In this document: positions 1 through 64,000 of the stretch, piece by piece
How positions within the stretch are numbered: the first letter of the stretch is position 1
How the letters are laid out: each line of letters starts with the position of its first letter
Source of the DNA: Escherichia coli
Lineage (GTDB): Bacteria > Pseudomonadota > Gammaproteobacteria > Enterobacterales > Enterobacteriaceae
Assembly (NCBI RefSeq): GCF_044324785.1
Contig: NZ_CP172129.1
Reading direction: 5' to 3' (one strand)
Length of the DNA: 64,000 nucleotides
Notes under the pieces: model-generated
The model's input: only the letters and a program-made list of their open reading frames with translations
Database searches by the model: none
Told to the model about the DNA's origin: nothing
Program-made: the position numbers and the translations under genes

Positions 1-889
1 CGGCACTACGGCTGAGACGATTGCACTGTCCGGAGGCCGTTTTGCCACCCTTGCCGGAAAGGCCGATCCGCTAAACAAAATGCCGGAGATCAACGTTCGG
101 GGAAACGCAAAGGAATCAGTGCTGACACTTGATAAAGCTCCCGCCCTGTCGGAATGGAACGGCGGCTTCCACACCGGACAACTGCTTACCTCCATGCGCA
201 TTATCGCCGGGAAATCTCGCCAGGTTCGGCTCTATATTCCGGATGTTGATATTTCTCAGCCCCTCGGGCTGGTCGTGCTGCCCGATGGTGAAACCTGGTT
301 TGATCACCTTGGCGTATGCGCGGCAATTGACGCCGCCATAAATAATGGGCGCATCGTGCCCGTGGCTGTACTGGGCATTGACAACATTAATGAACATGAA
401 CGCACTGAGATACTCGGCGGGCGCAGCAAACTGATAAAGGATATCGCCGGACATCTGCTGCCGATGATTCGCGCTGAACAACCGCAGCGTCAGTGGGCAG
501 ACCGTTCGCGCACAGTGCTGGCCGGGCAGAGCCTCGGCGGGATCAGTGCGCTAATGGGGGCTCGTTACGCACCGGAAACGTTCGGTCTGGTGCTCAGCCA
601 CTCTCCTTCAATGTGGTGGACGCCAGAAAGAACCAGTCGACCAGGCTTGTTCAGCGAAACCGATACCTCATGGGTGAGTGAGCATCTGCTTTCTGCCCCA
701 CCGCAGGGCGTACGTATCAGCCTGTGCGTGGGATCGCTGGAAGGTTCGACAGTGCCTCACGTTCAGCAGCTTCACCAGCGGCTGATTACCGCTGGCGTCG
801 AAAGCCATTGCGCAATCTACACCGGTGGTCACGATTACGCATGGTGGCGCGGTGCACTGATTGACGGGATTGGTTTACTACAGGGTTGA
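1..889 (+). CDS. iroD: Salmochelin/enterobactin esterase IroD, C-terminal part (5' end cut by window edge; reading frame is open back to position 2)
   Basis: Translation has the esterase serine motif GQSLGG and a Fes/IroD-like C-terminus; sits directly upstream of iroE and iroN. Confidence 0.85.
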   Translation, partial: GTTAETIALSGGRFATLAGKADPLNKMPEINVRGNAKESVLTLDKAPALSEWNGGFHTGQLLTSMRIIAGKSRQVRLYIPDVDISQPLGLVVLPDGETWFDHLGVCAAIDAAINNGRIVPVAVLGIDNINEHERTEILGGRSKLIKDIAGHLLPMIRAEQPQRQWADRSRTVLAGQSLGGISALMGARYAPETFGLVLSHSPSMWWTPERTSRPGLFSETDTSWVSEHLLSAPPQGVRISLCVGSLEGSTVPHVQQLHQRLITAGVESHCAIYTGGHDYAWWRGALIDGIGLLQG

Positions 890-973
890 GTTGACCCACA
901 AACACTTTCAGGAAACGGTACAGACTTCCTGAATAAATCAAATAGTCACCTGCGGAAAAGGAATAATCATCAG

Positions 974-1930
974 ATGTATGCCCGCGAGTATCGCTCAACA
1001 CGCCCGCATAAAGCGATTTTCTTTCATCTTTCTTGCCTCACCCTTATCTGTAGTGCGCAAGTTTATGCGAAGCCGGATATGCGGCCACTGGGGCCGAATA
1101 TAGCCGATAAAGGCTCCGTGTTTTACCATTTCAGCGTCACCTCTTTCGACTCTGTCGATGGCACACGCCATTATCGGGTATGGACGGCCGTGCCGAATAC
1201 AACCGCACCGGCATCGGGTTACCCGATTTTATATATGCTTGACGGTAACGCAGTTATGGATCGCCTGGATGACGAACTGCTCAAACAATTGTCAGAAAAA
1301 ACACCGCCAGTGATCGTGGCTGTCGGGTATCAGACCAACCTCCCTTTCGATCTCAACAGCAGGGCTTACGACTATACGCCAGCAGCAGAAAGCAGAAAAA
1401 CAGATCTCCACTCAGGGCGTTTTAGCCGTAAGAGTGGTGGCAGCAACAACTTCCGCCAGTTACTGGAAACGCGTATTGCCCCAAAAGTGGAACAGGGACT
1501 GAATATCGATCGGCAACGCCGCGGCTTATGGGGGCACTCCTACGGCGGCCTCTTCGTGCTGGATTCCTGGCTGTCCTCCTCTTACTTCCGGTCGTACTAC
1601 AGCGCCAGCCCGTCGTTGGGCAGAGGTTATGATGCTTTGCTAAGCCGCGTTACGGCGGTTGAGCCTCTGCAATTCTGCGCCAAACACCTGGCGATAATGG
1701 AAGGCTCGGCGACACAGGGTGATAACCGGGAAACGCATGCTGTCGGGGTGCTGTCGAAAATTCATACCACCCTCACTATACTGAAAGATAAAGGCGTCAA
1801 TGCCGTATTTTGGGATTTCCCCAACCTAGGACACGGGCCGATGTTCAATGCCTCCTTTCGCCAGGCACTGTTAGATATCAGTGGTGAAAACGCAAATTAC
1901 ACAGCAGGTTGTCATGAGTTAAGCCACTAA
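974..1930 (+). CDS. iroE: Periplasmic salmochelin esterase IroE (318 aa)
   Basis: 318-aa product with N-terminal signal/anchor and hydrolase motif GHSYGG; position between iroD and iroN. Confidence 0.85.
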   Translation: MYAREYRSTRPHKAIFFHLSCLTLICSAQVYAKPDMRPLGPNIADKGSVFYHFSVTSFDSVDGTRHYRVWTAVPNTTAPASGYPILYMLDGNAVMDRLDDELLKQLSEKTPPVIVAVGYQTNLPFDLNSRAYDYTPAAESRKTDLHSGRFSRKSGGSNNFRQLLETRIAPKVEQGLNIDRQRRGLWGHSYGGLFVLDSWLSSSYFRSYYSASPSLGRGYDALLSRVTAVEPLQFCAKHLAIMEGSATQGDNRETHAVGVLSKIHTTLTILKDKGVNAVFWDFPNLGHGPMFNASFRQALLDISGENANYTAGCHELSH

Positions 1931-1933
1931 ACA

Positions 1934-1955
1934 CTGCCCGCTTTTACGCGGGCAG
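1934..1955. terminator. Hairpin between convergent iroE and iroN (ctgcccgc-ttttac-gcgggcag)
   Basis: 8-bp perfect stem with 6-nt loop read directly, lying between the two convergent stop codons. Confidence 0.5.
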
Positions 1956-1974
1956 TACGCCTGAAACACTACGA

Positions 1975-4152
1975 TCAGAATGATGCGGTAACTCCGGCAT
2001 AGTAAGCCCGGCCTGGCTCGTTATAGGTATTCGCCCCTTCAGAAGATCGGAAGATCTGTTTATTGAGGATATTACTGACGCCGACATTAAGACGCAGATT
2101 TTTATTAATATCGTAATTGAAGTTCGTCCCCACCAGTGAATAAGCGCCCAGCTCTTTACCTGACAGACCGCCAGTATCTTCACTGCGGGTTTCCGCATGA
2201 GTACGCGGTTTTTGTCTGCCATATAACGTCCAGTTGACGCTGGCAGAAAACGCCTGGGTGATGGTCCAGTTAAGCGAGTTATTGATAGTATATTTCGGGA
2301 TGACCGACAGAGGATTACCGGTGTCTTTTTGCTCCGAAGTGATCATCCATGTGGCATTGGTATTCCAGTTCAGACGATCTTTCACCAGTGGGAAAGACAT
2401 ACTGGCTTCGATACCGTCCACCAGAGCTTTCCCGCCATTCTGCCACTTGAGGATATATGCGCCTGAAGCGGTTTGCCCGATAACGTTATCCCCGGCCACG
2501 ATCTTATTCTGGTAATCATTGCGGAAGTAGGTCACACTTGCGTGGTAATCTTCCCAGGTGAACTCCAGCCCAATTTCTTTATTGACGCTGATTTCCGGAT
2601 CGAGATCTTTATTACCGATCAGGTAGCACCCGCCTGATGTAATATCTTTTGGACAGCCATTGCCTTTCGAGTAGAGCAGATAGCCTTCACTGGATTGATA
2701 CAGGTTTGGGGCTTTAAAGGTTCGGGCAACCCCTGCTTTGACTTTGAAATAATCGCCCAATTCCTGCGAAAGATTCAGACTGGGGCTGAAGTTCCCGCCG
2801 GAGTCGCTGAGATAATCAAAGCGCAGGCCGGGAATGATATTCGTGCCAGGAACCGGCTCAATGTTATCTTCAATATACAGCGCACTGATTTGAGAATGAT
2901 TTTTACTGCTGCGATCCGCAGCAGAGCCAGAAATACCGCTGATATCACTGTCATTCACCGTCAGGCTGGTAGAGGAAGGATCATCGAGCTTATCGCGGTT
3001 CCACTCTGCACCAACGGTCAGCGTTTGATCAACCATCACATTCAAAGGAATATTAAGCTCGCCGCTGGTTCGCCAGGAACTCAGGCGATTGGTCGTAAAC
3101 TTTTCACCCGCTAAAATACGCCCTTCACCACCGCCGGATAATCCTTCATTCATGCGGGTATTATTGGTTTTCTCGTAATAAACACCAAAGCGACTTTGTC
3201 CCCAGTCCCAGATACCATTATGCGTAATGCCATAATTCTGTCGGTACAGGCGGTTCGTCTCTTTGCCGGATTTTGCCAGGCTTTCGGTAACTGCACTGGA
3301 AGAACTGTTTTGCGTATCGCCCGCATAGATATTCCCCTGGCGGCTATATCCGGCTTCGAAATCGAGAATCTGCTGCGGATTTAATTTCCACGAGACAACG
3401 CCGTTAATATCTTTGTTACGTACCCCTTCATGCCCGGCTGCGTTTTTCGTACCGACCGGAGAATTAATATCCCAACTGTCAGCATCCGTTTTATTCAGGT
3501 TACCATACAAACGCGTGGTAAGAGCATTACCAGCCAGAGGCCCACTAAGGCTGAAATTGGCGCGACGCGTAGCGCCCTCATCGCTACTTTCCGGCTGATT
3601 GGTGTATAACGACAGCGAACCGTGCCAGTCGTTGGTGGGACGTTTGGTAATGATGTTCACCACCCCCCCGGCTGCCCCCGAACCGTAGCGCGCCGCCGCA
3701 GGGCCGCGGATCACTTCAATACGCTCAACCTGTTCCGGTGGCACCCAGTTGGTGTCACCGCGGGTATCACGCTCTCCACGCCAGCTATAACGCACGGAGT
3801 TACGTGACGTCACCGGTACACCATCAATTAAAATTAAGGTGTTTTCCGGCCCCATACCACGAATATCGATCTGGCGGTTGTTACCGCGTGTGCCCGAGGC
3901 GCTATTGCCGGTAAGATTGACGCCAGGCATTTTACGAATAATATCTGAAAGGTCGTTTACCGGAGGGGTCTTTTTAATATCCTCGCTGGTAATAACCGAC
4001 ACGCCCGGCTGCTGTTTTAATACCTGCTCAGCGGTGGCTTCCACCACCAGAGTCTCGTCATTATCATCGTCGGAGGATTTGGCTACTGATACCTGGCTAT
4101 TCAACCCAACCAGGAGCACAGTTAGCGACCAGAGGATTTTGTTAATTCTCAT
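1975..4152 (-). CDS. iroN: TonB-dependent outer-membrane salmochelin receptor IroN (725 aa)
   Basis: 725-aa product with signal peptide, TonB box-like ETLVVEA and C-terminal aromatic residue typical of TonB-dependent receptors. Confidence 0.9.
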   Translation of the reverse strand: MRINKILWSLTVLLVGLNSQVSVAKSSDDDNDETLVVEATAEQVLKQQPGVSVITSEDIKKTPPVNDLSDIIRKMPGVNLTGNSASGTRGNNRQIDIRGMGPENTLILIDGVPVTSRNSVRYSWRGERDTRGDTNWVPPEQVERIEVIRGPAAARYGSGAAGGVVNIITKRPTNDWHGSLSLYTNQPESSDEGATRRANFSLSGPLAGNALTTRLYGNLNKTDADSWDINSPVGTKNAAGHEGVRNKDINGVVSWKLNPQQILDFEAGYSRQGNIYAGDTQNSSSSAVTESLAKSGKETNRLYRQNYGITHNGIWDWGQSRFGVYYEKTNNTRMNEGLSGGGEGRILAGEKFTTNRLSSWRTSGELNIPLNVMVDQTLTVGAEWNRDKLDDPSSTSLTVNDSDISGISGSAADRSSKNHSQISALYIEDNIEPVPGTNIIPGLRFDYLSDSGGNFSPSLNLSQELGDYFKVKAGVARTFKAPNLYQSSEGYLLYSKGNGCPKDITSGGCYLIGNKDLDPEISVNKEIGLEFTWEDYHASVTYFRNDYQNKIVAGDNVIGQTASGAYILKWQNGGKALVDGIEASMSFPLVKDRLNWNTNATWMITSEQKDTGNPLSVIPKYTINNSLNWTITQAFSASVNWTLYGRQKPRTHAETRSEDTGGLSGKELGAYSLVGTNFNYDINKNLRLNVGVSNILNKQIFRSSEGANTYNEPGRAYYAGVTASF

Positions 4153-4248
4153 ACCTATTCCCTAATAAATGCCTAACTTAAAATGTTTGATCGTTAAGCT
4201 CACATCCTTGCCAGATATTTTTTACTGCCATTATTGTTTTTATATAAG

Positions 4249-4267
4249 AATGATAATTAATATCATT
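4249..4267. promoter_or_regulatory. Fur box-like sequence upstream of iroN (aatgataattaatatcatt)
   Basis: AT-rich near-palindrome resembling the Fur consensus GATAATGATAATCATTATC, about 100 bp upstream of the iroN start. Confidence 0.45.
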
Positions 4268-5006
4268 TAGCAAAAAAAAAAGCAATCCCTCACAAGATAA
4301 ATATATCGATTTTTCATAAATATCAAATTGATATATAACATATGTTTTTTATTTCATTGCACTTGTCGATCATCGGGAATTTTGTCACAATTTCTCACGG
4401 ATAGTGTTCACATTGTTTCTGACCTGCATTTCAGGCGCGGGCGCTGCTTATGTATATAAGGGCCTGTGGTCGACGAATCAGCATAATCAGATCTTCCTGC
4501 GAGCAATTTCTTTCAGCGTATCAGGCAGCACTATCGGATTATCTACGTGCGTTTTTGATTCACATTGTGTGTGAAACTTCATACATCATGATTCGCTTTC
4601 CCTACTCAGTTCTGATGATTGTTTTTTATTCTATTAACACGGAGTTAAGATTCTACCCTCGGTGTCCTCATTATTAATGAGGAATGCTACCTATCTAAAA
4701 ACTGACCGAAACTTTGGGGCATCCCTGGAGGTTTCCAAGGAGAAAAAGGTGACAGTGATAGTGCCACATTGTGAGGAAATTCCTGAGAAACTCCTGGTTC
4801 ACACACATAATTCAGGAGTTTGCCATAGATAGTAACCAATTGTTTTATATTTTAAGACCATTAAATACGCGGCTACGATAGCGCTTTATATAATCATAAA
4901 CTGTAGAGATAAAATATCTGCTTCTCTGATAACACTAATTGAGTGTCTTAAACTAAGTAATTTCATTTTTCCCCCTTTAAAAGCAATATATGTGCAATAG
5001 TTGAAG

Positions 5007-6041
5007 TTAAAGCTGTGCTGCCAGAGTTGATAATAATTGTTCTGTCTGTTGCCATGATATGCATTCATCAGTAACAGACTGACCATACTCTAGCGGAAAA
5101 CTATCGGATTGTTTTCCATCTTGTAAAAAGCTTTCCACCATAATGCCAGCTACATATCCTGGTATTTTTTTCCGATTATCTATAACTTGACGTGCAACGG
5201 AAATTTGCCGTTTAGCCACTTTACCGCTATTACCATGGCTACAATCAATTATCAGACGATGGTTAATACCCTCATCATGCATTAATTTCACTGCCTTAGT
5301 TATATCAGACAAACCATAGTTAGGTTCTCTACCTCCACGTAATATTAGATGTCCATGTGGATTGCCATCGGTTAATAGTGTAGATATACTATTTGTTAAA
5401 GATGTCATATATACAATATGTTGTTCACGGGCTGCAATAATAGCGTCAATAGCTAAGTTAATATTTCCATCAGTACTGTTTTTAAATCCAACTGGACAAT
5501 GTAAACCAGACGCAAGTTGACGATGCGTTTGTGATTCAGTGGTTCTGGCACCAATAGCACCCCAACATATTAAATCAGCAATATAGGGAGTAAGAAAAGG
5601 ATCGAGGAATTCTGTAGCGGTTGCGACACGCATCGTTGTGATTGAAGACAAACACTGGCGAGCATATCGTATCCCTTTCTCAACATCATAACTTCCATTT
5701 AGATCAGGATCGTGCATTATTCCCTTCCAGCCTTTACGGGTTCGAGGTTTCTCAAAATAAGTGCGCATTACAATGTACATTTTCGATAAGTACTTATTCT
5801 GTAATACGAACAATCGCTTCGCATAATCAACTGCGGCCTGAACGTCATGGATTGAGCATGGACCAACAATCACAAGTAAGCGAGGATCTTTTCCCAGCAA
5901 AATATTCGCTATAATATCTCGTTGCAGAGAGATCCATGTTACGGTTTCTTCCGATACTGCGATTTCTTTATGAATCTCGCCCACAGTGGGTAAACTGCCA
6001 AGCAACTTCCCGCGGTAGATTAATTTACTAGCTGACTGCAT
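5007..6041 (-). CDS. 3-deoxy-7-phosphoheptulonate (DAHP) synthase, AroF/G/H class (344 aa)
   Basis: Full-length similarity to class I DAHP synthases (KPRT, GARTTESQ, IMVESF-type motifs). Confidence 0.85.
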   Translation of the reverse strand: MQSASKLIYRGKLLGSLPTVGEIHKEIAVSEETVTWISLQRDIIANILLGKDPRLLVIVGPCSIHDVQAAVDYAKRLFVLQNKYLSKMYIVMRTYFEKPRTRKGWKGIMHDPDLNGSYDVEKGIRYARQCLSSITTMRVATATEFLDPFLTPYIADLICWGAIGARTTESQTHRQLASGLHCPVGFKNSTDGNINLAIDAIIAAREQHIVYMTSLTNSISTLLTDGNPHGHLILRGGREPNYGLSDITKAVKLMHDEGINHRLIIDCSHGNSGKVAKRQISVARQVIDNRKKIPGYVAGIMVESFLQDGKQSDSFPLEYGQSVTDECISWQQTEQLLSTLAAQL

Positions 6042-6252
6042 CTTGTCTCCTAAAAGCGCTATTTCAGACCATCAGTTGCACACAGTAGATGATAATGATA
6101 ATCATTTACTGTATAATTGGCAATATATGGGGATTCATAGTCATTTCTGAGATAATATACGTTAGGCCTTCTCTCCCGTACGGAAATCACTTGTTTTCCG
6201 TAAATTACCTGAATCTTAATCCCTGAGCTGCGGCTAGCTGTGGAACTCACAA

Positions 6253-6590
6253 AAGCTGACCGGGCCGTGGCACAGCCTCTCTGCTGGCAGAACAGCGTAC
6301 TGCAGAAGTCGTCGTACTGCCGCTGGTCCCGGCATCAGGTCTGCCCGCAGATGGCACTTCTGCCACTGATCTGCCGGTGGAGCTGAACGGCATGACATAT
6401 CAGGCCTGCCGTGGGGATTTTGTGGTGCGCCTCGACGGCAGCACCTGTCTGCAGTTATAGAATAAAGAAGGCGGGGAGGTACGCAGGGAGGGCGATCCGC
6501 TGGAAGTGGCGTAGTGGCTGTAGGCCTGTAATGATGCAGGAATAGAAGTTCGTGTACAGGTTAATGAAAGCATCACCCCGTAAAAACATG
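6253..6590 (+). pseudogene. Decayed copy of the 3' half of the ORF at 15720..16310, with in-frame stops and small deletions
   Basis: DNA near-identical to about 15950-16310 but interrupted by TAG codons (e.g. cagttatag, gtggcgtag). Confidence 0.6.
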
Positions 6591-6600
6591 CCGGCACGGT

Positions 6601-6909
6601 TTACACATCATTCCATGGTGGCAGCCGGTTAACTTTCCTGCGCCACCAGTGGAAAGAGGCCATGAGCAGTCCGAACAAAAAACCACTCGTGATACTTATA
6701 ATAATGGCCTCACCTGCTACCATTCCTGACGGCCCCCAGTACATAAACCACATTGCACATCCCCAGGAAATACCCCATAAGCCCCCCATCAGCAGCGTAA
6801 CCTGCCAGAACGGCATAAAGGGCAATGGCGGAAGCCGGATACCCAGCCGCCAGAGAATACGCAGCAGAGGAGGAGCATAATTACTCCGCCACATCTTTTT
6901 GCTGTCCAT
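6601..6909 (-). CDS. Small hydrophobic membrane protein (102 aa), paralogue of 16330..16587
   Basis: Hydrophobic segments; shares N- and C-terminal sequence with the 85-aa ORF at 16330..16587. Confidence 0.45.
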   Translation of the reverse strand: MDSKKMWRSNYAPPLLRILWRLGIRLPPLPFMPFWQVTLLMGGLWGISWGCAMWFMYWGPSGMVAGEAIIISITSGFLFGLLMASFHWWRRKVNRLPPWNDV

Positions 6910-7007
6910 CAGGGCAATTGCCCGGGCTTTTTTTGCTCAAAAGTCACAGGAGCACCTCCGTTCCATGATGTAAACGTGACACAACTTATTGTTATTGATT
7001 ATTATTA

Positions 7008-7190
7008 TCATACCGTGATTATGTTGTCATGCACCTGTACACTGATAAAAGAAAGGGAGAACAGGAGGCTGGCTGAACAACCAATCCGTTCGTCCAGTTC
7101 AATGGCGGCTATCAGGTTCTGCTCCGCAATGTACTCACGAATGCGCTTCCTGTCCTGGCTGGTCAGCATGGTCCAGAATATCTCCATCAT
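7008..7190 (-). pseudogene. Truncated ParE/RelE-family toxin gene (first ~40 codons match 20033..20314, then diverges)
   Basis: N-terminus MMEIFWTML...IELDERIG matches the intact copy; loses homology at a deletion junction near 7055-7068. Confidence 0.65.
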
Positions 7191-7450
7191 TTACCGGCGA
7201 CTTTCCTGCTCATTTCATCCCGCCATGCAGCAGCGGAAGATTCGACCATGTCATGGGGAAGCACATCGCCGCGCTCGAGTTGCTGACGTCCTGCCTCAAC
7301 CTGGTCACGGAACCAGGTATTATGCTGCCGTTCCACGGTCTGGCGCATAAAATCCCGGATTAACTGAGAGCCATTACGGTCCATGCTTTTTGCAGGGCCA
7401 TAAAAGCATCCTTCAGTTCAGCGTCAATTCTTAAACTCATATTAACCTGT
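7187..7450 (-). pseudogene. Frameshifted RHH (ParD/CopG-like) antitoxin gene, copy of 20311..20580
   Basis: C-terminal 65 codons identical to the intact copy; a 1-bp loss near 7395 (gcagggcc versus gcagcggcc) breaks the N-terminus. Confidence 0.6.
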
Positions 7451-7477
7451 GCCATTTATCACCCCGTCATTACCACG

Positions 7478-7494
7478 TATATACACAGTATATA
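7478..7494. promoter_or_regulatory. Inverted repeat tatatac-aca-gtatata upstream of the decayed antitoxin gene (copy of 20603..20619)
   Basis: Same operator-like palindrome as upstream of the intact antitoxin. Confidence 0.4.
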
Positions 7495-8065
7495 ACGATT
7501 CAGATATCGTCACTAGGATATGCCGCGCCAGCGGCATGGAAGGCGGCACTCCGCTGTTTCATATGATACCGCCGAAGCCCGATGTAAGCCGCTACAGTCG
7601 TCCGAAAGTCACCAGCCTCCTCCCCCCTGCCGTCATCCGTGCATCAGCTATGCACTGAGTATGCCTGCCCTTCCCTAGAGAATCCTGCTAGGCTTGCCAC
7701 ACTGATATATCTTGACTTTATGTAAACGATATGACACTTTAACATGATAATGATTACCATTCTCTTTTAATATACAGAGAAACTAGGAAATAGATGAATG
7801 AGTTATGTTACTTTAATATTCTCTGACAATAACCTAAATCAGTTAGATTATTGTCATTTAATAAATAATGACATTCTTTCATCATAAATAAAAAGACTAT
7901 TGTTTATAATATTGTTCTCAGCATTATATGATTATTTATCCTGATAACTCTCCTATGCTGTATGTTTATATGATTTTCCTTGAAACATATAATGCAAATT
8001 TTCGATTTATTTTCCATCATTAATCCAGATAAACAACAAACTAATAGTATGCAAGGAGACATTAT

Positions 8066-9340
8066 TTGTTTCGCCAGGATGCTTTAGAAAACAGAAAAAT
8101 GAAGTGGCAGGGACGGGCAATATTACTTCCCGGAATACCACTGTGGTTAATCATGCTGGGAAGCATTGTGTTTATTACGGCATTTCTGATGTTCATTATT
8201 GTTGGTACCTATAGCCGCCGTGTTAATGTCAGTGGTGAGGTCACAACCTGGCCAAGAGCTGTCAATATATATTCAGGTGTACAGGGATTTGTTGTCAGGC
8301 AGTTTGTTCATGAAGGGCAGTTGATAAAAAAAGGGGATCCTGTTTATCTGATTGACATCAGTAAAAGTACACGCAATGGTATTGTCACTGATAATCATCG
8401 CCGGGATATAGAAAACCAGCTGGTTCGTGTGGACAACATTATTTCCCGTCTGGAAGAAAGTAAAAAAATAACGCTAGATACCCTGGAAAAACAACGTCTG
8501 CAATACACAGATGCGTTCCGTCGCTCATCAGACATTATACAGCGTGCAGAGGAAGGGATAAAAATAATGAAAAATAATATGGAGAATTACAGATACTATC
8601 AGTCAAAAGGACTGATTAATAAAGATCAATTAACTAACCAAGTTGCATTATATTATCAACAACAAAACAACCTTCTCAGTCTGAGCGGACAAAATGAACA
8701 AAATGCCCTGCAGATAACCACTCTGGAGAGTCAGATTCAGACTCAGGCAGCAGATTTTGATAATCGTATCTATCAGATGGAACTGCAACGACTCGAATTG
8801 CAGAAAGAACTGGTTAACACTGATGTGGAAGGCGAAATCATTATCCGGGCGTTGTCTGACGGGAAAGTTGACTCCCTGAGTGTCACTGTAGGGCAAATGG
8901 TCAATACCGGAGACAGCCTTCTGCAGGTTATTCCTGAGAACATTGAAAACTATTATCTTATTCTCTGGGTCCCGAATGATGCTGTTCCTTATATTTCGGC
9001 TGGTGACAAAGTGAATATTCGTTATGAAGCCTTCCCCTCAGAAAAATTTGGGCAGTTCTCTGCTACGGTTAAAACTATATCCAGGACTCCTGCGTCAACA
9101 CAGGAAATGTTGACCTATAAGGGAGCACCTCAAAATACGCCGGGTGCCTCTGTTCCCTGGTATAAAGTCATTGCGACGCCTGAAAAGCAGATAATCAGGT
9201 ATGACGAAAAATACCTCCCTCTGGAAAATGGAATGAAAGCCGAAAGTACACTATTTCTGGAAAAAAGGCGTATTTACCAGTGGATGCTTTCTCCTTTCTA
9301 TGACATGAAACACAGTGCAACAGGACCGATCAATGACTAA
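8066..9340 (+). CDS. cvaA: Colicin V secretion protein CvaA (HlyD-type membrane fusion protein; alternative internal start at 8099)
   Basis: Translation matches CvaA over its full length as recalled; N-terminal TM segment and coiled-coil region. Confidence 0.9.
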
Positions 9341-10109
9341 CAGGAATTTCAGACAAATTATAAATCTGCTTGATTTGCGCTGGCAACGTCGTGTTCCGGT
9401 TATTCATCAGACGGAGACCGCTGAATGTGGACTGGCCTGCCTAGCAATGATATGCGGTCATTTTGGTAAGAATATTGACCTGATATATCTTCGCCGGAAG
9501 TTTAATCTCTCTGCCCGTGGAGCAACCCTTGCAGGAATCAATGGAATAGCGGAGCAACTGGGGATGGCCACCCGGGCTCTTTCACTGGAGTTGGATGAAC
9601 TTCGAGTCCTCAAAACGCCGTGTATTCTCCACTGGGATTTCAGTCACTTCGTCGTTCTGGTCAGCGTAAAGCGTAACCGTTATGTACTGCATGATCCGGC
9701 CAGGGGCATAAGATATATCAGCCGGGAGGAAATGAGCCGATATTTTACAGGCGTTGCACTTGAGGTCTGGCCCGGAAGTGAATTCCAGTCGGAAACCCTG
9801 CAGACCCGCATAAGTCTTCGTTCACTGATTAACAGTATTTACGGTATTAAAAGAACGCTGGCGAAAATTTTCTGTCTGTCAGTTGTAATTGAAGCAATCA
9901 ATCTGCTAATGCCGGTGGGGACACAGCTGGTTATGGATCATGCTATTCCTGCGGGGGACAGAGGGCTACTGACGCTAATTTCTGCTGCTCTTATGTTTTT
10001 TATATTACTCAAAGCTGCAACGAGTACGCTGCGCGCATGGTCTTCACTGGTTATGAGCACGCTCATCAATGTACAGTGGCAGTCGGGGCTGTTCGATCAT
10101 CTTCTCAGA
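9333..10109 (+). pseudogene. cvaB: cvaB 5' fragment (C39 peptidase domain of the colicin V ABC exporter), interrupted after codons LLR by an IS
   Basis: MTNRNFRQ... with catalytic Cys in ETAECGLACLAMI; frame runs into the IS inverted repeat and stops. Confidence 0.85.
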
Positions 10110-11166
10110 GGCTTTGTTGAATAAATCGAACTTTTGCTGAGTTGAAGGATCAGATCACGTATCTTCCCGACAACGCAGACCGTTCCGTGGCAAAGCAAAA
10201 GTTCAAAATCACCAACTGGCCCACCTACAATAAAGCCCTCATCAACCGTGGCTCCATAACTTTCTGGCTGGATGATGAAGCTATTCAGGCCTGGTATGAG
10301 TCAGCAACACCTTCTTCACGAGGCAGACCTCAGCGCTATTCTGACCTTGCCATCACTACTGTGCTGGTCATTAAACGCGTATTCAGGCTGACCCTGCGGG
10401 CTGCGCAGGGCTTTATTGATTCCATTTTTTCTCTGATGAACGTTCCGCTACGCTGCCCGGATTACAGCTGTGTCAGCAGGCGGGCAAAGTCGGTTAATGT
10501 CAGTTTCAAAACGCCCACCCGGGGTGAAATCGCACACCTGGTAATTGATTCCACCGGGCTGAAGGTCTTCGGTGAAGGCGAGTGGAAAGTCAAAAAGCAT
10601 GGCCAGGAACGCCGCCGTATCTGGCGTAAGCTGCATCTCGCCGTTGACAGTAAAACACATGAAATCATCTGCGCTGACCTGTCGCTGAACAACGTTACGG
10701 ACTCAGAGGCCTTCCCCGGGTTAATCCGGCAAACCCACCGGAAAATCAGGTCAGCCGCCGCCGATGGCGCTTACGATACCCGGCTATGTCACGATGAACT
10801 GCGGCGTAAGAAAATCAGCGCGCTTATCCCTCCCCGAAAAGGTGCGGGTTACTGGCCCGGTGAATATGCAGACCGTAACCGTGCAGTGGCTAATCAGCGA
10901 ATGACCGGGAGTAATGCGCGGTGGAAATGGACAACAGATTACAACCGTCGCTCGATAGCGGAAACGGCGATGTACCGGGTAAAACAGCTGTTCGGGGGTT
11001 CACTGACGCTGCGTGACTACGATGGTCAGGTTGCGGAGGCTATGGCCCTGGTACGAGCGCTGAACAAAATGACGAAAGCAGGTATGCCTGAAAGCGTGCG
11101 TATTGCCTGAAAACACAACCCGCTACGGGGGAGACTTACCCGAAATCTGATTTATTCAACAAAGCC
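10110..11166 (+). mobile_element. IS903-group (IS5 family) insertion sequence, 1057 bp, with terminal inverted repeats and 9-bp target-site duplication CTTCTCAGA
   Basis: Ends ggctttgttgaataaatcgaa / ccgaaatctgatttattcaacaaagcc; identical 9-mer at 10101-10109 and 11167-11175. Confidence 0.85.
10142..11110 (+). CDS. IS903-group DDE transposase (322 aa)
   Basis: Motifs IDSTGLKVFGEGEWK, DGAYDT, RRSIAETAMYRVK typical of IS903/IS102 transposases. Confidence 0.8.
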   Translation: MKDQITYLPDNADRSVAKQKFKITNWPTYNKALINRGSITFWLDDEAIQAWYESATPSSRGRPQRYSDLAITTVLVIKRVFRLTLRAAQGFIDSIFSLMNVPLRCPDYSCVSRRAKSVNVSFKTPTRGEIAHLVIDSTGLKVFGEGEWKVKKHGQERRRIWRKLHLAVDSKTHEIICADLSLNNVTDSEAFPGLIRQTHRKIRSAAADGAYDTRLCHDELRRKKISALIPPRKGAGYWPGEYADRNRAVANQRMTGSNARWKWTTDYNRRSIAETAMYRVKQLFGGSLTLRDYDGQVAEAMALVRALNKMTKAGMPESVRIA

Positions 11167-12495
11167 CTTCTCAGACTACCGCTGGCGTTTTTTGAACGCC
11201 GAAAATTAGGTGATATCCAGTCACGTTTTGACTCCCTTGACACATTGAGGGCCACATTTACCACCAGTGTGATCGGGTTCATAATGGACAGCATTATGGT
11301 TGTCGGTGTTTGTGTGATGATGCTGTTATACGGAGGATATCTCACCTGGATAGTTCTCTGCTTTACCACAATTTACATTTTTATTCGTCTGGTGACATAC
11401 GGCAATTACCGACAGATATCAGAAGAATGTCTTGTCAGGGAGGCCCGTGCCGCCTCCTATTTTATGGAAACATTATATGGTATTGCCACGGTAAAAATCC
11501 AGGGGATGGTCGGAATTCGGGGGGCACACTGGCTTAATATGAAAATAGATGCGATAAATTCGGGTATTAAGCTAACCAGGATGGATTTGCTCTTCGGAGG
11601 AATAAATACCTTTGTTACCGCCTGTGATCAGATTGTAATTTTATGGCTGGGAGCAGGCCTTGTGATCGATAATCAGATGACAATAGGAATGTTTGTAGCG
11701 TTTAGTTCTTTTCGTGGGCAGTTTTCGGAAAGAGTTGCCTCTCTGACCAGTTTTCTTCTTCAGCTAAGAATAATGAGTCTGCACAATGAGCGCATTGCAG
11801 ATATTGCATTACATGAAAAGGAGGAAAAGAAACCTGAAATTGAAATCGTTGCTGATATGGGGCCAATATCCCTGGAAACCAATGGTTTAAGCTATCGTTA
11901 TGACAGTCAGTCAGCACCGATATTCAGTGCTCTGAGTTTATCTGTAGCTCCGGGGGAAAGTGTGGCTATAACTGGTGCTTCCGGTGCGGGAAAAACCACA
12001 TTAATGAAAGTACTATGTGGACTATTTGAACCTGATAGCGGGAGGGTACTGATAAATGGTATAGATATACGCCAAATTGGAATAAATAATTATCACCGGA
12101 TGATAGCCTGTGTTATGCAGGATGACCGGCTATTTTCAGGCTCAATTCGTGAAAATATCTGTGGTTTTGCAGAGGAAATGGATGAAGAGTGGATGGTAGA
12201 ATGTGCCAGAGCAAGTCATATTCATGATGTTATAATGAATATGCCAATGGGATATGAAACATTAATAGGTGAACTTGGGGAAGGTCTTTCTGGCGGTCAA
12301 AAACAGCGTATATTTATTGCACGAGCCTTATACCGGAAACCAGGAATATTATTTATGGATGAGGCAACCAGTGCTCTTGATTCAGAGAGTGAACATTTCG
12401 TGAATGTTGCCATAAAAAACATGAATATCACCAGGGTAATTATTGCACACAGAGAAACAACGTTGAGAACTGTTGATAGAGTTATTTCTATTTAA
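11167..12495 (+). pseudogene. cvaB: cvaB 3' fragment (transmembrane and ABC ATPase domains)
   Basis: Resumes in frame at the duplicated LLR codons; Walker A GASGAGKTT, ABC signature LSGGQKQR, Walker B ILFMDEATSALD. Confidence 0.85.
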
Positions 12496-12664
12496 ACCAT
12501 AGAGGAATTACAAGCGTATGAGGAATATTTCTTCCTGTTATAATTCCTCGTTATGCTCAGATATCTGTTGGAGGTGGAATGGAAGATAGACAATCCACCA
12601 AGAAGAAATATCATTCTGTGTGGATTGTCCAATAACTGTTCTTTCTTATATTAAATAATACTAT

Positions 12665-12976
12665 TTATAAACAAACATCACTAAGATTATTTGGACTCCA
12701 ATTACACAATCTTCCCGCAGCATAGTTCCATGCTTCTGAAGGTATCCCTTCGGGTTTTTGCTTAATTGTTCCCCCTAAACCGGATGGAGACATTGCAGGA
12801 TTAGGTTTGTGAGTGGATGCATAGTCATATATTGCACCTCCAGCCACACCCCCAGCAGCTGCTCCAATTCCTCCTGCAACAAATTGCCCGGATAGTGTTC
12901 CTATAGCCATCGCAATATCACGCCCTGAAGCACCACCAGAAACAGAATCTAATTCATTTAGAGTCAGAGTTCTCAT
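12665..12976 (-). CDS. cvaC: Colicin V (microcin V) precursor, 103 aa with double-glycine leader
   Basis: Leader MRTLTLNELDSVSGG followed by Gly/Ala-rich mature peptide; matches CvaC as recalled. Confidence 0.95.
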   Translation of the reverse strand: MRTLTLNELDSVSGGASGRDIAMAIGTLSGQFVAGGIGAAAGGVAGGAIYDYASTHKPNPAMSPSGLGGTIKQKPEGIPSEAWNYAAGRLCNWSPNNLSDVCL

Positions 12977-13190
12977 ATGATCTCCTTTTTATCTTATCGG
13001 ATATTGAATAATAATTATCACCAACAAAGTAACATATTGCAGACATTAATGCAGAGAAGCAAAATGTATGCATGGATAAAAAGTCCTTTCCTCTAAAAAC
13101 ACAATCATATATAGCTAATGCAATATATATTGCGGTGGCATTTATTATAAATGCAAATAACAACTCTAATTTTGTTCTTTTTCTATCCAT
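12954..13190 (-). CDS. cvi: Colicin V immunity protein Cvi (78 aa)
   Basis: 78-aa hydrophobic protein immediately upstream of and overlapping cvaC. Confidence 0.9.
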   Translation of the reverse strand: MDRKRTKLELLFAFIINATAIYIALAIYDCVFRGKDFLSMHTFCFSALMSAICYFVGDNYYSISDKIKRRSYENSDSK

Positions 13191-13235
13191 TACTTTTTAT
13201 CCCATTACTTTCTATCCCATTACCACACAAACACT

Positions 13236-13254
13236 AACGATAATGATTATCGTT
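13236..13254. promoter_or_regulatory. Fur box upstream of cvi-cvaC (aacgataatgattatcgtt)
   Basis: 19-bp palindrome close to the Fur consensus, about 45 bp upstream of the cvi start. Confidence 0.6.
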
Positions 13255-13308
13255 AACATAGTCAAGAGTGAAGGGTAGGAGGCCCTCAACCCCCTATAAG
13301 GGGTCCGC

Positions 13309-14128
13309 TTGGAAAACGGATTTCCCCACGTCAAGAGAATTGATTTGAACGAGTGGCTTCGCTACAAACAGCTCCCGTTTGTGTGTGAAAAACCCCTCTC
13401 AACAGATCTCAACTCTGCACGATATCTACAGGAGATTGCTCCAAAAGGCAGTATCGTGTCTTTTAACTACCGATATAACCCCGTCATCGACATGATAATG
13501 CGTCTGAGAAATGAGAAGAAATTAGGTGAACTGCATTTCTTCTCAGCAGAATTTAATAAAAATTCTGCACTGACCCGCCATCACCTGACCTGGCGAGACT
13601 CCGCACAACAGAGCAAAAGCAGCGGTGCTCTGGGCGATCTATCCTGTCATCTGCTTGATTTATTTTGTTTTATAGGGGAAAGCCCGGTAGTGGTTCATGG
13701 GATCAAAACGGTAAAGGGGACACGTGGGTACAAAATCAGATGGTCAGGTTGAAGTGGATGATAACGGCTATGTAATGGGCAGTTCAGAAAAGGGAGCTTA
13801 TTTCAGAGTTCATGCCAGTAAATCGGAAACAGATCATAATTTGGGACTGCATATACAGCTTGTATTTGAAAATGGTGAAATCAGATATTCAACCCACCAT
13901 GAAAATCGCCTGCTCCTGATTCTATTTAATGATACGAATACGGAAACAATTGGCTTCGACGCTCTGAAACGCTTGCCTGATCCACCACGGGAGCTTCCAT
14001 TCTGGTCTGATTCGTTTATTCATCTTCATGACGACTGGTGTGCTCTTATTAAATATGGTCACTCGTCTCCTAAGCTGGCGGACCTGTCATCCGGCCTTCA
14101 TATACAGGAAATAATTGAGGCATTCTGA
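13309..14128 (+). pseudogene. Gfo/Idh/MocA-type oxidoreductase remnant (N-terminally truncated and split over two frames near 13724-13752)
   Basis: EKP motif (FVCEKPLS) near the start of the first ORF; C-terminal domain continues in a different frame. Confidence 0.5.
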
Positions 14129-14399
14129 TATGGATACCATTCTTTTAACCGGGCTGTTTGCTGCATTTTTCACAACGTTTGCGTTCGCTCCCCAGAGCAT
14201 AAAAACTATCAGGACACGCAATACCGAAGGTATCTCCGTTGTTATGTATATCATGTTCCTGACAGGTGTAATCTCATGGATAGCGTATGGCATTATGCGA
14301 TCTGATTTTGCCGTACTGATCGCCAATATTGTCACACTGTTTCTGGCTGCACCAGTGCTTGTAATAACACTTATCAACCGCAGGAAAAAACACGTATGA
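14115..14399 (+). CDS. SemiSWEET/PQ-loop small membrane transporter (start probably at 14130)
   Basis: About 90 aa with three hydrophobic helices and a PQ motif (FAFAPQSIKTIR). Confidence 0.55.
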   Translation: MRHSDMDTILLTGLFAAFFTTFAFAPQSIKTIRTRNTEGISVVMYIMFLTGVISWIAYGIMRSDFAVLIANIVTLFLAAPVLVITLINRRKKHV

Positions 14400-14662
14400 A
14401 TATTGCAATCATCGGCGCGGGTCCTGCCGGCATCATTTCTGCCCGTAATGCGATTAAAGCAGGTCACTCCGTGGTTCTGTTTGAGAAGAATACCCGAATT
14501 GGGGGGATCTGGAACCCCTGGAGTGGTGGCGCTTACCGTAATGCCTGTATGCAGAACTCTCGTTATACATTTCATTATACTGGCTTTCCCCCTGGCGATA
14601 TCGATGAACGAAGTTGGATGCAAATGTCAGATCGTGTGCGCCTGTTAGGGCGCGGCTGGTAA
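14396..14662 (+). pseudogene. N-terminal stub (88 aa) of a flavin-dependent monooxygenase
   Basis: Dinucleotide-binding motif IAIIGAGPAGI, then a premature stop; full-length homologues are several-fold longer. Confidence 0.5.
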
Positions 14663-14689
14663 GAGAGCCTTATAGGCGCATTTGAAAAA

Positions 14690-14708
14690 CCTCCGGCTAT
14701 GCCGGAGG
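14690..14708. terminator. Hairpin cctccggc-tat-gccggagg flanked by T/A runs, between convergent genes
   Basis: 8-bp stem read directly; followed by atatttattt. Confidence 0.5.
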
Positions 14709-14717
14709 ATATTTATT

Positions 14718-15200
14718 TCATAATATTCTGAGCAGTCTTGCCGGGTTTCCTGCATAAATGCCTTTGTTCTCAATCGGTTTTACCACAACTGAACCCGCAC
14801 CAATAACAGCTCCGCTGCATATATACGGAGACAGAATAATGGCTCCACTGCCAACAGTAACCGAATCCCCCAGGGTAATGCTGATCCAGTTATCCGGTGA
14901 CGGATCTGGTGCTCCTGAACGAAACAGATCGTTGGCGAACGTCACGTTATGACCAATGAAGCAGTTCTCCCCCAGTGTTACGTTCTCACAAATAAACGTG
15001 TGCGACTGTATCCGGCTTCCACTACCAATGACACAGCCTTTCTGTATCTCAACGAAGGGGCCGACAAACACGTTGTCCCTGAGTTCACATTCATAAATGT
15101 TGACCGGTTTGACAATACGGACATTGGTCCCATAAATCACATCCCGGACAGCACATTCCATAAATTTCATACTCACACGTCCTTTAAATACAGATGACAC
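14718..15200 (-). CDS. Hexapeptide-repeat (left-handed beta-helix) acyl/acetyltransferase (start possibly at 15170)
   Basis: Repeated [LIV]-G-x-x-x-x hexapeptide pattern (VIGSGSRI, IGHNVTF, VGSGAII, IGAGSVV). Confidence 0.7.
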   Translation of the reverse strand: MSSVFKGRVSMKFMECAVRDVIYGTNVRIVKPVNIYECELRDNVFVGPFVEIQKGCVIGSGSRIQSHTFICENVTLGENCFIGHNVTFANDLFRSGAPDPSPDNWISITLGDSVTVGSGAIILSPYICSGAVIGAGSVVVKPIENKGIYAGNPARLLRIL

Positions 15201-15462
15201 TTGCCGGAATTATACAGCCCAGATTCACTTGCTATGTTTCAGAATAGCTTATAAGCCGCACTTTTACCGATACTCAGCAACAAATCAGGTCTGGATCCAC
15301 TTCAGCCGGAAACCGGATCTGCGCGGCGGGGAACGGGCATACAATATGATAATTAAGCAACTTATATAAAACCATATCTGATATTATTAATAATAAATAA
15401 CACACAAATCATGCGGGATATGATTTTTATTTGTCAGAACATTATCAGATGGAGCGTGCAGG

Positions 15463-15723
15463 ATGGATGAAGAAAGGGTGTTTTCACTCAGCTATGAACA
15501 ACTGACCCGGTTTGCGGAAAAACGCATCCGGGAATGCAATCTGGACAGCCAGGGCGTAACTTATCTCTGCGAGTCAGCCAAAGCCGGAGCTGTGCTGATC
15601 TTCTGGCATGAACTGGCCATAAATGGCTATGCCTCAATGAATGCCATAAAGAGACAGGAGATCATTGACGCCGACCATCAGCGCCTCAGAAAGCTCATCT
15701 GGCCGGAGGATGACTGGAAATGA
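15463..15723 (+). CDS. Hypothetical protein (86 aa), first gene of a two-gene GC-rich operon
   Basis: ORF with overlapping stop/start (ATGA) with the next gene; no recognisable motif. Confidence 0.4.
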   Translation: MDEERVFSLSYEQLTRFAEKRIRECNLDSQGVTYLCESAKAGAVLIFWHELAINGYASMNAIKRQEIIDADHQRLRKLIWPEDDWK

Positions 15724-16310
15724 CTCAGAGCCGCCGACCGTCGCCACTGCAGCGAAGAATGCTGATTGTGCTGGCTGCCCTTGATGAAAAACGGCCAGGA
15801 CCCGTGCTGACGCGGGACATAGAACGGGTGCTGGAGCGAAGCGGGGAAGCCCCAGTCTACGGGCCAAACCTGCGCGCCTCCTGCCGTCGTCTGGAGGATG
15901 CCGGCTGGCTGCGTACCCTGCGCGCTCCGAACCTGCAGCTGGCAGTGGAGCTGACGGACGTCGGCCGGGCCGTGGCACAGCCTCTGCTGCTGGCAGAACA
16001 GGACCGCCTCCGGGCAGAACAGCGTGCGGCAGAAGTCGTCGTACTGCCGCTGGTCCCGGCAGCAGGTCTGCCCGCAGATGGCACTTCTGCCACTGATCTG
16101 GCGGTGCAGCTGAACGGCATAACGTATCAGGCCTGCCGTGGGGATTTTGTGGTGCATCTCGACGGCAGCACCTGTCTGCAGTTATGGAATAAAGAAGGCA
16201 GGGTGGTACGCCGGGAGGGCGATCCGCTGGAAGTGGCGCAGTGGCTGCAGGCCTGTCACGATGCAGGAATGGAGGTTCGCGTACAGATAAATGAAAGTGC
16301 CGCTCCGTAA
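15720..16310 (+). CDS. Hypothetical protein (196 aa), possible N-terminal winged-helix-like domain
   Basis: Translationally coupled to the upstream ORF; a partial decayed copy exists at 6253..6590. Confidence 0.45.
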   Translation: MTQSRRPSPLQRRMLIVLAALDEKRPGPVLTRDIERVLERSGEAPVYGPNLRASCRRLEDAGWLRTLRAPNLQLAVELTDVGRAVAQPLLLAEQDRLRAEQRAAEVVVLPLVPAAGLPADGTSATDLAVQLNGITYQACRGDFVVHLDGSTCLQLWNKEGRVVRREGDPLEVAQWLQACHDAGMEVRVQINESAAP

Positions 16311-16329
16311 GAACACGCCTGTGCACGGT

Positions 16330-16587
16330 TTACACATCATCCCATGGTGGCAGCCGGTTAACTTTCCTGCGCCCCCAGTAGATAAACCACATTGCACATC
16401 CCCAGGAAATGCCCCATAAGCCCCCCGTCAGCACCGTGACCTGCCAGAACGGCATAAAGGGTAATGGCGGAAGCCGGATACCCAGCCGCCAGAGAATACA
16501 CAGAAGAGGAGGGGCATAATTGCTCCGCCACATCTTTTTGCTGTCCATCAGGGCAATGGCCCGGGCTTTTTTCTGCTCAAAGGTCAC
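16330..16587 (-). CDS. Small hydrophobic membrane protein (85 aa), paralogue of 6601..6909 with an internal deletion
   Basis: Shares termini with the 102-aa copy; lacks about 100 bp present in that copy. Confidence 0.4.
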   Translation of the reverse strand: MTFEQKKARAIALMDSKKMWRSNYAPPLLCILWRLGIRLPPLPFMPFWQVTVLTGGLWGISWGCAMWFIYWGRRKVNRLPPWDDV

Positions 16588-16715
16588 AGGAGCACCTCCG
16601 TTCCATGATGTAAACGTGACACAGCTTATTGTTATTGATTATTATTATCATGCTGTGGTTATGTTGTCATGCATCAGTACACTGACAAAAGTGCAAAAGA
16701 AAGGAAAACAGGCAG

Positions 16716-17051
16716 ATGAACAGAAAATATTATTTTAATAATATGTGGTGGGGATGGGTGACGGGGGGATATATGCTGTATATGTCATGGGATTATGATT
16801 TTAAATACAGATTACTGTTCTGGTGTATTTCTCTCTGCGGAATGGTTTTGTATCCGGTTGCAAAATGGTATATTGAAGATACAGCTCTGAAATTTACCCG
16901 GCCTGATTTCTGGAACAGCGGTTTTTTTGCTGATACACCTGGAAAAATGGGATTGCTTGCTGTTTATACGGGTACTGTTTTCATATTATCTCTTCCGTTA
17001 AGTCTGATATATATTCTTTCTGTTATTATAAAAAGGCTGTCTGTAAGATAG
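16716..17051 (+). CDS. iia: Colicin Ia immunity protein (111 aa)
   Basis: 111-aa membrane protein MNRKYYFNNMWWGW..., convergent with and adjacent to the colicin Ia gene. Confidence 0.9.
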   Translation: MNRKYYFNNMWWGWVTGGYMLYMSWDYDFKYRLLFWCISLCGMVLYPVAKWYIEDTALKFTRPDFWNSGFFADTPGKMGLLAVYTGTVFILSLPLSLIYILSVIIKRLSVR

Positions 17052-17058
17052 ACAGCCT
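17034..17058. terminator. Hairpin ggctgtc-tgtaagata-gacagcc followed by a T-rich run, between convergent imm and cia
   Basis: 7-bp stem and 9-nt loop read directly. Confidence 0.45.
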
Positions 17059-17072
17059 GTCTTATATTTTAT

Positions 17073-18953
17073 TTAAATACCCCAGAACTTATTCGCTTTT
17101 TCCACAAGCGATTCATCAATCAGCGCACCGGTGACAGCCATCAGTAAACCATACCCGATAATGCCTAAAGCGCTTCCGGTAAGAATACTGAAGACCAGTG
17201 CAACAAGAGCCGTTGCGGCATTGCCTGCTATAATGGCTTCTGTTTTAACAAAAAGAGGACGCCAGTTCTCTGTCCGGACACCCTTACCAAACTCAGTGAT
17301 CCAGTCAGCAAGACTTGTAAATTTTCCTGCATATCCCAGTCCCCGACTGAATCTGTTCAGATTAGACGATATATCAGACAGCTTCACTGACTCAAGGGCT
17401 GCGGCAATCGCTGCACGATCTTTTGCATTAATTTTTTTGTTAATGTCAGCCCGGTACTTTTCATACGTTTTTAATGCCTCTTCAACATTACGTATTTTCT
17501 TCCCTTTAGCCTGCCCGGCCATCTCTCTGGCTAACTGCTCAGCTTTTGCACCATATTTTTCTGAAACTGATTTCAGGAACTCTGTTGTGAAATTAATTGC
17601 GTCTTTCGTTGCCTTCAGTTCATCCTGTTTTCTTTTCTCTTCCGCTATCTTCTGATTGATGCCGGCAAGCTGGTTACGGATATTCTCTTTTTCCTTCAAC
17701 AGGGCATTAAGAGCGTCATTTGCATGCTTTTGCTCATTTGTTCTGGCACTGAGGTTATTTCTCGCAGAATTTACCGCAGATTCAGCAGAGGTGATTTTAT
17801 TTCTGGCATCAAGCAATCTTTGCCGTAACTTATCCCATTCAGCAACTTCAGCATTATAAATTTTCTTGTCACCTTCCACATCCTCTGTCACCACCGGATT
17901 CCGGTCATTCAGAATATTGCGTTTATAGTCCAGACCGGAATGGGTCAGAAGATAATTCAGGTTTGCACGGTTATCGATGACTGCGCTGGTTGTGATTTTT
18001 ATCGTACCGGCAAATCTCGGATCACCGCTCACAACAATAGAATGATTTGTTGATGAACGCCCCGGGAATTTTTCAGGGGAAACTATCGTTTTGCCGTCAA
18101 GCGTGTTTTTCTGTTGCGTCAGCTGTTGCTCAGCTCTGGTTAATGCATTACGGGCCGTGTTAAGCGATTCCGTCACTGAACTGAGTTTATTCCGGGCCTC
18201 TGAAATGGCCCTGTCATTCCGTGTCTGCTGCCCGAGCAGACGGGCCTGTTGTGCATCAAGAACGGCAAGGGCTGCCCCGCCATTTTTTTCCAGCTCTGAC
18301 AACCGCGTGTCCAGAATACCTTTTCTGCGCTCGTATTCAGCAAGCATATCAGCGGCCTTCTTGTCTGCGTTCTGCGCATCCTTCTGCCGTTTTTCAGCCT
18401 GTTCGATTAACGACCTGGCCTCCCGGGGAGATATACGAAGAGAATCAGCATCAGCAAAGAGCATCCGGCTCTCTGTATGCAGCCGGAGGGCATCATATCC
18501 GGCGATTTCAGTACGGAATCCGTATTCTCTCAGCTCTGCCTGCAGGAGTCTGAACTCCTGTCGTGTAATATCAGCGGCATCTGCGTTTCCGGCACGGAGT
18601 GTTTTCAGTGTGTTTTCATCTTTTTCCCTTGCAGCAATCGCCGCAGAGAGGCGTTTTGCGGCTTCAGTACGCTTATTCTCATTCTCTTTCTGCTGCGCGC
18701 TGAGCGTCATTTTGTACGCTGTGATTTCCTTGTCCCTTTTTTCGATATCACTTCGGGTTGGGGAATCATCGACCCACTCGTTTCCGCCCCAGATGGTTTT
18801 GTTCCCGAAGGAACTCCATGCAGGCGGGGTACCATGAAAGACATCGACACGTGGAGGGTTTACATAAATATCAACGGCCATAATTTCATGGCCATCTGAA
18901 TCATACCCCAGCGATTCTGCACCGGGATTTGTAATACGTACAGGGTCAGACAT
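17073..18953 (-). CDS. cia: Colicin Ia (626 aa, pore-forming)
   Basis: 626-aa product MSDPVRITNPGAESLGYDSDGHEIMAVDIY... with C-terminal hydrophobic channel-forming hairpin. Confidence 0.95.
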   Translation of the reverse strand: MSDPVRITNPGAESLGYDSDGHEIMAVDIYVNPPRVDVFHGTPPAWSSFGNKTIWGGNEWVDDSPTRSDIEKRDKEITAYKMTLSAQQKENENKRTEAAKRLSAAIAAREKDENTLKTLRAGNADAADITRQEFRLLQAELREYGFRTEIAGYDALRLHTESRMLFADADSLRISPREARSLIEQAEKRQKDAQNADKKAADMLAEYERRKGILDTRLSELEKNGGAALAVLDAQQARLLGQQTRNDRAISEARNKLSSVTESLNTARNALTRAEQQLTQQKNTLDGKTIVSPEKFPGRSSTNHSIVVSGDPRFAGTIKITTSAVIDNRANLNYLLTHSGLDYKRNILNDRNPVVTEDVEGDKKIYNAEVAEWDKLRQRLLDARNKITSAESAVNSARNNLSARTNEQKHANDALNALLKEKENIRNQLAGINQKIAEEKRKQDELKATKDAINFTTEFLKSVSEKYGAKAEQLAREMAGQAKGKKIRNVEEALKTYEKYRADINKKINAKDRAAIAAALESVKLSDISSNLNRFSRGLGYAGKFTSLADWITEFGKGVRTENWRPLFVKTEAIIAGNAATALVALVFSILTGSALGIIGYGLLMAVTGALIDESLVEKANKFWGI

Positions 18954-18995
18954 TCGGTATCTCCTTCATCCGCTGAGGAAAACAAATGAATTAAC

Positions 18996-19024
18996 TGCTT
19001 ACGTATGTGGATACATATACAGTA
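18996..19024. promoter_or_regulatory. LexA (SOS) box-like sequence upstream of cia (minus strand TACTGTATATGTATCCACATACGTAAGCAG)
   Basis: CTGTATAT half-site and AT-rich core 43-70 bp upstream of the cia start codon; colicin genes are classically SOS-regulated. Confidence 0.5.
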
Positions 19025-19138
19025 TTAATTTATTAAGGAGAAAATGGCATGTCAAGATTTAATGATAGTGATTATCATTAACATGAAGTGATTTTACGTC
19101 TGGATAACGTAAATGATTGCGGTATACAGGCCAGGCGG

Positions 19139-19987
19139 TCAGATTTTCAGCCGTGCCTGTTCCTGCAGCAGTTCCAGATGATATGCAGCAATAGCGTTTA
19201 CCACCCCTGCCGTCATCCGTGCGTCGGCGATCGCTGAGTGTGCCTGCCCTTCCCAGGTCAGTCCGGCCTGGCTGGCAGCACAGGCCAGTGAAATCGTGCC
19301 ATAGCGGTTGGTGGCCCCATAATATCCTGCAGCCAGCTCCATCGCACAATATACCGTCAGTTCTTCCAGCCAGTCAGCCGGATCGCTATGTGCGGCAGCA
19401 GTCTGTTTCAGAATGCGGATGTCGAACCGGGCATTAAAGATAATTACTGGTCGGTCCCCGATTGCATGACGCAGTTGCCGCGCCACATCTGTCCATGATG
19501 GTGCGCCGCAGAGAGCCTGCTCGCTGATACCATGCACAGCGGCGGCCTGCGCCCCGATGGCGACCGTGGGCTTCAGCCTGGTTTCAAATACCACCTGACC
19601 GGACGCATCGGTCAGGCCGATTTCCAGAGCTTCCGCGGTATTGTCCAGTCCTGTCGTTTCAGTATCCAGAAAGAGCGGTGCCAGACTCAGCCAGTCATAT
19701 GCCTGCCGTGCCATCCGGCCACTGGTGCTGTTAAGTCTGGATAAAACGGAAAGTCGCTGGCCAGCCAGAAGTTGTTTACTCGTCAGTGGGCGTTTCTCAC
19801 GCATCGGAACACAGTCTGCAATTCGGTATACAGCGAACCTGCCACCATAAGTGTTTTTATACCACTTAACCGGCTCAGCACCGGGGGCTGGCTTCATTCT
19901 GAATTCATCGCGCAGCCGTTCTTTCGAGAAACACCTGTCTTCGGCAATCGCCTGCGCACGTCTGGTGGCCAGCTCATCATTATTCAT
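19139..19987 (-). CDS. DnaQ-like DEDDh 3'-5' exonuclease domain protein (282 aa)
   Basis: Exo I motif LFLDTETTGLD, then an HxAxxD-type motif (HSAIADA) near the C-terminus. Confidence 0.7.
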   Translation of the reverse strand: MNNDELATRRAQAIAEDRCFSKERLRDEFRMKPAPGAEPVKWYKNTYGGRFAVYRIADCVPMREKRPLTSKQLLAGQRLSVLSRLNSTSGRMARQAYDWLSLAPLFLDTETTGLDNTAEALEIGLTDASGQVVFETRLKPTVAIGAQAAAVHGISEQALCGAPSWTDVARQLRHAIGDRPVIIFNARFDIRILKQTAAAHSDPADWLEELTVYCAMELAAGYYGATNRYGTISLACAASQAGLTWEGQAHSAIADARMTAGVVNAIAAYHLELLQEQARLKI

Positions 19988-20032
19988 GGTTCTTGCATCT
20001 CCGTCAGACCTTTTTATATCCGGACAGCCCCT

Positions 20033-20314
20033 CTATGGCCACTTCTGTGCAGTATGCAATACACGCAGGATATACACTTTTCCCCACTGGCTGTCGACCT
20101 CATAAACCAGAACAAAATGCGGGTGAATAACCAGTTCCCGGGTACCTTCCACACGACCGTTGCGGCCTTTATACGGCTGCCCGGCCAGGCTGCTGGCTGA
20201 ATAACCAATCCGTTCGTCCAGTTCAATGGCGGCCATCAGGTTCTGCTCCGCAATGTACTCACGAATGCGCTTCCTGTCCTGGCTGGCCAGCATGGTCCAG
20301 AATATCTCCATCAT
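20033..20314 (-). CDS. ParE/RelE-family type II toxin (93 aa)
   Basis: Small basic protein overlapping the stop of the upstream RHH antitoxin gene; typical toxin-antitoxin layout. Confidence 0.75.
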   Translation of the reverse strand: MMEIFWTMLASQDRKRIREYIAEQNLMAAIELDERIGYSASSLAGQPYKGRNGRVEGTRELVIHPHFVLVYEVDSQWGKVYILRVLHTAQKWP

Positions 20315-20580
20315 TTACCGGCGACTTTCCTGCTCATTTCATCCCGCCATGCAGCAGCGGAAGATTCGACCATGTCATGGGGAAGCACATCGCCGCGCTC
20401 GAGTTGCTGACGTCCTGCCTCAACCTGGTCACGGAACCAGGTATTATGCTGCCGTTCCACGGTCTGGCGCATAAAATCCCGGATTAACTGAGAGCCATTA
20501 CGGTCCATGCTTTTTGCAGCGGCCATAAAAGCATCCTTCAGTTCAGCGTCAATTCTTAAACTCATATTAACCTGTGCCAT
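20311..20580 (-). CDS. Ribbon-helix-helix (ParD/CopG-like) antitoxin (89 aa)
   Basis: N-terminal RHH-like segment SLRIDAELKDAF; 4-bp overlap with the toxin gene. Confidence 0.75.
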   Translation of the reverse strand: MAQVNMSLRIDAELKDAFMAAAKSMDRNGSQLIRDFMRQTVERQHNTWFRDQVEAGRQQLERGDVLPHDMVESSAAAWRDEMSRKVAGK

Positions 20581-20602
20581 TTATCACCTCGTCATTACTA
20601 CG

Positions 20603-20619
20603 TATATACACAGTATATA
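20603..20619. promoter_or_regulatory. Inverted repeat tatatac-aca-gtatata upstream of the antitoxin gene (likely autoregulatory operator)
   Basis: Palindrome about 23 bp upstream of the antitoxin start. Confidence 0.45.
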
Positions 20620-21190
20620 ACGATTCAGATATCGTCACCAGAATATGCCGCGTCAGCGGCATGGAAGGCGGCACTCTGTTGTTGCATATGACACAGGAGT
20701 AAAACCGCCGAAGCCCGGCGTAAGCCGGTACGGACTGATAGATTTCACCTTACCCATCCCCAGCCCTGCTAGGCCATATCCGCTTTCAGCCATGATAAAG
20801 CTTCTGTGCGCGGTCGGAGTGGTCCCGACGAGGGTTTACCCGAAGTCGGGGCGTATCTCCGCGTTAGCGGGCCGTCAGGGCCGCTTACGAGCGTGTACTC
20901 AATACTTTCAGCGAGAAGACTGACAGCCATGATGGAGTATAGTTACAACATTCATAATTAAAAGCGACTCTGTTCCGGCCCGAAGGGCCGGGGCGGGGCC
21001 GCTTTTCAGTTATGAGGGAGGGGCTTTGTGGTTTCAGTTCTGCGCTGGTTCGGGGTTTTTCTGGAGGTTGGTTTTGTGTGTTGTAACTAAAGTGGCTCCG
21101 GTTGGGGCCCGCCGTTTACGGTGGGAGGTGCATATCTGTCTGTCCACAGGACAGGCAGTGAATAGGTTTTCTTTTTAAATGAATGTAATT

Positions 21191-21228
21191 GGGGAGCCCG
21201 CAGAATTCGGAAAAAATCGTACGCTAAG
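21191..21228. repeat. 38-bp terminal inverted repeat of a Tn21-subgroup (Tn3-family) transposon (tnpA end)
   Basis: ggggagcccgcagaattcggaaaaaatcgtacgctaag immediately downstream of the tnpA stop. Confidence 0.75.
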
Positions 21229-24190
21229 GTTTTCCGGGCATCCGTAAGGGCCGAAACTTCCCGTCTTCCAGTCTGCGGCTCTGCCGCCAGACGTAATCGC
21301 CGGTTAGGTTGATGTGCTCCCAGCCCAGCGGCGACAGGAATTGCAGCAGCTCGCCGTCCACCGGCTTGCCGGCCTCGACCAACCCCTGGGTGGCGCGTTC
21401 CAGGTACACCGTGTTCCACAGCACGATAGCCGCCGTCACCAGGTTGAGGCCGCTGGCCCGGTAGCGCTGCTGCTCGAAGCTCCGATCCCTGATTTCCCCA
21501 AGGCGGTTGAAGAACACCGCCCTGGCCAGCGAGTTGCGCGCCTCACCTTTGTTCAGGCCGGCATGCACGCGGCGGCGCAGTTCAACACTTTGCAGCCAGT
21601 CCAGGATGAACAGCGTGCGCTCGATCCGGCCCAGCTCGCGCAGGGCCACGGCCAGTCCGTTCTGGCGCGGGTAGCTGCCGAGCTTGCGCAGCATCAGCGA
21701 GGCGGTGACGGTGCCCTGCTTGATCGAGCTGGCCAGGCGCAGGATGTCGTCCCAGTGGGCACGCACGTGCTTGATGTTCAGGGTGCCGCCGATCAGCGGG
21801 CGCAACGTCGGGTAGGCTTGCACGCCCTGCGGCACGTACAGCTTGGTTTCGCCGAGGTCGCGGATGCGCGGCGCGAAGCGGAAGCCTAGCAGGTGCATCA
21901 GGGCAAAGACGTGATCGGTGAAGCCGGCCGTGTCGGTGTAGTGCTCCTCGATCCGCAGGTCGGACTCGTGGTACAGCAGGCCGTCGAGCACATAGGTGGA
22001 ATCGCGGACGCCGACATTCACCACGCGGGTGCTGAACGGCGCGTACTGGTCGGAGATATGGGTATAGAACAGCCGTCCCGGCTCGCTACCGTACTTCGGG
22101 TTGACGTGCCCGGTGCTCTCGCCCCGGCCACCCGCGCGGAAGCGCTGGCCATCGGAGGATGAGGTCGTGCCGTCGCCCCAGTGGGCGGCAAAGGCGTGGC
22201 GATACTGGTGGTTGACCAGCTCGGCCAAGGCCGCCGAATAGGTTTCGTCGCGGATGTGCCAGGCTTGCAGCCAGGACAGCTTGGCGTAGGTCAGGCCGGG
22301 GCTCGACTCGGCCATCTTGGTCAGCCCGAGGTTGATCGCATCACCGAGGATTGCGGACAGCAGCAACGTCCTGTCTTTGGCCTCGGCCCCGTCCTTCAAG
22401 TGGGTGAAGTGGCGGCTGAAGCCCGTCCAGTCGTCCACGTCCATCAGCAGTTCGGTGATCTTGATGCGCGGCAGTAACTGGCTGGTTTGGTCGATCAGCG
22501 CCTGCGCCCGATCCGGCACCGCCGCATCCAGCGGGGTGATTTTCAGCCCTGACTCGGTGAGGATGGCATCGGGCAGCTCGTTGTCCTTGGCCAGGCGGGT
22601 GACGGTGGCCAACTGCTCGTCCAGCAGCTGCAAACGCTCTTCCAGGTACTGGTCGCTGTTCGGGTTGATCGCCAGGGGCAGGGCCTGCTCGCGCTTGAGT
22701 GCGGCGAACTTCTCGGCCGGCAGCAGGTAGTCGTCGAAGTCGCGGAACTGCCGCGAGCCCTTGACCCAGATGTCGCCGGAGCGCAGGGCGTTCTTCAGCT
22801 CGGACAGGGCGCAGATTTCGTAGAATTTCCGGTCGAGGCCTTCCGGGGTGATCACCAGCGGCTTCCAGCGCGGCTTGATGAAGGCCGTGGGTGCATCGGC
22901 CGGCACCTTGCGCAGGTTGTCGGCGTTCATCTCACGCAGGGTCTGCACGGCTGCCAGCACGCCTTGCGCGGCCGGCGCGGCGCGCAGTTCCAGCACCTCC
23001 AGCAAGGCCGGCGTGTAACGGCGCAGGGTGGCGAAGTTCTCGCCGACCAGGTGCAGGTGGTCGAAGCCTTCCGGCCGGGCCAGCAGCTCGGCCTCGCTGA
23101 CGCTCTCGGTGAACTCGTCCCAGGGAATCACCGCCTCGATGGCGGCATAGGGGTCGCTGCCGCTTTCCTTCGCTTCCAGCAGCGCCTGGCCGATCCTGGA
23201 GTACAGGCGCACCTTGTCGTTGATCGCCTTGCCCTGCTTCTGGAACTGCTGCTGATGCTTGTGCTTCGCGCCGCTGAACAGCTTGACCAGGATGCGGTCA
23301 TGCAGATCGACCAGCTCATCGATCACGGTCGCGGTGCTCTCCAGCACCACGGCGGCCAGGGTCGCGTAGCGGCGCTGCGGCTCGAACTTACCGAGGTCTT
23401 TGGGCGTCATCTGCCCACCCTCGCGGGCCAGCTTGAGCAGGCGGTTCTGGTGGATGTGCCGGCCCAGGCCTTCGGGCAAGTCCACCAACTGAAATGTCTT
23501 CAGCCGCTCGATGTGTTCCAGCATGTGCCGAGAGTTGGGTTTCAGCGGTGCCTGGCGCAGCCAGGTCAACCAGGTGATGCTGCTGCCGGCCTTGAGCTTC
23601 AACAGCTCGTCCAGCTTGGCCCGATGCGAGTCCGTGAGTGGTTCGACCAGGGCGCGGTAGACCCGCCGATTGGCTCGCGCAATGGCTTCCGAGCAGGCCC
23701 GGTCAATCACGCTCAGCGCCGGCAGGATGCGTCGTTTCTGCCGTAGGCTCTCCAGGGCCTGACCGGCCAGCAGCAAGCCTTTGTCGGTCTGCTGGGCCAG
23801 CTCGGTTAGCTCGCGCACCAGGGCGCGGAAGTCGGACAGGCCGAACGGGGCCAGTTGCAGGTAGGTGCGCAGTTCCTGGGCATGCTCGCGACGGGTCACG
23901 TCGCGCTCGCCGTACTTTGCCCAGCTCGCCGGCTCGGCCTGGACTTGCTTCGCCACCCACAGGATGACCGGCTCGGGCAGCTCGCTGTCGGTTCCCAGCG
24001 CGTAACCGGGGTAGCGCAGCAGGCAGAGCTGCACGGCGAAGCCGAGGCGGTTGGCGTCGCCGCGTCGCTGGCGGATCAGCGACAGGTCGGAGTCGTTGAA
24101 GGTGTAGTAGCGGATCAGGTCATCCTGGCTTTCCGGCAGCGCAAGCAGGGTGTCCCGCTCCGTGGCCGAGAGGATCAAGCGACGCGGCAT
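21224..24190 (-). CDS. tnpA: Tn3-family transposase TnpA (988 aa), Tn21/Tn1721 subgroup
   Basis: 988-aa product with a conserved DDE C-terminal region; followed by a serine-recombinase resolvase gene. Confidence 0.9.
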
Positions 24191-24193
24191 GTG

Positions 24194-24754
24194 TCAGTCG
24201 TCCGTGCGGAGGTACTGGTAGAGGGTTTCCCGGCTGATGTTGAACTCGCGGGCAAGCTGCGCCTTGGGCTCGCCGGCCGTCGCTCGCTGCCGCAGGGTAG
24301 CAGCCTGCTCATCGGACAGGGCTTTCTTGCGGCCCCGGTACGCGCCACGCTGCTTGGCCAAGGCGATGCCCTCACGCTGCCGCTCGCGGATCAGGGCGCG
24401 CTCGAACTCAGCGAAGGCCCCCATCACCGACAGCATCAGGTTGGCCATCGGCGAGTCCTCGCCAGTGAACACCAGGCCCTCCTTCAGGAACTCGATGCGC
24501 ACGCCGCGCTGAGTCAGCTTCTGTACCAAGCGACGCAGGTCATCGAGGTTGCGGGCCAGCCGATCCATGCTGTGCACCACCACTGTATCGCCTTCGCGGA
24601 CGAAGCTCAGCAGCGCTTCGAGCTGGGGGCGCTGGGTGTCCTTGCCCGATGCCTTGTCGGTGAACACCTTGCTCACCTGGGTTTGTTCCAGCTGGCGTTC
24701 CGGGTTCTGGTCAAAGCTGCTGACCCGGACGTAGCCGATGCGGTGCCCCTGCAC
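24194..24754 (-). CDS. tnpR: Serine-recombinase resolvase TnpR (186 aa)
   Basis: Catalytic serine motif GYVRVSSFDQN and C-terminal helix-turn-helix. Confidence 0.9.
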   Translation of the reverse strand: MQGHRIGYVRVSSFDQNPERQLEQTQVSKVFTDKASGKDTQRPQLEALLSFVREGDTVVVHSMDRLARNLDDLRRLVQKLTQRGVRIEFLKEGLVFTGEDSPMANLMLSVMGAFAEFERALIRERQREGIALAKQRGAYRGRKKALSDEQAATLRQRATAGEPKAQLAREFNISRETLYQYLRTDD

Positions 24755-24900
24755 GATGTCTCCTTGGTTGAAGGCGGCTTAAGTGCACTTTCTGTTCCGT
24801 TGTGCCTCAAAGCCCATTTCTGTCAGGCTGAAATCTATAACCTTCGCGGGCATGTGTCAAAAAATGGGAAAGCAGACTCTATTCTGACGAAGCGGCGCGG
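24755..24900. promoter_or_regulatory. Probable res site / tnpR promoter region
   Basis: Inferred from its position upstream of tnpR in a Tn21-like layout; subsites not mapped. Confidence 0.4.
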
Positions 24901-24929
24901 CCCTGCCTGACATCAAGTTAGGGTATGCC

Positions 24930-25280
24930 TCAACCTGACGGCGGCGAATCACAAGCGTCCGGTTTGACGCTGGTTTCGGTCGCAGTGCTGGCCCGCGCCT
25001 GGAAGCGCTGATAGCACTCCAGCCCGCAGAAATGCTCCACGTACTCGGCCCCTTCCGGCGTGAAGGCGGCATCGAGCGGGATTTCCTTGCAGCACACGCA
25101 GCAACTGGTGCTCGGTTCATTGGCGTTCATGGTGGTGTTCCTCCATTGGTTGACGAAGCCGACGAAGGCCGCCGCCGGCATCGGCCTGGCGAACAGGAAA
25201 CCCTGCACCGTGTCGCAACCCGCCTGCCGCAACCACGCAAGGCAGTCGGGTGTTTCCACACCCTCGGCTACCACCTCCAT
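24930..25280 (-). pseudogene. urf2/tnpM-like remnant (3' part of an EAL-domain gene cut by integron insertion)
   Basis: Translation ...[27 protein letters not shown]... is an EAL-domain C-terminus; abuts the integron IRi. Confidence 0.6.
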
Positions 25281-25305
25281 TGTCGTTTTCAGAAGACGGC
25301 TGCAC
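25281..25305. repeat. Class 1 integron inverted repeat IRi (tgtcgttttcagaagacggctgcac)
   Basis: Canonical 25-bp IRi sequence read directly. Confidence 0.8.
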
Positions 25306-25482
25306 TGAACGTCAGAAGCCGACTGCACTATAGCAGCGGAGGGGTTGGATCCATCAGGCAACGACGGGCTGCTGCCGGCCATCAGCGGACGCAGGGAGGA
25401 CTTTCCGCAACCGGCCGTTCGATGCGGCACCGATGGCCTTCGCGCAGGGGTAGTGAATCCGCCAGGATTGACTTGCGCTGCC

Positions 25483-26496
25483 CTACCTCTCACTAGTGAG
25501 GGGCGGCAGCGCATCAAGCGGTGAGCGCACTCCGGCACCGCCAACTTTCAGCACATGCGTGTAAATCATCGTCGTAGAGACGTCGGAATGGCCGAGCAGA
25601 TCCTGCACGGTTCGAATGTCGTAACCGCTGCGGAGCAAGGCCGTCGCGAACGAGTGGCGGAGGGTGTGCGGTGTGGCGGGCTTCGTGATGCCTGCTTGTT
25701 CTACGGCACGTTTGAAGGCGCGCTGAAAGGTCTGGTCATACATGTGATGGCGACGCACGACACCGCTCCGTGGATCGGTCGAATGCGTGTGCTGCGCAAA
25801 AACCCAGAACCACGGCCAGGAATGCCCGGCGCGCGGATACTTCCGCTCAAGGGCGTCGGGAAGCGCAACGCCGCTGCGGCCCTCGGCCTGGTCCTTCAGC
25901 CACCATGCCCGTGCACGCGACAGCTGCTCGCGCAGGCTGGGTGCCAAGCTCTCGGGTAACATCAAGGCCCGATCCTTGGAGCCCTTGCCCTCCCGCACGA
26001 TGATCGTGCCGTGATCGAAATCCAGATCCTTGACCCGCAGTTGCAAACCCTCACTGATCCGCATGCCCGTTCCATACAGAAGCTGGGCGAACAAACGATG
26101 CTCGCCTTCCAGAAAACCGAGGATGCGAACCACTTCATCCGGGGTCAGCACCACCGGCAAGCGCCGCGACGGCCGAGGTCTTCCGATCTCCTGAAGCCAG
26201 GGCAGATCCGTGCACAGCACCTTGCCGTAGAAGAACAGCAAGGCCGCCAATGCCTGACGATGCGTGGAGACCGAAACCTTGCGCTCGTTCGCCAGCCAGG
26301 ACAGAAATGCCTCGACTTCGCTGCTGCCCAAGGTTGCCGGGTGACGCACACCGTGGAAACGGATGAAGGCACGAACCCAGTGGACATAAGCCTGTTCGGT
26401 TCGTAAGCTGTAATGCAAGTAGCGTATGCGCTCACGCAACTGGTCCAGAACCTTGACCGAACGCAGCGGTGGTAACGGCGCAGTGGCGGTTTTCAT
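25483..26496 (-). CDS. intI1: Class 1 integron integrase IntI1 (337 aa)
   Basis: Tyrosine recombinase; full-length match to IntI1 as recalled (ends ...[24 protein letters not shown]). Confidence 0.95.
26381..26409 (+). promoter_or_regulatory. Integron cassette promoter Pc, weak variant (-35 TGGACA, 17-bp spacer, -10 TAAGCT)
   Basis: Hexamers read directly inside the 5' end of intI1 on the opposite strand. Confidence 0.7.
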
Positions 26497-26572
26497 GGCT
26501 TGTTATGACTGTTTTTTTGTACAGTCTATGCCTCGGGCATCCAAGCAGCAAGCGCGTTACGCCGTGGGTCGA

Positions 26573-26637
26573 TGTTTGATGTTATGGAGCAGCAACGATG
26601 TTACGCAGCAGGGCAGTCGCCCTAAAACAAAGTTAAC
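26573..26637. other. attI1 recombination site (approximate)
   Basis: ...cctaaaacaaag|ttaacc junction immediately before the first cassette. Confidence 0.55.
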
Positions 26638-26651
26638 CCGGAACCAAAATT

Positions 26652-27125
26652 GTGAAAGTATCATTAATGGCTGCAAAAGCGAAAAACGGAGTGATTGGTT
26701 GCGGTCCACACATACCCTGGTCCGCGAAAGGAGAGCAGCTACTCTTTAAAGCCTTGACGTACAACCAGTGGCTTTTGGTGGGCCGCAAGACGTTCGAATC
26801 TATGGGAGCACTCCCTAATAGGAAATACGCGGTCGTTACTCGCTCAGCCTGGACGGCCGATAATGACAACGTAATAGTATTCCCGTCGATCGAAGAGGCC
26901 ATGTACGGGCTGGCTGAACTCACCGATCACGTTATAGTGTCTGGTGGCGGGGAGATTTACAGAGAAACATTGCCCATGGCCTCTACGCTCCATATATCGA
27001 CGATTGATATTGAGCCGGAAGGAGATGTTTTCTTTCCGAATATTCCCAATACCTTCGAAGTTGTTTTTGAGCAACACTTTAGCTCAAACATTAACTATTG
27101 CTATCAAATTTGGCAAAAGGGTTAA
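26652..27125 (+). CDS. dfrA: Trimethoprim-resistant dihydrofolate reductase, dfrA5/dfrA14-group cassette (157 aa)
   Basis: [52 protein letters not shown]...; cannot tell dfrA5 from dfrA14 from memory. Confidence 0.85.
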
Positions 27126-27206
27126 CAAAGCTATGCAATTGACGGTAAAAAGCTTCGTTCGCTTCGCTTGCTACGCTTCTTACCGCAATTGATAACGGCG
27201 TTAGAT
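27126..27206. other. attC (59-be) of the dfrA cassette, ending in core GTTAGAT
   Basis: Imperfect inverted repeats and terminal gttagat read directly. Confidence 0.55.
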
Positions 27207-27224
27207 GCACTAAGCACATAATTG

Positions 27225-28383
<1,159 letters not shown>

Positions 28384-28495
28384 TACGCCTATTTTTATAG
28401 GTTAATGTCATGATAATAATGGTTTCTTAGACGTCAGGTGGCACTTTTCGGGGAAATGTGCGCGGAACCCCTATTTGTTTATTTTTCTAAATACA

Positions 28496-28524
28496 TTCAA
28501 ATATGTATCCGCTCATGAGACAAT
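28496..28524 (+). promoter_or_regulatory. blaTEM P3-type promoter (-35 TTCAAA, 17-bp spacer, -10 GACAAT)
   Basis: Hexamers read directly about 40 bp upstream of the blaTEM start. Confidence 0.65.
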
Positions 28525-28553
28525 AACCCTGGTAAATGCTTCAATAATATTGA

Positions 28554-29426
<873 letters not shown>

Positions 29427-29535
29427 CTGTCAGACCAAGTTTACTCATATATACTTTAGATTGATTTAAAACTTCATTTTTAATTTAAAAGGATCTAGGT
29501 GAAGATCCTTTTTGATAATCTCATGACCAAAATCC

Positions 29536-29573
29536 CTTAACGTGAGTTTTCGTTCCACTGAGCGTCAGACCCC
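29536..29573. repeat. Tn2/Tn3 38-bp terminal inverted repeat (bla-proximal end)
   Basis: cttaacgtgagttttcgttccactgagcgtcagacccc. Confidence 0.9.
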
Positions 29574-29575
29574 TT

Positions 29576-29960
29576 ATGGCAGAGCAGGGAAAGGAATTGC
29601 CGGGCTATGTGCAACGGGAATTTGAAGAATTTCTCCAATGCGGGCGGCTGGAGCATGGCTTTCTACGGGTTCGCTGCGAGTCTTGCCACGCCGAGCACCT
29701 GGTCGCTTTCAGCTGTAAGCGTCGCGGTTTCTGCCCGAGCTGTGGGGCGCGGCGGATGGCCGAAAGTGCCGCCTTGCTGGTTGATGAAGTACTGCCTGAA
29801 CAACCCATGCGTCAGTGGGTGTTGAGCTTCCCGTTTCAGCTGCGTTTCCTGTTTGGGGTCGTTTGCGGGAAGGGGCGGAATCCTACGCTAAGGCTTTGGC
29901 CAGCGATATTCTCCGGTGAGATTGATGTGTTCCCAGGGGATAGGAGAAGTCGCTTGATAT
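29576..29960 (+). pseudogene. N-terminal fragment of an IS91-family (rolling-circle) transposase, cut by IS26
   Basis: Zinc-binding CxxC...CxxC segment (RCESCHAEH...FCPSCGARR); the frame runs into IS26. Confidence 0.5.
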
Positions 29961-30780
29961 GGCACTGTTGCAAATAGTCGGTGGTGATAAACTTATCATC
30001 CCCTTTTGCTGATGGAGCTGCACATGAACCCATTCAAAGGCCGGCATTTTCAGCGTGACATCATTCTGTGGGCCGTACGCTGGTACTGCAAATACGGCAT
30101 CAGTTACCGTGAGCTGCAGGAGATGCTGGCTGAACGCGGAGTGAATGTCGATCACTCCACGATTTACCGCTGGGTTCAGCGTTATGCGCCTGAAATGGAA
30201 AAACGGCTGCGCTGGTACTGGCGTAACCCTTCCGATCTTTGCCCGTGGCACATGGATGAAACCTACGTGAAGGTCAATGGCCGCTGGGCGTATCTGTACC
30301 GGGCCGTCGACAGCCGGGGCCGCACTGTCGATTTTTATCTCTCCTCCCGTCGTAACAGCAAAGCTGCATACCGGTTTCTGGGTAAAATCCTCAACAACGT
30401 GAAGAAGTGGCAGATCCCGCGATTCATCAACACGGATAAAGCGCCCGCCTATGGTCGCGCGCTTGCTCTGCTCAAACGCGAAGGCCGGTGCCCGTCTGAC
30501 GTTGAACACCGACAGATTAAGTACCGGAACAACGTGATTGAATGCGATCATGGCAAACTGAAACGGATAATCGGCGCCACGCTGGGATTTAAATCCATGA
30601 AGACGGCTTACGCCACCATCAAAGGTATTGAGGTGATGCGTGCACTACGCAAAGGCCAGGCCTCAGCATTTTATTATGGTGATCCCCTGGGCGAAATGCG
30701 CCTGGTAAGCAGAGTTTTTGAAATGTAAGGCCTTTGAATAAGACAAAAGGCTGCCTCATCGCTAACTTTGCAACAGTGCC
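29961..30780 (+). mobile_element. IS26 copy 2 (820 bp), no target-site duplication
   Basis: Same terminal repeats; flanks cttgatat and ctcttgtc differ. Confidence 0.95.
30024..30728 (+). CDS. tnpA: IS26 transposase Tnp26
   Basis: Identical protein to the other two copies. Confidence 0.95.
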   Translation: MNPFKGRHFQRDIILWAVRWYCKYGISYRELQEMLAERGVNVDHSTIYRWVQRYAPEMEKRLRWYWRNPSDLCPWHMDETYVKVNGRWAYLYRAVDSRGRTVDFYLSSRRNSKAAYRFLGKILNNVKKWQIPRFINTDKAPAYGRALALLKREGRCPSDVEHRQIKYRNNVIECDHGKLKRIIGATLGFKSMKTAYATIKGIEVMRALRKGQASAFYYGDPLGEMRLVSRVFEM

Positions 30781-31238
30781 CTCTTGTCCTCGTCCGGTAA
30801 GAAGTCGGGATTGACGGCATTGCGGGACACCACATCAACGGCGCGTCCGAACATTCGCGACAGCCTGCGCTCAAACGGACATTGATCAACCGATAGGCTG
30901 TGAACAGCGCCAAGTTGCTGCCCCATTGACGGCCACGCTTTGAGCAAATCCGCTCCAGACAGATCAGCCGCCGGTACTCCCGGAATTGCCGTTATCACCA
31001 AGCATGCACCCTCCTGTTCCTCCTGCCAGTTGATGACCTCGGGGCAAGCCACACCTCGACCTTTGAGCCAAATGAGGCGGTCACGCTCTCCAGCGAGCTC
31101 ACCGCGGCGGGAAGCAGGTGCGATTTTCGCGAAGGCATGCCCGTCACCACGTCGAAAAACAAAATCACCAGATTCTCCGCCTCTGACAGGCAACCAGTCA
31201 GAATGCGATTCACCAAAAAAAATATTAGTTCGATTCAA
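30781..31238 (-). pseudogene. strA: strA (aph(3'')-Ib) 5' fragment, about 152 codons, 3' end removed by IS26
   Basis: MNRTNIFFGESHSDWLPVRGGESGDFVFRRGDGHAFAKIA...; the frame continues into IS26. Confidence 0.9.
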
Positions 31239-31298
31239 TGGAGGTTCCTTCAGTTTTCTGATGAAGCGCGAATATAGAGAAATATCCCGAATGTGCAG

Positions 31299-32114
31299 TT
31301 AACGAATTCTTGCGGTTTCTTTTAGCGCCGCCAATACCGCCAGCCCGTCGCGCAAGGGGCGCGGCTCGTGTGTGCGGATGAAGTCAGCTCCACCTGCGGC
31401 GGCGGCAAGCTCTGCAGCGAGTGTCGCGGCCCCGACATCCCCCGGACCACGGCCTGTGAGCGCGCGCAGAAAGGATTTGCGCGAAACAGACAGAAGCACC
31501 GGCAAATCGAAGCGCAGCCGCAATTCATCGAACCGCGCCAGCACCGAGAGCGAGGTTTCGGGAGCAGCCCCCAGAAAAAACCCCATGCCGGGATCAAGGA
31601 CAAGGCGGTTGCGTTTGATACCGGCACCCGTCAGCGCCGCGATGCGCGCGTCAAAGAACGCCGCAATGTGATCCATGATGTCGCCAGCGGGTGCCTCGCG
31701 CCGATCTGCCTGCCCGTCTTGCACCGAATGCATAACGACGAGTTTGGCAGATGATTTCGCCAATTGCGGATAGAACGCAGCGTCTGGAAAACCGCGAATA
31801 TCATTGAGATAGGCCACACCACGCGACAAGGCATAGGCTTGCGTCGCGGGTTGATAACTGTCGAGCGAGACGGGAATGCCATCTGCCTTGAGCGCGTCCA
31901 GCACCGGCGCGATACGCTCGATTTCTGTGTCGGACGAAACAGGCGCGGCGTCGGGGTTGCTGGATGCCGGACCGAGGTCGATCACATCTGCCCCCTCGGC
32001 CATCAGCTTACGCGCCTGCGCAATGGCTGCGTCTGGCGCCAGATACCGGCCTCCATCGGAGAAACTGTCCGAGGTTATGTTGACGATGCCGAAAATGATG
32101 AGCGATTTATTCAT
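31299..32114 (-). CDS. sul2: Sulfonamide-resistant dihydropteroate synthase Sul2 (271 aa)
   Basis: MNKSLIIFGIVNITSDSFSDGGRYL... full length. Confidence 0.95.
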   Translation of the reverse strand: MNKSLIIFGIVNITSDSFSDGGRYLAPDAAIAQARKLMAEGADVIDLGPASSNPDAAPVSSDTEIERIAPVLDALKADGIPVSLDSYQPATQAYALSRGVAYLNDIRGFPDAAFYPQLAKSSAKLVVMHSVQDGQADRREAPAGDIMDHIAAFFDARIAALTGAGIKRNRLVLDPGMGFFLGAAPETSLSVLARFDELRLRFDLPVLLSVSRKSFLRALTGRGPGDVGAATLAAELAAAAGGADFIRTHEPRPLRDGLAVLAALKETARIR

Positions 32115-32421
32115 GGGGGCTTCTATAATAATAATAATCGAGCATGAGTCTCATACGGATGCTCGGGTCGAAAGGGAATCCCCAGGCGAGTAACCTGTTT
32201 GCGGTGATCCATTAGCTGCAGGAGCAGAATAGCATACATCTGGAAGCAAAGCCAGGAAAGCGGCCTATGGAGCTGTGCGGCAGCGCTCAGTAGGCAATTT
32301 TTCAAAATATTGTTAAGCCTTTTCTGAGCATGGTATTTTTCATGGTATTACCAATTAGCAGGAAAATAAGTCATTGAATATAAAAGATAAAAATGTCTTG
32401 TTTACAATAGAGTGGGGGGGG

Positions 32422-33273
32422 TCAGCCTGCCGCCTTGGGCCGGGTGATGTCGTACTTGCCCGCCGCGAACTCGGTTACCGTCCAGCCCAGCGCGACCAGC
32501 TCCGGCAACGCCTCGCGCACCCGCTGGCGGCGCTTGCGCATGGTCGAACCACTGGCCTCTGACGGCCAGACATAGCCGCACAAGGTATCTATGGAAGCCT
32601 TGCCGGTTTTGCCGGGGTCGATCCAGCCACACAGCCGCTGGTGCAGCAGGCGGGCGGTTTCGCTGTCCAGCGCCCGCACCTCGTCCATGCTGATGCGCAC
32701 ATGCTGGCCGCCACCCATGACGGCCTGCGCGATCAAGGGGTTCAGGGCCACGTACAGGCGCCCGTCCGCCTCGTCGCTGGCGTACTCCGACAGCAGCCGA
32801 AACCCCTGCCGCTTGCGGCCATTCTGGGCGATGATGGATACCTTCCAAAGGCGCTCGATGCAGTCCTGTATGTGCTTGAGCGCCCCACCACTATCGACCT
32901 CTGCCCCGATTTCCTTTGCCAGCGCCCGATAGCTACCTTTGACCACCATGGCATCAGCGGTGACGGCCTCCCACTTGGGTTCCAGGAACAGCCGGAGCTG
33001 CCGTCCGCCTTCGGTCTTGGGTTCCGGGCCAAGCACTAGGCCATTAGGCCCAGCCATGGCCACCAGCCCTTGCAGGATGCGCAGATCATCAGCGCCCAGC
33101 GGCTCCGGGCCGCTGAACTCGATCCGCTTGCCGTCGCCGTAGTCATACGTCACGTCCAGCTTGCTGCGCTTGCGCTCGCCCCGCTTGAGGGCACGGAACA
33201 GGCCGGGGGCCAGACAGTGCGCCGGGTCGTGCCGGACGTGGCTGAGGCTGTGCTTGTTCTTAGGCTTCACCAC
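32422..33273 (-). CDS. repC: RSF1010-type (IncQ) replication initiator RepC (probable GTG start)
   Basis: VVKPKNKHSLSHVRHDPAHCLAPGLFRAL... matches RepC as recalled; the ORF track extends further upstream artificially. Confidence 0.8.
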   Translation of the reverse strand: MVKPKNKHSLSHVRHDPAHCLAPGLFRALKRGERKRSKLDVTYDYGDGKRIEFSGPEPLGADDLRILQGLVAMAGPNGLVLGPEPKTEGGRQLRLFLEPKWEAVTADAMVVKGSYRALAKEIGAEVDSGGALKHIQDCIERLWKVSIIAQNGRKRQGFRLLSEYASDEADGRLYVALNPLIAQAVMGGGQHVRISMDEVRALDSETARLLHQRLCGWIDPGKTGKASIDTLCGYVWPSEASGSTMRKRRQRVREALPELVALGWTVTEFAAGKYDITRPKAAG

Positions 33274-33976
33274 GGGGCACCCCCTTGCTCTTGCGCTGCC
33301 TCTCCAGCACGGCGGGCTTGAGCACCCCGCCGTCATGCCGCCTGAACCACCGATCAGCGAACGGTGCGCCATAGTTGGCCTTGCTCACACCGAAGCGGAC
33401 GAAGAACCGGCGCTGGTCGTCGTCCACACCCCATTCCTCGGCCTCGGCGCTGGTCATGCTCGACAGGTAGGACTGCCAGCGGATGTTATCGACCAGTACC
33501 GAGCTGCCCCGGCTGGCCTGCTGCTGGTCGCCTGCGCCCATCATGGCCGCGCCCTTGCTGGCATGGTGCAGGAACACGATAGAGCACCCGGTATCGGCGG
33601 CGATGGCCTCCATGCGACCGATGACCTGGGCCATGGGGCCGCTGGCGTTTTCTTCCTCGATGTGGAACCGGCGCAGCGTGTCCAGCACCATCAGGCGGCG
33701 GCCCTCGGCGGCGCGCTTGAGGCCGTCGAACCACTCCGGGGCCATGATGTTGGGCAGGCTGCCGATCAGCGGCTGGATCAGCAGGCCGTCAGCCACGGCT
33801 TGCCGTTCCTCGGCGCTGAGGTGCGCCCCAAGGGCGTGCAGGCGGTGATGAATGGCGGTGGGCGGGTCTTCGGCGGGCAGGTAGATCACCGGGCCGGTGG
33901 GCAGTTCGCCCACCTCCAGCAGATCCGGCCCGCCTGCAATCTGTGCGGCCAGTTGCAGGGCCAGCATGGATTTACC
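33260..33976 (-). pseudogene. repA: RSF1010-type helicase gene repA, 3' part (5' end removed by IS26)
   Basis: Begins mid-protein at ...MLALQLAAQIAGGPDLL...; Walker-type motifs present. Confidence 0.8.
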
Positions 33977-34796
33977 GGCACTGTTGCAAAGTTAGCGATG
34001 AGGCAGCCTTTTGTCTTATTCAAAGGCCTTACATTTCAAAAACTCTGCTTACCAGGCGCATTTCGCCCAGGGGATCACCATAATAAAATGCTGAGGCCTG
34101 GCCTTTGCGTAGTGCACGCATCACCTCAATACCTTTGATGGTGGCGTAAGCCGTCTTCATGGATTTAAATCCCAGCGTGGCGCCGATTATCCGTTTCAGT
34201 TTGCCATGATCGCATTCAATCACGTTGTTCCGGTACTTAATCTGTCGGTGTTCAACGTCAGACGGGCACCGGCCTTCGCGTTTGAGCAGAGCAAGCGCGC
34301 GACCATAGGCGGGCGCTTTATCCGTGTTGATGAATCGCGGGATCTGCCACTTCTTCACGTTGTTGAGGATTTTACCCAGAAACCGGTATGCAGCTTTGCT
34401 GTTACGACGGGAGGAGAGATAAAAATCGACAGTGCGGCCCCGGCTGTCGACGGCCCGGTACAGATACGCCCAGCGGCCATTGACCTTCACGTAGGTTTCA
34501 TCCATGTGCCACGGGCAAAGATCGGAAGGGTTACGCCAGTACCAGCGCAGCCGTTTTTCCATTTCAGGCGCATAACGCTGAACCCAGCGGTAAATCGTGG
34601 AGTGATCGACATTCACTCCGCGTTCAGCCAGCATCTCCTGCAGCTCACGGTAACTGATGCCGTATTTGCAGTACCAGCGTACGGCCCACAGAATGATGTC
34701 ACGCTGAAAATGCCGGCCTTTGAATGGGTTCATGTGCAGCTCCATCAGCAAAAGGGGATGATAAGTTTATCACCACCGACTATTTGCAACAGTGCC
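33977..34796 (-). mobile_element. IS26 copy 3 (820 bp), no target-site duplication
   Basis: Same terminal repeats; flanks gatttacc and gttttcga differ. Confidence 0.95.
34029..34733 (-). CDS. tnpA: IS26 transposase Tnp26
   Basis: Identical protein to the other two copies. Confidence 0.95.
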   Translation of the reverse strand: MNPFKGRHFQRDIILWAVRWYCKYGISYRELQEMLAERGVNVDHSTIYRWVQRYAPEMEKRLRWYWRNPSDLCPWHMDETYVKVNGRWAYLYRAVDSRGRTVDFYLSSRRNSKAAYRFLGKILNNVKKWQIPRFINTDKAPAYGRALALLKREGRCPSDVEHRQIKYRNNVIECDHGKLKRIIGATLGFKSMKTAYATIKGIEVMRALRKGQASAFYYGDPLGEMRLVSRVFEM

Positions 34797-35893
34797 GTTT
34801 TCGACGCCAGTGGCACCAACAATGCGCACAGCCCATAGCCAAGTGTGTGACTGGCCGCAAGCCAGCCCGCGCCTGCGCCGTCGGCCAGCTTATCATTCAG
34901 TAAAAGTTGATAAGCGGGTGTTGCCAGAGCGGCCCCAAATGACAGCACTGCACAGCCCAGGTAAAACAACCATAGCTGTTCAGTGAGCATGATAGCCAGA
35001 CCACTACTCATCAACACCCCGGCACTCAGGAGCAGAGCCACTGGAGTCAGGCGCTGTGGACGGAGTACCACGAACTGCGCGATAAGCGCAGCTATTGCGG
35101 ACAGCCCCAACAACCACGCCACCTGTTGGCTAATAGTGGTGGTATCAGTATCGAACTGGCGAGTAAGGGCTGGCGAAAGTCCAAGCTGCATCATGCTCAT
35201 TGCCGCAGCCAGTAACATTGCGCAAAGCAGATAAGGCAGGCAATCCCGCTTCAGGCTGACGCTCTTGCGCTCCGGTGTGGGCTGTGGTGGTGTGCCGGGC
35301 AACCGCAGAAGCATCACCACAGCCCACACCGGAGCTGCCATCAGCATCCACACTGGCGCCAGAGGGTGAATGACCAACATTGCCGCCGCGCACAGCGGCC
35401 CGAATAGCCTGCCGCAGCTCAGGCCGGAGCTGATGGTTGCCAGAGCGGCCATGCGATTCCCTTCTCCCGCTCTCTGCAATGCCCAGACCTGACAGGCTGG
35501 CACCATTGCTGACACGGTCAGACCGTAGACGATCCGGGCGATGATTAATATTCCCAACCCCACCGCTGTTGTTACGGCACCGGTAGCCATCAGCACGCTT
35601 CCCAGCCCAAGCAGGGTAAAGCTTACGCCATATCCTCCCAGAGCCCACAGCACCACAGTCTTACTGCCAGTAAGGGAAATTTGCTTTCCCCACCATGGGG
35701 AAGATGGCAGAAACAGCATTGAGCCCAGCATCAGCAGGGCAGCCCATACAGACAGACTCAGATTTGTCTGTATGACCAGAACAGGGAGTACAACCAGCAG
35801 ACCGTTCTGTCCGATACCGAGAAGACCGGCACTGAACGCCAGTGGCCAGCAGGACAGGGTTTTTTGGGGCGTATCTTCGATCTTAGATGACAT
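34797..35893 (-). CDS. MFS transporter (ShiF-like, upstream of aerobactin operon); 3' end abuts or is cut by IS26
   Basis: Multiple hydrophobic helices; the ORF's last codons are IS26 sequence. Confidence 0.6.
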
Positions 35894-35967
35894 TGTAATG
35901 TTTCAACACCATGTATTAATTGTGTTTATTTGTAAAATTAATTTTTCTGACAATAACATTTCTCATT

Positions 35968-35986
35968 GATAATGAGAATCATTATT
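35968..35986. promoter_or_regulatory. Fur box in the iucA promoter (gataatgagaatcattatt)
   Basis: Near-consensus Fur box about 45 bp upstream of the iucA start. Confidence 0.75.
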
Positions 35987-36028
35987 GACATAATTGTTAT
36001 TATTTTACTGTGTAGGAGCTGTTTGATT

Positions 36029-37753
36029 ATGATCCTGCCCTCTGAAAAATCCGCCACAGATGTGGCTGCGCAGTGCTTCCTGAATGCCTTGATTCGTGAA
36101 ACCAAAGACTGGCAACTGGCGGAATACCCGCCAGACGAATTGATTATCCCGCTGGACGAACAGAAGTCGCTCCATTTCAGAGTGGCTTATTTCTCCCCAA
36201 CCCAGCATCACCGCTTTGCATTTCCTGCTCATCTGGTCACGGCATCAGGCAGTTATCCTGTCGACTTTACCACTCTCTCCCGGCTTATTATTGATAAGCT
36301 CCGGCATCAACTTTTTCTGCCAGTTCCCCTCTGCGAAACTTTCCACCAACGCGTGCTGGAAAGCTACGCCCATACGCAACAGACAATTGATGCCCGCCAT
36401 GACTGGGCCATCCTGCGTGAAAAAGCGTTGAATTTTGGCGAGGCTGAGCAGGCACTGCTGACAGGACACGCTTTCCACCCTGCACCTAAGTCTCATGAAC
36501 CGTTTAACCGCCAGGAAGCTGAACGATACCTGCCTGACATGGCACCTCACTTCCCGCTGCGGTGGTTTTCGGTGGATAAAACGCAAATCGCTGGTGAAAG
36601 TCTGCATCTTAACCTTCAACAGCGGTTGACGCGATTTGCCGCAGAAAATGCGCCCCAGTTACTCAACGAATTAAGTGACAATCAATGGCTGTTCCCGCTG
36701 CACCCGTGGCAGGGAGAATATCTTTTGCAGCAAGTGTGGTGCCAGGCACTTTTTGCTAAAGGACTTATCAGAGACTTAGGCGAGGCCGGCACGTCGTGGC
36801 TGCCGACCACCTCTTCCCGCTCCCTCTACTGTGCTACCAGCCGCGATATGATCAAGTTCTCCCTGAGCGTTCGGCTGACCAACTCCGTCCGTACTCTGTC
36901 TGTGAAAGAGGTGGAGCGAGGAATGCGCCTGGCACGTCTGGCGCAAACCGACGGCTGGCAGATGCTACAGGCCCGCTTCCCTACTTTCCGGGTAATGCAG
37001 GAGGACGGCTGGGCCGGGCTGCGCGATCTTAACGGCAACATCATGCAGGAAAGTTTGTTTTCCCTGCGTGAAAACCTGCTGCTGGAGCAGCCGCAAAGCC
37101 AGACCAACGTTCTGGTTTCCCTGACTCAGGCCGCACCGGATGGCGGTGATTCGCTGCTGGTTTCGGCGGTAAAACGCCTGAGCGATCGCCTCGGTATCAC
37201 TGTGCAACAGGCCGCCCACGCATGGGTCGATGCTTACTGTCAGCAGGTGCTGAAGCCTCTGTTTACGGCTGAAGCGGATTACGGCCTGGTGCTGCTGGCG
37301 CATCAGCAAAATATTCTTGTGCAGATGCTTGGGGATCTGCCGGTCGGATTTATTTACCGTGACTGCCAGGGCAGCGCGTTTATGCCTCACGCGACAGAGT
37401 GGCTCGATACCATTGACGAGGCGCAGGCGGAAAATATTTTCACCCGTGAGCAGTTGCTGCGCTATTTCCCTTATTACCTGCTGGTTAACTCCACTTTTGC
37501 CGTAACTGCTGCGCTGGGTGCTGCCGGGCTGGACAGCGAAGCGAATCTGATGGCTCGTGTACGAACATTGCTGGCTGAAGTGCGTGACCAGGTGACTCAT
37601 AAAACCTGTCTCAACTATGTTCTGGAAAGTCCGTACTGGAACGTAAAAGGTAACTTTTTCTGTTATCTGAACGATCATAACGAGAACACCATCGTTGACC
37701 CTTCGGTGATCTATTTTGATTTCGCTAACCCGCTGCAGGCTCAGGAGGTCTGA
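36029..37753 (+). CDS. iucA: Aerobactin synthetase IucA (start at MILPSEK; ORF track begins earlier at 35966)
   Basis: IucA/IucC-family siderophore synthetase, first gene of the operon. Confidence 0.9.
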   Translation: MILPSEKSATDVAAQCFLNALIRETKDWQLAEYPPDELIIPLDEQKSLHFRVAYFSPTQHHRFAFPAHLVTASGSYPVDFTTLSRLIIDKLRHQLFLPVPLCETFHQRVLESYAHTQQTIDARHDWAILREKALNFGEAEQALLTGHAFHPAPKSHEPFNRQEAERYLPDMAPHFPLRWFSVDKTQIAGESLHLNLQQRLTRFAAENAPQLLNELSDNQWLFPLHPWQGEYLLQQVWCQALFAKGLIRDLGEAGTSWLPTTSSRSLYCATSRDMIKFSLSVRLTNSVRTLSVKEVERGMRLARLAQTDGWQMLQARFPTFRVMQEDGWAGLRDLNGNIMQESLFSLRENLLLEQPQSQTNVLVSLTQAAPDGGDSLLVSAVKRLSDRLGITVQQAAHAWVDAYCQQVLKPLFTAEADYGLVLLAHQQNILVQMLGDLPVGFIYRDCQGSAFMPHATEWLDTIDEAQAENIFTREQLLRYFPYYLLVNSTFAVTAALGAAGLDSEANLMARVRTLLAEVRDQVTHKTCLNYVLESPYWNVKGNFFCYLNDHNENTIVDPSVIYFDFANPLQAQEV

Positions 37754-38701
37754 ATGTCTGGGGCAAACATTGTTCACAGCGGATATGGACTGCGCTGTGA
37801 AAAACTCGACAAGCCTCTGAATCTTGGCTGGGGGCTGGACAATAGCGCGGTGTTGCACTGGCCCGGGGAGCTGCCAACAGGGTGGCTGTGCGACGCGCTG
37901 GATCAGATATTTATCGCCGCACCACAACTTTCAGCAGTGGTTCTTCCCTGGTCCGAATGGTGTGAGGAGCCACAGGCGCTGACGCTTTTCGGACAGGTAC
38001 AAAGCGACATTATCCATCGTTCCGCTTTCTGGCAGTTACCGTTATGGCTGAGTTCTCCGGCAAACCGGGCCTCCGGTGAAATGGTTTTTGATGCAGAGCG
38101 TGAGATTTATTTCCCGCAGCGCCCCCCCCGTCCGCAGGGTGAAGTTTATCGTCGTTACGATCCACGCATTCGCAGGATGCTGAGTTTCCGCATTGCCGAT
38201 CCCGTTTCTGATGCAGAACGTTTCACTCGCTGGATGAACGATCCGCGCGTTGAGTATTTCTGGGAGCAAAGTGGCTCACTGGAGGTACAGATCGCCTATC
38301 TGGAACGCCAGCTCACCAGTAAACATGCATTCCCGCTGATTGGTTGTTTCGACGATCGGCCGTTCAGTTATTTCGAAATCTACTGGGCGGCGGAAGACCG
38401 CATTGGTCGCCACTATTCGTGGCAGCCCTTTGACCGTGGCCTGCATCTGCTGGTTGGTGAACAGCAATGGCGCGGAGCCCACTATGTGCAAAGCTGGCTG
38501 CGCGGGGTGACACATTACCTGCTGCTGAATGAGCCACGTACGCAGCGCACAGTACTGGAGCCACGCATCGATAACCAGCGCCTGTTCCGCCATCTTGAGC
38601 CTGCGGGATACCGGACAATTAAAGAGTTCGACTTCCCACATAAACGCTCGCGCATGGTGATGGCGGATCGTCATCACTTCTTCACGGAGGTCGGTCTGTA
38701 A
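37754..38701 (+). CDS. iucB: N6-hydroxylysine acetyltransferase IucB (315 aa)
   Basis: Size and position; acyltransferase. Confidence 0.9.
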   Translation: MSGANIVHSGYGLRCEKLDKPLNLGWGLDNSAVLHWPGELPTGWLCDALDQIFIAAPQLSAVVLPWSEWCEEPQALTLFGQVQSDIIHRSAFWQLPLWLSSPANRASGEMVFDAEREIYFPQRPPRPQGEVYRRYDPRIRRMLSFRIADPVSDAERFTRWMNDPRVEYFWEQSGSLEVQIAYLERQLTSKHAFPLIGCFDDRPFSYFEIYWAAEDRIGRHYSWQPFDRGLHLLVGEQQWRGAHYVQSWLRGVTHYLLLNEPRTQRTVLEPRIDNQRLFRHLEPAGYRTIKEFDFPHKRSRMVMADRHHFFTEVGL

Positions 38702-40443
38702 TGAATCACAAAGACTGGGATTTGGTCAACCGCCGCCTGGTGGCAAAAATGTTGTCTGAGCTGGAGTATGAGCAGGTTTTCCACGCGGAATCTCAGGGCG
38801 ATGACCGCTACTGCATTAACCTGCCGGGAGCACAATGGCGCTTCATCGCTGAACGTGGTATCTGGGGCTGGCTCTGGATTGATGCTCAAACTCTGCGCTG
38901 CGCGGACGAGCCAGTACTGGCTCAGACGCTGCTGATGCAGCTAAAGCAGGTACTGTCAATGAGCGATGCAACCGTTGCTGAGCATATGCAGGATTTGTAT
39001 GCCACGCTGCTGGGCGACCTGCAACTACTGAAAGCCCGTCGCGGGCTGAGCGCCAGTGACCTGATTAATCTTAATGCCGACCGCCTGCAATGCCTGCTGA
39101 GCGGTCATCCTAAATTCGTTTTTAATAAAGGTCGCCGTGGCTGGGGTAAAGAGGCGCTGGAACGATATGCGCCAGAGTATGCCAACACCTTCAGACTGCA
39201 CTGGCTGGCGGTAAAACGTGAACATATGATCTGGCGCTGTGATAACGAGATGGATATTCATCAGTTGTTGACGGCCGCAATGGATCCGCAGGAGTTTGCC
39301 CGCTTCAGTCAGGTCTGGCAGGAAAACGGACTGGATCATAACTGGCTGCCGCTGCCGGTACATCCGTGGCAGTGGCAGCAAAAAATCGCTACCGACTTCA
39401 TCGCTGATTTTGCCGAAGGCAGGATGGTGTCTCTCGGCGAGTTTGGCGACCAGTGGCTCGCCCAGCAGTCGCTGCGTACCCTGACCAACGCCAGTCGCCG
39501 GGGCGGGCTGGATATCAAGCTGCCGCTGACCATCTACAACACCTCATGCTACCGGGGGATCCCTGGCAGATACATCGCTGCCGGACCACTGGCTTCACGC
39601 TGGCTACAACAGGTTTTTGCGACCGACGCCACCCTAGTGCAAAGCGGCGCAGTGATACTTGGTGAACCGGCTGCAGGCTATGTCTCCCATGAAGGCTATG
39701 CCGCGCTTGCCTGGGCTCCCTATCGCTACCAGGAAATGCTTGGTGTTATCTGGCGGGAGAATCCGTGCCGCTGGCTGAAACCGGATGAAAGTCCGGTTCT
39801 GATGGCAACACTGATGGAGTGCGACGAAAACAATCAGCCGCTGGCAGGCGCATATATAGACCGCTCCGGGCTGGACGCTGAAACCTGGCTTACGCAACTG
39901 TTCCGGGTGGTCGTGGTTCCTCTGTATCACCTGCTTTGCCGCTACGGTGTCGCGCTTATTGCACATGGACAAAATATAACTCTCGCCATGAAAGAGGGGG
40001 TTCCACAGCGTGTTCTGCTGAAAGACTTCCAGGGCGATATGCGACTGGTGAAAGAAGAGTTCCCCGAAATGGACTCTTTGCCTCAGGAGGTTCGTGATGT
40101 TACATCCCGCCTGAGTGCGGACTACTTAATCCATGATTTGCAGACGGGTCACTTCGTGACAGTACTGCGTTTTATTTCGCCACTGATGGTTCGTCTTGGC
40201 GTACCTGAAAGGCGATTTTATCAACTGCTGGCAGCAGTGTTGAGTGATTACATGAAAAAACATCCACAAATGTCAGAGCGTTTTGCGCTTTTCTCACTTT
40301 TCAGGCCACAAATCATTCGCGTGGTGCTGAACCCGGTAAAACTGACCTGGCCTGATCTGGATGGCGGCAGCCGCATGCTGCCGAATTACCTTGAGGATCT
40401 GCAAAATCCGCTGTGGCTGGTAACTCAGGAATATGAATCATGA
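38701..40443 (+). CDS. iucC: Aerobactin synthetase IucC (580 aa)
   Basis: IucA/IucC family; overlapping start/stop with neighbours. Confidence 0.9.
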   Translation: MNHKDWDLVNRRLVAKMLSELEYEQVFHAESQGDDRYCINLPGAQWRFIAERGIWGWLWIDAQTLRCADEPVLAQTLLMQLKQVLSMSDATVAEHMQDLYATLLGDLQLLKARRGLSASDLINLNADRLQCLLSGHPKFVFNKGRRGWGKEALERYAPEYANTFRLHWLAVKREHMIWRCDNEMDIHQLLTAAMDPQEFARFSQVWQENGLDHNWLPLPVHPWQWQQKIATDFIADFAEGRMVSLGEFGDQWLAQQSLRTLTNASRRGGLDIKLPLTIYNTSCYRGIPGRYIAAGPLASRWLQQVFATDATLVQSGAVILGEPAAGYVSHEGYAALAWAPYRYQEMLGVIWRENPCRWLKPDESPVLMATLMECDENNQPLAGAYIDRSGLDAETWLTQLFRVVVVPLYHLLCRYGVALIAHGQNITLAMKEGVPQRVLLKDFQGDMRLVKEEFPEMDSLPQEVRDVTSRLSADYLIHDLQTGHFVTVLRFISPLMVRLGVPERRFYQLLAAVLSDYMKKHPQMSERFALFSLFRPQIIRVVLNPVKLTWPDLDGGSRMLPNYLEDLQNPLWLVTQEYES

Positions 40444-41717
40444 AAAAAAGTGTCGATTTTATTGGTGTAGGGACAGGGCCATTTAATCTCAGCATTGCTG
40501 CGTTGTCACATCAGATCGAAGAACTGGACTGTCTCTTCTTTGATGAACATCCTCATTTTTCCTGGCATCCGGGTATGCTGGTACCGGATTGTCATATGCA
40601 GACCGTCTTTCTGAAAGATCTGGTCAGTGCTGTTGCACCTACAAATCCCTACAGTTTTGTTAACTATCTGGTGAAGCACAAAAAGTTCTATCGCTTCCTT
40701 ACAAGCAGACTACGTACAGTATCCCGTGAAGAGTTTTCTGACTACCTCCGCTGGGCTGCTGAAGATATGAATAACCTGTATTTCAGTCATACCGTTGAAA
40801 ACATTGATTTCGATAAAAAACGTCGATTGTTTCTGGTGCAAACCAGCCAGGGAGAATATTTTGCCCGCAATATCTGCCTTGGTACAGGAAAACAACCTTA
40901 TTTACCACCCTGTGTGAAGCATATGACACAATCCTGTTTCCATGCCAGTGAAATGAATCTTCGTCGGCCGGACCTTAGTGGAAAACGGATAACCGTGGTT
41001 GGTGGAGGACAGAGTGGTGCAGACCTGTTCCTTAATGCATTACGCGGGGAATGGGGAGAAGCGGCGGAAATAAACTGGGTCTCCCGGCGTAATAATTTTA
41101 ACGCACTGGATGAGGCTGCTTTTGCTGATGAGTATTTTACACCTGAATATATTTCAGGCTTCTCCGGACTGGAGGAAGATATTCGCCATCAGTTACTGGA
41201 TGAGCAGAAAATGACATCGGATGGCATCACTGCCGATTCTTTACTGACCATTTATCGTGAGTTGTACCACCGTTTTGAAGTTCTGAGAAAACCAAGAAAT
41301 ATCCGTCTGCTACCCAGCCGCTCGGTAACAACTCTGGAAAGTAGTGGTCCTGGCTGGAAGTTGCTGATGGAGCATCATCTGGATCAGGGCAGGGAGAGCC
41401 TGGAAAGTGATGTGGTGATTTTCGCCACAGGTTACCGTTCTGCGTTGCCACAAATACTTCCCTCACTGATGCCCCTGATCACCATGCACGATAAGAACAC
41501 CTTTAAAGTGCGTGATGACTTCACTCTGGAATGGAGTGGCCCGAAAGAGAACAACATCTTCGTGGTCAACGCCAGTATGCAAACCCATGGCATCGCCGAA
41601 CCCCAGCTCAGCCTGATGGCATGGAGATCTGCACGTATTCTTAATCGCGTAATGGGACGTGATTTATTCGATCTCAGTATGCCGCCCGCCCTGATTCAGT
41701 GGCGCAGCGGCACCTAG
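40440..41717 (+). CDS. iucD: L-lysine N6-monooxygenase IucD (425 aa)
   Basis: FAD-binding N-terminus IGVGTGPFNLSIAA; operon position. Confidence 0.9.
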   Translation: MKKSVDFIGVGTGPFNLSIAALSHQIEELDCLFFDEHPHFSWHPGMLVPDCHMQTVFLKDLVSAVAPTNPYSFVNYLVKHKKFYRFLTSRLRTVSREEFSDYLRWAAEDMNNLYFSHTVENIDFDKKRRLFLVQTSQGEYFARNICLGTGKQPYLPPCVKHMTQSCFHASEMNLRRPDLSGKRITVVGGGQSGADLFLNALRGEWGEAAEINWVSRRNNFNALDEAAFADEYFTPEYISGFSGLEEDIRHQLLDEQKMTSDGITADSLLTIYRELYHRFEVLRKPRNIRLLPSRSVTTLESSGPGWKLLMEHHLDQGRESLESDVVIFATGYRSALPQILPSLMPLITMHDKNTFKVRDDFTLEWSGPKENNIFVVNASMQTHGIAEPQLSLMAWRSARILNRVMGRDLFDLSMPPALIQWRSGT

Positions 41718-41798
41718 GGAAAACGCAGCCGGAGGCTGCTTCTTTAACTCGCTACACAGCATCTTTGGGCTGATTTTTTCCGCCCGTATGGAGGAATA

Positions 41799-44000
41799 AT
41801 GATGATAAGCAAAAAGTATACGCTTTGGGCTCTCAACCCACTGCTTCTTACCATGATGGCGCCAGCAGTCGCTCAACAAACCGATGATGAAACGTTCGTG
41901 GTGTCTGCCAACCGCAGCAATCGCACCGTAGCGGAGATGGCGCAAACCACCTGGGTTATCGAAAACGCCGAACTGGAACAGCAGATTCAGGGCGGCAAAG
42001 AGCTTAAAGACGCACTGGCTCAGCTGATCCCTGGCCTTGACGTCAGCAGCCGGAGCCGCACCAACTACGGTATGAATGTGCGTGGCCGCCCGCTGGTCGT
42101 GCTGGTTGACGGCGTGCGTCTCAACTCTTCACGTACCGACAGCCGACAACTGGACTCTATAGATCCTTTTAATATCGACCATATTGAAGTGATCTCCGGT
42201 GCGACGTCCCTGTACGGCGGCGGCAGTACCGGTGGCCTGATCAACATCGTGACCAAAAAAGGCCAGCCGGAAACCATGATGGAGTTTGAGGCTGGCACCA
42301 AAAGTGGCTTTAGCAGCAGTAAAGATCACGATGAACGCATTGCCGGAGCTGTCTCCGGCGGAAATGAGCATATCTCCGGACGTCTTTCCGTGGCATATCA
42401 GAAATTTGGCGGCTGGTTTGACGGTAACGGCGATGCCACCTTGCTTGATAACACCCAGACCGGCCTGCAGTACTCCGATCGGCTGGACATCATGGGAACT
42501 GGTACGCTGAACATCGATGAATCCCGGCAGCTTCAGTTGATCACACAGTACTATAAAAGCCAGGGCGACGACGATTACGGGCTTAATCTCGGGAAAGGCT
42601 TCTCTGCCATCAGAGGGACCAGCACGCCATTCGTCAGTAACGGGCTGAATTCCGACCGTATTCCCGGCACTGAGCGGCATTTGATCAGCCTGCAGTACTC
42701 TGACAGCGCTTTTCTGGGACAGGAGCTGGTCGGTCAGGTTTACTACCGCGATGAGTCGTTGCGATTCTACCCGTTCCCGACGGTAAATGCGAACAAACAG
42801 GTGACGGCTTTCTCTTCGTCACAGCAGGACACCGACCAGTACGGCATGAAACTGACTCTGAACAGCAAACCGATGGACGGCTGGCAAATCACCTGGGGGC
42901 TGGATGCTGATCATGAGCGCTTTACCTCCAACCAGATGTTCTTCGACCTGGCTCAGGCAAGCGCTTCCGGAGGGCTGAACAACAAGAAGATTTACACCAC
43001 CGGGCGCTATCCGTCGTATGACATCACCAACCTGGCGGCCTTCCTGCAATCAGGCTATGACATCAATAATCTCTTTACCCTCAACGGTGGCGTACGCTAT
43101 CAGTACACTGAAAACAAGATTGATGATTTCATCGGCTACGCGCAGCAACGGCAGATTGCCGCCGGGAAGGCTACATCCGCCGACGCCATTCCTGGCGGCT
43201 CAGTCGATTACGACAACTTCCTGTTCAACGCCGGTCTGCTGATGCACATCACCGAACGCCAGCAGGCATGGCTCAACTTCTCCCAGGGCGTGGAGCTGCC
43301 GGACCCGGGTAAATACTATGGTCGCGGCATCTATGGTGCTGCAGTGAACGGCCATCTTCCTCTAACAAAGAGTGTGAACGTCAGCGACAGCAAGCTGGAA
43401 GGCGTGAAAGTCGATTCTTATGAGCTGGGCTGGCGCTTTACTGGCAATAATCTGCGTACCCAAATCGCGGCCTACTATTCGATTTCTGATAAGAGCGTGG
43501 TGGCGAATAAAGATCTGACCATCAGCGTGGTGGACGACAAACGCCGTATTTACGGCGTGGAAGGTGCGGTGGACTACCTGATTCCTGATACTGACTGGAG
43601 TACCGGAGTGAACTTCAACGTGCTGAAAACTGAGTCGAAAGTGAACGGTACCTGGCAGAAATACGATGTGAAGACAGCAAGCCCATCAAAAGCGACAGCC
43701 TACATTGGCTGGGCACCGGACCCGTGGAGTCTGCGCGTGCAGAGCACCACCTCCTTTGACGTGAGCGACGCGCAGGGCTACAAGGTCGATGGCTATACCA
43801 CCGCGGATCTGCTCGGCAGTTATCAGCTTCCGGTGGGTACACTCAGCTTCAGCATTGAAAACCTCTTCGACCGTGACTACACCACTGTCTGGGGGCAGCG
43901 TGCACCACTGTACTACAGCCCGGGTTACGGCCCAGCGTCACTGTACGACTACAAAGGCAGGGGCCGAACCTTTGGTCTGAACTACTCTGTGCTGTTCTGA
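41799..44000 (+). CDS. iutA: TonB-dependent ferric aerobactin receptor IutA (733 aa)
   Basis: Signal peptide, TonB box-like ETFVVSA, C-terminal F. Confidence 0.9.
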   Translation: MMISKKYTLWALNPLLLTMMAPAVAQQTDDETFVVSANRSNRTVAEMAQTTWVIENAELEQQIQGGKELKDALAQLIPGLDVSSRSRTNYGMNVRGRPLVVLVDGVRLNSSRTDSRQLDSIDPFNIDHIEVISGATSLYGGGSTGGLINIVTKKGQPETMMEFEAGTKSGFSSSKDHDERIAGAVSGGNEHISGRLSVAYQKFGGWFDGNGDATLLDNTQTGLQYSDRLDIMGTGTLNIDESRQLQLITQYYKSQGDDDYGLNLGKGFSAIRGTSTPFVSNGLNSDRIPGTERHLISLQYSDSAFLGQELVGQVYYRDESLRFYPFPTVNANKQVTAFSSSQQDTDQYGMKLTLNSKPMDGWQITWGLDADHERFTSNQMFFDLAQASASGGLNNKKIYTTGRYPSYDITNLAAFLQSGYDINNLFTLNGGVRYQYTENKIDDFIGYAQQRQIAAGKATSADAIPGGSVDYDNFLFNAGLLMHITERQQAWLNFSQGVELPDPGKYYGRGIYGAAVNGHLPLTKSVNVSDSKLEGVKVDSYELGWRFTGNNLRTQIAAYYSISDKSVVANKDLTISVVDDKRRIYGVEGAVDYLIPDTDWSTGVNFNVLKTESKVNGTWQKYDVKTASPSKATAYIGWAPDPWSLRVQSTTSFDVSDAQGYKVDGYTTADLLGSYQLPVGTLSFSIENLFDRDYTTVWGQRAPLYYSPGYGPASLYDYKGRGRTFGLNYSVLF

Positions 44001-44072
44001 CCGGTATTCCTTTACAACAAAGGTACGCTGATATCAACATGGCCGCTGACAGCCAAGTTGATATCATATAAT

Positions 44073-44133
44073 ACACGACATAATCTGTAGTCAGGGAGGA
44101 TAGACTCTTTACTGACTACAGATTATGTCGTGT
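44073..44133. repeat. Perfect 22-bp inverted repeat with 17-nt spacer downstream of iutA
   Basis: acacgacataatctgtagtcag ... ctgactacagattatgtcgtgt. Confidence 0.8.
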
Positions 44134-44524
44134 TCCGTGCTCATTTCCTCAAAAAATACAAGAAAAGAATTAGTATTCTAACAAAAAGTGAAATAAATTG
44201 TATCAAACTCCCTCTTTTAATCCTGTTGAGTAAATCAGCTTTTGCAATAGGATTGAAAGAGTGTAAGTGGAATCTCTTCCGGATACTCGTTACCACCGTG
44301 GCTAGAATATCTACGGCTGCGGGCCAGTAATAGATTAAGTGATAACAGCTGTCTGGAAATGTAGGGGCGTATCCACTAATCATAATCATTGTGAGATAAA
44401 TATTACGGGGCATTTTATAATGAATAAAATATACTCTCTAAAATATTGTCATATTACCAATACCATGAAGGTGATGCTGCCAACTTACTGATTTAGTGTA
44501 TGATGGTGTTTTTGAGGTGCTCCA

Positions 44525-44800
44525 GTGGCTTCTGTTTCTATCAGCTGTCCCTCCTGTTCAGCTACTGACGGGGTGGTGCGTAACGGCAAAAGCACCGCCG
44601 GACATCAGCGCTATCTCTGCTCTCACTGCCGTAAAACATGGCAACTGCAGTTCACTTACACCGCTTCTCAACCCGGTACGCACCAGAAAATCATTGATAT
44701 GGCCATGAATGGCGTTGGATGCCGGGCAACTGCCCGCATTATGGGCGTTGGCCTCAACACGATTTTACGTCACTTAAAAAACTCAGGCCGCAGTCGGTAA
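44525..44800 (+). CDS. insA: IS1 InsA
   Basis: [43 protein letters not shown]... Confidence 0.9.
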
Positions 44801-45222
44801 CCTCGCGCATACAGCCGGGCAGTGACGTCATCGTCTGCGCGGAAATGGACGAACAGTGGGGCTATGTCGGGGCTAAATCGCGCCAGCGCTGGCTGTTTTA
44901 CGCGTATGACAGTCTCCGGAAGACGGTTGTTGCGCACGTATTCGGTGAACGCACTATGGCGACGCTGGGGCGTCTTATGAGCCTGCTGTCACCCTTTGAC
45001 GTGGTGATATGGATGACGGATGGCTGGCCGCTGTATGAATCCCGCCTGAAGGGAAAGCTGCACGTAATCAGCAAGCGATATACGCAGCGAATTGAGCGGC
45101 ATAACCTGAATCTGAGGCAGCACCTGGCACGGCTGGGACGGAAGTCGCTGTCGTTTTCAAAATCGGTGGAGCTGCATGACAAAGTCATCGGGCATTATCT
45201 GAACATAAAACACTATCAATAA
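44719..45222 (+). CDS. insB: IS1 InsB (expressed as InsAB' by frameshift)
   Basis: Overlapping -1 frame ORF typical of IS1. Confidence 0.85.
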
Positions 45223-45521
45223 GTTGGAGTCATTACCGCCTTGACCATCAGATAGTTATTTTGGTGCTAGGGATACTGAGTGTGAACAGTTAGCGCGCGT
45301 CCTCGCCAGTTAGCTCGCTACGCTCGGTTACACGACGGCTACGAGTACTAGTGATAATTATTGACTGAGGTATGTGCTCTTCCTGTTTCCTTTTTTGATG
45401 TGTTGCTCTCATTTTAAACAACTTTGCGGTTTTTTGACTACTTTGCAATTTTGTTGTTGCTTTGCAATAAAATGCAAGATTAAATGAAAATATGCAAAGC
45501 AATGATTAAAGGATGTTCAGA

Positions 45522-46688
45522 ATGAGACTCATGGAAACACTTAACCAGTGCATAAACGCTGGTCATGAAATGACGAAGGCTATCGCCATTGCACAGTTTA
45601 ATGATGACAGCCCGGAAGCGAGGAAAATCACCCGACGCTGGAGAATAGGTGAAGCAGCGGATTTAGTTGGAGTATCTTCTCAGGCTATCAGGGATGCCGA
45701 GAAAGCAGGCCGGCTACCGCACCCGGATATGGAAATACGAGGACGGGTTGAGCAACGTGTTGGTTATACAATTGAACAAATTAATCATATGCGTGACGTG
45801 TTTGGTACGAGACTACGACGTGCTGAAGACGTATTTCCGCCGGTGATTGGAGTTGCTGCTCATAAAGGGGGCGTTTACAAAACCTCTGTTTCTGTTCATC
45901 TTGCTCAGGATCTGGCTCTGAAGGGATTACGTGTTCTGCTCGTGGAAGGTAACGACCCCCAGGGAACAGCATCGATGTATCACGGCTGGGTGCCAGATCT
46001 TCATATTCATGCAGAGGATACTCTCCTTCCCTTCTATCTTGGGGAAAAGGACGATGTCACTTATGCAATAAAGCCTACTTGCTGGCCTGGGCTTGACATT
46101 ATTCCTTCCTGTTTGGCTCTGCACCGCATTGAAACTGAGCTAATGGGCAAATTTGATGAAGGTAAATTGCCCACCGATCCACACCTGATGCTCCGACTGG
46201 CCATTGAAACCGTCGCTCATGACTATGATGTCATTGTCATTGACAGCGCGCCTAACCTAGGTATCGGCACGATTAATGTTGTATGTGCTGCTGATGTGTT
46301 GATTGTCCCCACGCCTGCTGAGTTGTTCGACTACACTTCCGCTCTGCAGTTTTTCGATATGCTTCGTGATCTGCTCAAAAACGTAGATCTTAAAGGATTC
46401 GAGCCTGATGTACGTATTTTGCTTACCAAATACAGTAATAGTAATGGTTCTCAGTCCCCGTGGATGGAGGAGCAAATTCGGGACGCCTGGGGAAGCATGG
46501 TCCTAAAAAATGTTGTGCGTGAAACGGATGAAGTTGGTAAAGGTCAGATCCGGATGAGAACTGTTTTTGAACAGGCTATTGATCAACGCTCTTCAACAGG
46601 TGCCTGGAGAAATGCCCTTTCTATTTGGGAACCTGTCTGCAATGAAATTTTCGATCGTTTGATTAAACCACGCTGGGAGATTAGATAA
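45522..46688 (+). CDS. sopA: Partition ATPase SopA (ParA family)
   Basis: Matches F SopA as recalled; deviant Walker [17 protein letters not shown] repeats in the promoter. Confidence 0.9.
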
Positions 46689-47659
46689 TGAAGCGTGCGC
46701 CTGTCATTCCAAAACATACGATTAAGACTCAACCGCTTGAAGATACTCCGTCATCGGCACCAGCTGCACCGATGGTGGATTCGTTAATTGCGCGCGTAGG
46801 AGCTATGGCTCGTGGCAATGCTATTACTTTGCCTGTATGTGGTAGGGACGTGAAATTTACCCTTGAGGTGCTCCGGGGAGATAGTGTTGAGAAGACCTCT
46901 CGGGTATGGTCAGGTAATGAACGTGACCAGGAACTGCTTACCGAAGACGCCCTGGATGATCTTATCCCTTCTTTTCTACTGACAGGTCAGCAGACACCAG
47001 CATTCGGTCGAAGAGTGTCTGGGGTCATAGAAATTGCCGATGGGAGCCGCCGTCGTAAAGCTGCTGCACTTACAGAAAGTGATTATCGAGTTCTGGTTGG
47101 TGAGCTGGATGATGAGCAGATGGCTGCATTGTCCAGATTGGGTAACGATTATAGGCCAACAAGTGCTTATGAACGTGGTCAGCGTTATGCAAGCCGATTG
47201 CAGAATGAATTTGCTGGAAATATTTCTGCGCTGGCTGATGCAGAAAATATTTCACGTAAGATTATTACCCGCTGTATCAACACAGCTAAACTGCCTAAAT
47301 CAGTTGTTGCTCTTTTTTCTCATCCCGGTGAACTATCTGCCCGGTCAGGTGATGCACTTCAAAGAGCTTTTACAGATAAAGAAGAATTACTTAAGCAGCA
47401 GGCATCTAACCTTCACGAGCAGAAAAAAGCAGGAGTGATATTTGAAGCTGAAGAAGTCATCACTCTTTTAACGTCTGTGCTTAAAACGTCATCTGCCTCA
47501 AGAACTAGCTTAAGCTCACGACATCAGTTTGCTCCTGGAGCGACAGTGTTGTACAAGGGCGATAAAATGGTGTTAAACCTAGATAGATCTCGTATTCCAA
47601 CTGAGTGTATAGAGAGAATTGAAGCCATTCTTAAGGAACTTGAAAAAGCGGCACTTTGA
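46688..47659 (+). CDS. sopB: Centromere-binding protein SopB (ParB family, 323 aa)
   Basis: Matches F SopB as recalled; immediately downstream of sopA. Confidence 0.9.
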
Positions 47660-47749
47660 TGCGGCACGTTTTAGTCTACATTTATCTGTCTTTACTTAAT
47701 TTCCTTTAGCACAGGCTAGAAAACATAACTAACTGGCCTGAATATTATA

Positions 47750-48093
47750 TCTGGGACCACGGTCCCAGTTGTATTGTCGGTCTGATAATCAGTCTGGGAC
47801 CACGGTCCCACTCATATTGTCGGTCTGATAATCAGTCTGGGACCACGGTCCCACTCATATTGTTGGTCTGCTAATCAGTCTGGGACCACGGTCCCACTCA
47901 TATTGTCGGTCTGCTAATCAGTCTGGGACCACGGTCCCACTCATATTGTTGGTCTGATTATCGGTCTGGGACCACGGTCCCACTCATATTGTTAGTCTGA
48001 TAATCAGTCTGGGACCGCGGTCCCACTCGTATTGTTGGTCTGCTAATCAGTCTGGGACCACGGTCTCACTTGTATTGTCGATCTGATTATCAG
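47750..48093. repeat. sopC: sopC centromere: 8 tandem 43-bp repeats, each with the inverted repeat tgggaccacggtccca
   Basis: Counted directly; repeats abut with no spacers (not CRISPR). Confidence 0.9.
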
Positions 48094-48699
48094 CGTGAGA
48101 CTACGATTCCATTAATGCCTGCCAGTGAGTGTGTGGAACATATCTTGGCCAGTGGCTTGGTCTGTGATGTGCTGCGTATACCGGGTGAACCGCCCCGCCG
48201 CTTGTTTGACCGCTATATTCTGCGGGAGTTTTCTTGGAGGCACGGGATGAAATCCGCAGCATGGCGGATGCCCTGGCAAAAATCCGGAAATGATGACGAT
48301 GGCGGGGAAAATCCCCGCCTTTTTCCTGCCGGTCCCCGGACAGAGCACAAAGGAAGTCGCCGCCGGCTCCGCTTTACCCGGCCATGCGGAGCATGGCCTT
48401 GTGGGGGTTCAGTTATGTGGACGTCGAGTCGTGTGCGGGCTGTGCCGTGCCTCCATCTTAGCCGGGCTGGCGTTGATGCAAGCAACTGTCTTAATGGGAG
48501 GCGGTTATCTGAAAAAAGTACGGGATAATATTATGGAATCGCCCATCTCAAGCAAAAAACTGACTCGCTTCGATACTACGCTGACAGGCTGTTTTGAGCG
48601 AGATATCTCTCGTGTCGGGCATCGACATTTTAAATGATTCTAAATAATATGAGCAGGGTCAGTCTTATTAAAGATTAAAACACCGGATAACAAGTTTTA

Positions 48700-49281
48700 T
48701 TGATTATGGATGAAGAGAAAACTCGTGCTGAAGTGGCACACATAGAATTTATTTCATATGGTACGTCTCGAATTTTTGATAGGCGTATGAGATCCTTAGA
48801 CTGGAAGCGTAAGGTTGTCACCTTCCTTGGGGTCTTTGTTCCACTGATGATAGGTTGTGCAGTTTTATCATTCGGACTTGAAGCTCCATTTCTGCCGCTT
48901 TGCATCACAATTGCCGGTGTGGCAAGTATCATGCAATTGGGGTTCTCGCTGTGGTCTTTGGTTTCCGGATGGGATCGCTCATATAGTGATTGCATGGCTT
49001 CCGTTAAGGAAAATACAGCCATTTATAACCTAGCTGGTAGTGTTCGCAAGAAAATAGGTAAGCTTGACGAAGCCAAATTGGAAATTTTGATAGACGATTT
49101 GACGGAAAAATTTGAGCGAAGGGAGCAGGAAGACTTAACTTTGTGTGTGAGTGATAAAGAACTTCGTTATGCAAACCGTATGTCCTGTTTCTACTTCAAA
49201 AAAAAATGCCATATTTGTAATGTCGTTCCCCTAACTTTGAAACCGGGAAAATGTGTTTGTGATGGTTGTGGGAAATTTTAA
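48700..49281 (+). CDS. Hypothetical protein (193 aa) with two central hydrophobic helices and a C-terminal Cys cluster (CHIC...CVCDGC)
   Basis: Hydrophobic stretches VVTFLGVFVPLMIGCAVLSF and LPLCITIAGVASIMQLGFSLWSLV; region is AT-richer than its flanks. Confidence 0.5.
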   Translation: MIMDEEKTRAEVAHIEFISYGTSRIFDRRMRSLDWKRKVVTFLGVFVPLMIGCAVLSFGLEAPFLPLCITIAGVASIMQLGFSLWSLVSGWDRSYSDCMASVKENTAIYNLAGSVRKKIGKLDEAKLEILIDDLTEKFERREQEDLTLCVSDKELRYANRMSCFYFKKKCHICNVVPLTLKPGKCVCDGCGKF

Positions 49282-49293
49282 CAAGGAGAACAT

Positions 49294-49506
49294 ATGAGTA
49301 GTGCAAAAATTCTTAACGCTTACTTCGAGGCTTCTGAAGAAGATCGAAAGGAGTTCCTACGGGTTCTTAGTCATTTTTATAAGGATAACCGAAGAGTACC
49401 TCTGCAAGAGGGCATGGAGAGCTTTGCCGTCAATGAAAGCATCCGTAAATCGCAGTCAATTAACTTTGCCCCTATGCAAGGTGGGTGTCCACTCTGCGGC
49501 AAGTAA
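49294..49506 (+). CDS. Hypothetical small protein (70 aa) ending in CPLCGK
   Basis: 13 bp downstream of the previous ORF, same strand, with a ribosome-binding site (aaggag); likely co-transcribed. Confidence 0.4.
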   Translation: MSSAKILNAYFEASEEDRKEFLRVLSHFYKDNRRVPLQEGMESFAVNESIRKSQSINFAPMQGGCPLCGK

Positions 49507-49766
49507 CGACCAAAGCCGCTTGACTAGCGGCTTGATAGATTTCTTTATATTGTAACTAGCATCTTTACATCCTGTTAAAAAAGTGGCTATTGCCCGCTAT
49601 CTTGCAATTCTCCGTATTTGGTACAAAAACAGCCGAAAGCTGCACTATCAGCAGCTATGAGCAGCGGCCCCACTGACATCGCGGATGCTTTGTCCGTGGG
49701 AGGGCGGATCACAACAGGCCTGCGGGATAAGTTGTTCTTTCTGTCATTATGTAAAATGACCGGCAG

Positions 49767-50768
<1,002 letters not shown>

Positions 50769-51139
50769 TCAATCAACTGTACGGATTTGTGATGAGTGAC
50801 TCAGCTCATGCGCGGGACGCTTGCATGCGGGCTTAATACCCTCGGGTTCGCACGTGCTGCATGAGCTTTGCCAGACCTACAGATTCAGTTTATGCCATCT
50901 TCAAGATATAAGGATACGCTTCGCCGCTGCGGTCACCCGGTCCCTCCTTCCCGTCTGCCGTGATTTTCCGGTCGTTTACCCGCTCAGATTTCGCGGTCTC
51001 ACCCTCCAACTCCCGCCAGCCGTGTGTGTCAGGCTGCGGCTTCCCTTGCGCCCTTTGCATCCCCGCCTTATCGCCCGGCTTTTATGGAGGCACGGCACAG
51101 CCCGGTGTCGCGGAATATGTGAACAACGGAGGAAATCCC

Positions 51140-51565
51140 ATGCAGTATGCGAAACCTGTCACTCTGAATGTTGAAGAGTGCGACCGTCTGTCTTTTCTGC
51201 CTTACCTGTTTGGCAACGATTTTCTGTATGCCGAAGCATATGTGTACGCGCTGGCGCAAAAAATGATGCCGGAATATCAGGGAGGCTTCTGGCACTTCAT
51301 CCGCCTGCCGGACGGTGGCGGTTACATGATGCCGGATGGCGACCGTTTTCATCTGGTTAACGGTGAAAACTGGTTTGACCGCACGGTCAGTGCCGATGCC
51401 GCAGGCATCATTCTGACTTCCCTTGTGATTAACCGCCAGTTGTGGCTGTACCACGACAGCGGTAACGCAGGGCTGACACACCTGTACCGGATGCGTGATG
51501 CGCAGTTGTGGAGCCACATCGAATTTCACCCCGAATGTAACGCGATTTACGCGGCGCTGGACTGA
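51140..51565 (+). CDS. klcA: ArdB/KlcA-family antirestriction protein (141 aa)
   Basis: [16 protein letters not shown] region resembles the KlcA/ArdB core; leading-region position. Confidence 0.65.
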
Positions 51566-51654
51566 TTAACGGACGGGGCGGCAATGCCGCCCCTGTAAAG
51601 GAGACGAGAACATGTACTGTTAAAGAAATTATCCGCGATGTACTGGATACAGAC

Positions 51655-52026
51655 GTGCCGGACAGTGAATGCGTTTTTGCCGTGGTGCTGACCCGTGGGA
51701 ATGTGCGCCATATGGCTCAGGACTGGAACCTGTCAGACGATGAGCTGGAAACCGTCATGCAGCGGCTGGACGATGCTTTTGTATATGGCGCATGTGACAG
51801 AGTTGTTTCCGATATTGTCAATGAACTGATGGAGGAAAAGCGCGTAAACCGCCTTGTAACAGTCCCTGCGGTGCTGCTGGAAAAAGTGATGGTGATGGCT
51901 GGTAGTGAAATTTATCGCCTCCATGCTGTCGGGAGCGAGAACGGGGGCGACGGTGACGCATTTGTCAGGGAAGAACGTGAGATTATGCGGGTGATGCGTC
52001 AGGCGCTGGACGGGGAGAACGGGTAA
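51655..52026 (+). CDS. Hypothetical leading-region protein (123 aa)
   Basis: ORF with a stop/start overlap (TAATG) with the next ORF. Confidence 0.4.
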   Translation: MPDSECVFAVVLTRGNVRHMAQDWNLSDDELETVMQRLDDAFVYGACDRVVSDIVNELMEEKRVNRLVTVPAVLLEKVMVMAGSEIYRLHAVGSENGGDGDAFVREEREIMRVMRQALDGENG

Positions 52027-52208
52027 TGAATATCAGCACGGAAACCCGCGAAATTCTGCGTAATTACAAAACCGTGATTAATGCGCGGCGTCGTGAGATG
52101 GGGCAGAAACCGCTCACCACCGCGCAGATTGTTGATGAAATCTGCGATTTTGTGACGAATCAGCAGGCGGTTTTCCTCGGTGGTCACTATATCCTTCAGG
52201 GCAGCTGA
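52026..52208 (+). CDS. Hypothetical leading-region protein (60 aa)
   Basis: Translationally coupled small ORF. Confidence 0.3.
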   Translation: MNISTETREILRNYKTVINARRREMGQKPLTTAQIVDEICDFVTNQQAVFLGGHYILQGS

Positions 52209-52442
52209 AACAGGTGATACAGGGCAGGCGGTGGAGGCCGCCTGTCAGCCCGCGCGAACCCCCCTGGCAGGCTGACGCCTGCCGGAAGGGAAGCGGGCCA
52301 CGCTGACGCGTCGCCCGTTACCCTTCCCGTTAGTGATGTGTCCGGAATGTTTTTTCTGATGTTATTTTTCTGTGGTTACCGTGTTTGTTATTGTTCTTCT
52401 TCTTTTTCCTCTTCCTCTTCTTTCCGTTCCTCTCCTGTTTAT

Positions 52443-52972
52443 GGCTTTTCCGGGCGTCCCCCTGGCGGGGCGGGCTGTCGTGAACGGAGCCAGCGGAGCT
52501 GTCTCCGCCCTGGCGGGCTTCCATCCCTGACGCGAAACCATGGCTTGCAGCGACCGTTCCGGTCGCGCCGCCTCTGTCGCGCCGTGGCCTGCGCTCCCGG
52601 CATCCCGGCAAAAGGCGCCGGAATGTAAGGAGCAACGCCGTTTCGCAAACCGCGCTTCACGTCGTTGCGGCGGGTCCCTGCTCATTGCCTGCCAAGTGCC
52701 ACACACCCGTATGAGTCCCTGTCGCCGGGGGCTGAGACAGCCACAACCTGCCGCACTGACTGTCCAGGGTAAATGAACAGCCCACAAAATTTTTTACCCA
52801 GAACCCGGTAAAAAATTTTGCGTTCTGCCCAGGACAGGTGCGTCAGGCCGTGGCAGTGATGCCCCTTGCGGCGAAGGTTCTCAAACGGGTGAAGTTCATA
52901 CCACAGGGAATACAGCAGCAGGTTCCCGCGAAACGTCAAAACCGCGGCTCCCGAAACTCAACGGGTGATGTT
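52443..52972 (+). repeat. Structured ~530-bp repeat, copy A (Frpo/ssi-like single-strand promoter element)
   Basis: Near-identical to 55701-56228 and 61091-61618; internal palindromes such as caaaattttttaccc...gggtaaaaaattttg. Confidence 0.6.
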
Positions 52973-53201
52973 CTTTAAAAATCAGGATTTATTTCAGGCT
53001 CCGGCAATACGCATTTATTTGTTCTGTCAGTCATCCGGCTGGCAGGTAATGAGAACGCAGGAACAGAAGGAGGAAAACACCGGAAAGCGTCAGATGCAGA
53101 TATGAAAAAAGCAGGTCAGGGACCTGCTTAATCCACGCCGTAGAAATCGCCGCAATCGATTTTCACGGCTTCACTAACCTGTGTCATAAGGAGTTTCATT
53201 T

Positions 53202-53432
53202 ATGACAGTAAGTATTGTTTCACCTTCCGCAGCGGCTGTAAAGCCCCGCCGTCATCCCCGTTTCAGACGCGAAGACATCCCCGCGCCGGAAATTGACCCC
53301 GTGCTGAAAGCATTCGGGCGACACATAGCCCGGAGTTTTCACCGGGGACGTGGTGTACACATCCCCGCCATGAAAAACACGGCTTTCGGGCAGGTGCTCC
53401 GCACACTTGAACTGAAACGCGCTTTTAACTGA
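53202..53432 (+). CDS. Hypothetical small basic protein (76 aa)
   Basis: ORF downstream of repeat copy A with an upstream ribosome-binding site (aaggag). Confidence 0.35.
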   Translation: MTVSIVSPSAAAVKPRRHPRFRREDIPAPEIDPVLKAFGRHIARSFHRGRGVHIPAMKNTAFGQVLRTLELKRAFN

Positions 53433-53483
53433 TGAGGTGAGCCGCCCCGCGAGGGGCGGCAACAGACGGAAGGAGAACATTTT

Positions 53484-54845
53484 ATGACATTAGCAGCAAT
53501 CACCATGACCGCCCCAGAAGCCGCCAGCCCTGTGCAGATGTACCGCGCGACCTACTCACCGGATGACAACAAACTGCGCCTGTATGCTGCGTCACGTCTT
53601 GACCCGGAGACGTATAAAAAAGTGCATGATGCCGGTTTTCGCTGGGCACCAAAACAGGCGCTGTTTGTGGCTCCAGCCTGGACACCGGGCCGGGAAGACG
53701 TGCTCCTCTCACTTGCCGGAGAGATTGAGGATGAAGACAGCACGCTCGCTGAACGTCAGGAAGCACGGGCGGAGCGGTTTACCGGATACAGCGGAAAGCG
53801 GGCCAGTGAATCCGCACAGGCACTTGATGAAGTGGAAAGACTGGCCGCGATGATCCCGCCCGGTCAGCCCATTCTTGTGGGGCATCACAGCGAACGCCGC
53901 GCCCGTCGTGATGCGCAGCGTATTGAAAACGGCATGAAACGTGCCGTGATGCTCGTTGAACGTGCGGAATACTGGGAAGAGCGGGCGCGGTCGGCACTGC
54001 TTCACGCGAAGTATAAAGAACGTCCGGACGTTCGCTGGCGTCGTATCAAAAAAATCGAAGCTGATTTGCGCAAGGCTGAAAAGACCATCGCGCAGTCGCA
54101 GAAATATCTGACGATATGGCGGGCTGAATCGCTGGATCTGAATATGGCAAAACTCATCAGTAGTCATGACCGTATCAGTGCCTGTTTCCCGCTGGATACG
54201 TATCCGCGCCCGGCAGAAAAAAGCCAGTATGAAGGAAGTCGATCGTTATGGTCGGCCCTGGATGATGACATCATCACCACGGAGCAGGCCCGCGAAATTG
54301 CGATCCGCTGTCATAAACGGCAGATTCAGCATCAGCAACGCTGGGTTAACCACTATCAGAACCGCCTGATCTATGAGCGTGCCATGCTGGACGAAAGCGG
54401 CGGCGTGGTTACCCGGACACAGGATTTTGAGCCGGGCGGACAGGTTTTCAGCCGGGGCGAGTGGCTGACCATCATCCGCGTGAACAAAAGCAACGGGACG
54501 GTGAGTTCAGTCACAACGCCGAATTACAGTTTTCTCGGGTACAGTGGCACGATGAAAGTGACGCCCGATCGCATTACGGACTACAAAGCACCATCGGCAG
54601 AAGAGGCTGCCGTCGCCAGTCAGGCCGCTAAGCGTCCGCCTGTTGTCAACTATCCGGGAGAAGGTTTCCGGGAAATGACAAAGGCACAGTGGGCTGCCCT
54701 GCCCCGGGACTGTAAGGCCGTGCGCAGTGTGGCAGAGGCAGAAGACCACGGGGCATATCGTTACCGCCGCACAATGGACAATAATTTCCGCCTGGTGAAT
54801 GTGTATATCACCGACATGAAGATTACGGAAATCCCACAGAAATAA
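53484..54845 (+). CDS. Conserved leading-region protein of unknown function (453 aa)
   Basis: Long ORF with ribosome-binding site ggagaa; no catalytic motif recognised. Confidence 0.55.
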   Translation: MTLAAITMTAPEAASPVQMYRATYSPDDNKLRLYAASRLDPETYKKVHDAGFRWAPKQALFVAPAWTPGREDVLLSLAGEIEDEDSTLAERQEARAERFTGYSGKRASESAQALDEVERLAAMIPPGQPILVGHHSERRARRDAQRIENGMKRAVMLVERAEYWEERARSALLHAKYKERPDVRWRRIKKIEADLRKAEKTIAQSQKYLTIWRAESLDLNMAKLISSHDRISACFPLDTYPRPAEKSQYEGSRSLWSALDDDIITTEQAREIAIRCHKRQIQHQQRWVNHYQNRLIYERAMLDESGGVVTRTQDFEPGGQVFSRGEWLTIIRVNKSNGTVSSVTTPNYSFLGYSGTMKVTPDRITDYKAPSAEEAAVASQAAKRPPVVNYPGEGFREMTKAQWAALPRDCKAVRSVAEAEDHGAYRYRRTMDNNFRLVNVYITDMKITEIPQK

Positions 54846-54892
54846 GGTATATCCTCCCGGGAAAATCCCCGGGGGATGACGGAGATAATGAC

Positions 54893-55456
54893 ATGTACAG
54901 TCAGTTAAGAGAACGTATCCGGCTGATGCGCGCAAGGCTGGATAACGCCGCGCCGGTTGCTGAAATCCGGGCTGAATCTCAGCTTTTTGTGACTCCTGCC
55001 CCGGTCTGTGATCGCCTGGTGACGCTGGCGGGGATCAGCAACCGTGATCACATTCTGGAACCCTCTGCCGGCACCGGGGCCATACTGCGGGCGATTAGGG
55101 ATACCGCGCCGGTAGCCATGTGTGATGCGGTGGAAATCAACAGCGGGCTGGTCCGGTATCTGCGGGAAAATTTTAACGGTGTCAGGGTTCAGTGTGGCGA
55201 CTTCATGGAATGGCAGCCGGTGCAGTATTACAGCCGGGTTATCATGAATCCGCCGTTCAGCCACGGGCAGGATATCCGGCATATCCTGCGGGCCTTTTCC
55301 CTGTTGCGTCCGGGTGGCGTGCTGGTCGCCGTCTGTCTCAACGGGCCACGCCAGCAGGAGAAGCTGTTACCGTTTTCTGACGTCCGCGAGGAGCTGCCGC
55401 GCGGCACATTTGCTTATACCGATGTCCCGACGATGATTATTCGTCTGCGTGCCTGA
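54893..55456 (+). CDS. Orphan DNA N6-adenine methyltransferase (187 aa)
   Basis: SAM-binding EPSAGTGAI and catalytic NPPF motifs. Confidence 0.75.
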   Translation: MYSQLRERIRLMRARLDNAAPVAEIRAESQLFVTPAPVCDRLVTLAGISNRDHILEPSAGTGAILRAIRDTAPVAMCDAVEINSGLVRYLRENFNGVRVQCGDFMEWQPVQYYSRVIMNPPFSHGQDIRHILRAFSLLRPGGVLVAVCLNGPRQQEKLLPFSDVREELPRGTFAYTDVPTMIIRLRA

Positions 55457-55700
55457 AGACTCCGGGCAGGCGGGAGGATAAATGCTCGTCTGCCCGCGCC
55501 GGGAAAAGACCGCGCGCCGGTGGCGCTGAAAGGGGCCGCGCTCACGCGCCGCCCCTTTCATTACGCGGAAATTCTGCTGTGGGCTTCTGTCTTTTCAGAT
55601 CTGTCATTTGTCTGTTACTGATGATGTTCCTGCTACTGCTACTGTTTTTCTTTTTTCTGCTGCTCTGATTACTGTCTGTCTTGTTCTTCTTCTGCCTGTG

Positions 55701-56228
55701 CCTTTTCCGGGCGTCCCCCTGGCGGGGCGGGCTGTCGTGAACGGAGCCAGCGGAGCTGTCTCCGCCCTGGCGGGCTTCCATCCCTGACGCAAAACCCCTG
55801 GCTTGCAGCGACTGTTCCGGTCGCGCGCCTCTGTCGCGCCGTGGCCTGCGCTCCTGGCATCCCGGCAAAAGGCCGCCGGGATGTAAGGCGCAACGCCGTT
55901 TCGCAAACCGCGCTTCACGTCGTTGCGGCGGGTCCCTGCCCGTTGTTATGTCCGGTGCCATTCACCTGTTTAAGCCCCTGTCGCCGGGGGCAAAGACAGC
56001 CACAACCGTCTCCGCCAGTCCAGGGGTGAAATGCACATCCCGCAAAACTTTTTGCCCAAAAGCAGGCAAAAACTTTTGCGGTCTGCCCCCGGACAGTCGT
56101 TTCCTGCCGTGGCAGTGATGCCCCTTGCGGCGAAGGTTTTCAAAAAGGTGATGGTGAATACCGGAGGGAACAAAAGGCAGGTCCCCGCAAAACGTCAAAA
56201 CCGCGGCTCCCGAAACTCAAAAGATGAT
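55701..56228 (+). repeat. Structured ~530-bp repeat, copy B (Frpo/ssi-like), upstream of ssb
   Basis: See copy A. Confidence 0.6.
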
Positions 56229-56261
56229 GGGGCTGAAAACATCAACAGAAGGAGACACATC

Positions 56262-57090
<829 letters not shown>

Positions 57091-57153
57091 GAGAGGTGCC
57101 GGACGGGAATGCGTCCGGCAGACATACAACCATCCCGGTCAAAGGAGAAATAT

Positions 57154-59112
57154 ATGTCGGTTACAGAGTCTAAGACAAAAACGGAGCGTAAATCCAGCCG
57201 TAAACCGTCAAAAGAGCAGGAGACTGCCCTGTCTGCCCTGCTGGCGCAGACGGCGGAAGTGAGCGTGCCGCTGGCCTCACTGATTAAATCACCACTGAAT
57301 GTGCGCACGGTGCCGTATTCTGCGGAGTCTGTCAGCGAACTGGCGGAGTCCATTAAGGGCGTTGGCCTGTTGCAGAATCTGGTCGTGCATACCCTGCCTG
57401 GTGACCGTTACGGTGTCGCCGCAGGTGGTCGCCGACTGGCTGCACTCAACATGCTGGCAGAGCGTGGCATCATTCCGGCTGACTGGCCTGTCCGTGTGAA
57501 GGTCATTCCGCAGGAGCTGGCGACGGCGGCATCAATGACTGAAAACGGTCATCGTCGGGATATGCACCCTGCTGAACAGATTGCCGGATTCCGCGCAATG
57601 GCGCAGGAAGGCAAAACACCTGCACAAATCGGTGATTTGCTGGGCTATTCACCCCGCTATGTCCAGCGAATGCTGAAACTGGCTGACCTTGCGCCTGTCA
57701 TCCTCGATGCGCTGGCAGAAGACCGCATCACTACCGAACACTGTCAGGCGCTGGCGCTGGAGAACGACACCGCGCGTCAGGTACAGGTGTTTGAAGCCGC
57801 CTGTCAGTCGGGATGGGGCGGAAAACCGGATGTGCGGGTTATCCGCAATCTGATTACGGAAAGTGAAGTGGCGGTGGCGGGGAACAGTAAATTCCGCTTC
57901 GTGGGGGCTGATGCTTTCTCACCTGACGAACTGCGTACTGATTTGTTCAGCGATGACGGGGACGGTTATGTCGACCGCGTGGCGCTCGATGCTGCCCTGC
58001 TGGAAAAACTCCAGGCTGTCGCTGAACACCTTCGGGAAGCCGAAGGCTGGGAATGGTGCGCCGGACGCATGGAGCCTGTCGGTGAGTGCCGTGAGGATGC
58101 CGGAACATACCGCTGTTTGCCGGAGCCGGACGCGGTGCTGACGGAGGCGGAAGAAGAACGCCTGAACGAACTGATGACGCGTTACGACGCGCTGGAAAAC
58201 CAGTGTGAGGAATCCGACCTGCTGGAAGCAGAAATGAAGCTGATGCGCTGCATGGCGAAGGTCAGAGCGTGGACGCCGGAGATGCGTACCGGAAGCGGTG
58301 TGGTGGTGTCCTGGCGTTACGGTAATGTGTGTGTCCAGCGTGGTGTGCAGTTGCGCAGCGAGGATGACGCGGCTGACGACGCTGACCGCACGGAACAGGT
58401 GCAGGAGAAAGCATCAGTGGAGGAAATCAGTCTGCCACTGCTGACGAAAATGTCTTCCGAACGCACGCTGGCAGTCCAGGCGGCACTCATGCAGCAACCG
58501 GACAAATCCCTGGCACTGCTGGCATGGACGCTCTGCCTGAATGTGTTTGGCAGCGGAGCGTACAGTAAACCAGCACAAATCAGCCTGGAATGTAAACATT
58601 ATTCGCTGACCAGCGATGCGCCGTCAGGGAAGGAAGGTGCCGCGTTCATGGCGATGATGGCAGAAAAAGCCCGTCTTGCGGCCCTGTTACCGGAGGGATG
58701 GTCACGGGACATGACGACGTTCCTGTCACTCAGTCAGGAGGTGCTGTTATCCCTGCTCAGTTTCTGCACCGCGTGCAGCATCCACGGCGTTCAGACCCGC
58801 GAGTGTGGTCACACGTCACGCAGCCCGCTGGACACGCTGGAGAGCGCCATCGGTTTTCACATGCGTGACTGGTGGCAGCCGACAAAAGCAAACTTCTTCG
58901 GACACCTGAAAAAGCCGCAGATTATCGCAGCTCTGAATGATGCCGGACTGTCCGGTGCCGCACGGGATGCAGAGAAGATGAAGAAAGGTGATGCGGCTGA
59001 ACATGCAGAGCACCATATGAAAGACAACCGCTGGGTGCCTGGCTGGATGTGTGCACCACATCCACAGACGGATACCACTGAACGCACCGATAACCTGGCT
59101 GATGCCGCCTGA
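57154..59112 (+). CDS. ParB-like nuclease domain protein of the leading region (652 aa)
   Basis: N-terminal ParB/Srx-like segment (NLVVHTLPGDRYGVAAGGRRLAAL); long acidic C-terminal region. Confidence 0.7.
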   Translation: MSVTESKTKTERKSSRKPSKEQETALSALLAQTAEVSVPLASLIKSPLNVRTVPYSAESVSELAESIKGVGLLQNLVVHTLPGDRYGVAAGGRRLAALNMLAERGIIPADWPVRVKVIPQELATAASMTENGHRRDMHPAEQIAGFRAMAQEGKTPAQIGDLLGYSPRYVQRMLKLADLAPVILDALAEDRITTEHCQALALENDTARQVQVFEAACQSGWGGKPDVRVIRNLITESEVAVAGNSKFRFVGADAFSPDELRTDLFSDDGDGYVDRVALDAALLEKLQAVAEHLREAEGWEWCAGRMEPVGECREDAGTYRCLPEPDAVLTEAEEERLNELMTRYDALENQCEESDLLEAEMKLMRCMAKVRAWTPEMRTGSGVVVSWRYGNVCVQRGVQLRSEDDAADDADRTEQVQEKASVEEISLPLLTKMSSERTLAVQAALMQQPDKSLALLAWTLCLNVFGSGAYSKPAQISLECKHYSLTSDAPSGKEGAAFMAMMAEKARLAALLPEGWSRDMTTFLSLSQEVLLSLLSFCTACSIHGVQTRECGHTSRSPLDTLESAIGFHMRDWWQPTKANFFGHLKKPQIIAALNDAGLSGAARDAEKMKKGDAAEHAEHHMKDNRWVPGWMCAPHPQTDTTERTDNLADAA

Positions 59113-59166
59113 TGAACAACCACACCGCCCCGCCGGAGACGGGGCAGCAGCAAGGGAGATACCGTG

Positions 59167-59601
59167 ATGAAAACTGAACTGACCCTGAATGTATTACAGA
59201 CCATGAACGCACAGGAATATGAAGATATCAGGGCTGCCGGAAGTGATGAACGCCGTGAGCTGACACACGCCGTGATGCGGGAACTGGATGCGCCGGACAA
59301 CTGGACGATGAATGGCGAGTACGGCAGCGAGTTCGGCGGCTTTTTCCCCGTCCAGGTCCGTTTCACGCCTGCCCACGAACGTTTTCACCTGGCGTTATGT
59401 TCACCGGGTGATGTCTCCCAGGTCTGGGTGCTGGTTCTGGTGAATGCCGGTGGTGAGCCGTTTGCGGTGGTTCAGGTACAGCGGCGGTTTGCACCGGAAG
59501 CAGTCAGCCATTCACTGGCACTGGCGGCGTCACTGGATGCGCAGGGGTACAGCGTTAACGACATCATCCATATCCTGATGGCGGAAGGAGGTCAGGTATG
59601 A
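59167..59601 (+). CDS. psiB: Plasmid SOS inhibition protein PsiB (144 aa)
   Basis: [32 protein letters not shown]... matches PsiB as recalled. Confidence 0.9.
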
Positions 59602-60317
59602 ACGCACGTTCACGGGCACTGGTTCCCCTCAGCACAGAGCAACAGGCCGCATGGCGGGCGGTGGCGGAGACGGAAAAACGCCGCCATCAGGGAAACACGC
59701 TGGCGGAATATCCGTATGCGGGAGCATTTTTCCGCTGTCTGAACGGAAGCCGCCGGATTTCGCTGTCTGACCTGCGATTTTTCATGCCGTCCCTGACCGC
59801 AGAAGAACTGCACGGCAACCGTCTTCAGTGGCTGTGTGCCATCGATGTGCTGATTGAAACACAGGGCGAGGTCTGCCTCCTTCCCCTTCCCGGCGATGCA
59901 GCAGAACGCTTGTTCCCGTCGGTGCGGTTTCGTGTCAGGGAACGCAGTCGCCATAAATCCGCGCTGGTCATGCAGAAGTACAGCCGCCAGCAAGCGAGGG
60001 AGGCAGAGCAGAAAGCCCGTGCGTACCAGGTGCTGGTTGCTCAGGCTGAAATCGAACTGGCATTTCATTCACCGGAAACAGTCGGAAGCTGGCATGCACG
60101 CTGGAGTGACCGGGTGGCAGAGCATGACCTGGAACCCCTGTTCTGGCAGTGGGGCGAGCGTTTTCCGTCACTGGCCGGAATGGAACGCTGGCAGTGGCAG
60201 GATATGCCATTCTGGCAGGTTATCGCGGAAGCCAGTCTGGCAGCCAGAGAGGCCGGTCATGCTGTCCGTGAGATGGAGCGGTGGATGGTGCCGAACAAAC
60301 TCCGGGAGGCAGCGTGA
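59598..60317 (+). CDS. psiA: PsiA (239 aa)
   Basis: Overlaps the psiB stop; matches PsiA as recalled. Confidence 0.85.
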
Positions 60318-60450
60318 TGCGGCAATAATCACACGGATTACCCGTGAACTGGTTGAACGACCAGATTATTTTCAGGGAAAGTGAGTGTGGTCAGCGTGCA
60401 GGGATATGAGCTATGATGTGCCCGGCGCTTGAGGCTTTCTGCCTCATGAC

Positions 60451-60750
60451 GTGAAGGTGGTTTGTTACCGTGTTGTGTGGCAGAAGGCAGAAAGCCCCGT
60501 AGTTAATTTTTCATTAACCCACGAGGCCCCCTGTATGTCTGATCAACAACAGTATGGCCTCTTACCGTGCTTAATGCAAGGAGGAGTAAACCATGAAACT
60601 ACCGGGAAACGCCCTTATCTGGTGCGTATTAATCGTGTGCTGCACGTTGTTAATATTCACACTCCTGACCCGGAATCGTCTGTGCGAAGTCCGGCTGAAG
60701 GACGGATACAGGGAGGTTACGGCAAGTTTGGCTTACGAATCCAGCGGTAA
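60451..60750 (+). CDS. mok-like overlapping reading frame of the hok-type locus
   Basis: ORF in a different frame overlapping the toxin gene and ending 4 bp before its stop. Confidence 0.4.
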
Positions 60751-60754
60751 GTAG
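60593..60754 (+). CDS. hok: Hok/Gef-family membrane toxin (53 aa)
   Basis: Self-translated: [53 protein letters not shown]; below the ORF-track size cutoff. Confidence 0.85.
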
Positions 60755-60763
60755 CAACCTGGA

Positions 60764-60785
60764 GGCGGGCGCAGGCCCGCCTTTT
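60764..60785 (+). terminator. Rho-independent terminator after hok (ggcgggc-gcag-gcccgcc-tttt)
   Basis: GC-rich 7-bp stem followed by a T run. Confidence 0.55.
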
Positions 60786-61090
60786 CAGGGCTGATGCTGG
60801 TCTGACTGCACTGAAGCGCCTTTATAAAGGGGCTGCTGGTTCGCCGGTGGCCCCTTTCTCCTTGCTGGCATTGTGCGGGCATGAACAACCAGACTGCCAG
60901 GAAGGCCGTTTCCCTCCGGGAACGGGGATGAACGTGCGCCTGCGGCGCCCGTTCTTTTCCCCCGCCTTCTCTGTTTATGACCTGTCAGAAATCACATCAC
61001 CTTCCCTTTGATTATTCTCTTTTTCCTCCTGTTCTGACTCTGATTACTGCTGCCCTGATTATTGTCTGTTTTGTTGTTCTCCTGCTTATG

Positions 61091-61618
61091 CCTTTTCCGG
61101 GCGTCCCCCTGGCGGGGCGGGCTGTCGTGAACGGAGCCAGCGGAGCTGTCTCCGCCCTGGCGGGCTTCCATCCCTGACGCGAAACCCCGGGCTTGCAGCG
61201 ACCGTTCCGGTCGCGCCGCCTCTGTCGCGCCGTGGCCTGCGCTCCCGGCATCCCGGCAAAAGGCCGCCGGGATGTAAGGGGCAACGCCGTTTCGCAAACC
61301 GCGCTTCACGTCGTTGCGGCGGGTTCCTGCCCGTTGTTGTGTCCGGTGCCATTCACCTGTTTAAGCCCCTGTCGCCGGGAGCTGATACAGCCACAACCTG
61401 CCGCACTGACTGTCCAGGGTAAATGAACAGCCCACAAAATTTTTTACCCAAAACCCGGTAAAAAATTTTGCGTTCTGCCCAGGACAGGTGCGTCAGGCCG
61501 TGGCAGTGATGCCCCTTGCGGCGAAGGTTCTCAAACAGGTGATGGTGAATACCGGAGGGAACAAACGGCAGGTCCCCGCAAAACGTCAAAACCGCGGCTC
61601 CCGAAACTCAACAGATGA
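61091..61618 (+). repeat. Structured ~530-bp repeat, copy C (Frpo/ssi-like)
   Basis: See copy A. Confidence 0.6.
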
Positions 61619-61652
61619 TGGGGGCTGAAAACCAGAGAGAGGAGAAAGCAGG

Positions 61653-61940
61653 ATGAGTACCCGAAATATCCACGTTAACATCGCGTCGTACACGCTTCTT
61701 GTTGCCGGGAAGAAAAAATACACCGGGGAAGAGTGGGACGTCCTGGAATTCAGCAGCCTGACTGAGCTGAAAAAATATCGCAAAAGCCACCCGGAAAAGA
61801 TGGCCTTCAGCTATAGCTATGCGCTCAGCCGGGGTGTGGATACGCAGTTCCGCCATATCAACATTGCGGAAGCCGATCACTTCAAACAGTTCCTGCGTCA
61901 GATTAAGCGTACCGGCCTCGATATCCGGGCTATCTGCTGA
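61653..61940 (+). CDS. Hypothetical leading-region protein (95 aa)
   Basis: ORF directly downstream of repeat copy C. Confidence 0.45.
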   Translation: MSTRNIHVNIASYTLLVAGKKKYTGEEWDVLEFSSLTELKKYRKSHPEKMAFSYSYALSRGVDTQFRHINIAEADHFKQFLRQIKRTGLDIRAIC

Positions 61941-62058
61941 CCGGATGTGATGAATATCCCTCCTGATTGTTGCAATCTTGTTAATGGAGATCGGGAGGGA
62001 TGATATTAAGCGGAAAAATTTTTTATTAAATTTATTCTTTCATAAAGGAGTAGCTGTT

Positions 62059-62880
62059 ATGCGATTAGCTTCCCGTTTTGGTCGGTATAATTCCATCCGC
62101 CGTGAACGTCCTTTAACGGATGATGAATTAATGCAGTTTGTGCCTTCGGTGTTTTCCGGTGATAAACATGAGTCCCGGAGTGAACGTTATACGTATATTC
62201 CAACAATCAATATCATCAATAAGTTACGTGATGAAGGTTTCCAGCCATTCTTTGCCTGTCAGAGTCGGGTTCGTGATTTGGGACGTCGCGAATACAGTAA
62301 ACATATGTTACGTCTTCGCAGGGAAGGGCATATTAACGGGCAGGAAGTTCCTGAAATTATCCTGCTTAATTCACATGATGGTTCATCCAGTTATCAGATG
62401 ATCCCCGGAATTTTTCGTTTTGTCTGCACAAATGGCCTGGTGTGCGGAAATAATTTTGGCGAAATCCGCGTTCCACATAAAGGTGATATTGTCGGGCAGG
62501 TTATCGAGGGAGCGTATGAAGTGCTCGGTGTCTTTGATAAGGTCACTGATAATATGGAGGCGATGAAAGAAATTCATCTTAACAGTGACGAGCAACATTT
62601 ATTTGGCAGAGCTGCACTGATGGTCAGGTATGAAGATGAAAATAAAACGCCGGTGACGCCTGAACAGATAATTACTCCCCGTCGTCGGGAGGATAAACAG
62701 AACGATCTCTGGACAACCTGGCAGCGGGTTCAGGAGAATATGATAAAAGGTGGATTATCGGGGCGAAGTGCCTCCGGGAAAAATACCAGGACAAGAGCCA
62801 TTACAGGTATTGATGGTGATATAAGAATCAACAAAGCATTATGGATGATTGCCGAACAGTTCAGGGAGTGGAAGTCGTGA
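62059..62880 (+). CDS. Leading-region protein, F orf273-like (273 aa from MRLASRF)
   Basis: Length and position next to the lytic transglycosylase gene and oriT; function unknown. Confidence 0.5.
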   Translation: MRLASRFGRYNSIRRERPLTDDELMQFVPSVFSGDKHESRSERYTYIPTINIINKLRDEGFQPFFACQSRVRDLGRREYSKHMLRLRREGHINGQEVPEIILLNSHDGSSSYQMIPGIFRFVCTNGLVCGNNFGEIRVPHKGDIVGQVIEGAYEVLGVFDKVTDNMEAMKEIHLNSDEQHLFGRAALMVRYEDENKTPVTPEQIITPRRREDKQNDLWTTWQRVQENMIKGGLSGRSASGKNTRTRAITGIDGDIRINKALWMIAEQFREWKS

Positions 62881-63175
62881 TAATATAGGTAAAGCCCCGA
62901 AAAATTTTCGGGGCTTTACTTATATTGTCATCCTTCGGCATTGCTATGTCGTCTGATATGCCTCAATTTCATCAACTGGCTTTTCGGTAGTCTGTAAATA
63001 TTGTGCCCGCGAAAAATGGTCTGGCAGGAGGCTACGCAGTTACCGGATATATATAATATGGGTTCCCGCTTTGCGGGGCTTCGGCCAGTCAGCATTATCA
63101 CTCATATGATATTTTTGTGTGTGGCCTTCCATGCCGCTGTCGCGGCATAACCGGTATTTGACAATGTATACAATA

Positions 63176-63685
63176 TTAATTGTTCTGCACACTGTTCATT
63201 TGGGAAAGTGATTTCTTCGTGGTCGGAACCCGGATACCTTTACTGCTTTTTATCCCGGTATAAATCCGGTAAACATCTGATGCGTAGGCAAGACGCCTCT
63301 GGTTCTGGCGTTCGGTTTTCCTGAATCCGGCATTGTATGCACCAACGGCCTCCCAGGTGACGCCCCATTTTTTAAATGCTATTGCCAGATAATAAGCACC
63401 GGTATAAATGTTCATGCAGGGATCTGTTGTCATATGTTCCGGCTTAATTCCGTAGCGGGCCAGTTCGTTAAAATGCTGGGAATCTACCTGCATCAGTCCG
63501 CTGCCATATCCCGTTACCGGATTAATACCGATGGCATTAACCCGGTAACGGGATTCTTGCCATGATATTGCTCTCAGTAAATCAGGATCTATTTTGTAAT
63601 CCCTGCCTGCAAGATCAAAGCAATCAGTGGCCAGACAGATCTCATTTATAAACATCAGGCAGATGGCTAACATCCATTTTTTCAT
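63176..63685 (-). CDS. Lytic transglycosylase (SLT domain), F orf169/gene X-like (169 aa)
   Basis: Signal peptide plus SLT motifs [19 protein letters not shown]. Confidence 0.85.
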
Positions 63686-63719
63686 TTTTCCACCTCTGGT
63701 GACTTTATCCGTAAATAAT

Positions 63720-64000
63720 TTAACTCACTCCACAAAAAGGCTCAACAGGTTGGTGGTTCTCACCACCAAAAGCACCACACCCCACGCAAAAACAAGTTTT
63801 TGCTGATTTTTCTTTATAAATAGAGTGTTATGAAAAATTAGTTTCTCTTACTCTCTTTATGATATTTAAAAAAGCGGTGTCGGCGCGGCTACAACAACGC
63901 GCCGACACCGTTTTGTAGGGGTGGTACTGACTATTTTTATAAAAAACATTATTTTATATTAGGGGGGGCTGCTAGCGGCGCGGTGTGTTTTTTTATAGGA
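63720..64000. other. oriT: F-type origin of transfer (oriT) with nic region
   Basis: Reverse complement of 63750-63790 reads ttgcgtggggtgtggtgcttttggtggtgagaacc (F nic region); inverted repeat gcggtgtcggcgcg...cgcgccgacaccg at 63884-63915. Confidence 0.8.

Follow-up and report, generated by a model that had tools for sequence, protein, structure and literature searches.

A perfect palindrome downstream of iutA on ColV-type plasmids is probably an orphan inverted pair of RepFIB-type iterons

A perfect inverted repeat follows the aerobactin receptor gene iutA in a 64,000-nt stretch of Escherichia coli DNA, which is referred to here as the window. The palindrome is very probably homologous to the inverted iterons E and F that adjoin the repA gene of RepFIB replicons. 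We consider it probable that it represents an orphan inverted pair of RepFIB-type iterons, i.e., a putative RepA(FIB) site, which would be either a fossil or an auxiliary control site. Binding of RepA at the present day, with any measurable effect, is a more tentative prediction from the sequence.

Results

The palindrome and its surroundings

The features of the region are as follows.

41799–44000, plus strand: iutA (ferric aerobactin receptor), last gene of iucABCD-iutA; an ORF of 733 aa, so named in 100%-identical public records
44029–44066, plus strand: hairpin I2, with 15-nt arms and an 8-nt loop, separate from the iteron pair
44073–44094, plus strand: left arm of the palindrome, ACACGACATAATCTGTAGTCAG, its outer 7 nt (ACACGAC) lying beyond an iteron-like core, ATAATCTGTAGTCAG, at 44080–44094
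44095–44111, plus strand: spacer of the palindrome, 17 nt, asymmetric, GGAGGATAGACTCTTTA
44112–44133, minus strand: right arm of the palindrome, CTGACTACAGATTATGTCGTGT, with an iteron-like core at 44112–44126 that reads ATAATCTGTAGTCAG on the minus strand; counterpart of inverted iteron F
44134–44280, no strand assigned: AT-rich 147-bp segment common to Klebsiella virulence plasmids, without further iteron-like sites
44281–44384, plus strand: right-end remnant of an IS2-like (IS3-family) element, comprising the last 27 transposase codons (GYSLPPWLEYLRLRASNRLSDNSCLEM, then stop) and the terminal repeat
44421–44469, plus strand: start of a SPATE-type autotransporter gene, the first 16 codons (MNKIYSLKYCHITNTM), cut by an IS1 end at 44470

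In full, the palindrome reads ACACGAC-ATAATCTGTAGTCAG-GGAGGATAGACTCTTTA-CTGACTACAGATTAT-GTCGTGT. The repeat search returned arms of 22 nt each, 100% complementary and 17 nt apart, and this recount bears out the sequence-only reading, which had described a perfect 22-bp inverted repeat with a 17-nt gap downstream of iutA. The length is exactly 22 because the flanking T residues at 44072 and 44134 do not pair, and the first base lies 72 nt past the iutA stop codon. A search of the 64-kb window for the arm sequence, allowing up to 3 mismatches, found only these two arms, with 0 expected from 100 shuffles. The palindrome is real and far from a chance occurrence. Folded in isolation, the hairpin reaches -41 kcal/mol as RNA (z = -9.7) and -24.5 kcal/mol as DNA (z = -10.3).

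The combination of a GC-rich stem-loop and a U/T tract that characterizes intrinsic terminators is not found here, in agreement with the earlier statement that this is no standard intrinsic terminator. There is no T-run 3' of the right arm, where the sequence is TCCGTGCTCATTTCC; the stem is followed by TCCGTGCTC, or by ATTATATGAT on the opposite strand, with a T-run on neither, and a terminator scan of positions 43800–44600 gave 0 terminator-like sites. In an Rfam scan (E ≤ 10) the palindrome matched no family at the gathering score and yielded generic hairpin noise only, the best match being a plant miRNA precursor (23.4 bits versus a 110-bit threshold).

The window is a 100% match to ColV-type plasmids, e.g., pAPEC-O1-ColBM and pS88. 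The gene order of the collinear annotated plasmid is IS1 - int - RepFIB repA - IS1 - sitABCD - crcB - MFS - iucABCD - iutA - palindrome - IS1 - sopAB - leading region - tra, which places RepFIB ~17 kb from the palindrome on the same molecule. The 64-kb window itself contains no RepFIB, no rep gene and no further iterons. The 27 transposase codons of the IS2-like remnant were recognized at 67% identity, and homology between ColV and Klebsiella plasmids stops at 44393, ~10 nt past that remnant. The idea that the palindrome abuts a truncated IS was rejected: the remnant is limited to 44281–44384, with the segment 44134–44280 lying between. In the annotation of identical records an IS1 transposase is directly downstream of the SPATE fragment, and in chromosomal islands sat occupies the matching place downstream of iutA. 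This suggests that the linkage of iutA to a SPATE gene is ancestral and common to the plasmid and chromosomal contexts.

Homology to the downstream iterons of RepFIB

The results from a blastn comparison of the 74-nt region with 5,426 complete E. coli genomes revealed identical copies beside iutA in 887 of them (~16%). A further ~2,100 E. coli records, nearly all of them plasmid, matched over the inner 49 nt at 82–88%. The best of the matches downstream of a FIB repA spans arm, spacer and arm (49 nt, 87.8%; E value 2e-7 against 28 Gb). Many FIB matches fall at record position 979–1027, and PLSDB gave the same pattern. Position 979 is the first base past a 978-bp gene annotated as 'RepB family plasmid replication initiator protein', with a tyrosine recombinase gene further downstream; this combination of initiator and recombinase genes is the RepFIB replicon, whose RepA matches Pfam Rep3_N. 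The sequence-only reading had proposed a search for the arm elsewhere in the genome; there is no other copy in the window, and beyond the iutA-linked copies the search led to these RepFIB relatives only.

The native site reads TGA-ACATAAACTGTAGTCAG-ATAAGAGAGACTCTTTA-CTGACTACAGTTTAT, after which the 15-mer recurs in direct copies. The resident FIB replicon of a ColV plasmid has an identical layout after repA, and its origin iterons upstream of repA have the common core ATAA(A/G)CTGT.... In every RepFIB replicon examined, the repA stop codon is directly followed by E and F, the first members of the 'downstream' control block. The spacer GGAGGATAGACTCTTTA is identical to the F-type FIB E/F spacer ATAAGAGAGACTCTTTA at 13 of 17 positions by our count. 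Because both arms and the asymmetric spacer are homologous, convergence on a mere palindrome is excluded. The asymmetry of the spacer also fixes the orientation, such that iutA stands where the native replicon has repA.

In the FIB replicon, rep is flanked by Rep-binding iterons, with B–D' at the origin and E–K downstream, the latter being 'associated with replication control' (PMC11983097). The EFGHIJ block alone suffices to displace a FIB replicon, Rep-mediated handcuffing has been proposed, and the primer for the 'downstream iterons' starts at ACATAAACTGTAGTCAG (PMC11983097). The letters E and F for the first two downstream repeats are assigned here from that paper together with position, and not from the original RepFIB figures. 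Among the three suggestions of the sequence-only reading, a protein-binding palindrome comes closest, the arms being RepFIB-type iterons; the protein, RepA of the Rep3 family, had not been named there. No link of iterons to the aerobactin locus and no account of the palindrome were found in the literature covered; the dyad symmetry may have been mentioned earlier, in the pColV-K30 sequence papers of the 1980s.

To describe the natural iterons, nine distinct 15-mers were extracted from five FIB replicons, and a consensus and weight matrix were built from them. The arm core ATAATCTGTAGTCAG agrees with the consensus ATAAACTGTAGTCAG at 14 of 15 positions and is also 1 mismatch away from iteron E, while natural FIB iterons differ from one another at up to 5 positions. 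Its matrix score is 20.9 bits, as compared with 21.0–24.4 bits for natural iterons, and is no test of core position 5, which the extraction pattern had fixed as a purine. At that position both arms carry T, whereas every natural iteron read has A or G. The cores start 32 bp apart in the palindrome, exactly as in native E/F (+2 and +34 past the repA stop in five FIB replicons).

The palindrome thus resembles native RepFIB E/F (P307, F, pO157; control block E–K) in the 15-nt core bar one base, in the inversion, in the 32-bp spacing and in having a homologous 17-nt spacer. Sequence and arrangement are those of an iteron pair; an array flanking a cognate rep gene is not present. In the native replicon repA adjoins the pair and iterons G–K follow, whereas the palindrome has neither. 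The native pair is perfect for 15–17 bp, as compared with 22 bp here, and lies right after repA, whereas the palindrome follows the last gene of a virulence operon, ~17 kb away from the replicon. Since no rep gene adjoins it, we use the term 'orphan'.

The next best matrix site of the 64-kb window, at 4896–4910 (ATAAACTGTAGAGAT; 15.7 bits), agrees with the RepFIB iteron consensus at each of its first 11 bases. Its surroundings are AT-rich, with iroN on one side and a DAHP synthase gene on the other, and it has no inverted partner. We rejected it as a real iteron; it is a lone partial match, probably due to chance.

Copies on Klebsiella plasmids and in chromosomal islands

In Klebsiella hypervirulence plasmids (~600 records) the common arrangement is iutA - I2 - palindrome - 147 bp - IS remnant. 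The Klebsiella right arm contains an uncompensated 6-nt tandem duplication (AGATTA-AGATTA) along with a G>A change (NZ_CP037743.1, positions 4046–4071), leaving a perfect palindrome only in the inner 14-nt cores and a hairpin of -30.7 kcal/mol. The duplication looks like slippage within the palindrome, and could mark hvKp-type as opposed to ColV-type aerobactin loci. Every plasmid lineage seen, Klebsiella included, has kept both 15-nt cores intact. Between ColV and Klebsiella there are four differences in ~400 nt, two of which are inside the palindrome. In E. fergusonii I2 is present and the palindrome absent, and in a Klebsiella iuc lineage with 90% amino-acid identity an IS cuts just past the stop codon.

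In four chromosomal iutA-sat variants, local alignment at the syntenic site covered the whole 61-mer, with scores of 14–16 versus 8.8 ± 1.4 (0–9 of 1000 shuffles as good). The same 61-mer gave no alignment with E. fergusonii (432 of 1000 shuffles as good). Chromosomal iutA-sat islands therefore hold a decayed copy in the same position, and the element is older than the split between plasmid and chromosome. An indication from megablast and MAFFT that plasmid/chromosome homology ends exactly at the palindrome was withdrawn, the sensitive local alignment running through it. Alignment of the ColV plasmid (window 43401–44072) with a chromosomal iutA-sat island (2452–3130) gives 99.7% identity for the final 600 nt of iutA and 67% from the iutA stop codon onward. 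This drop indicates a recombination breakpoint at the iutA stop. In the chromosome of E. coli O104:H4 (~1310–1345) a 16-nt tandem duplication (TGTTTACAGCCAGTAT twice) covers the end of the I2 right arm and the next 6 nt; it is absent from the other chromosomal alleles.

With FIB E/F serving as outgroup, 2 changes are unique to the plasmid copy and 16–18 to the chromosomal one (p = 4e-4 to 1e-3), counts that are approximate, the alignment to the decayed copy being short and gapped. Two neutral fossils should be about equally distant from the outgroup, and hence either constraint or conversion by a co-resident FIB replicon has acted on the plasmid copy. Whichever of the two applies, this copy is linked to RepFIB; gene conversion can explain the asymmetry as well as selection.

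These comparisons bear on the main rival to a site with a present role, namely that the pair is an inert fossil left behind by an old rearrangement that involved a RepFIB replicon. Its perfection would then derive from recent origin, from hairpin-templated correction of a quasi-palindrome, or from conversion by resident FIB iterons. We consider this unlikely, even if several observations are in its favor. The element persists in Klebsiella virulence plasmids, in which no E. coli-type FIB E/F pair was detected (2 places per record), and there it carries the uncompensated duplication and the G>A change; the palindrome has taken half of the ColV-Klebsiella differences. It is surrounded by a mosaic of IS fragments, decay of the chromosomal copy has gone unchecked, and the ~1,400 plasmid copies vary too little to show selection. 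Against complete inertness stand the intact cores of all plasmid lineages. Moreover, a flank identity of 67% leads to an estimate, assuming an even split, of ~7 changes in the 44 arm positions on the ColV branch, whereas no asymmetry is observed. The relative-rate result of 2 versus 18 likewise needs constraint or conversion.

Hairpin I2 and a role at the RNA level

Hairpin I2 is kept in the ColV, Klebsiella hypervirulence, E. fergusonii and chromosomal lineages, three diverged alleles in all, and in three of the 17 pairs both partners have changed (A-U to U-A or the reverse). Pairing is preserved in 90% of cells as compared with 21–47% when the partners are slid, a contrast based on three distinct sequences only and equalled by 28 of 500 shuffles. 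The predicted folding energy is -19 kcal/mol in the window and -29 kcal/mol in the chromosomal allele. I2 is thus a better candidate than the palindrome for the 3'-end element of the iuc-iutA transcript. The sequence-only reading had offered the palindrome as an RNA stability element for that transcript; such a role fits I2 better, the palindrome being lineage-specific and broken without compensation in ~600 Klebsiella plasmids.

As an RNA element, the palindrome would, if transcribed, form a hairpin that blocks 3' exonucleases or aids termination. It would certainly fold if transcription passes I2, it has a very stable hairpin on the sense strand shortly past the iutA stop, and the ColV lineage is without a canonical terminator, while the Cronobacter and Pantoea iutA homologs have one (a GC hairpin plus a T-run). 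Those terminators resemble the palindrome in being stable hairpins shortly past the stop of the last gene of an operon. They differ from it in that the palindrome has no U-tract, combines an AT-rich 22-bp stem with a 17-nt loop and is not conserved across iutA lineages. We regard the RNA reading as improbable. It is the upstream I2 that is conserved across lineages with compensatory changes, whereas the palindrome is absent in E. fergusonii, does not fold as a hairpin in the islands of the chromosome and has been weakened by uncompensated changes in Klebsiella. The missing U-tract and the generic Rfam noise point the same way, and the sequence of the palindrome, beyond its symmetry, matches a DNA-binding site.

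Native RepFIB E/F (positions 978–1030; another at 4437–4495, minus strand) also folds as an RNA hairpin, of -24 to -25.5 kcal/mol (z ~ -7.6), right after the rep stop. [quoted passage not shown] The native hairpin could bear on the egfp-insertion result of that study.

Distribution

A scan of one genome per species (~100,000 species representatives) for the pattern CTGTAGTCAG-N5-30-CTGACTACAG gave 20 matches. Two of these were in two Escherichia species, and both were the RepFIB pair downstream of repA. The other 18 came from unrelated phyla, in line with the ~14 matches expected by chance (a rough hand estimate). A metagenome scan for the T-variant pair returned 11 contigs, all of them the iutA locus, and no replicon whose own iterons carry the T variant occurred among the species representatives or metagenomes. 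The palindrome version was found only beside iutA, in ColV plasmids and, with the 6-nt duplication, in Klebsiella virulence plasmids. This single locus type, with one locus per replicon, extends across 72,556 plasmids, the 5,426 E. coli genomes and the metagenome scan, and the only other relatives are the RepFIB E/F pairs at their fixed position after repA. All E. coli records sampled in the match tables carry both loci (4 places, which we read as 2 palindromic loci).

One metagenome contig, OHKX01006816.1 (1–55), begins inside the palindrome, and its 17-nt spacer runs in the reverse-complement direction when compared with the right flank. The most probable cause is that the assembly folded back at the inverted repeat; a real inversion of the spacer is less likely.

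The distribution also speaks to the suggestion that the arms are the paired ends of a small non-autonomous element, i.e., the terminal inverted repeats of a MITE, or that the palindrome belongs to a dispersed palindromic repeat family. Perfect terminal-looking 22-bp inverted repeats around a short core, in a region rich in IS fragments, would be in keeping with such an origin. It can nevertheless hardly be entertained: the window holds one copy, the searches of plasmids, E. coli genomes, species representatives and metagenomes disclosed no other context, the flanks (ATATAAT and TCCGTGC) show no target-site duplication, and the chromosomal allele is a decayed copy and not an empty site. The least credible reading is a terminator or regulatory site for a 90-aa ORF on the opposite strand (44413–44141), with 8 nt between its end and the right arm and with a promoter-like site ahead of it (44440–44412, minus strand). 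This ORF has no Pfam match and is unannotated in identical PGAP records. It lies antisense to the IS2-like remnant and crosses the point (44393) at which ColV and Klebsiella homology ends, so that its start is not conserved.

Discussion

For an orphan pair of RepFIB-type iterons we propose the following course. The pair would descend from an old junction, or from later gene conversion, between the iutA 3' flank and a RepFIB replicon. On ColV plasmids, with a working RepFIB ~17 kb away, both cores would still be able to bind the Rep3-family initiator RepA. With RepA bound, the pair might work on the DNA as the rest of the downstream iterons do, either by titrating the initiator or by handcuffing with iterons of the origin, in cis or in trans. 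The predicted outcome is a slight damping of FIB replication and a small addition to FIB incompatibility. The effect on replication may be negligible, as 2 sites would be set against roughly a dozen native ones. Persistence of the element in Klebsiella plasmids, where no E. coli-type FIB pair was found and where the duplication is uncompensated, argues against iteron function and indicates that such a function is not required.

A stronger version, in which the iteron pair is a selected cis link between the virulence operon and plasmid replication, strikes us as very improbable. According to this version the pair, located in the 3' flank of the Fur-regulated iuc-iutA operon, would be occupied by RepA(FIB) and coupled to the FIB origin as long as the operon is silent. 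In iron-starved cells, read-through transcription would clear the site and so render copy number, or the FIB incompatibility that the aerobactin region exerts, iron-responsive. The retention of the cores on plasmids and their decay on chromosomes (2 versus 18 changes) would then reflect selection only where RepA is present.

An orphan iteron pair has partial counterparts in known systems. The repE operator of mini-F and the pPS10 repA operator are inverted, iteron-like half-iteron operators bound by dimeric initiator. The spacers of these operators are short or absent, and the sites overlap with the rep promoter, whereas the palindrome has a 17-nt spacer, full-length cores and no apparent promoter role. 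In incA of P1, control iterons outside the origin bind the initiator and restrain replication by pairing with the origin iterons. The iterons of incC of mini-F RepFIA, likewise outside the origin, bind the initiator and restrain replication in the same manner. The handcuffing model has been cited for FIA (PMC11983097). The incC and incA clusters lie beside the rep gene and comprise 5–9 sites, in contrast to an isolated pair far from its replicon for which the effect is predicted only.

RepFIB is the hallmark replicon of ColV-type and Klebsiella hypervirulence plasmids, both of which are of clinical importance. A near-consensus iteron pair at the end of the aerobactin operon would record how these modules were assembled, pointing to an old iutA-FIB association that predates the split between plasmids and chromosomal islands. 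As a candidate extra control or incompatibility site, the palindrome is relevant to plasmid-curing designs based on FIB iterons (PMC11983097) and to replicon typing. It also illustrates that for perfect palindromes near the ends of plasmid operons a role in RNA is not a given. Even if the pair is a fossil, it is a useful annotation for ~16% of complete E. coli genomes (887 of 5,426) and ~600 Klebsiella plasmids. To plasmid specialists, an orphan pair will come as a modest surprise.

A further observation concerns iucD (window 40440–41717), which PGAP labels a 'frameshifted' pseudogene in three independent matching records, one of them chromosomal. The ORF in the window is intact and encodes 425 aa; the label may stem from the reference length used in annotation, in which case iucD has no real defect.

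Follow-up and report, generated by a model that had tools for sequence, protein, structure and literature searches.

One of the closest described relatives of the locus considered here is the sopABC partition system of the F plasmid. Systems of this type comprise SopA, a ParA-type ATPase whose N-terminal extension binds DNA, SopB, which recognizes the centromere and is of the ParB family, and the centromere sopC, made up of tandem 43-bp units that each contain a 7-bp inverted repeat. In F, 12 sopC units have been reported, and their palindromes are the binding sites of SopB. Plasmid copies are positioned ahead of cell division by nucleoid-bound SopA-ATP, under stimulation from SopB complexed with sopC. 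SopA, together with SopB, represses its own promoter by way of four CTTTGC motifs. Note that the F system acts in cis on any molecule that carries sopC, and that an adjacent replicon is unnecessary. As the initial annotation of our sequence rightly noted, the F genes lie directly downstream of the RepFIA (mini-F) replication genes, with repE-incC abutting sopA. Complete sopABC genes have also been described in pAPEC-1, the replicons of which are RepFIIA/FIC and RepFIB (PMC2626276); the RepFIB and RepFIIA replicons of pRK100 have been shown experimentally to be functional (PMC8978152); and the sit and iuc genes have been found to lie between IS1 copies in inverted orientation, with no duplication (PMC4707298). 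The arrangement that we analysed is an ordinary one that has already been described, and the locus itself is already known.

The sequence examined was a 64-kb stretch of E. coli plasmid DNA, referred to here as the window, and the features of the locus are listed in Table 1. The locus is probably a complete and functional F-type SopABC (type Ia ParABS) cassette in a RepFIB/FII backbone of the ColV-ColIa kind, a reading to which we assign a probability of roughly 0.85. SopA is full length, differs from F SopA by a single change, K2R (99.74% amino acid identity), and matches the NCBIfam SopA equivalog NF010259 over residues 1-388 of 388 (872 bits, cut-off 725). SopB is likewise full length, with 12 substitutions in 323 residues when compared to F SopB (96.3% protein identity); it matches the NCBIfam equivalog NF010252 (636 bits, cut-off 274) as well as the solved SopB structures 3MKY, 3MKW, 3MKZ and 3KZ5. 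Relative to F, sopA carries 58 synonymous changes and 1 non-synonymous change (omega 0.004, dS 0.25) and sopB carries 54 and 14, respectively (omega 0.07, dS ~0.25); judged by these counts, the sopA-sopB cassette is under strong purifying selection. Downstream of sopB, a perfect TGGGACCNNGGTCCCA palindrome is present at 43-bp spacing in seven of the eight sopC units, the remaining unit being degenerate. (Note that sopC falls outside the interval 44470-47659 to which the initial annotation referred.) The CTTTGC repeats of the sopA operator had been described as retained, and they are: direct CTTTGC motifs are found at 45422, 45441 and 45460 and an inverted GCAAAG at 45494, in register with counterparts at 11690, 11709, 11728 and 11762 of the F stretch compared. 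Also upstream of sopA, at 45359-45373 and ~150 bp from the gene, is ATTGACTGAGGTATG, a homologue of the RepFIB(K) iterons. The sopABC genes of the window should work in cis on any replicon, and the label of orphan previously given to them is functionally misleading, since sopABC acts in cis via sopC whatever the replicon.

Table 1 Features of the iutA-IS1-sopABC region (positions are those of the window)
Feature	Coordinates	Strand	Description
iutA	41799..44000	+	Ferric aerobactin receptor, last gene of the iucABCD-iutA module; 733-aa ORF
Inverted repeat	44073..44133		Perfect 22-bp inverted repeat with 17-nt loop; putative hairpin 3' of iutA
IS1 (IS1A type)	44470..45237	+	768 bp; IRL GGTGATGCTGCCAACTTACTGAT, right end ...AAGTTGGAGTCATTACC
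59-bp segment	45238..45296	+	Right of IS1; putative RepFIB-side spacer remnant of IS1-free ancestor
sopA upstream/promoter region	45297..45521	+	Common to F, pO157 and Klebsiella IncFIB(K) plasmids
sopA	45522..46688	+	Type Ia ParA ATPase and autorepressor, 388 aa
sopB	46688..47659	+	ParB-family centromere-binding protein, 323 aa, directly 3' of sopA
sopC centromere	47750..48093	+	8.0 tandem copies of a 43-bp unit, 92% matches

No match to F RepE or to RepFIB RepB was obtained by tblastn within the 64-kb window, in agreement with the earlier statement that no replication initiator gene lies upstream of sopA there. The replicons of the window plasmid are probably those of its siblings, from which we infer them, the sequence examined being the window itself. 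In particular, plasmid 134q, a complete sibling from E. coli 144, matches window positions 34797-64000 at 99.99% identity and carries RepFIB and FII replicons, with RepFIB located 19 kb from sopA; pRK100 is identical to the window over a 6-kb query. In 134q, a tblastn search gave no repE; oriS and incC were likewise missing when this plasmid was searched by blastn, F 45700-49565 giving only weak resD-related matches and one 53-bp match. There was no match to CcdA or CcdB in either the window or 134q, the only matches being distant ones between tyrosine recombinases (intI1 and the RepFIB-linked int). Thus, none of the features by which RepFIA is recognized (repE, the iterons of oriS, incB and incC, and ccdAB-resD) was found, and homology to F starts at F 49566, 3' of incC, which corresponds to window position 45297, 225 bp 5' of sopA. 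The "IncFIA" label that MOB-suite attaches to 134q was rejected as evidence for RepE because 134q contains no RepE, oriS or incC, and the same label was rejected for pO157, which, in the 14-kb stretch around sop that was compared, has ccdAB-resD and an IS where F has repE. To judge from 134q, the resistance region of the window probably also includes an IncQ repC, carried on a segment derived from RSF1010.

IS1 adjoins the sop locus with iutA beyond it, as initially annotated. The iutA ORF corresponds to an annotated IutA (WP_000973517.1) in a 100%-identical sibling and matches the NCBIfam family of TonB-dependent siderophore receptors. The 768-bp element has the ~23-bp terminal inverted repeats of IS1 and intact insA (44525-44800) and insB' (44719-45222) frames, both of which match NCBIfam IS1 transposases, together with the frameshift motif TTAAAAAAC (A6C site). 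It is the only IS1 copy within the window and corresponds to the copy well known from the right-hand side of the aerobactin module; the IS1 on the left of sit-iuc in 134q shares 99.7% identity with it. The initial annotation had placed it 285 bp upstream of sopA; the upstream placement is correct and the distance is 284 bp. It had also reported that IS1 lacks a target-site duplication, and indeed the 9-bp flanks (TACCATGAA and GCCTTGACC) differ, which argues for recombination or rearrangement at IS1 rather than for the loss of RepFIA. Two inverted IS1 copies flank sit-iuc in 134q, and the outer 9-bp flanks again differ (GAAAAAGCA and GCCTTGACC); recent composite transposition of the IS1-flanked module was rejected because these outer flanks are unlike. 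The IS1-sop junction is present in at least 582 PLSDB plasmids, including pRK100, and the order iutA-IS1-sopA in only 273, and in pAPEC-O1-ColBM iutA-IS1 is joined to different DNA, as would suit an IS1 at which recombination has taken place. PLSDB yielded no intermediate of a simple IS1 insertion, in which the ancestral left flank, IS1 and sop would be joined and a duplication present. The part of the module that contains sit is missing from the window, where shiF adjoins a resistance region bounded by IS26; neither PLSDB nor the RefSeq complete E. coli genomes contain this IS26-shiF junction (34796/34797). Rearrangement by IS26 has probably carried RepFIB even further from sopA, beyond the window.

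The 59 bp to the right of IS1 have no homology in F or pO157, and BLAST against all other loci compared gave no further occurrence. (A search of genome contigs for this segment returned solely a MAG contig, mis-binned, that has the IS1 junction of the window, and was set aside.) This sop allele occurs without IS1 in pLR-24_1 (NZ_AP027495.1), p170Kb (NZ_CP102245.1), plasmid A of E. coli M10 (NZ_CP010201.1) and a metagenome contig (OBZF01001512), and in all four the 59 bp run directly into DNA homologous to F 39197-40536. (In F, this segment lies just beyond RepFIB.) When compared to these relatives, the IS1 of the window is positioned 6 bp from the end of the F 40536-like DNA, which leaves no room for a lost RepFIA. 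The three complete IS1-free plasmids encode an identical SopA (WP_001238646.1), are 96.6-99.1% identical to the window across the sop region, and have a RepFIB initiator 5.5-7.3 kb 5' of sopA; in pLR-24_1 and p170Kb the leading region is ~99.5% identical. The spacer in the IS1-free relatives contains only IS remnants and hypothetical ORFs, with no Rep domain, and RepE is absent from these relatives, in the case of pLR-24_1 by tblastn. ORFs of 86, 99 and 288 aa located 5' of sopA in one of the contigs compared were considered as FII copB/repA and rejected; the 288-aa ORF matches IS3-family transposases, its 99-aa neighbour fits IS3 orfA, and the 86-aa ORF gave no family match. A divergently oriented RepB-family initiator 5' of sopA is present in the IS1-free plasmids at a distance of a few kb and in a Klebsiella IncFIB(K) plasmid at 750 bp, and absent from the window.

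Because the three complete IS1-free plasmids run from the 59 bp through F-like DNA on to RepFIB, the former neighbour of sop would have been RepFIB and not RepFIA. The history that we propose starts from the order int-repB-spacer-sopAB, with sopABC a few kb from RepFIB. In ColV plasmids an IS1-associated event, which may have been IS1-IS1 recombination or an adjacent deletion, would then have swapped a ~6.4-kb spacer for the IS1-bounded sit-aerobactin module, with a breakpoint 284 bp 5' of sopA that would have spared the entire promoter and operator. The neighbouring replicon, RepFIB, would have been displaced rather than deleted, and RepFIA would not have been deleted by IS1. The initial annotation had proposed that an IS1 event removed or relocated the adjacent replicon; the rearrangement junction and the absence of RepFIA beside sop bear this out in part, whereas RepFIA does not hold up as the lost neighbour, for the 59 bp beside IS1 are absent from F and the three complete IS1-free plasmids lead to RepFIB and not to incC.

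It is possible, at somewhat worse than even odds, that sopABC belongs by ancestry to iteron replicons of the RepFIB type, as their partition module, and not to RepFIA. Pointing to this are the order int-repB-sopAB, found from a Klebsiella IncFIB(K) plasmid to E. coli F-like plasmids, and the single RepFIB(K)-type iteron homologue kept in F, pO157 and the ColV plasmids. Were such a descent correct, the textbook repE-incC-sopABC linkage would be secondary, resulting from insertion of pif and RepFIA into the RepFIB-sop interval in the lineage of F; the spacer in F includes ~9 kb that comprise pif and RepFIA. Through the relic iteron, sop expression might even now be tied to RepFIB control.

We also entertained the idea that an older, IS1-independent deletion of ~9 kb (pif and RepFIA, F 40537-49565) occurred in an F-like ancestor before the arrival of IS1 and gave rise to the order RepFIB-spacer-sop, in which case sop would be RepFIA-linked in its deep history. 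We consider this less likely than not. The DNA on either side of the 9 kb peculiar to F is syntenic, and the two flanks have diverged from F to a similar extent (92.8% and 92-94%), consistent with such a deletion, but neither breakpoint is marked by IS ends or repeats. Similarly, the presence in pLR-24_1 of a resD homologue elsewhere on the plasmid (90% amino acid identity to F ResD) counts in its favour, whereas a Klebsiella IncFIB(K) plasmid, whose sop is more diverged (83% nucleotide identity), has int, repB and sopAB directly adjacent and no RepE. Moreover, the RepFIB(K)-type iteron homologue is conserved 5' of sopA in F, pO157 and the window lineage, which favours the RepFIB-sop linkage as the older one, with pif-RepFIA having been inserted in the lineage of F.

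Far less probable is the explanation offered by the initial annotation, namely that sop is a remnant of a RepFIA (mini-F-type) replicon from which an IS1-mediated deletion took repE, oriS and incC, leaving an orphan sopABC. That repE-incC lies directly 5' of sopA in F and that IS1 is without a duplication would suit this explanation, and pO157 is a real RepFIA remnant (ccdAB-resD-IS-sopAB, with the IS at the repE position). However, homology to F in the window stops at 45297 and not at the end of IS1, the four IS1-free relatives have DNA like F 39197-40536, rather than incC, next to the 59 bp, these relatives are without RepE, and only 6 bp separate IS1 from the breakpoint of the F 40536-like DNA; the explanation is already largely refuted. 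Finally, the idea that the cassette is decaying and without function, a mere passenger of the leading region, is scarcely credible, for although it has 8 sopC units where 12 are reported for F, and the leading region of sibling plasmids contains post-segregational killing systems (hok), its reading frames are uninterrupted, dN/dS amounts to 0.004 (sopA) and 0.07 (sopB) at a dS of ~0.25, the promoter and operator are conserved, seven perfect SopB-binding palindromes are kept, and at least 582 plasmids have preserved the junction.

The occurrence of sopABC without repE in an IncF virulence plasmid is not to be read as a broken RepFIA or as an IncFIA type. To judge from the sequence, these genes would be the active partition system of the very common ColV backbone and are probably required for its stable inheritance; they are a possible target for plasmid curing, and may give rise to partition incompatibility with F-type sop plasmids. 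The locus also provides an example of IS1 and IS26 reshuffling backbone modules while leaving the modules undamaged, and its comparison with relatives gives a modest hint as to the ancestry of the mini-F region.

Among known systems, F sopABC shares with the window the order sopA-sopB-sopC and 43-bp sopC repeats with the same 16-bp palindrome; it differs in nucleotide sequence (92.2% identity, or ~8% divergence, over the locus, nearly all of it synonymous in sopA), in the upstream neighbour, which in the window is not incC/repE, and in the number of sopC units (12 compared with 8 in the window). Plasmid pO157 resembles the window in having sopAB without repE and an IS element upstream, but has kept the ccdAB-resD of RepFIA, has F-type upstream sequence and has no 59-bp segment; pO157 fits the model put forward in the initial annotation, and the window does not. 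The Klebsiella IncFIB(K) plasmid NZ_CP040862.1 has int, a RepB-family initiator, sopA and sopB in the same order and orientation, with the sop promoter region conserved, an Int 92% identical to that of 134q and a SopA 97.7% identical to that of F; its RepB is only 58% identical, its spacer is a 750-bp iteron spacer and its sop DNA is ~83% identical. The IS1-free plasmids have the same SopA accession and the same 59-bp segment 5' of the sop promoter as the window, and differ from it in having neither IS1 nor the aerobactin module. A further close match is to virulence plasmids of the ColV/ColBM/ColIa group, which have RepFIB and FII replicons, no RepFIA (PMC8978152; PMC2626276) and an IS1-bounded aerobactin module without a duplication (PMC4707298), and of which pRK100 (CP060383), pCERC5 (KU664810), 134q and pAPEC-1 are representatives, with an identical iutA-IS1-sopAB sequence over 6 kb.

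tblastn searches with F RepE, CcdA, CcdB and the RepFIB initiator found no initiator of either the RepE or the RepFIB type in the window, which bears out the statement of the initial annotation that sopAB adjoins IS1 with no initiator gene upstream. The accompanying description of IS1 also holds. In particular, iutA lies beyond it, and the 9-bp flanks of the element, read directly from the window, are TACCATGAA and GCCTTGACC; because these are unlike, there is no target-site duplication. (The two inverted repeats between iutA and IS1 may act as terminators or be what is left of a small mobile element.)

Features of the sop region and its surroundings, in window coordinates
Feature	Coordinates	Strand	Remarks
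IS26	33977-34796		joins the resistance region to 134q position 31675
iutA	41799-44000		upstream of IS1
Inverted repeat, 15 bp	44029-44066		precedes the 22-bp repeat
Inverted repeat, 22 bp, perfect	44073-44133		17-nt loop; between iutA and IS1
IS1, complete	44470-45237		typical ends and intact insA/insB' frames, as read from the sequence
59-bp segment	45238-45296		foreign to F
ATTGACTGAGGTATG element	45359-45373		~150 bp upstream of sopA
sopA	start 45522		284 bp past IS1
sopB	46688-47659		directly after sopA
sopC	47750-48093		eight 43-bp units; just beyond the sop interval of the initial annotation
ISEc32 transposase gene	49767-50738	-	IS110 family; downstream of sopC
Leading-region repeat, three copies	52426-52970, 55654-56240, 61044-61632		~540-590 bp, 86-92% identical; between sop and oriT

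To look for RepFIA elsewhere, as the initial annotation had proposed, we searched the complete sibling plasmid 134q (NZ_CP023363.1), joined from four pieces, which matches window 34797-64000 at 99.99%. Neither RepE (tblastn) nor oriS or incC (blastn) was found anywhere on 134q, and thus no intact RepFIA came to light; its replicons are RepFIB (record positions 22167-23144) and FII repA (96127-96984). Note that MOB-suite/PLSDB typing places both 134q and pO157 (NC_002128.1) in IncFIA. We rejected this label as evidence of RepE in 134q because the whole plasmid carries no RepE gene; the label may be due to the FII-family repA cluster or to the RepFIA remnant. Anyone checking replicons by it would be misled.

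Relative to 134q, window positions 1-30780 are inverted. At the IS26 junction (33977-34797) a Tn21/IS26 resistance region, with blaTEM-1, sul2-strAB and dfrA5 by comparison with 134q, sits directly on the truncated 3' end of a shiF-like MFS gene, the 134q breakpoint being inside the 3' end of that gene, upstream of iucA. This junction was not found in PLSDB or in RefSeq complete E. coli genomes. The simplest reading is that an IS26-mediated inversion moved the sit-RepFIB segment across to the opposite side of the molecule, which would explain why the window lacks an initiator.

The decisive question is whether RepFIA ever lay beside this sop allele. Homology to F and pO157 begins at 45297 and not at the end of IS1, leaving the foreign 59-bp segment between the two. 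We scanned metagenome contigs for copies of this segment whose preceding base differs from the one that ends IS1 and found contig OBZF01001512 (L009), which carries the same sop allele without IS1. With the junction of this contig as query, three complete IS1-free plasmids were recovered (E. coli M10 plasmid A, pLR-24_1 and p170Kb), whose SopA has the same accession as that of the window's siblings and whose sop regions are 96.6-99.1% identical to that of the window; the leading regions of pLR-24_1 and p170Kb are ~99.5% identical to the window's. Leftward of the 59 bp, all four IS1-free relatives have 6 bp (TTATAA) and then a homologue of F 39197-40536, the DNA just beyond RepFIB in F. Exactly where the IS1-free plasmids hold 66 bp, F has ~9 kb (40537-49565: pif, oriV, ccdAB, resD, repE, incC). 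Further left, the three plasmids carry vestiges of IS481- and IS3-family elements along with hypothetical ORFs, and the RepFIB initiator is 5.5 kb from sopA in M10 plasmid A and 7.3 kb in pLR-24_1. A search of the whole of the latter showed replicons of the RepFIB and FII types but no RepE. The ColV junction therefore goes back to an arrangement from which RepFIA was already missing.

When compared to pLR-24_1, the ColV plasmids have had ~6.4 kb of the RepFIB-sop spacer replaced by 1.3 kb of other DNA and the IS1-bounded sit-aerobactin module. The proposal that an IS1-associated deletion removed or relocated the adjacent replicon was therefore right that IS1 marks a rearrangement junction and that RepFIA is absent, and wrong about what was lost, which was this spacer. 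(Elsewhere on pLR-24_1, ~60 kb from sop, is a resD homologue at record positions 20585-21404 (L013), with 90% amino acid identity to F ResD and a weak resemblance to the part of F near oriV; no ccdAB or repE lies beside it, and it may be a displaced piece of a RepFIA-like region.)

Many ColV/ColIa plasmids, pRK100 (CP060383) and pCERC5 (KU664810) among them, match the 6-kb iutA-IS1-sopAB stretch at 100% identity. The IS1-sop junction occurs in at least 582 PLSDB plasmids, and both junctions (iutA-IS1-sopA) occur in 273 PLSDB records. Other records, such as pAPEC-O1-ColBM, join iutA-IS1 to different DNA, and further ones have IS1-sop with a different left flank; given these varied partners on either side, IS1 behaves here as a recombination junction. 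(The exact E. coli ColV IS1-sopA junction is also on SFGN01000139.1 (L008), a 5-kb contig labelled as a Lachnospiraceae bacterium MAG, almost certainly a binning error.)

Every sequence part of a Sop system is intact and conserved in the window. SopA and SopB pass the NCBIfam equivalog cut-offs at full length, window SopB matches solved SopB structures, and seven of the eight sopC units hold a perfect TGGGACCNNGGTCCCA palindrome. The CTTTGC operator repeats, said by the initial annotation to be retained, are indeed present in the sopA promoter as three direct and one inverted motif in the same register as in F. SopA differs from that of F by a single residue (K2R) and SopB at 12 of 323 positions, whereas the DNA (45297-48111) is only ~92% identical. 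Differences are nearly all synonymous in sopA (58 synonymous, 1 non-synonymous; omega 0.004, dS 0.25) and largely so in sopB (54 and 14; omega 0.07). The allele is old, has evolved on a separate path and is held by strong purifying selection; it is not a decaying remnant. By analogy with F, SopB would load onto the sopC palindromes, the SopB-sopC complex would activate nucleoid-bound SopA-ATP and so position plasmid copies, and the CTTTGC operator would be the site of autorepression by SopA and SopB; such a system should work in cis, whatever the replicon. Since IS1 stops 60 bp short of the stretch that is conserved in F and Klebsiella, sop regulation should be undisturbed.

Downstream of sopC, in the leading region, the ISEc32 insertion is shared with IS1-free pLR-24_1 and p170Kb and is therefore older than the IS1 event. 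The three-copy repeat is also present in the IS1-free relatives and may correspond to the single-strand promoters (ssi/Frpo-like) that recur in F-like leading regions.

The main points above are already in published work, and ColV-type plasmids are well known for this arrangement: inverted IS1 copies flank sit and iuc without duplication (PMC4707298), pAPEC-1 combines a complete sopABC with replicons of the RepFIIA/FIC and RepFIB types (PMC2626276), and minireplicons showed the RepFIB and RepFIIA replicons of pRK100 to be functional (PMC8978152). The model of the initial annotation does fit pO157, in which (14 kb around sop) the order is ccdAB-resD-IS-sopAB, with the IS in the position of F repE and F-type upstream sequence without the 59-bp segment. 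Only the RepFIB-sop ancestry and a putative relic iteron are mildly new. The Klebsiella IncFIB(K) plasmid NZ_CP040862.1 has the order int, RepB-family initiator, 750 bp of iterons, sopA, sopB; its Int is 92% identical to that of 134q, its RepB shares 58% identity with the RepFIB RepB of 134q, and its SopA is 97.7% identical to F SopA. The iteron core ATTGACTGCGGTATG is repeated around Klebsiella repB, and of these copies the one closest to sopA (L016, 4940-4955) is a homologue of the single ATTGACTGAGGTATG in the window, an element also conserved in F (record L002, 11629-11644) and pO157 (L007, ~7063-7078). This element may be a relic iteron tying sop to RepFIB-type replicons. Together with the Klebsiella gene order, it suggests that the RepFIB-sop linkage is perhaps the older state and the RepFIA-sop linkage of mini-F secondary.

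Follow-up and report, generated by a model that had tools for sequence, protein, structure and literature searches.

Among the closest described relatives of the locus analysed here is sopC, the centromere of the F plasmid, which is treated as twelve repeats with ten sites in the framework of SopB spreading and clustering (PMC6238139). A comparison of 22 different natural sopC centromeres found 3 to 17 repeats (Pillet et al. 2011, PMC3177203). With each arm of the site numbered from position 1, outermost, to position 7, beside the centre, SopB binding was strongly dependent only on arm positions 2, 4, 5, 6 and 7 and on the central purine-pyrimidine; arm positions 1 and 3 were tolerant, changes at position 3 reducing SopB binding in vitro only slightly (PMC3177203). 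SopB did not bind the 1st or the 12th repeat of F in vitro, and in centromeres with fewer than 10 repeats the internal variation was confined to positions 1 and 3 (PMC3177203). A single repeat is enough for partition according to Biek & Shi 1994 and Lane et al. 1987, as cited in PMC3177203, where it is also suggested that SopB spreading compensates for repeat number. On the protein side, residues R190, K191, R195 and R219 of SopB have been identified experimentally as contacts with sopC DNA (PMC3597684).

We analysed a stretch of Escherichia coli DNA 64,000 nucleotides long, called the window below (contig NZ_CP172129.1, RefSeq assembly GCF_044324785.1), in which an earlier note made from the sequence alone had recognised a sopC centromere. 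The features that lead up to the array are these:

45297..45521, plus strand: region homologous to F, upstream of sopA; the homology starts at 45297, which in F lies 223 bp upstream of sopA

45522..46688, plus strand: sopA, type Ia ParA-family partition ATPase, 388 aa (open reading frame list, NCBIfam, Pfam)

46688..47659, plus strand: sopB, ParB-family centromere-binding protein, 323 aa (NCBIfam, Pfam)

From what is known of F, the sopAB promoter and operator presumably lie within 45297..45521. SopA scored 872 bits against the NCBIfam equivalog NF010259 (cut-off, 725) and contains the Pfam domains AAA_31 and CbiA at residues 108-345, together with a weak MerR-type helix-turn-helix match at residues 41-69 of its N-terminal region that fell below the Pfam cut-off. 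An alternative in-frame sopA ATG at 45513 would give a protein of 391 aa. SopB, whose open reading frame overlaps the end of sopA by one base, scored 636 bits against NCBIfam NF010252 (cut-off, 274), matched Pfam PF18090 (SoPB_HTH) with an E value of 6e-42, and retains R190, K191, R195 and R219. A large ParA, a Walker-type ATPase with a DNA-binding extension at its N terminus, encoded upstream of a ParB that bears a helix-turn-helix, is the arrangement that defines a type Ia ParABS system. Both proteins are intact and close to those of F, with a single residue different in SopA and 311 of 323 residues identical in SopB (12 differences); at the DNA level, identity to F across the sop region is 92%. 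The segment is plasmid-borne: in the E. coli set, 9,327 of the 9,396 places where it was found were on plasmid records.

The array starts 90 bp downstream of the sopB stop codon. Tandem Repeats Finder reported 47750-48093 as a single tandem array of 8.0 copies with a period of 43, free of indels and with 92% matches (score, 548), and cutting the sequence in register gave the following units and sites (sites are listed as unstranded):

47750..48093, plus strand: sopC units 1-8, 8 x 43 bp, with a 16-bp SopB site at offset +2 in every unit (Tandem Repeats Finder, in-register cut)

47752..47767, unstranded: SopB site 1, perfect consensus; the first unit of F is degenerate instead

47795..47810, unstranded: SopB site 2, perfect consensus

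47838..47853, unstranded: SopB site 3, perfect consensus, within the hybrid unit from the 86-bp exchange described below

47881..47896, unstranded: SopB site 4, perfect consensus

47924..47939, unstranded: SopB site 5, perfect consensus

47967..47982, unstranded: SopB site 6, perfect consensus

48010..48025, unstranded: SopB site 7, centre GC in place of AC, purine-pyrimidine kept

48053..48068, unstranded: SopB site 8, right arm GGTCTCA, one change, at position 3

48094..48136, plus strand: unit 9, terminal and degenerate, with its core TGAGACTACGATTCCA at 48096-48111; homology to F stops at about 48124

Units 1 to 6 contain the perfect 16-bp site TGGGACCACGGTCCCA in the in-register cut. The site in unit 7, TGGGACCGCGGTCCCA, has an altered central dinucleotide that is still purine-pyrimidine, and the site in unit 8, TGGGACCACGGTCTCA, has a single substitution at position 3 of the right arm. 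Set against the pattern TGGGACC-Pu-Py-GGTCCCA, seven units are exact, the eighth is off at position 3 only, and the ninth is degenerate as in F, with four changes spread over both arms of its core (left positions 3 and 7, right positions 4 and 6), although it stays in register with the preceding 43-bp units. The window sites thus conform exactly to the published rules for SopB binding. With unit 9 included, the array measures 387 bp.

Known sopC loci consist of two or more direct repeats of 43-45 bp directly downstream of sopA-sopB on a plasmid, with a cognate SopB that has the helix-turn-helix and the specificity residues, and each of these features is present here. Divergent terminal repeats, which are usual in the family although not obligatory, are represented by the last unit; the first unit is consensus. 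The 43-bp register, the 16-bp sites and the adjoining intact sopA and sopB confirm the identification of sopC made in the earlier note, and its count of eight full 43-bp repeats plus a degenerate ninth at 47750-48093 is correct. So is its remark on point variation between copies, since all nine units differ from one another in sequence.

A search with TGGGACCRYGGTCCCA, allowing one mismatch at most, gave eight matches in the 64-kb window, all within the array, and none in 100 dinucleotide-preserving shuffles. Sites dispersed beyond the array, in the fashion of N15-type phages, were also sought at up to four substitutions, and the 64-kb window yielded only the nine array positions. An inverted-repeat search found a second small palindrome, CTGAT(A/T)ATCAG, in each 27-bp spacer, perfect in units 1, 2, 6 and 8 and with one mismatch in units 3, 4, 5 and 7. 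It is conserved although, according to Pillet et al. (PMC3177203), bases outside the 16-bp site are without effect on SopB binding specificity. Open reading frames that cross the array (48070-48528 on the plus strand and several on the minus strand) were rejected as genes and are regarded as mechanical frames over repeat and junction DNA; the sole PGAP gene call near the array is a frameshifted fragment from 48124.

The sopC of F occupies record positions 52014-52529 of NC_002483, as 12 x 43 bp. The two arrays have in common the 43-bp period, the 16-bp SopB site and the position just after sopB. Cut in register, the F array consists of a degenerate unit 1, ten usable units and a degenerate unit 12. 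The degenerate unit 1 of F (TGGGCCCACTGTTCCA) stands in contrast to the perfect consensus of window unit 1, whereas the core of F unit 12, TGAGACTACGATTCCA, is identical to that of window unit 9. The earlier note was right that the window has fewer repeats than F, but its eight were set against a twelve that includes the degenerate units 1 and 12; like for like, the comparison is nine units with twelve, and eight SopB-competent sites (those of the window judged by sequence) with ten. The note had also said that the ninth unit has lost the palindrome. The same degenerate last unit ends all 17 arrays that we counted, the window and F included, with one further change (TGAGACTACGATTCTA) in three of them. 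The ninth unit is, to judge from these array ends, the conserved right-hand end of sopC, ancestral and with no recent loss of the palindrome. The spacers differ from those of F at several positions (for example, CTCATATTGT in the window and CTCGTATCGT in F).

Units 2-11 of NC_002483 (L001, 8015-8530) contain nine Pu-Py consensus sites and one key-position mutation, whereas Table 1 of Pillet et al. gives F eight consensus sites and two key-position mutations (PMC3177203). This mismatch is probably due to the reference sequence or to a difference in counting.

Both flanks differ from those of F. On the left, IS1 in the window replaces the repE/incC neighbourhood of F. The IS1 copy has its left inverted repeat at 44470 and its insA/insB open reading frames at 44525-45222, and lies about 60 bp before the start of F homology at 45297. 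Upstream of sop, where F has repE and iterons, are the aerobactin receptor gene iutA and the aerobactin operon; the sop cassette is therefore separated from the F-type FIA replicon neighbourhood. On the right, homology to F breaks off roughly 30 bp inside unit 9, and a leading-region-like block lies downstream of sopC. Starting at 48123, thousands of plasmid records (E. coli, Klebsiella, Salmonella, Shigella, Citrobacter and others) match the sequence at 86-91% identity; they do not match the query over sopB/sopC, and the matching loci bear no annotation other than "hypothetical protein" or ycfA. PGAP places a frameshifted, N-terminally truncated gene fragment at a start equivalent to 48124. 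Because F homology stops about 30 bp into unit 9 and the truncated fragment starts at 48124, the right edge of sopC (48094-48350, with the junction near 48124) appears to be an old recombination junction at which a gene was cut short.

Farther to the right, a 323-aa open reading frame at 49767-50738 on the minus strand encodes an IS110-family transposase, ISEc32 in the near-identical plasmid NZ_CP023363, and this ISEc32-like insertion interrupts the block that runs from sopC to the leading-region genes (antirestriction, psiB). Only from 34797 onward is the window collinear with NZ_CP023363, an IncFIA/IncFIB plasmid: a single 29,204-bp alignment at 99.99% identity covers 34797-64000. In the fetched part of NZ_CP023363 nothing else aligned to the window over 1 kb or more, which suggests that the sit/iuc side is arranged differently in the source plasmid.

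To see how the repeat number varies among related plasmids, we fetched 15 regions from further plasmid records, picked down the ranking of two similarity searches, and counted their units by script. BLAST spans are unreliable for this purpose, as alignments stop inside the array if the counts differ and offset pieces are left unjoined; our survey is therefore a sample and not a census. The 17 arrays, including the window and F, had 4, 5, 5, 6, 6, 7, 7, 9, 9, 9, 10, 10, 11, 11, 12, 13 and 13 units. Sampled plasmids that encode exactly the SopA and SopB of F had 4, 6, 7 or 11 units, and those with exactly the SopA (WP_001238646.1) and SopB (WP_000817028.1) of the window and the same right flank had 9, 11 or 13. 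The count is thus quicker to change than even one amino acid of the proteins that read it. The earlier note had proposed a comparison with other F-like plasmids, and this comparison puts the nine units of the window inside their range of 4 to 13; the departure from twelve that it had singled out is unremarkable against that range and the published one (3-17; PMC3177203).

One sampled plasmid, pLAO19 (NZ_OP242249, L006), has the 11-unit allele of ColV-type plasmids. Its SopA, SopB and left and right flanks are identical to those of the window, and so are its units apart from one indel: the 901 bp of window 47450-48350 equal the pLAO19 sequence minus exactly 86 bp, or two units, in register and with 0 mismatches. 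The junction can be placed as follows:

47858..47864, unstranded: 86-bp deletion junction interval relative to the 11-unit allele, inside unit 3; any equivalent position gives 0 mismatches

With each distinct unit given a letter, the order is a-b-c-d-e-f-g-h-i in the window and a-b-j-k-g-d-e-f-g-h-i in the 11-unit allele, c being a j/g hybrid. Units 3 and 5 of the longer allele are thus fused into one hybrid unit, unit 3 of the window, and what is missing from the window is a unit with a site mutation at position 5 (GGGCCCA) and one of two GC-centred units. The exact in-register difference points to a single unequal exchange. The extra 86 bp of pLAO19 have 8-9 mismatches to each neighbouring 86 bp; because they copy neither neighbour, a deletion from 11 to 9 units, by unequal exchange or slippage, is favoured on parsimony over a tandem duplication from 9 to 11. 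The pLAO19 array fits the pECOS88 centromere in Table 1 of Pillet et al. (11 units, 8 consensus, 1 canonical terminal repeat and 1 key mutation; PMC3177203).

The 13-unit alleles of p30177-1 (L004) and pKKo009_1 (L005), which have the same Sop proteins and flanks as the window, are of the pVM01 type in the same table (PMC3177203). Their first two and last five units are common to the window, and they have four units more; taking a single 172-bp stretch out of a 13-unit allele yields the window sequence except for 1 mismatch. Compared with the 11-unit allele, the 13-unit alleles have two further copies of unit d. Another sampled array (L016) also has nine units, in the order a-b-j-k-g-d-d-h-i, which marks an independent deletion event. 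The arrays of this lineage (window 47750-48136 and L004-L006) have a higher-order period of four units (172 bp), 172-nt copies having been found in them. Units j-k/l-g resemble e-f-g, the first two pairs each having a single difference in the spacer, and this resemblance suggests an older four-unit duplication in the lineage.

A nine-unit array beside longer alleles might arise in the assembly and not in the plasmid, if near-identical repeats had been collapsed from a true array of 12 (or 11 or 13) units, and the earlier note had named a collapsed twelve as the result that would overturn it. The existence of 11- and 13-unit alleles with the same Sop proteins and flanks makes such a collapse look plausible. 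However, the nine units are all distinct, which allows unambiguous placement of reads, the 387-bp array is within reach of a single read or read pair, and hybrid unit 3 reads unambiguously as a clean recombinant formed in register. Moreover, at least 30 independently sequenced complete plasmid records contain the segment 45400-48700 (3,301 bp) at 100% identity in one ungapped piece, from sources that include dogs, people, cattle, pigs, water and sediment in different countries. At 99% identity or above, 57 PLSDB records match 47450-48350 and 45 records in the RefSeq complete E. coli set match 47650-48250; some match is present in 1,916 of the 5,426 genomes of that set. We consider a collapse barely credible. 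It is also extremely unlikely that the array is a decaying centromere, shrinking and mutating after another partition system took over and its function was lost. Within its own lineage the array is among the short ones, relatives at 95-99% identity being listed with 7-14 places per record, and two of its eight sites are off the perfect consensus. Yet sopA and sopB are full-length and nearly identical to those of F, the two variant sites are altered only at tolerated positions (the central Pu-Py and position 3), and the degenerate ninth unit is ancestral and not new. Natural centromeres of 3-8 units are, in addition, kept on other plasmids, and one repeat was sufficient in the experiments cited there (PMC3177203).

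The shortening might instead have been selected. One form of this idea is that the loss of two units weakened sopC incompatibility, or altered the size of the partition complex, in a cell that held another Sop-bearing plasmid. The nine-unit allele has indeed spread to many hosts, and Bouet et al. are said to have reported in 2005 that extra sopC copies exert incompatibility in a dose-dependent manner. The spread is, however, explained by hitch-hiking on one successful backbone, as represented by the long 99.99% match to NZ_CP023363, and among plasmids whose Sop proteins are identical the count ranges freely between 4 and 13; the published view, moreover, is that spreading of SopB makes up for differences in repeat number (PMC3177203). 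We regard adaptive tuning of this kind as very unlikely. A related idea, that the recurrent and independent shortening to nine units in the window and in L016 reflects selection for a smaller sopC, with neutral repeat turnover as the alternative, strikes us as very unlikely indeed; if it were true, a smaller sopC might lower incompatibility with co-resident Sop-bearing plasmids or remove a defective site. Where extra copies are supplied in trans, it is reasonable to say, as the earlier note did, that repeat number can influence incompatibility and the size of the complex; in cis, the published evidence gives the number hardly any role in partition.

The window array is very probably the working sopC centromere of a sopABC (type Ia ParABS) cassette on an F-like virulence plasmid of the IncFIB/ColV type, and a natural short allele of nine units whose count arose by in-register recombination or slippage. 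Established knowledge of the F Sop system would then supply the mechanism. SopB dimers would bind the eight sites through the helix-turn-helix and R219, and bound SopB would nucleate a large partition complex by spreading and clustering. Stimulated by this complex, the SopA ATPase on the nucleoid would ensure that both daughter cells receive plasmid copies. Unit 9 would be the conserved non-binding terminal unit, the counterpart of the "12th repeat" of F. The difference in count from F would reflect the gain and loss of 43-bp units by in-register unequal recombination or replication slippage, the window allele being exactly two units short of the 11-unit allele in its lineage. On the same knowledge of F, binding and partition would be expected to proceed as in F, and the count itself to be without consequence.

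The significance of the locus is small: sopC is a textbook plasmid centromere whose repeat-number variation was catalogued in 2011, and according to the published evidence the number is not critical for partition. Within this lineage the array does offer a clean example of in-register unequal exchange, and the order of its units is an inexpensive marker with which to trace plasmid lineages. The twelve repeats of F are unfit as a yardstick for other arrays, as SopB binds only ten of them and the terminal one is a dead unit that has been conserved.

The other short arrays, pO157, pVir68 and pETEC74 (6, 8 and 4 units in Table 1 of Pillet et al., PMC3177203) and the sampled arrays of 4-7 units (L003 and L010-L015), resemble the window array in their tandem 43-bp units, consensus SopB sites and degenerate last unit, and differ from it in their spacer variants and flanks and, in most cases, in having the degenerate first unit of the F type. 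Short sopC arrays are maintained in nature. In the format of that table, the window array would be entered as 9 (43 bp), with 7 consensus sites, 1 canonical terminal repeat, all Pu-Py and 0 key-position mutations. A consensus first unit was found in a minority of centromeres by Pillet et al., and only once in a centromere this short (PMC3177203); its presence in the window is a small departure from their summary and not from the mechanism. The repeat count is ordinary, because eight units and one dead end-repeat fall within the published range of 3-17, and the nine-unit sopC of the window is an ordinary allele of an already known natural polymorphism.

Follow-up and report, generated by a model that had tools for sequence, protein, structure and literature searches.

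Gene content and flanks of the cassette

The Escherichia coli sequence analysed (the window; 64,000 nt of contig NZ_CP172129.1, assembly GCF_044324785.1) contains two adjacent genes on the plus strand of an IncF plasmid. The upstream gene (48706..49281) codes for a 191-amino-acid protein with two transmembrane (2TM) helices, a SLATT fold and membership of the family TIGR04402/PF27874 (Mob_CxxC_CxxC). The downstream gene (49294..49506) codes for a 70-amino-acid soluble partner protein with the C-terminus CPLCGK. An initial annotation, made from the sequence, had delimited open reading frames (ORFs) at 48700-49281 and 49294-49506, the second one with the CPLCGK end, and both were retrieved at these positions. 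The length of 193 amino acids that it gave for the first protein holds for the ORF read from TTG, but the ATG at 48706 is likely the true start, resulting in the 191 amino acids of RefSeq entry WP_000343071.1. Similarly, the spacing between the two ORFs is 12 nt instead of the 13 bp mentioned then. Direct reading of this gap revealed a ribosome-binding site (AAGGAG; 49283..49288, plus strand), 5 nt upstream of the partner ATG.

Together with a short leader, this ribosome-binding site and a terminator-like hairpin, both genes make up a cassette (48692..49548, plus strand). The hairpin (AAGCCGCT-tgact-AGCGGCTT; 49513-49533) lies inside the DNA homology block that ends at 49548 and forms, with a T-rich stretch, the conserved end of the cassette (49513..49548, plus strand); it was not called in a consensus scan because its T tract is weak. 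A consensus scan also revealed a candidate sigma-70 promoter (TCGACA-17-TAATAT; 48622..48650, plus strand; 9 matches out of 12). It is located outside the conserved cassette and shows no conservation with the homologous locus of Franconibacter, indicating that it is context-supplied at best.

Upstream of the pair, SopA, SopB and the 43-bp sopC repeats were found, and downstream the transposase of ISEc32 (IS110 family; 49767-50738, minus strand), which are the neighbours named initially. The GC content of the pair (41.5%; 48650-49550) is lower than that of the sopC flank (52.4%), the IS110 region (50.1%) and the window as a whole (52.0%), confirming the AT-richness that had been ascribed to it. 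Compared with the Franconibacter copy, dN/dS amounted to 0.058 for the 2TM gene and 0.041 for the partner gene, corresponding with strong purifying selection. Both ORFs are real genes, far beyond chance.

On IncF/ColV plasmids, the order encountered is sopA, sopB, sopC, a GC-rich hypothetical ORF, the pair, insertion sequence (IS) elements, the leading region (coding for a DUF3560 protein and a methyltransferase, followed by ssb, a parB-like gene, psiB, psiA, and hok), oriT, and traM. The pair has the same orientation as the leading genes and is located about 13.5 kb from traM/oriT. It was present in 336 of the 5,426 complete E. coli genomes (approximately 6%), and 346 of the 349 E. coli copies reside on plasmids, all copies being at least 99% identical. 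The classical F plasmid, in contrast, does not contain the pair, so that it does not belong to the F-plasmid housekeeping genes, an origin that the initial annotation had named as evidence against its own view.

Evenly spaced samples of the E. coli match lists were used to estimate copy states. About half of the sampled copies were intact, as is the copy in the window. Approximately 46% carried one identical IS1 insertion, or deletion derivatives thereof, at 49028-49037 of the 2TM gene, as located on related IncF plasmids by BLAST break points and annotations; this insertion truncates the 2TM protein to about 111 amino acids. A counter-selection of the 2TM gene was considered as an explanation for this high frequency and rejected. 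Indeed, one insertion site recurs in all IS1 copies, whose identity is 99% or higher, which indicates a single event followed by clonal spread and is therefore uninformative on selection. Another 3%, approximately, carried an IS3 element in the partner gene, around codon 35 (approximately 49395..49399), with the 2TM gene intact. These plasmids originated from China and Germany and code for the complete WP_000343071.1 (191 amino acids), followed by the IS3 transposase; two such alleles (H106 and H107) matched query positions 1-698 only. The IS3-truncated partner retains its N-terminal helical module.

Family and predicted structure of the two-transmembrane protein

The initial annotation had left the large protein without a named family, but it turned out to be assignable. 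The profile search that had been proposed then resulted in a full-length match with TIGR04402, the "mobilome CxxCx(11)CxxC protein" family (185.7 bits versus a cutoff of 70; E-value of 8.7e-55; residues 10-193 of the TTG-initiated ORF aligned with profile positions 2-180 of 180), although the PADLOC search remained empty and the partner was not assigned to any family. The recent Pfam counterpart of TIGR04402, PF27874 (Mob_CxxC_CxxC), is recorded on all close homologues, whereas a local Pfam-A scan did not return a match for the large protein. The window protein agrees with this family in length, in its two TM helices, and in the C-terminal CxxC-x11-CxxC motif. The mobilome residence implied by the family name fits the occurrence on IncF plasmids, lambdoid prophages, T4SS elements, actinobacterial and Flavobacterium plasmids, and in an integron cassette. 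TIGR04402/PF27874 is thus a catalogued family whose function is uncharacterised, and searching the literature for the 2TM family names and accessions did not yield a paper.

An exhaustive profile search of the 2TM family gave 442 representative clusters at 50% identity, nearly all of them single-domain proteins of 180-210 amino acids. Among 118 diverse homologues, the four cysteines of the C-terminal zinc ribbon (49207..49278, plus strand; C168, C171, C185, and C188 in the 191-residue numbering) were the only invariant columns; P46 and G50 in TM1, Q77 in TM2, W89, D143, E152, R154, and R158 were near-invariant. Within the hairpin, conservation singled out P46, G50, Q77, and W83. The motif CxxC-x9-14-CxxC was present in 115 of the 123 full-length representatives. 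In the window protein it reads CHIC-x11-C-x-CDGC, since the clade to which it belongs has an additional cysteine in the ribbon; the pattern C-x2-C...C-x-C-x2-C reported initially is thus present.

The two hydrophobic helices that had been noticed were found again, both by hydropathy, as a single hydrophobic block (approximately residues 37-86) with a short acidic loop (FGLEAPFL), and as a hairpin in the AlphaFold2 model. In the window, this transmembrane hairpin spans 48814..48963 (plus strand; TM1, approximately residues 37-57; loop GLEAPF; TM2, approximately residues 62-86). The N-terminal flank is basic (seven K/R versus two D/E). Because of this basic flank, the short acidic loop, and the need of Cys4 zinc sites for a reducing cytoplasm, the protein is predicted to reside in the inner membrane, with the N- and C-terminal helices and the Zn(Cys)4 ribbon facing the cytoplasm.

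The AlphaFold2 model, built with the alignment of these 118 members, reached a pLDDT of 96 and a pTM of 0.87. A long N-terminal helix continues into TM1 (residues 3-56), followed by TM2 (residues 63-87), three further helices on the cytoplasmic side, and the C-terminal zinc ribbon. A two-TM hairpin in between N- and C-terminal helices, as defines the SLATT fold, is thus found in the modelled large protein. Foldseek agreed with this fold, and some family members are already labelled SLATT or DUF4231 in UniProt. At the sequence level, none of the SLATT_1-6, DUF4231, and NCBIfam SLATT profiles matched the window protein (Pfam, E-value of at most 10; NCBIfam, E-value of at most 1). Among the 118 family members, four matched DUF4231 and three matched SLATT_4, all below threshold (E-values between 1e-3 and 0.1). 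SLATT membership by sequence was therefore rejected and, as the SLATT profiles fail to detect the family, the placement holds at the fold level. Judged from the fold, the large protein represents a distinct branch of the SLATT superfamily to which a zinc ribbon has been added.

The partner protein and mobility of the pair

The partner protein is soluble by hydropathy. It is named hypothetical by every source and is left unannotated in several genome records. Searches against Pfam, NCBIfam, PADLOC, PHROGs, and PDB sequences did not give any significant match, and attempts to assign it to a family failed, its sole resemblance being to the first CxxC knuckle of C2H2 zinc fingers. A DNA-binding domain was not found; helix-turn-helix-like matches were weak (E-value above 0.7). 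An alignment of divergent partners revealed an N-terminal amphipathic two-helix module (consensus ...VL-x-G-F-x-x-L-x-x-x-E-x-x-E-F...), a variable linker, and an invariant C-terminus (consensus [I/L]-x-[F/L]-[G/A]-P-x3-5-C-x-x-C-G-[K/R]-stop; INFAP-x4-CPxCGK-stop in the window). The exact CxxCG[K/R] terminus was present in 39 of 44 partner homologues, the five exceptions being frameshifted or truncated fragments and one C-terminal extension. The alignment contained no further conserved cysteine or histidine. Therefore, the terminal knuckle would be half a zinc site, its two other ligands being supplied by another chain.

Both genes form an obligate pair. Starting from the 2TM gene, the partner gene was found directly 3' of it in 21 of 22 loci, spread over three phyla, namely Pseudomonadota, Actinomycetota, and Bacteroidota. 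These loci comprise IncF plasmids (including the window), lambdoid prophages of Pantoea and others, Franconibacter, Vibrio, Duganella, proteobacterial metagenome-assembled genomes, metagenomic contigs, two viral contigs, two Rhodococcus plasmids, two Streptomyces plasmids, and one Flavobacterium plasmid. The downstream ORF has 62-75 amino acids and the same architecture in the paired loci, and in loci other than the window the genes are separated by 2-21 nt or overlap by 4-29 nt; the linkage is tight, probably through translational coupling. The single exception is a solo 2TM gene, followed by a LysR gene, on the chromosome of Photobacterium lutimaris (L013). Reciprocally, four divergent partners had a PF27874 gene directly upstream on every sufficiently long contig (4/4). 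In addition, the identities of the 2TM protein and the partner correlate (r = 0.83; 153 locus pairs). The pair is thus conserved as such, a finding on which the initial annotation had made its interpretation depend. These pairing statistics are based on approximately 26 loci and not on hundreds, because the sensitivity of the patterns restricted what the broad scans for loci could retrieve; the 118 aligned sequences were too divergent for a pattern search, the genome scan yielding seven loci and the viral scan two.

Two members of the family were examined as possible fusions. In P0085, found in two independent samples of one lineage, the N-terminal module of the partner, without the remainder of the protein, is fused in-frame to the C-terminus of the 2TM protein; at loci of this type, a complete separate partner gene still follows the fused gene. 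The fusion therefore locates the module at the cytoplasmic end of the putative effector. P0083 (260 amino acids), considered as a Rosetta-stone fusion, was rejected, as the tryptophan at the junction is a TGA stop codon that the gene-calling program took for Trp; it is an ordinary pair.

Mobility as one unit became apparent from two copies. For the chromosomal locus of Franconibacter/Enterobacter pulveris (L008), DNA homology is restricted to 48692-49548 (81.6% over 858 nt), covering both genes, about 14 nt of leader, and the terminator hairpin. In Vibrio splendidus (L010), the pair fills exactly one cassette of an integron array with at least 11 attC-type repeats: the repeats at 5794-5917 and 6778-6870 bracket the genes at 5989-6573 and 6581-6778. 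An attC-bounded cassette was encountered at this locus only, the window copy being located outside any integron. A third conserved gene was not found within 4 kb on either side of the pair in 18 independent loci, the neighbours changing from one context to the next. Taken together, these three observations indicate one mobile unit of approximately 860 bp. The acquired nature of the cargo, as proposed initially, is thus supported by its absence from classical F, by the limits of the Franconibacter homology, and by its presence in prophages, plasmids, ICE-like islands, and an integron cassette.

The genomic contexts of the pair are mobile, defence-rich regions. In prophages, it is located in the early region, near cI, recT, xis-int, and Dam; these contexts were taken from bacterial contigs, and a tblastn search of 50,697 sequenced phage genomes did not retrieve a copy of the pair. 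At one locus, its neighbours code for HsdR, an AAA-S8 protease, an integrase, and MobA, and at one locus an AriA/PtuA/AbiL-type ATPase gene lies directly downstream. KAP NTPase, ArdC, and CcdAB are the neighbours in Dickeya, and HigB, Hok, and H-NS those at a further locus. Elsewhere, a haemolysin, IS91/IS110, and TacAT were found, and in another context Hypoth_Ymh, PIN7, and NUDIX. Other sites are chromosomal islands and a position beside the EF-G gene.

Possible function of the pair

The occurrence and architecture of both genes are consistent with a self-contained mobile two-gene conflict module, consisting of a conditional membrane effector and a small gating partner with half a zinc site, a reading to which a probability of about one half is given. 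By analogy with SLATT proteins, which are predicted pore-forming effectors, the 2TM protein would permeabilise or depolarise the membrane upon activation, which would arrest or kill the cell. The outcome may be a defence of the abortive-infection type, or competition in favour of the plasmid, prophage, or integron that is the carrier. The partner, rather than being a plain antitoxin, would dock on the cytoplasmic bundle of the effector through its N-terminal module. Its terminal knuckle may establish an intermolecular zinc bridge, either in between two partners or in between partner and effector. In this way, it would gate or sense, controlling effector oligomerisation. Since no signal-generating enzyme is encoded alongside, it is the small partner that would have to gate or sense. 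In an AlphaFold co-fold of both proteins fused by a linker, the N-terminal module of the partner was modelled with a pLDDT of 77-96 and the tail with a pLDDT below 50, a readout limited to per-residue confidence from which no interface is claimed. As the tail was modelled at low confidence, docking and zinc bridge are conjecture.

The main alternative is a classical toxin-antitoxin (TA) system acting by post-segregational killing, in which the 2TM protein would be a constitutive membrane toxin and the partner a labile antitoxin, so that loss of the element kills the cell and the element is thereby stabilised. A compact two-gene operon on mobile elements would suit such a role, as would its position next to partition or TA loci (sopABC in the window; HigB, Hok, CcdAB, TacAT, and PIN elsewhere); moreover, integron arrays are known to carry TA cassettes, and disruption of the putative toxin gene by IS1 is common and tolerated. 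However, the intact 2TM gene appears not to be constitutively lethal, as plasmids with an IS3-interrupted partner gene persist in two countries, be it with a truncated partner that keeps the N-terminal module, and as Photobacterium lutimaris carries the 2TM gene alone. Neither the IS3 alleles nor this solo gene would be expected if a constitutive toxin depended on the partner as its indispensable antitoxin. In addition, a toxin gene followed by a smaller antitoxin gene is an atypical order for a type II TA system, as is a partner without a DNA-binding domain, making this explanation unlikely. Membrane-toxin TA systems of the hok/sok type are likewise based on a small, potentially growth-arresting inner-membrane protein encoded on plasmids near partition or leading genes. 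Their toxins are tiny single-TM peptides under antisense-RNA control, whereas the cassette codes for a 191-amino-acid protein and a protein partner conserved across phyla, and natural knockouts of this partner are tolerated.

A role in establishment or exclusion, whereby the 2TM protein would intervene in DNA traffic at the inner membrane, either to exclude superinfecting phage or plasmid DNA or to protect the incoming element, with the zinc ribbon contacting nucleic acid or the entry machinery, is considered improbable. It could account for the position of the pair on IncF plasmids, where it closes the leading region distally and is co-oriented with ssb, psiB, and anti-restriction genes; leading-region genes have a common orientation and are enriched in anti-defence and TA functions (PMC11541004). 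Exclusion genes are frequent at the early-left or moron positions that the pair occupies in prophages, near cI, recT, and xis-int; these positions and the vicinity of ArdC in Dickeya point in the same direction. Yet, the leading-region position is variable, the pair also occurring in integron arrays, in chromosomal islands, and beside EF-G, and approximately 13.5 kb with IS elements separates it from oriT. Its orientation does not discriminate, as the pair is co-oriented with sopAB too, and the SLATT fold is known from effectors and not from exclusion proteins. A role outside conflict, for instance as a membrane-anchored zinc, redox, or metal-handling pair riding mobile elements, would agree with the conserved cysteine motifs in both proteins, with the general resemblance of the partner CPxC to redox and metal-binding motifs, and with the failure of the PADLOC defence models to match. 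Such a role is nevertheless very improbable, as it is SLATT effectors in particular that the fold matches, as core genomes do not contain the pair, which occurs exclusively in mobile and variable contexts, and as genes for a transporter, a reductase, or a metal regulon are not linked to it.

Turning back to a two-gene conflict module, the closest counterparts of the 2TM protein are the SLATT effectors. SLATT proteins have effector or accessory roles in type I CBASS, RADAR, DRT3, DRT10/UG17, and AbiA-type systems; defence by DRT10 depends on such a protein, and CBASS, RADAR, and DRT3 employ others. In each characterised SLATT system, an enzyme makes a nucleotide or DNA signal, whereas the cassette is devoid of such an enzyme. 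Indeed, its constant neighbour is the protein of about 70 amino acids only, and never a cyclase, SLOG protein, reverse transcriptase, or other signal generator; an association with SMODS-, SLOG-, TIR-, or reverse-transcriptase-type signal generators was not found in 18 independent loci, 4 kb on either side. The large protein thus has the fold in common with SLATT proteins, but differs by its C-terminal Cys4 zinc ribbon and its putative regulatory partner. Furthermore, PADLOC-DB v2, which includes RexAB, CBASS 2TM effectors, RADAR accessories, and PDC candidates, returned no family for either protein (E-value of at most 1). A more specific possibility, put forward tentatively, is that the cassette represents a hitherto unrecognised, enzyme-free minimal SLATT immune or competition system, in which a protein of about 70 residues would sense the trigger directly and, with its half zinc site taking part in an intermolecular Zn(Cys)4 bridge, would gate oligomerisation of a SLATT pore that bears a zinc ribbon. 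Thanks to its small size of about 860 bp, it would spread as a moron, as plasmid cargo, and as a single integron cassette over at least three phyla. How SLATT proteins are activated has explicitly been called a central open question (bioRxiv 10.64898/2026.04.29.721553). If the enzyme-free minimal reading is true, the cassette would be the simplest available model for the switching of SLATT effectors.

RexAB of phage lambda and Sucellos SclAB of a Vibrio cholerae integron cassette are likewise two-gene, prophage- or cassette-borne systems that combine a membrane protein with a cytoplasmic partner. RexA consists of approximately 280 amino acids and RexB has four TM helices. These proteins are unrelated to the pair, which is characterised by a 70-amino-acid partner, a two-TM membrane protein, and a zinc ribbon. 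In both systems, the membrane protein is thought to collapse the membrane potential and both genes are needed; Sucellos has been described as structurally RexAB-like (bioRxiv 10.1101/2024.07.02.601686). It belongs to a different family for this reason, and was rejected as being the same system as the pair.

Compared with the TIGR04402/PF27874 entry, the downstream partner is the element that stands without a model in the searched libraries and that is often left unannotated. Within the literature and databases searched, no description appears to exist of the strictly conserved partner, of the half zinc site that it carries, or of the spread of both genes as one cassette over three phyla. The partner, devoid of a family model and missed in several genomes, exposes an annotation gap. 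If the pair is a working system, its regulation would come down to an interaction between two proteins, directly accessible to study in E. coli. Should the pair contribute to defence against phages, or to the competition or stability of plasmids, this would bear on the biology of ColV/IncF plasmids. Virulence and resistance plasmids of the IncF type are natural carriers of the cassette in E. coli, and natural knockouts exist for each of its two genes.

Insertion sequences in and beside the cassette

Within the 2TM gene, which encodes the SLATT-fold protein of the cassette, window positions 49028-49037 are the exact position of an IS1 element in many IncF relatives, including those represented by loci L001 and L002. 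This insertion leaves a 111-aa stub of the 2TM protein, which still bears the RefSeq name 'mobilome CxxCx(11)CxxC protein'. The stub alone is kept in approximately 38-40% of the cassette carriers, the remainder having apparently been lost through IS1-mediated deletion. In other plasmids, it is the partner gene, coding for the small soluble protein, that is interrupted, in this case by IS3. Furthermore, the DNA immediately 3' of the cassette (window 49560-50900) is a hot spot for insertion sequences. ISEc32 of the IS110 family occupies this region in the window, whereas an IS3-family element is found in the matching region of plasmid pMS8345B (L038 16986-18757), from which the anti-restriction and DUF1380 genes are absent.

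Flanking sequences

Just beyond the cassette end, the highest-scoring promoter-like site of the region (TTAACA-18-TACAAT; 49549-49578, minus strand; 10/12) is directed back into the cassette, antisense to the partner gene, and could represent an IS-junction or antisense promoter. On the other side, between sopC and the conserved cassette and thus not part of it, a GC-rich (~55-59%) putative ORF of 115 aa is located on the plus strand (48290-48637), corresponding to the RefSeq hypothetical protein WP_001350917.1. Comparison of the DNA of this ORF with classical F, the F plasmid without the cassette, gave no match.

Annotation and assignment of cassette relatives

Under-annotation of the partner family is systematic. 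Intact partner ORFs are absent from the gene tables of two Rhodococcus plasmid records (L006 5503-5715 and L042 3060-3275), and both genes of the pair are intact yet absent from that of a Streptomyces californicus plasmid (L044 2501-3300). In addition, the 66-aa partner homologue P0179 (L025-L028) is named 'acyl-coenzyme A synthetase/AMP-(fatty) acid ligase' by JGI, which is evidently an annotation error. An apparent 260-aa fusion of the two genes (P0083; L039, JGI 3300057055) was rejected, as it resulted only from the gene caller translating as Trp the TGA codon that terminates the 2TM gene; under translation table 11, a normal pair is obtained. Finally, the 5-kb contig L007 (SFGN01000139.1, 'MAG: Lachnospiraceae bacterium') matches the sopC-cassette-ISEc32 region of E. 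coli IncF plasmids at 99.9% identity. Almost certainly, this contig is a piece of an enterobacterial plasmid that was mis-binned, and not Lachnospiraceae DNA.

Neighbouring genes in other loci

Directly upstream of the fusion-variant pair in locus L040, a dCTP-deaminase/dUTPase-like gene (PF22769, DCD; L040 1411-2091) was retrieved. As dCTP deaminases are known anti-phage genes, its adjacency suggests that this locus may provide a further defence-island context. On the viral contig L021, an ORF of 215 aa with a central hydrophobic hairpin (L021 5229-5876) occurs approximately 2.7 kb downstream of the pair and may code for a further small membrane protein with a role in a conflict system.

Follow-up and report, generated by a model that had tools for sequence, protein, structure and literature searches.

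A predicted Frpo-driven operon with a split DUF3560-methyltransferase and an antisense RNA in the leading region of an F-type Escherichia coli plasmid

Promoters that act on single-stranded DNA fire only before the plasmid is converted to the double-stranded form, and operons with klcA and methylase genes are induced early (PMC12672017). A burst of transcripts in early transconjugants has been published only for F and pESBL, both without ydaB and ydbA, and the klcA operon of these two plasmids, homologous to the one considered here, is induced in transconjugants (PMC12672017). M.EcoGIX, a methylase encoded in the leading region, is silent in vegetative growth and has been proposed as a shield of entering DNA from restriction (PMC7736820). 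Among the most abundant gene families of leading regions, about a third are without a function, and anti-defence roles have been proposed for the abundant uncharacterised families 6, 14 and 28, of which families 6 and 28 have no known defence-type match and family 14 has only a few ArdB/KlcA matches (Samuel et al. 2024).

The locus studied here lies within a 64,000-nucleotide stretch of Escherichia coli DNA (contig NZ_CP172129.1; hereafter the window), the end of which belongs to the leading region of an F-type (pS88/ColV-like IncF) plasmid. The F-type oriT nic sequence, GTGGGGTGTGGTGCTTT, was matched exactly on the minus strand, in a search for which 0.25 matches are expected by chance at three or fewer mismatches. 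Given nic is on the minus strand, this is the transferred (T) strand, and the leading region extends towards lower coordinates. The T-strand is hence the template of the four ORFs under study, all of them plus-strand genes 9-12 kb from nic, with their coding strand complementary to the T-strand.

A first-pass annotation had called these ORFs unassigned, interleaved with anti-restriction genes, and candidate early-expressed anti-defence or establishment factors. Their coordinates and strand were confirmed, and profile matches, PGAP names or motifs bear out the klcA/ardB-like, adenine methyltransferase, ssb, psiB and psiA neighbours. The ORFs are nevertheless conserved plasmid genes that have already been catalogued, namely yfeC, yffA, ydaB and ydbA; at the sequence level they are nothing new, since all four are in the families of Samuel et al. 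2024. The idea of early anti-defence is sensible, yet it is already the published view (Samuel et al. 2024). Rather than being loosely interleaved, the ORFs are laid out as two operons, both of which would be 'zygotic', with the transferred single strand as their template. The second operon and its surroundings comprise the following features.

52330-52985, minus strand: Frpo/ssiD-type (class 1) single-stranded DNA promoter repeat, copy A, from a three-copy repeat family and alignment to F ssiD
53106-53207, minus strand: antisense RNA AS-pc01 (Rfam RF02875, E 1.9e-18)
53202-53432, plus strand: ydaB, 76 aa, first gene of operon 2
53214-53242, minus strand: sigma-70-like promoter of AS-pc01, inside ydaB (TTTACA, 17 nt, TG-AACAAT; start near 53207)
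53484-54845, plus strand: ydbA, 453 aa, N-terminal module of a split DUF3560-methyltransferase
54893-55456, plus strand: gamma-type N6-adenine methyltransferase (MTase) core, 187 aa, C-terminal module of the split protein
55619-56244, minus strand: Frpo/ssiD repeat, copy B, upstream of ssb (97% identity to F ssiD)
63769-63785, minus strand: F-type nic, exact match

The 1 kb between yffA and ydaB is not empty, as it holds a Frpo/ssiD-like repeat and AS-pc01. The core of copy A (52626-52970) shares 82% identity with F ssiD, and its T-strand folds at -161 kcal/mol with a z of -9.2. A homologue of the long Frpo/ssi hairpin is thus found directly upstream of ydaB-ydbA, whereas yfeC and yffA belong to a class-2 operon. 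Copy A is presumed, on sequence grounds, to be the promoter of ydaB-ydbA-MTase, and copy B marks the end of operon 2; the genes after the MTase are, in order, ssb, a ParB-like gene, psiB and psiA. A Klebsiella IncF plasmid, whose proteins are 59-82% identical, and pMccB17 (PMC10912980) also have the order Frpo, ydaB, ydbA, MTase, Frpo, ssb. In comparison with the class 1 ('ssp1') operons of F and ColIb-P9 (ssb-yfjA-yfjB-psiB-psiA), the window has the same upstream repeat family (82-97% identity to ssiD), the same orientation to nic and a T-strand that likewise forms a long hairpin, but operon 2 carries other cargo and has a cis-antisense RNA between the promoter and the first gene.

The explanation that best fits these observations, to which we give roughly even chances, is that the stretch holds two zygotic operons, the second being a Frpo-driven ydaB-ydbA-MTase operon silenced by AS-pc01. 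Frpo would switch on this early operon, and YdbA may serve the MTase as its nucleic-acid-binding or targeting subunit. The pair would methylate incoming plasmid DNA right after entry, which would then be spared by host restriction, a role like that of M.EcoGIX carried out by a different enzyme. Both the template strand and the double-stranded promoter of AS-pc01 would exist only after complementary-strand synthesis, so that AS-pc01 could shut operon 2 once the plasmid is double-stranded, leaving a short burst of expression.

YdbA matches Pfam DUF3560 (PF12083) with E 1e-36, over residues 89-206 (model positions 3-121 of 124), and the match is present in all 135 aligned homologues. The gene is under strongly purifying selection (dN/dS 0.065), and the AF2 model (pLDDT 93.4) shows a confidently predicted arginine-rich helical scaffold together with small alpha/beta and beta domains. 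The DUF3560 segment has a pI of 10.2, and R91, R95, R98, R106, R167, R184, R186, R187, K189, R196, R286 and R294 of YdbA are near-invariant. Neither SAM motif I nor motif IV is present in YdbA, and a PDB profile search gave matches to the MTase section of the alignment alone, leaving the DUF3560 module without any. The earlier view of the 453-aa ORF as unassigned and free of catalytic motifs missed DUF3560 and the key point that this is the non-catalytic half of an MTase fusion. Hence, ydbA makes more sense as a component of the adjacent orphan methyltransferase than as a factor in its own right.

In the 187-aa product, SAM-binding motif I (xEPxxGxG) reads LEPSAGTG (residues 55-62) and comes before catalytic motif IV, (N/D)PP(F/Y), which reads NPPF (residues 119-122); its profile matches are to the catalytic domains of M.TaqI and KsgA/Erm only, which shows a catalytic Rossmann core with no recognition domain. 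Against the C-termini of fused homologues, BLASTP yielded 37-40% identity and E-values from 1e-37 to 9e-26. An MTase domain is present in 99 of the best 150 representatives of 50%-identity clusters, and in 83 of the 111 distant representatives (those covering at least 85% of YdbA); it is C-terminal in all 83, after a median linker of 65 aa. Pfam MTS was found in 64-92 of the 135 YdbA family members, and YdbA and the MTase together match a fused protein of about 675 aa. These alignments show that ydbA and the MTase gene correspond to the two halves of one polypeptide in most distant relatives. The fused DUF3560-methyltransferases (about 650-700 aa; e.g., UniProt A0A212J123, 'Methyltransferase domain protein') present 43-57% identity over the whole of YdbA and 37-48% over the window MTase, in the same order. 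They differ from the window in being one polypeptide and not two genes, and in coming from diverse bacteria and from phage-like or metagenomic contigs rather than from IncF leading regions; they are likewise uncharacterised.

The predicted MTase resembles the single-strand-specific enzymes M.EcoGIX and M.BceJIII (Fomenkov et al. 2020, PMC7736820) in being an early-transferred orphan adenine methyltransferase oriented for the entering strand. However, M.EcoGIX is a single beta-class protein with a DPPY motif and a class-3 promoter, whereas the window has a 187-aa NPPF core, similar to M.TaqI and KsgA, with a separate 453-aa DUF3560 partner and a class-1 (Frpo) promoter.

It is also conceivable, if unlikely, that YdbA is an independent early effector (anti-defence, DNA-tethering or delivered by the T4SS), simply co-packaged with the methyltransferase in the manner of 'polyvalent' proteins from phages or conjugative elements, and that the fusion reflects co-delivery and not a shared reaction. 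Such mobile-element fusions can join unrelated activities. About a quarter of the full-length distant homologues (28 of 111) have no MTase domain, and two of the loci concerned have no intact MTase gene next to them, which indicates the DUF3560 module can exist alone. In addition, one DUF3560 family member bears the large-polyvalent-protein domain LPD29, the MTase matches domains in giant phage proteins of 1259-3431 aa, and DUF3560 is also seen in functionally uncharacterised phage families (phrog_6744, E 1.6e-18). This reading sits poorly with the fixed domain order of the fusions, with an MTase that has no recognition domain of its own, and with the retained adjacency and shared orientation of the two genes in IncF lineages that are 59-76% identical. 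The homologues lacking the MTase and the polyvalent-type fusions, with LPD29 in one family member, also count against the explanation preferred above, as do the faster divergence of the MTase (dN/dS of 0.31, against 0.065 for YdbA) and the fact that F and IncI1 plasmids transfer well with no ydaB-ydbA-MTase module.

As the first-pass annotation had stated, the product of the 76-aa ORF is basic (pI 11.9), and it is hydrophilic as well (GRAVY -0.36). Its gene, ydaB, has a dN/dS of 0.11 at a dS of 1.1, has no paralogue within the window, and is a candidate match to family 1 (YdaB/YdfB/YgdA) of Samuel et al. 2024. YdaB partially matches Pfam HU-CCDC81_euk_1 (PF14908; residues 25-62 against model positions 18-55 of 89, E 7.3e-4, 20 bits), and some homologues bear an HU-CCDC81-type name in NCBI. 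The AF2 model, however, has two helices, no strands and no membrane helix (pLDDT 77), and the PDB profile search found nothing, HU/IHF included; an HU-like YdaB is hence a lead only, given a 20-bit partial match that the model does not back. In distant loci, the small ORFs that precede DUF3560 genes are unrelated to ydaB, so no ydaB linkage was seen there.

AS-pc01 scores 105 bits (gathering threshold 79) over model positions 1-99 of 99 and is complementary to the 5' UTR, the Shine-Dalgarno sequence and the first two codons of ydaB. It folds with a z of -4.0, has a terminator made of a hairpin and a T-run (53129-53109), and is kept in the Klebsiella plasmid at 94.8 bits. It is otherwise represented only by an RNA-seq-derived Rfam family (antisense to pHK01_035), and no study of its function was found in the literature searched. 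Like the antisense RNAs of hok/sok and FinP/traJ, it is short and structured, has its own promoter and terminator, and covers the translation start of its target; it is set apart by its target, a basic protein of 76 aa encoded first in an operon with a single-stranded DNA promoter.

Another reading is that ydaB and AS-pc01 form a type I toxin-antitoxin-like module (similar to hok/sok, or to RalR, a basic nuclease toxin, with its antisense RNA RalA), in which overproduced YdaB would be harmful, AS-pc01 would be the antitoxin, and the role would be plasmid maintenance rather than entry. A cis-antisense RNA with promoter and terminator over the Shine-Dalgarno sequence and start of a small ORF is what such a module would present; the arrangement is kept in a diverged plasmid, leading regions are enriched in toxin-antitoxin genes (PMC11541004), and hok/sok itself is 7 kb away (sok at 60423-60595). 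We nonetheless consider this reading improbable, since YdaB, being hydrophilic and basic with no membrane helix in its model, is not a small hydrophobic membrane toxin of the Hok type, has no match to a toxin family in Pfam, NCBIfam or PADLOC, and is encoded first in the Frpo-preceded operon that also contains ydbA and the MTase gene.

The first operon, klcA-yfeC-yffA, has the same gene order as the klcA operon of IncF and IncI plasmids, where a class-2 single-stranded DNA promoter hairpin (ssp2) drives it. Its features in the window are listed below.

48441-48482, no strand assigned: left arm of the ssp2 hairpin, aligning with F up to about 48482
48483-50910, no strand assigned: insertion of ~2.4 kb within the ssp2 hairpin
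50911-51139, minus strand: right part of the ssp2-like hairpin and klcA leader, near-identical to F and IncI pN603
51140-51565, plus strand: antirestriction gene of the klcA/ardB type, at the head of operon 1 (PHROG 10132 anti-restriction, E 2.4e-20; PGAP 'antirestriction protein')
51612-51623, plus strand: remnant of the normal yfeC start, from alignment with F and pN603
51655-52026, plus strand: yfeC (also named ycjA/yubJ; PGAP 'DUF1380 family'), truncated to 123 aa, normally a 140-aa acidic protein
52026-52208, plus strand: yffA, 60 aa, overlapping the yfeC stop

An intact long hairpin upstream of klcA was not found in the window, as its arms are split by the 2.4-kb insertion. Within the insertion lie a mobilome CxxCx11CxxC gene (48700-49281), an ORF of 70 aa and, on the minus strand, an IS110-family transposase (49767-50738; ISEc32 according to PGAP). 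The partner arm of the ssp2 hairpin lies at about 51040-51110, with an inverted copy of TGTGCCGTGCCTCCAT at 51084-51099. Alone, the right part folds no better than shuffled sequences (z +2.0), whereas the intact F element reaches -83 kcal/mol and a z of -6.8. The yfeC start differs as well: in F and the IncI plasmid, yfeC encodes 140 aa from ATG-TAC-TGT-ACT, while in the window a 5-bp deletion (one TGTAC) has left ATG TAC TGT TAA (MYC-stop), and the sole remaining start is a GTG at 51655 with no Shine-Dalgarno sequence. This comparison indicates that the 123-aa ORF is a 5'-truncated yfeC allele and not an intact gene; the deletion allele is present in about 6-8% of matching plasmids. The coupling of the 123-aa and 60-aa ORFs was confirmed, the overlap being TAATG.

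YfeC (pI 4.5; dN/dS 0.25-0.32) is family 14, and YffA (dN/dS 0.08-0.28; at least 5000 plasmids) is the uncharacterised family 6 of Samuel et al. 2024. Window YfeC has no match to PF07128 (DUF1380) at E <= 10, Pfam having given only noise, and no NCBIfam match. F YfeC and pN603 YfcB, a bona fide DUF1380 protein, are 30% identical over 116 aa (E 1e-10), with shared motifs visible in the alignment. PDB profile searches with YfeC and YffA found nothing, none of the four ORFs matched anti-restriction, anti-CRISPR or defence families in PADLOC, NCBIfam or functional PHROGs, and the literature search yielded no functional study of DUF3560, DUF1380, ydaB, ydbA, yfeC or yffA.

Operon 1 thus looks decayed in this plasmid, to judge from its split hairpin and damaged start. 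Early expression, as proposed in the first-pass annotation, is favoured by the orientation to nic, the Frpo repeat upstream of ydaB-ydbA and the published induction of the klcA operon, but for yfeC and yffA it is doubtful here, given the split ssp2 hairpin and the destroyed yfeC start.

Many plasmids match the ORF stretch at 100% identity, and all four ORFs were found in at least 5000 plasmid records, spanning Escherichia, Klebsiella, Salmonella and others. Against diverged IncF/IncI copies their dN/dS is 0.07-0.32, at dS up to 2.7, and Shine-Dalgarno sequences among them are strong, the GTG start of yfeC being the exception; on these grounds all four are real genes. The pEC958 'maintenance' gene EC958_A0140 (only 17 plasmids) is unlikely to be among them. 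A reading of the small ORFs as spurious annotations, or as functionless remnants in decay, is very hard to credit and, for the families as a whole, already contradicted by these same values and by 3868 cluster representatives of DUF3560 homologues in several phyla, even though parts of this leading region are decaying (the lost yfeC start, the split hairpin upstream of klcA and a C-terminal frameshift in ssb) and ydaB and ydbA are wholly absent from F and IncI plasmids.

A more specific form of the preferred explanation, which we put forward tentatively and regard as rather unlikely as it stands, is that ydaB-ydbA-MTase is a timer of strand state built around a two-piece methyltransferase, switched on by the hairpin promoter and off by AS-pc01. 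YdbA would load or target the MTase, with no recognition domain, onto entering DNA, and the off-switch would prevent harmful methylation of the host.

Leading-region genes decide whether resistance and virulence plasmids survive the first minutes in a new host. The natural lesions of this plasmid (the split ssp2 hairpin, the yfeC start deletion and the frameshift at the tip of ssb) are ready-made establishment variants. If the timer is true, a role would be gained by AS-pc01, so far an orphan sRNA, and a function by the DUF3560 family, which is spread over several phyla and is among the largest uncharacterised families of the leading region.

Over the 3.2 kb with the four ORFs, many pS88/ColV-type IncF plasmids from E. 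coli and Salmonella match at 100% identity; the stretch has hits in at least 5000 plasmid records, 3234 of them covering at least 80% of its length. The leading region of this plasmid is of an ordinary, well-sampled IncF type. Given the F nic sequence GTGGGGTGTGGTGCTTT has its single exact occurrence on the minus strand (63769-63785), the minus strand is the transferred strand (T-strand), the leading region lies toward lower coordinates, and the entering strand templates all four ORFs. All neighbours named in the first-pass annotation were found: a KlcA/ArdB-type antirestriction gene, a small SAM-dependent adenine methyltransferase (MTase), ssb, psiB and psiA; a ParB-like gene, recently renamed YfjB/HerB, follows ssb. 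About ten tandem 43-bp repeats at 47707-48136, just 3' of sopA/sopB, are consistent with the sopC partition site of F-like plasmids. A sok antitoxin RNA at 60423-60595 (Rfam RF01794, 92.7 bits) places a hok/sok module between psiA and the last of three Frpo repeats. Relative to F, ssb (56262-56894) carries a 1-nt deletion at about 56815, in GATGATATCCCGTTCTGA, so that a 31-aa extension overlapping a DUF905 ORF stands in place of the conserved C-terminal ...DDIPF tip; pECOS88 lists no ssb CDS at the corresponding place, which fits a pseudogene call.

Gene names (klcA, yfeC (ycjA/yubJ), yffA, ydaB, ydbA, the 'rsmA' methyltransferase and ssb) follow the collinear plasmid pMccB17 (PMC10912980) and the IncI plasmid pN603. 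The features are presented below, with dN/dS values from comparisons of the window against three plasmids: one Klebsiella IncF, F itself and one IncI.

Features of the region and selection on the four ORFs
51655-52026, plus strand: yfeC, 123 aa; dN/dS 0.25-0.32
52026-52208, plus strand: yffA, 60 aa; dN/dS 0.08-0.28
52362-52985: Frpo repeat, copy A
53106-53207, minus strand: AS-pc01 ('antisense to pHK01_035') RNA; Rfam hit of 105 bits (gathering score 79), located between Frpo copy A and ydaB
53202-53432, plus strand: ydaB, 76 aa; dN/dS 0.11 (dS 1.1)
53484-54845, plus strand: ydbA, 453 aa; dN/dS 0.065
54893-55456, plus strand: MTase, 187 aa
55619-56244: Frpo repeat, copy B, before ssb
61009-61635: Frpo repeat, copy C

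These values (0.065-0.32), together with the presence of each small ORF in at least 5000 plasmid records, indicate the four ORFs are real genes conserved across related plasmids. Good Shine-Dalgarno sequences precede ydaB, ydbA, the methyltransferase and yffA. The ORFs are already known as conserved hypotheticals: Supplementary Table 1 of Samuel et al. 2024 (PMC11541004) lists YffA (family 6) and YfeC (family 14), both as 'uncharacterized', and the same study places DUF3560/YdbA in family 28, with 'methyltransferase domain protein' as top structural match; its largest family, family 1, goes under the names YdaB/YdfB/YgdA. The anti-defence or establishment role proposed for them is therefore a working hypothesis already published, not a new one, and a literature search on these gene families found no paper testing the function of any.

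The first-pass annotation saw no recognisable catalytic motifs in these ORFs. YffA and YfeC matched nothing in NCBIfam, PADLOC, PHROGs or PDB profile searches. The 453-aa ORF is not wholly unassigned: YdbA contains DUF3560 (residues 89-206), and an exhaustive profile-free search yielded 3868 cluster representatives. The majority of distant relatives have about 650-700 aa; in these, the first ~450 residues match the whole of YdbA and the last ~170 match the window MTase at 37-40% identity (E 1e-37 to 9e-26). The MTase domain, which Pfam also finds in YdbA relatives, is present in 99 of the best 150 representatives, and in 83 of the 111 distant representatives that span 85% or more of YdbA; every fusion has it at the C-terminus, after a median linker of 65 aa. 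These alignments indicate that ydbA and the MTase are a two-gene split of a protein that is fused in most distant relatives. Motif I (LEPSAGTG) and motif IV (NPPF) are both present in the window MTase, whose likeness to M.TaqI and KsgA/Erm is limited to their catalytic domains; its 187 aa leave no space for a recognition domain.

In the predicted YdbA model, which is confident (pLDDT 93.4, pTM 0.82), residues 20-83 form a small alpha/beta domain, residues 88-304 four long helices and residues 320-442 beta-rich C-terminal domains. Conservation in YdbA falls mainly on arginines of the helices, and also on a GQPILVGHHSE loop; the DUF3560 segment has a pI of 10.2. No solved structure resembled the model beyond generic coiled coils, and an AFDB50 search returned only family members, across Proteobacteria, Acidobacteria and Planctomycetes, many of which bear methyltransferase names. 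Against a two-piece methyltransferase, about a quarter of full-length YdbA homologues lack the MTase, and no intact MTase adjoins the MTase-less DUF3560 homologue in two such contexts. Fusion in mobile elements can, moreover, bring together anti-defence activities that are unrelated; an LPD29 polyvalent-protein domain occurs in one DUF3560 family member.

The 1 kb between yffA and ydaB is no empty gap: it holds Frpo copy A and AS-pc01 and is predicted to be functional DNA. Frpo, or ssiD, is a class-1 ssDNA promoter; the cores of the three ~600-nt repeats are, in order, 82%, 97% and 90% identical to F ssiD, and for copy A the T-strand fold reaches -161 kcal/mol (z -9.2). The genes ydaB, ydbA and the methyltransferase are all missing from F, whose ssb-proximal Frpo (L002, the F plasmid, 8951-9610) is a mosaic, with the left three quarters like copy A and the right end like copy B. 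Recombination between flanking repeats would yield such a mosaic, so the ydaB-ydbA-MTase module is best read as a cassette bounded by Frpo copies, probably lost or gained through recombination between them. A Klebsiella plasmid has the identical order Frpo, ydaB, ydbA, MTase, Frpo, ssb.

Many overlapping 40-140-aa ORFs occupy both strands of the repeats (52338-52978, 55542-56198, 60992-61589), and those of copy B lengthen ssb upstream in frame (56031-56894, '287 aa'); ORFs inside the repeats are likely ORF-finder artefacts. In the Klebsiella counterpart, K. pneumoniae pUHKPC07 (L004), extra leading-region genes lie between klcA and Frpo (2364-3898: ardA, a DNA polymerase III theta homologue and a 105-aa ORF), and a 75-aa ORF (4682-4909), not conserved in the window, terminates at the AS-pc01 terminator.

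AS-pc01 is kept at the equivalent position in the Klebsiella plasmid and is absent from F. Its predicted 5' end lies 7 nt past the end of a sigma-70-like promoter (TTTACA, 17 nt, TG-AACAAT), its terminator is a hairpin with a T-run (53129-53109), and it is complementary to the leader, Shine-Dalgarno and first two codons of ydaB. YdaB is strongly basic, and its 233 relatives are confined to Enterobacterales plasmids, the 120 listed all being at least 75% identical. Searches gave it only a partial match to an HU-type Pfam family (20 bits); an HU-like fold was backed neither by the two-helix AF2 model nor by PDB searches. An antisense RNA over a small ORF makes a toxin-antitoxin pair possible, yet a hydrophilic, operon-leading protein fits that reading poorly.

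The 123-aa ORF proved to be a 5'-damaged yfeC allele. In F and pN603, yfeC starts ...GAGAAC ATG TAC TGT ACT GTT AAA... and encodes 140 aa. In the window, one TGTAC is missing (5 bp), and the ATG at 51612 reads MYC-stop; the only remaining start in frame is a GTG at 51655, without a ribosome-binding site. RefSeq/PGAP calls the frameshifted gene at 51565 a 153-aa protein with an ATT start overlapping the klcA stop, which seems to rescue the annotation rather than to mark a true start. Among the best 5000 plasmid matches to the 91-nt start segment, 322 are at least 99% and 98 are 95-99% identical, and both groups appear to have the deletion; the remaining 4580 (90-95%) are consistent with the intact form. 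YfeC is acidic (pI 4.5). Its paralogue YfcB, a DUF1380 protein, follows an M.EcoGIX-type methylase in F/IncI plasmids; YfeC itself does not match the current Pfam DUF1380 model.

The homologous klcA-yfeC-yffA operon is induced early in F and pESBL (Wen et al. 2025, PMC12672017). The class-2 ssDNA promoter of that study corresponds in F to a long T-strand hairpin 5' of klcA (-83 kcal/mol, z -6.8); a 2026 preprint names it 'ssp2' and describes it as also stalling complementary-strand synthesis. In the window (48441-51110), the ssp2 arms lie 2.4 kb apart, split by an insertion at ~48483-50910 carrying a 'mobilome CxxCx11CxxC' gene, a 70-aa ORF and an IS110-family RNA-guided transposase (ISEc32); the leftover sequence upstream of klcA folds no better than shuffles. 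The operon's promoter thus appears broken here. Both insertion junctions show AAGG-like bases. Given the split hairpin and the yfeC start lesion together, early yfeC/yffA expression in this plasmid is doubtful.

We infer a two-gene orphan adenine methyltransferase in which YdbA would be the half that binds nucleic acid or provides targeting. Expressed in a burst from the Frpo hairpin, the presumed operon start, while the plasmid is single-stranded, a YdbA-MTase complex would methylate the entering DNA and guard it against restriction, a role likened to that of M.EcoGIX (PMC7736820), an unrelated, beta-class enzyme. AS-pc01 depends on a double-stranded promoter and is templated by the complementary strand, so it would appear only after conversion; it may then act as a timer that silences what ydaB expression is left, and perhaps that of the operon. 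In a published survey (PMC6965323), chromosomal CRISPR spacers of K. pneumoniae were found to match several leading-region targets: the DUF3560 gene, hit by three spacers, the SAM-methyltransferase next to it, ydeA, and an intergenic sequence present in multiple copies. That intergenic sequence resembles the Frpo repeat (...CCCGCCGCAACGACG...); hosts thus target precisely this first-entering DNA. To the published hypothesis, this analysis adds how the operons are laid out, the split between DUF3560 and methyltransferase, where AS-pc01 lies, and the lesions particular to this plasmid lineage.
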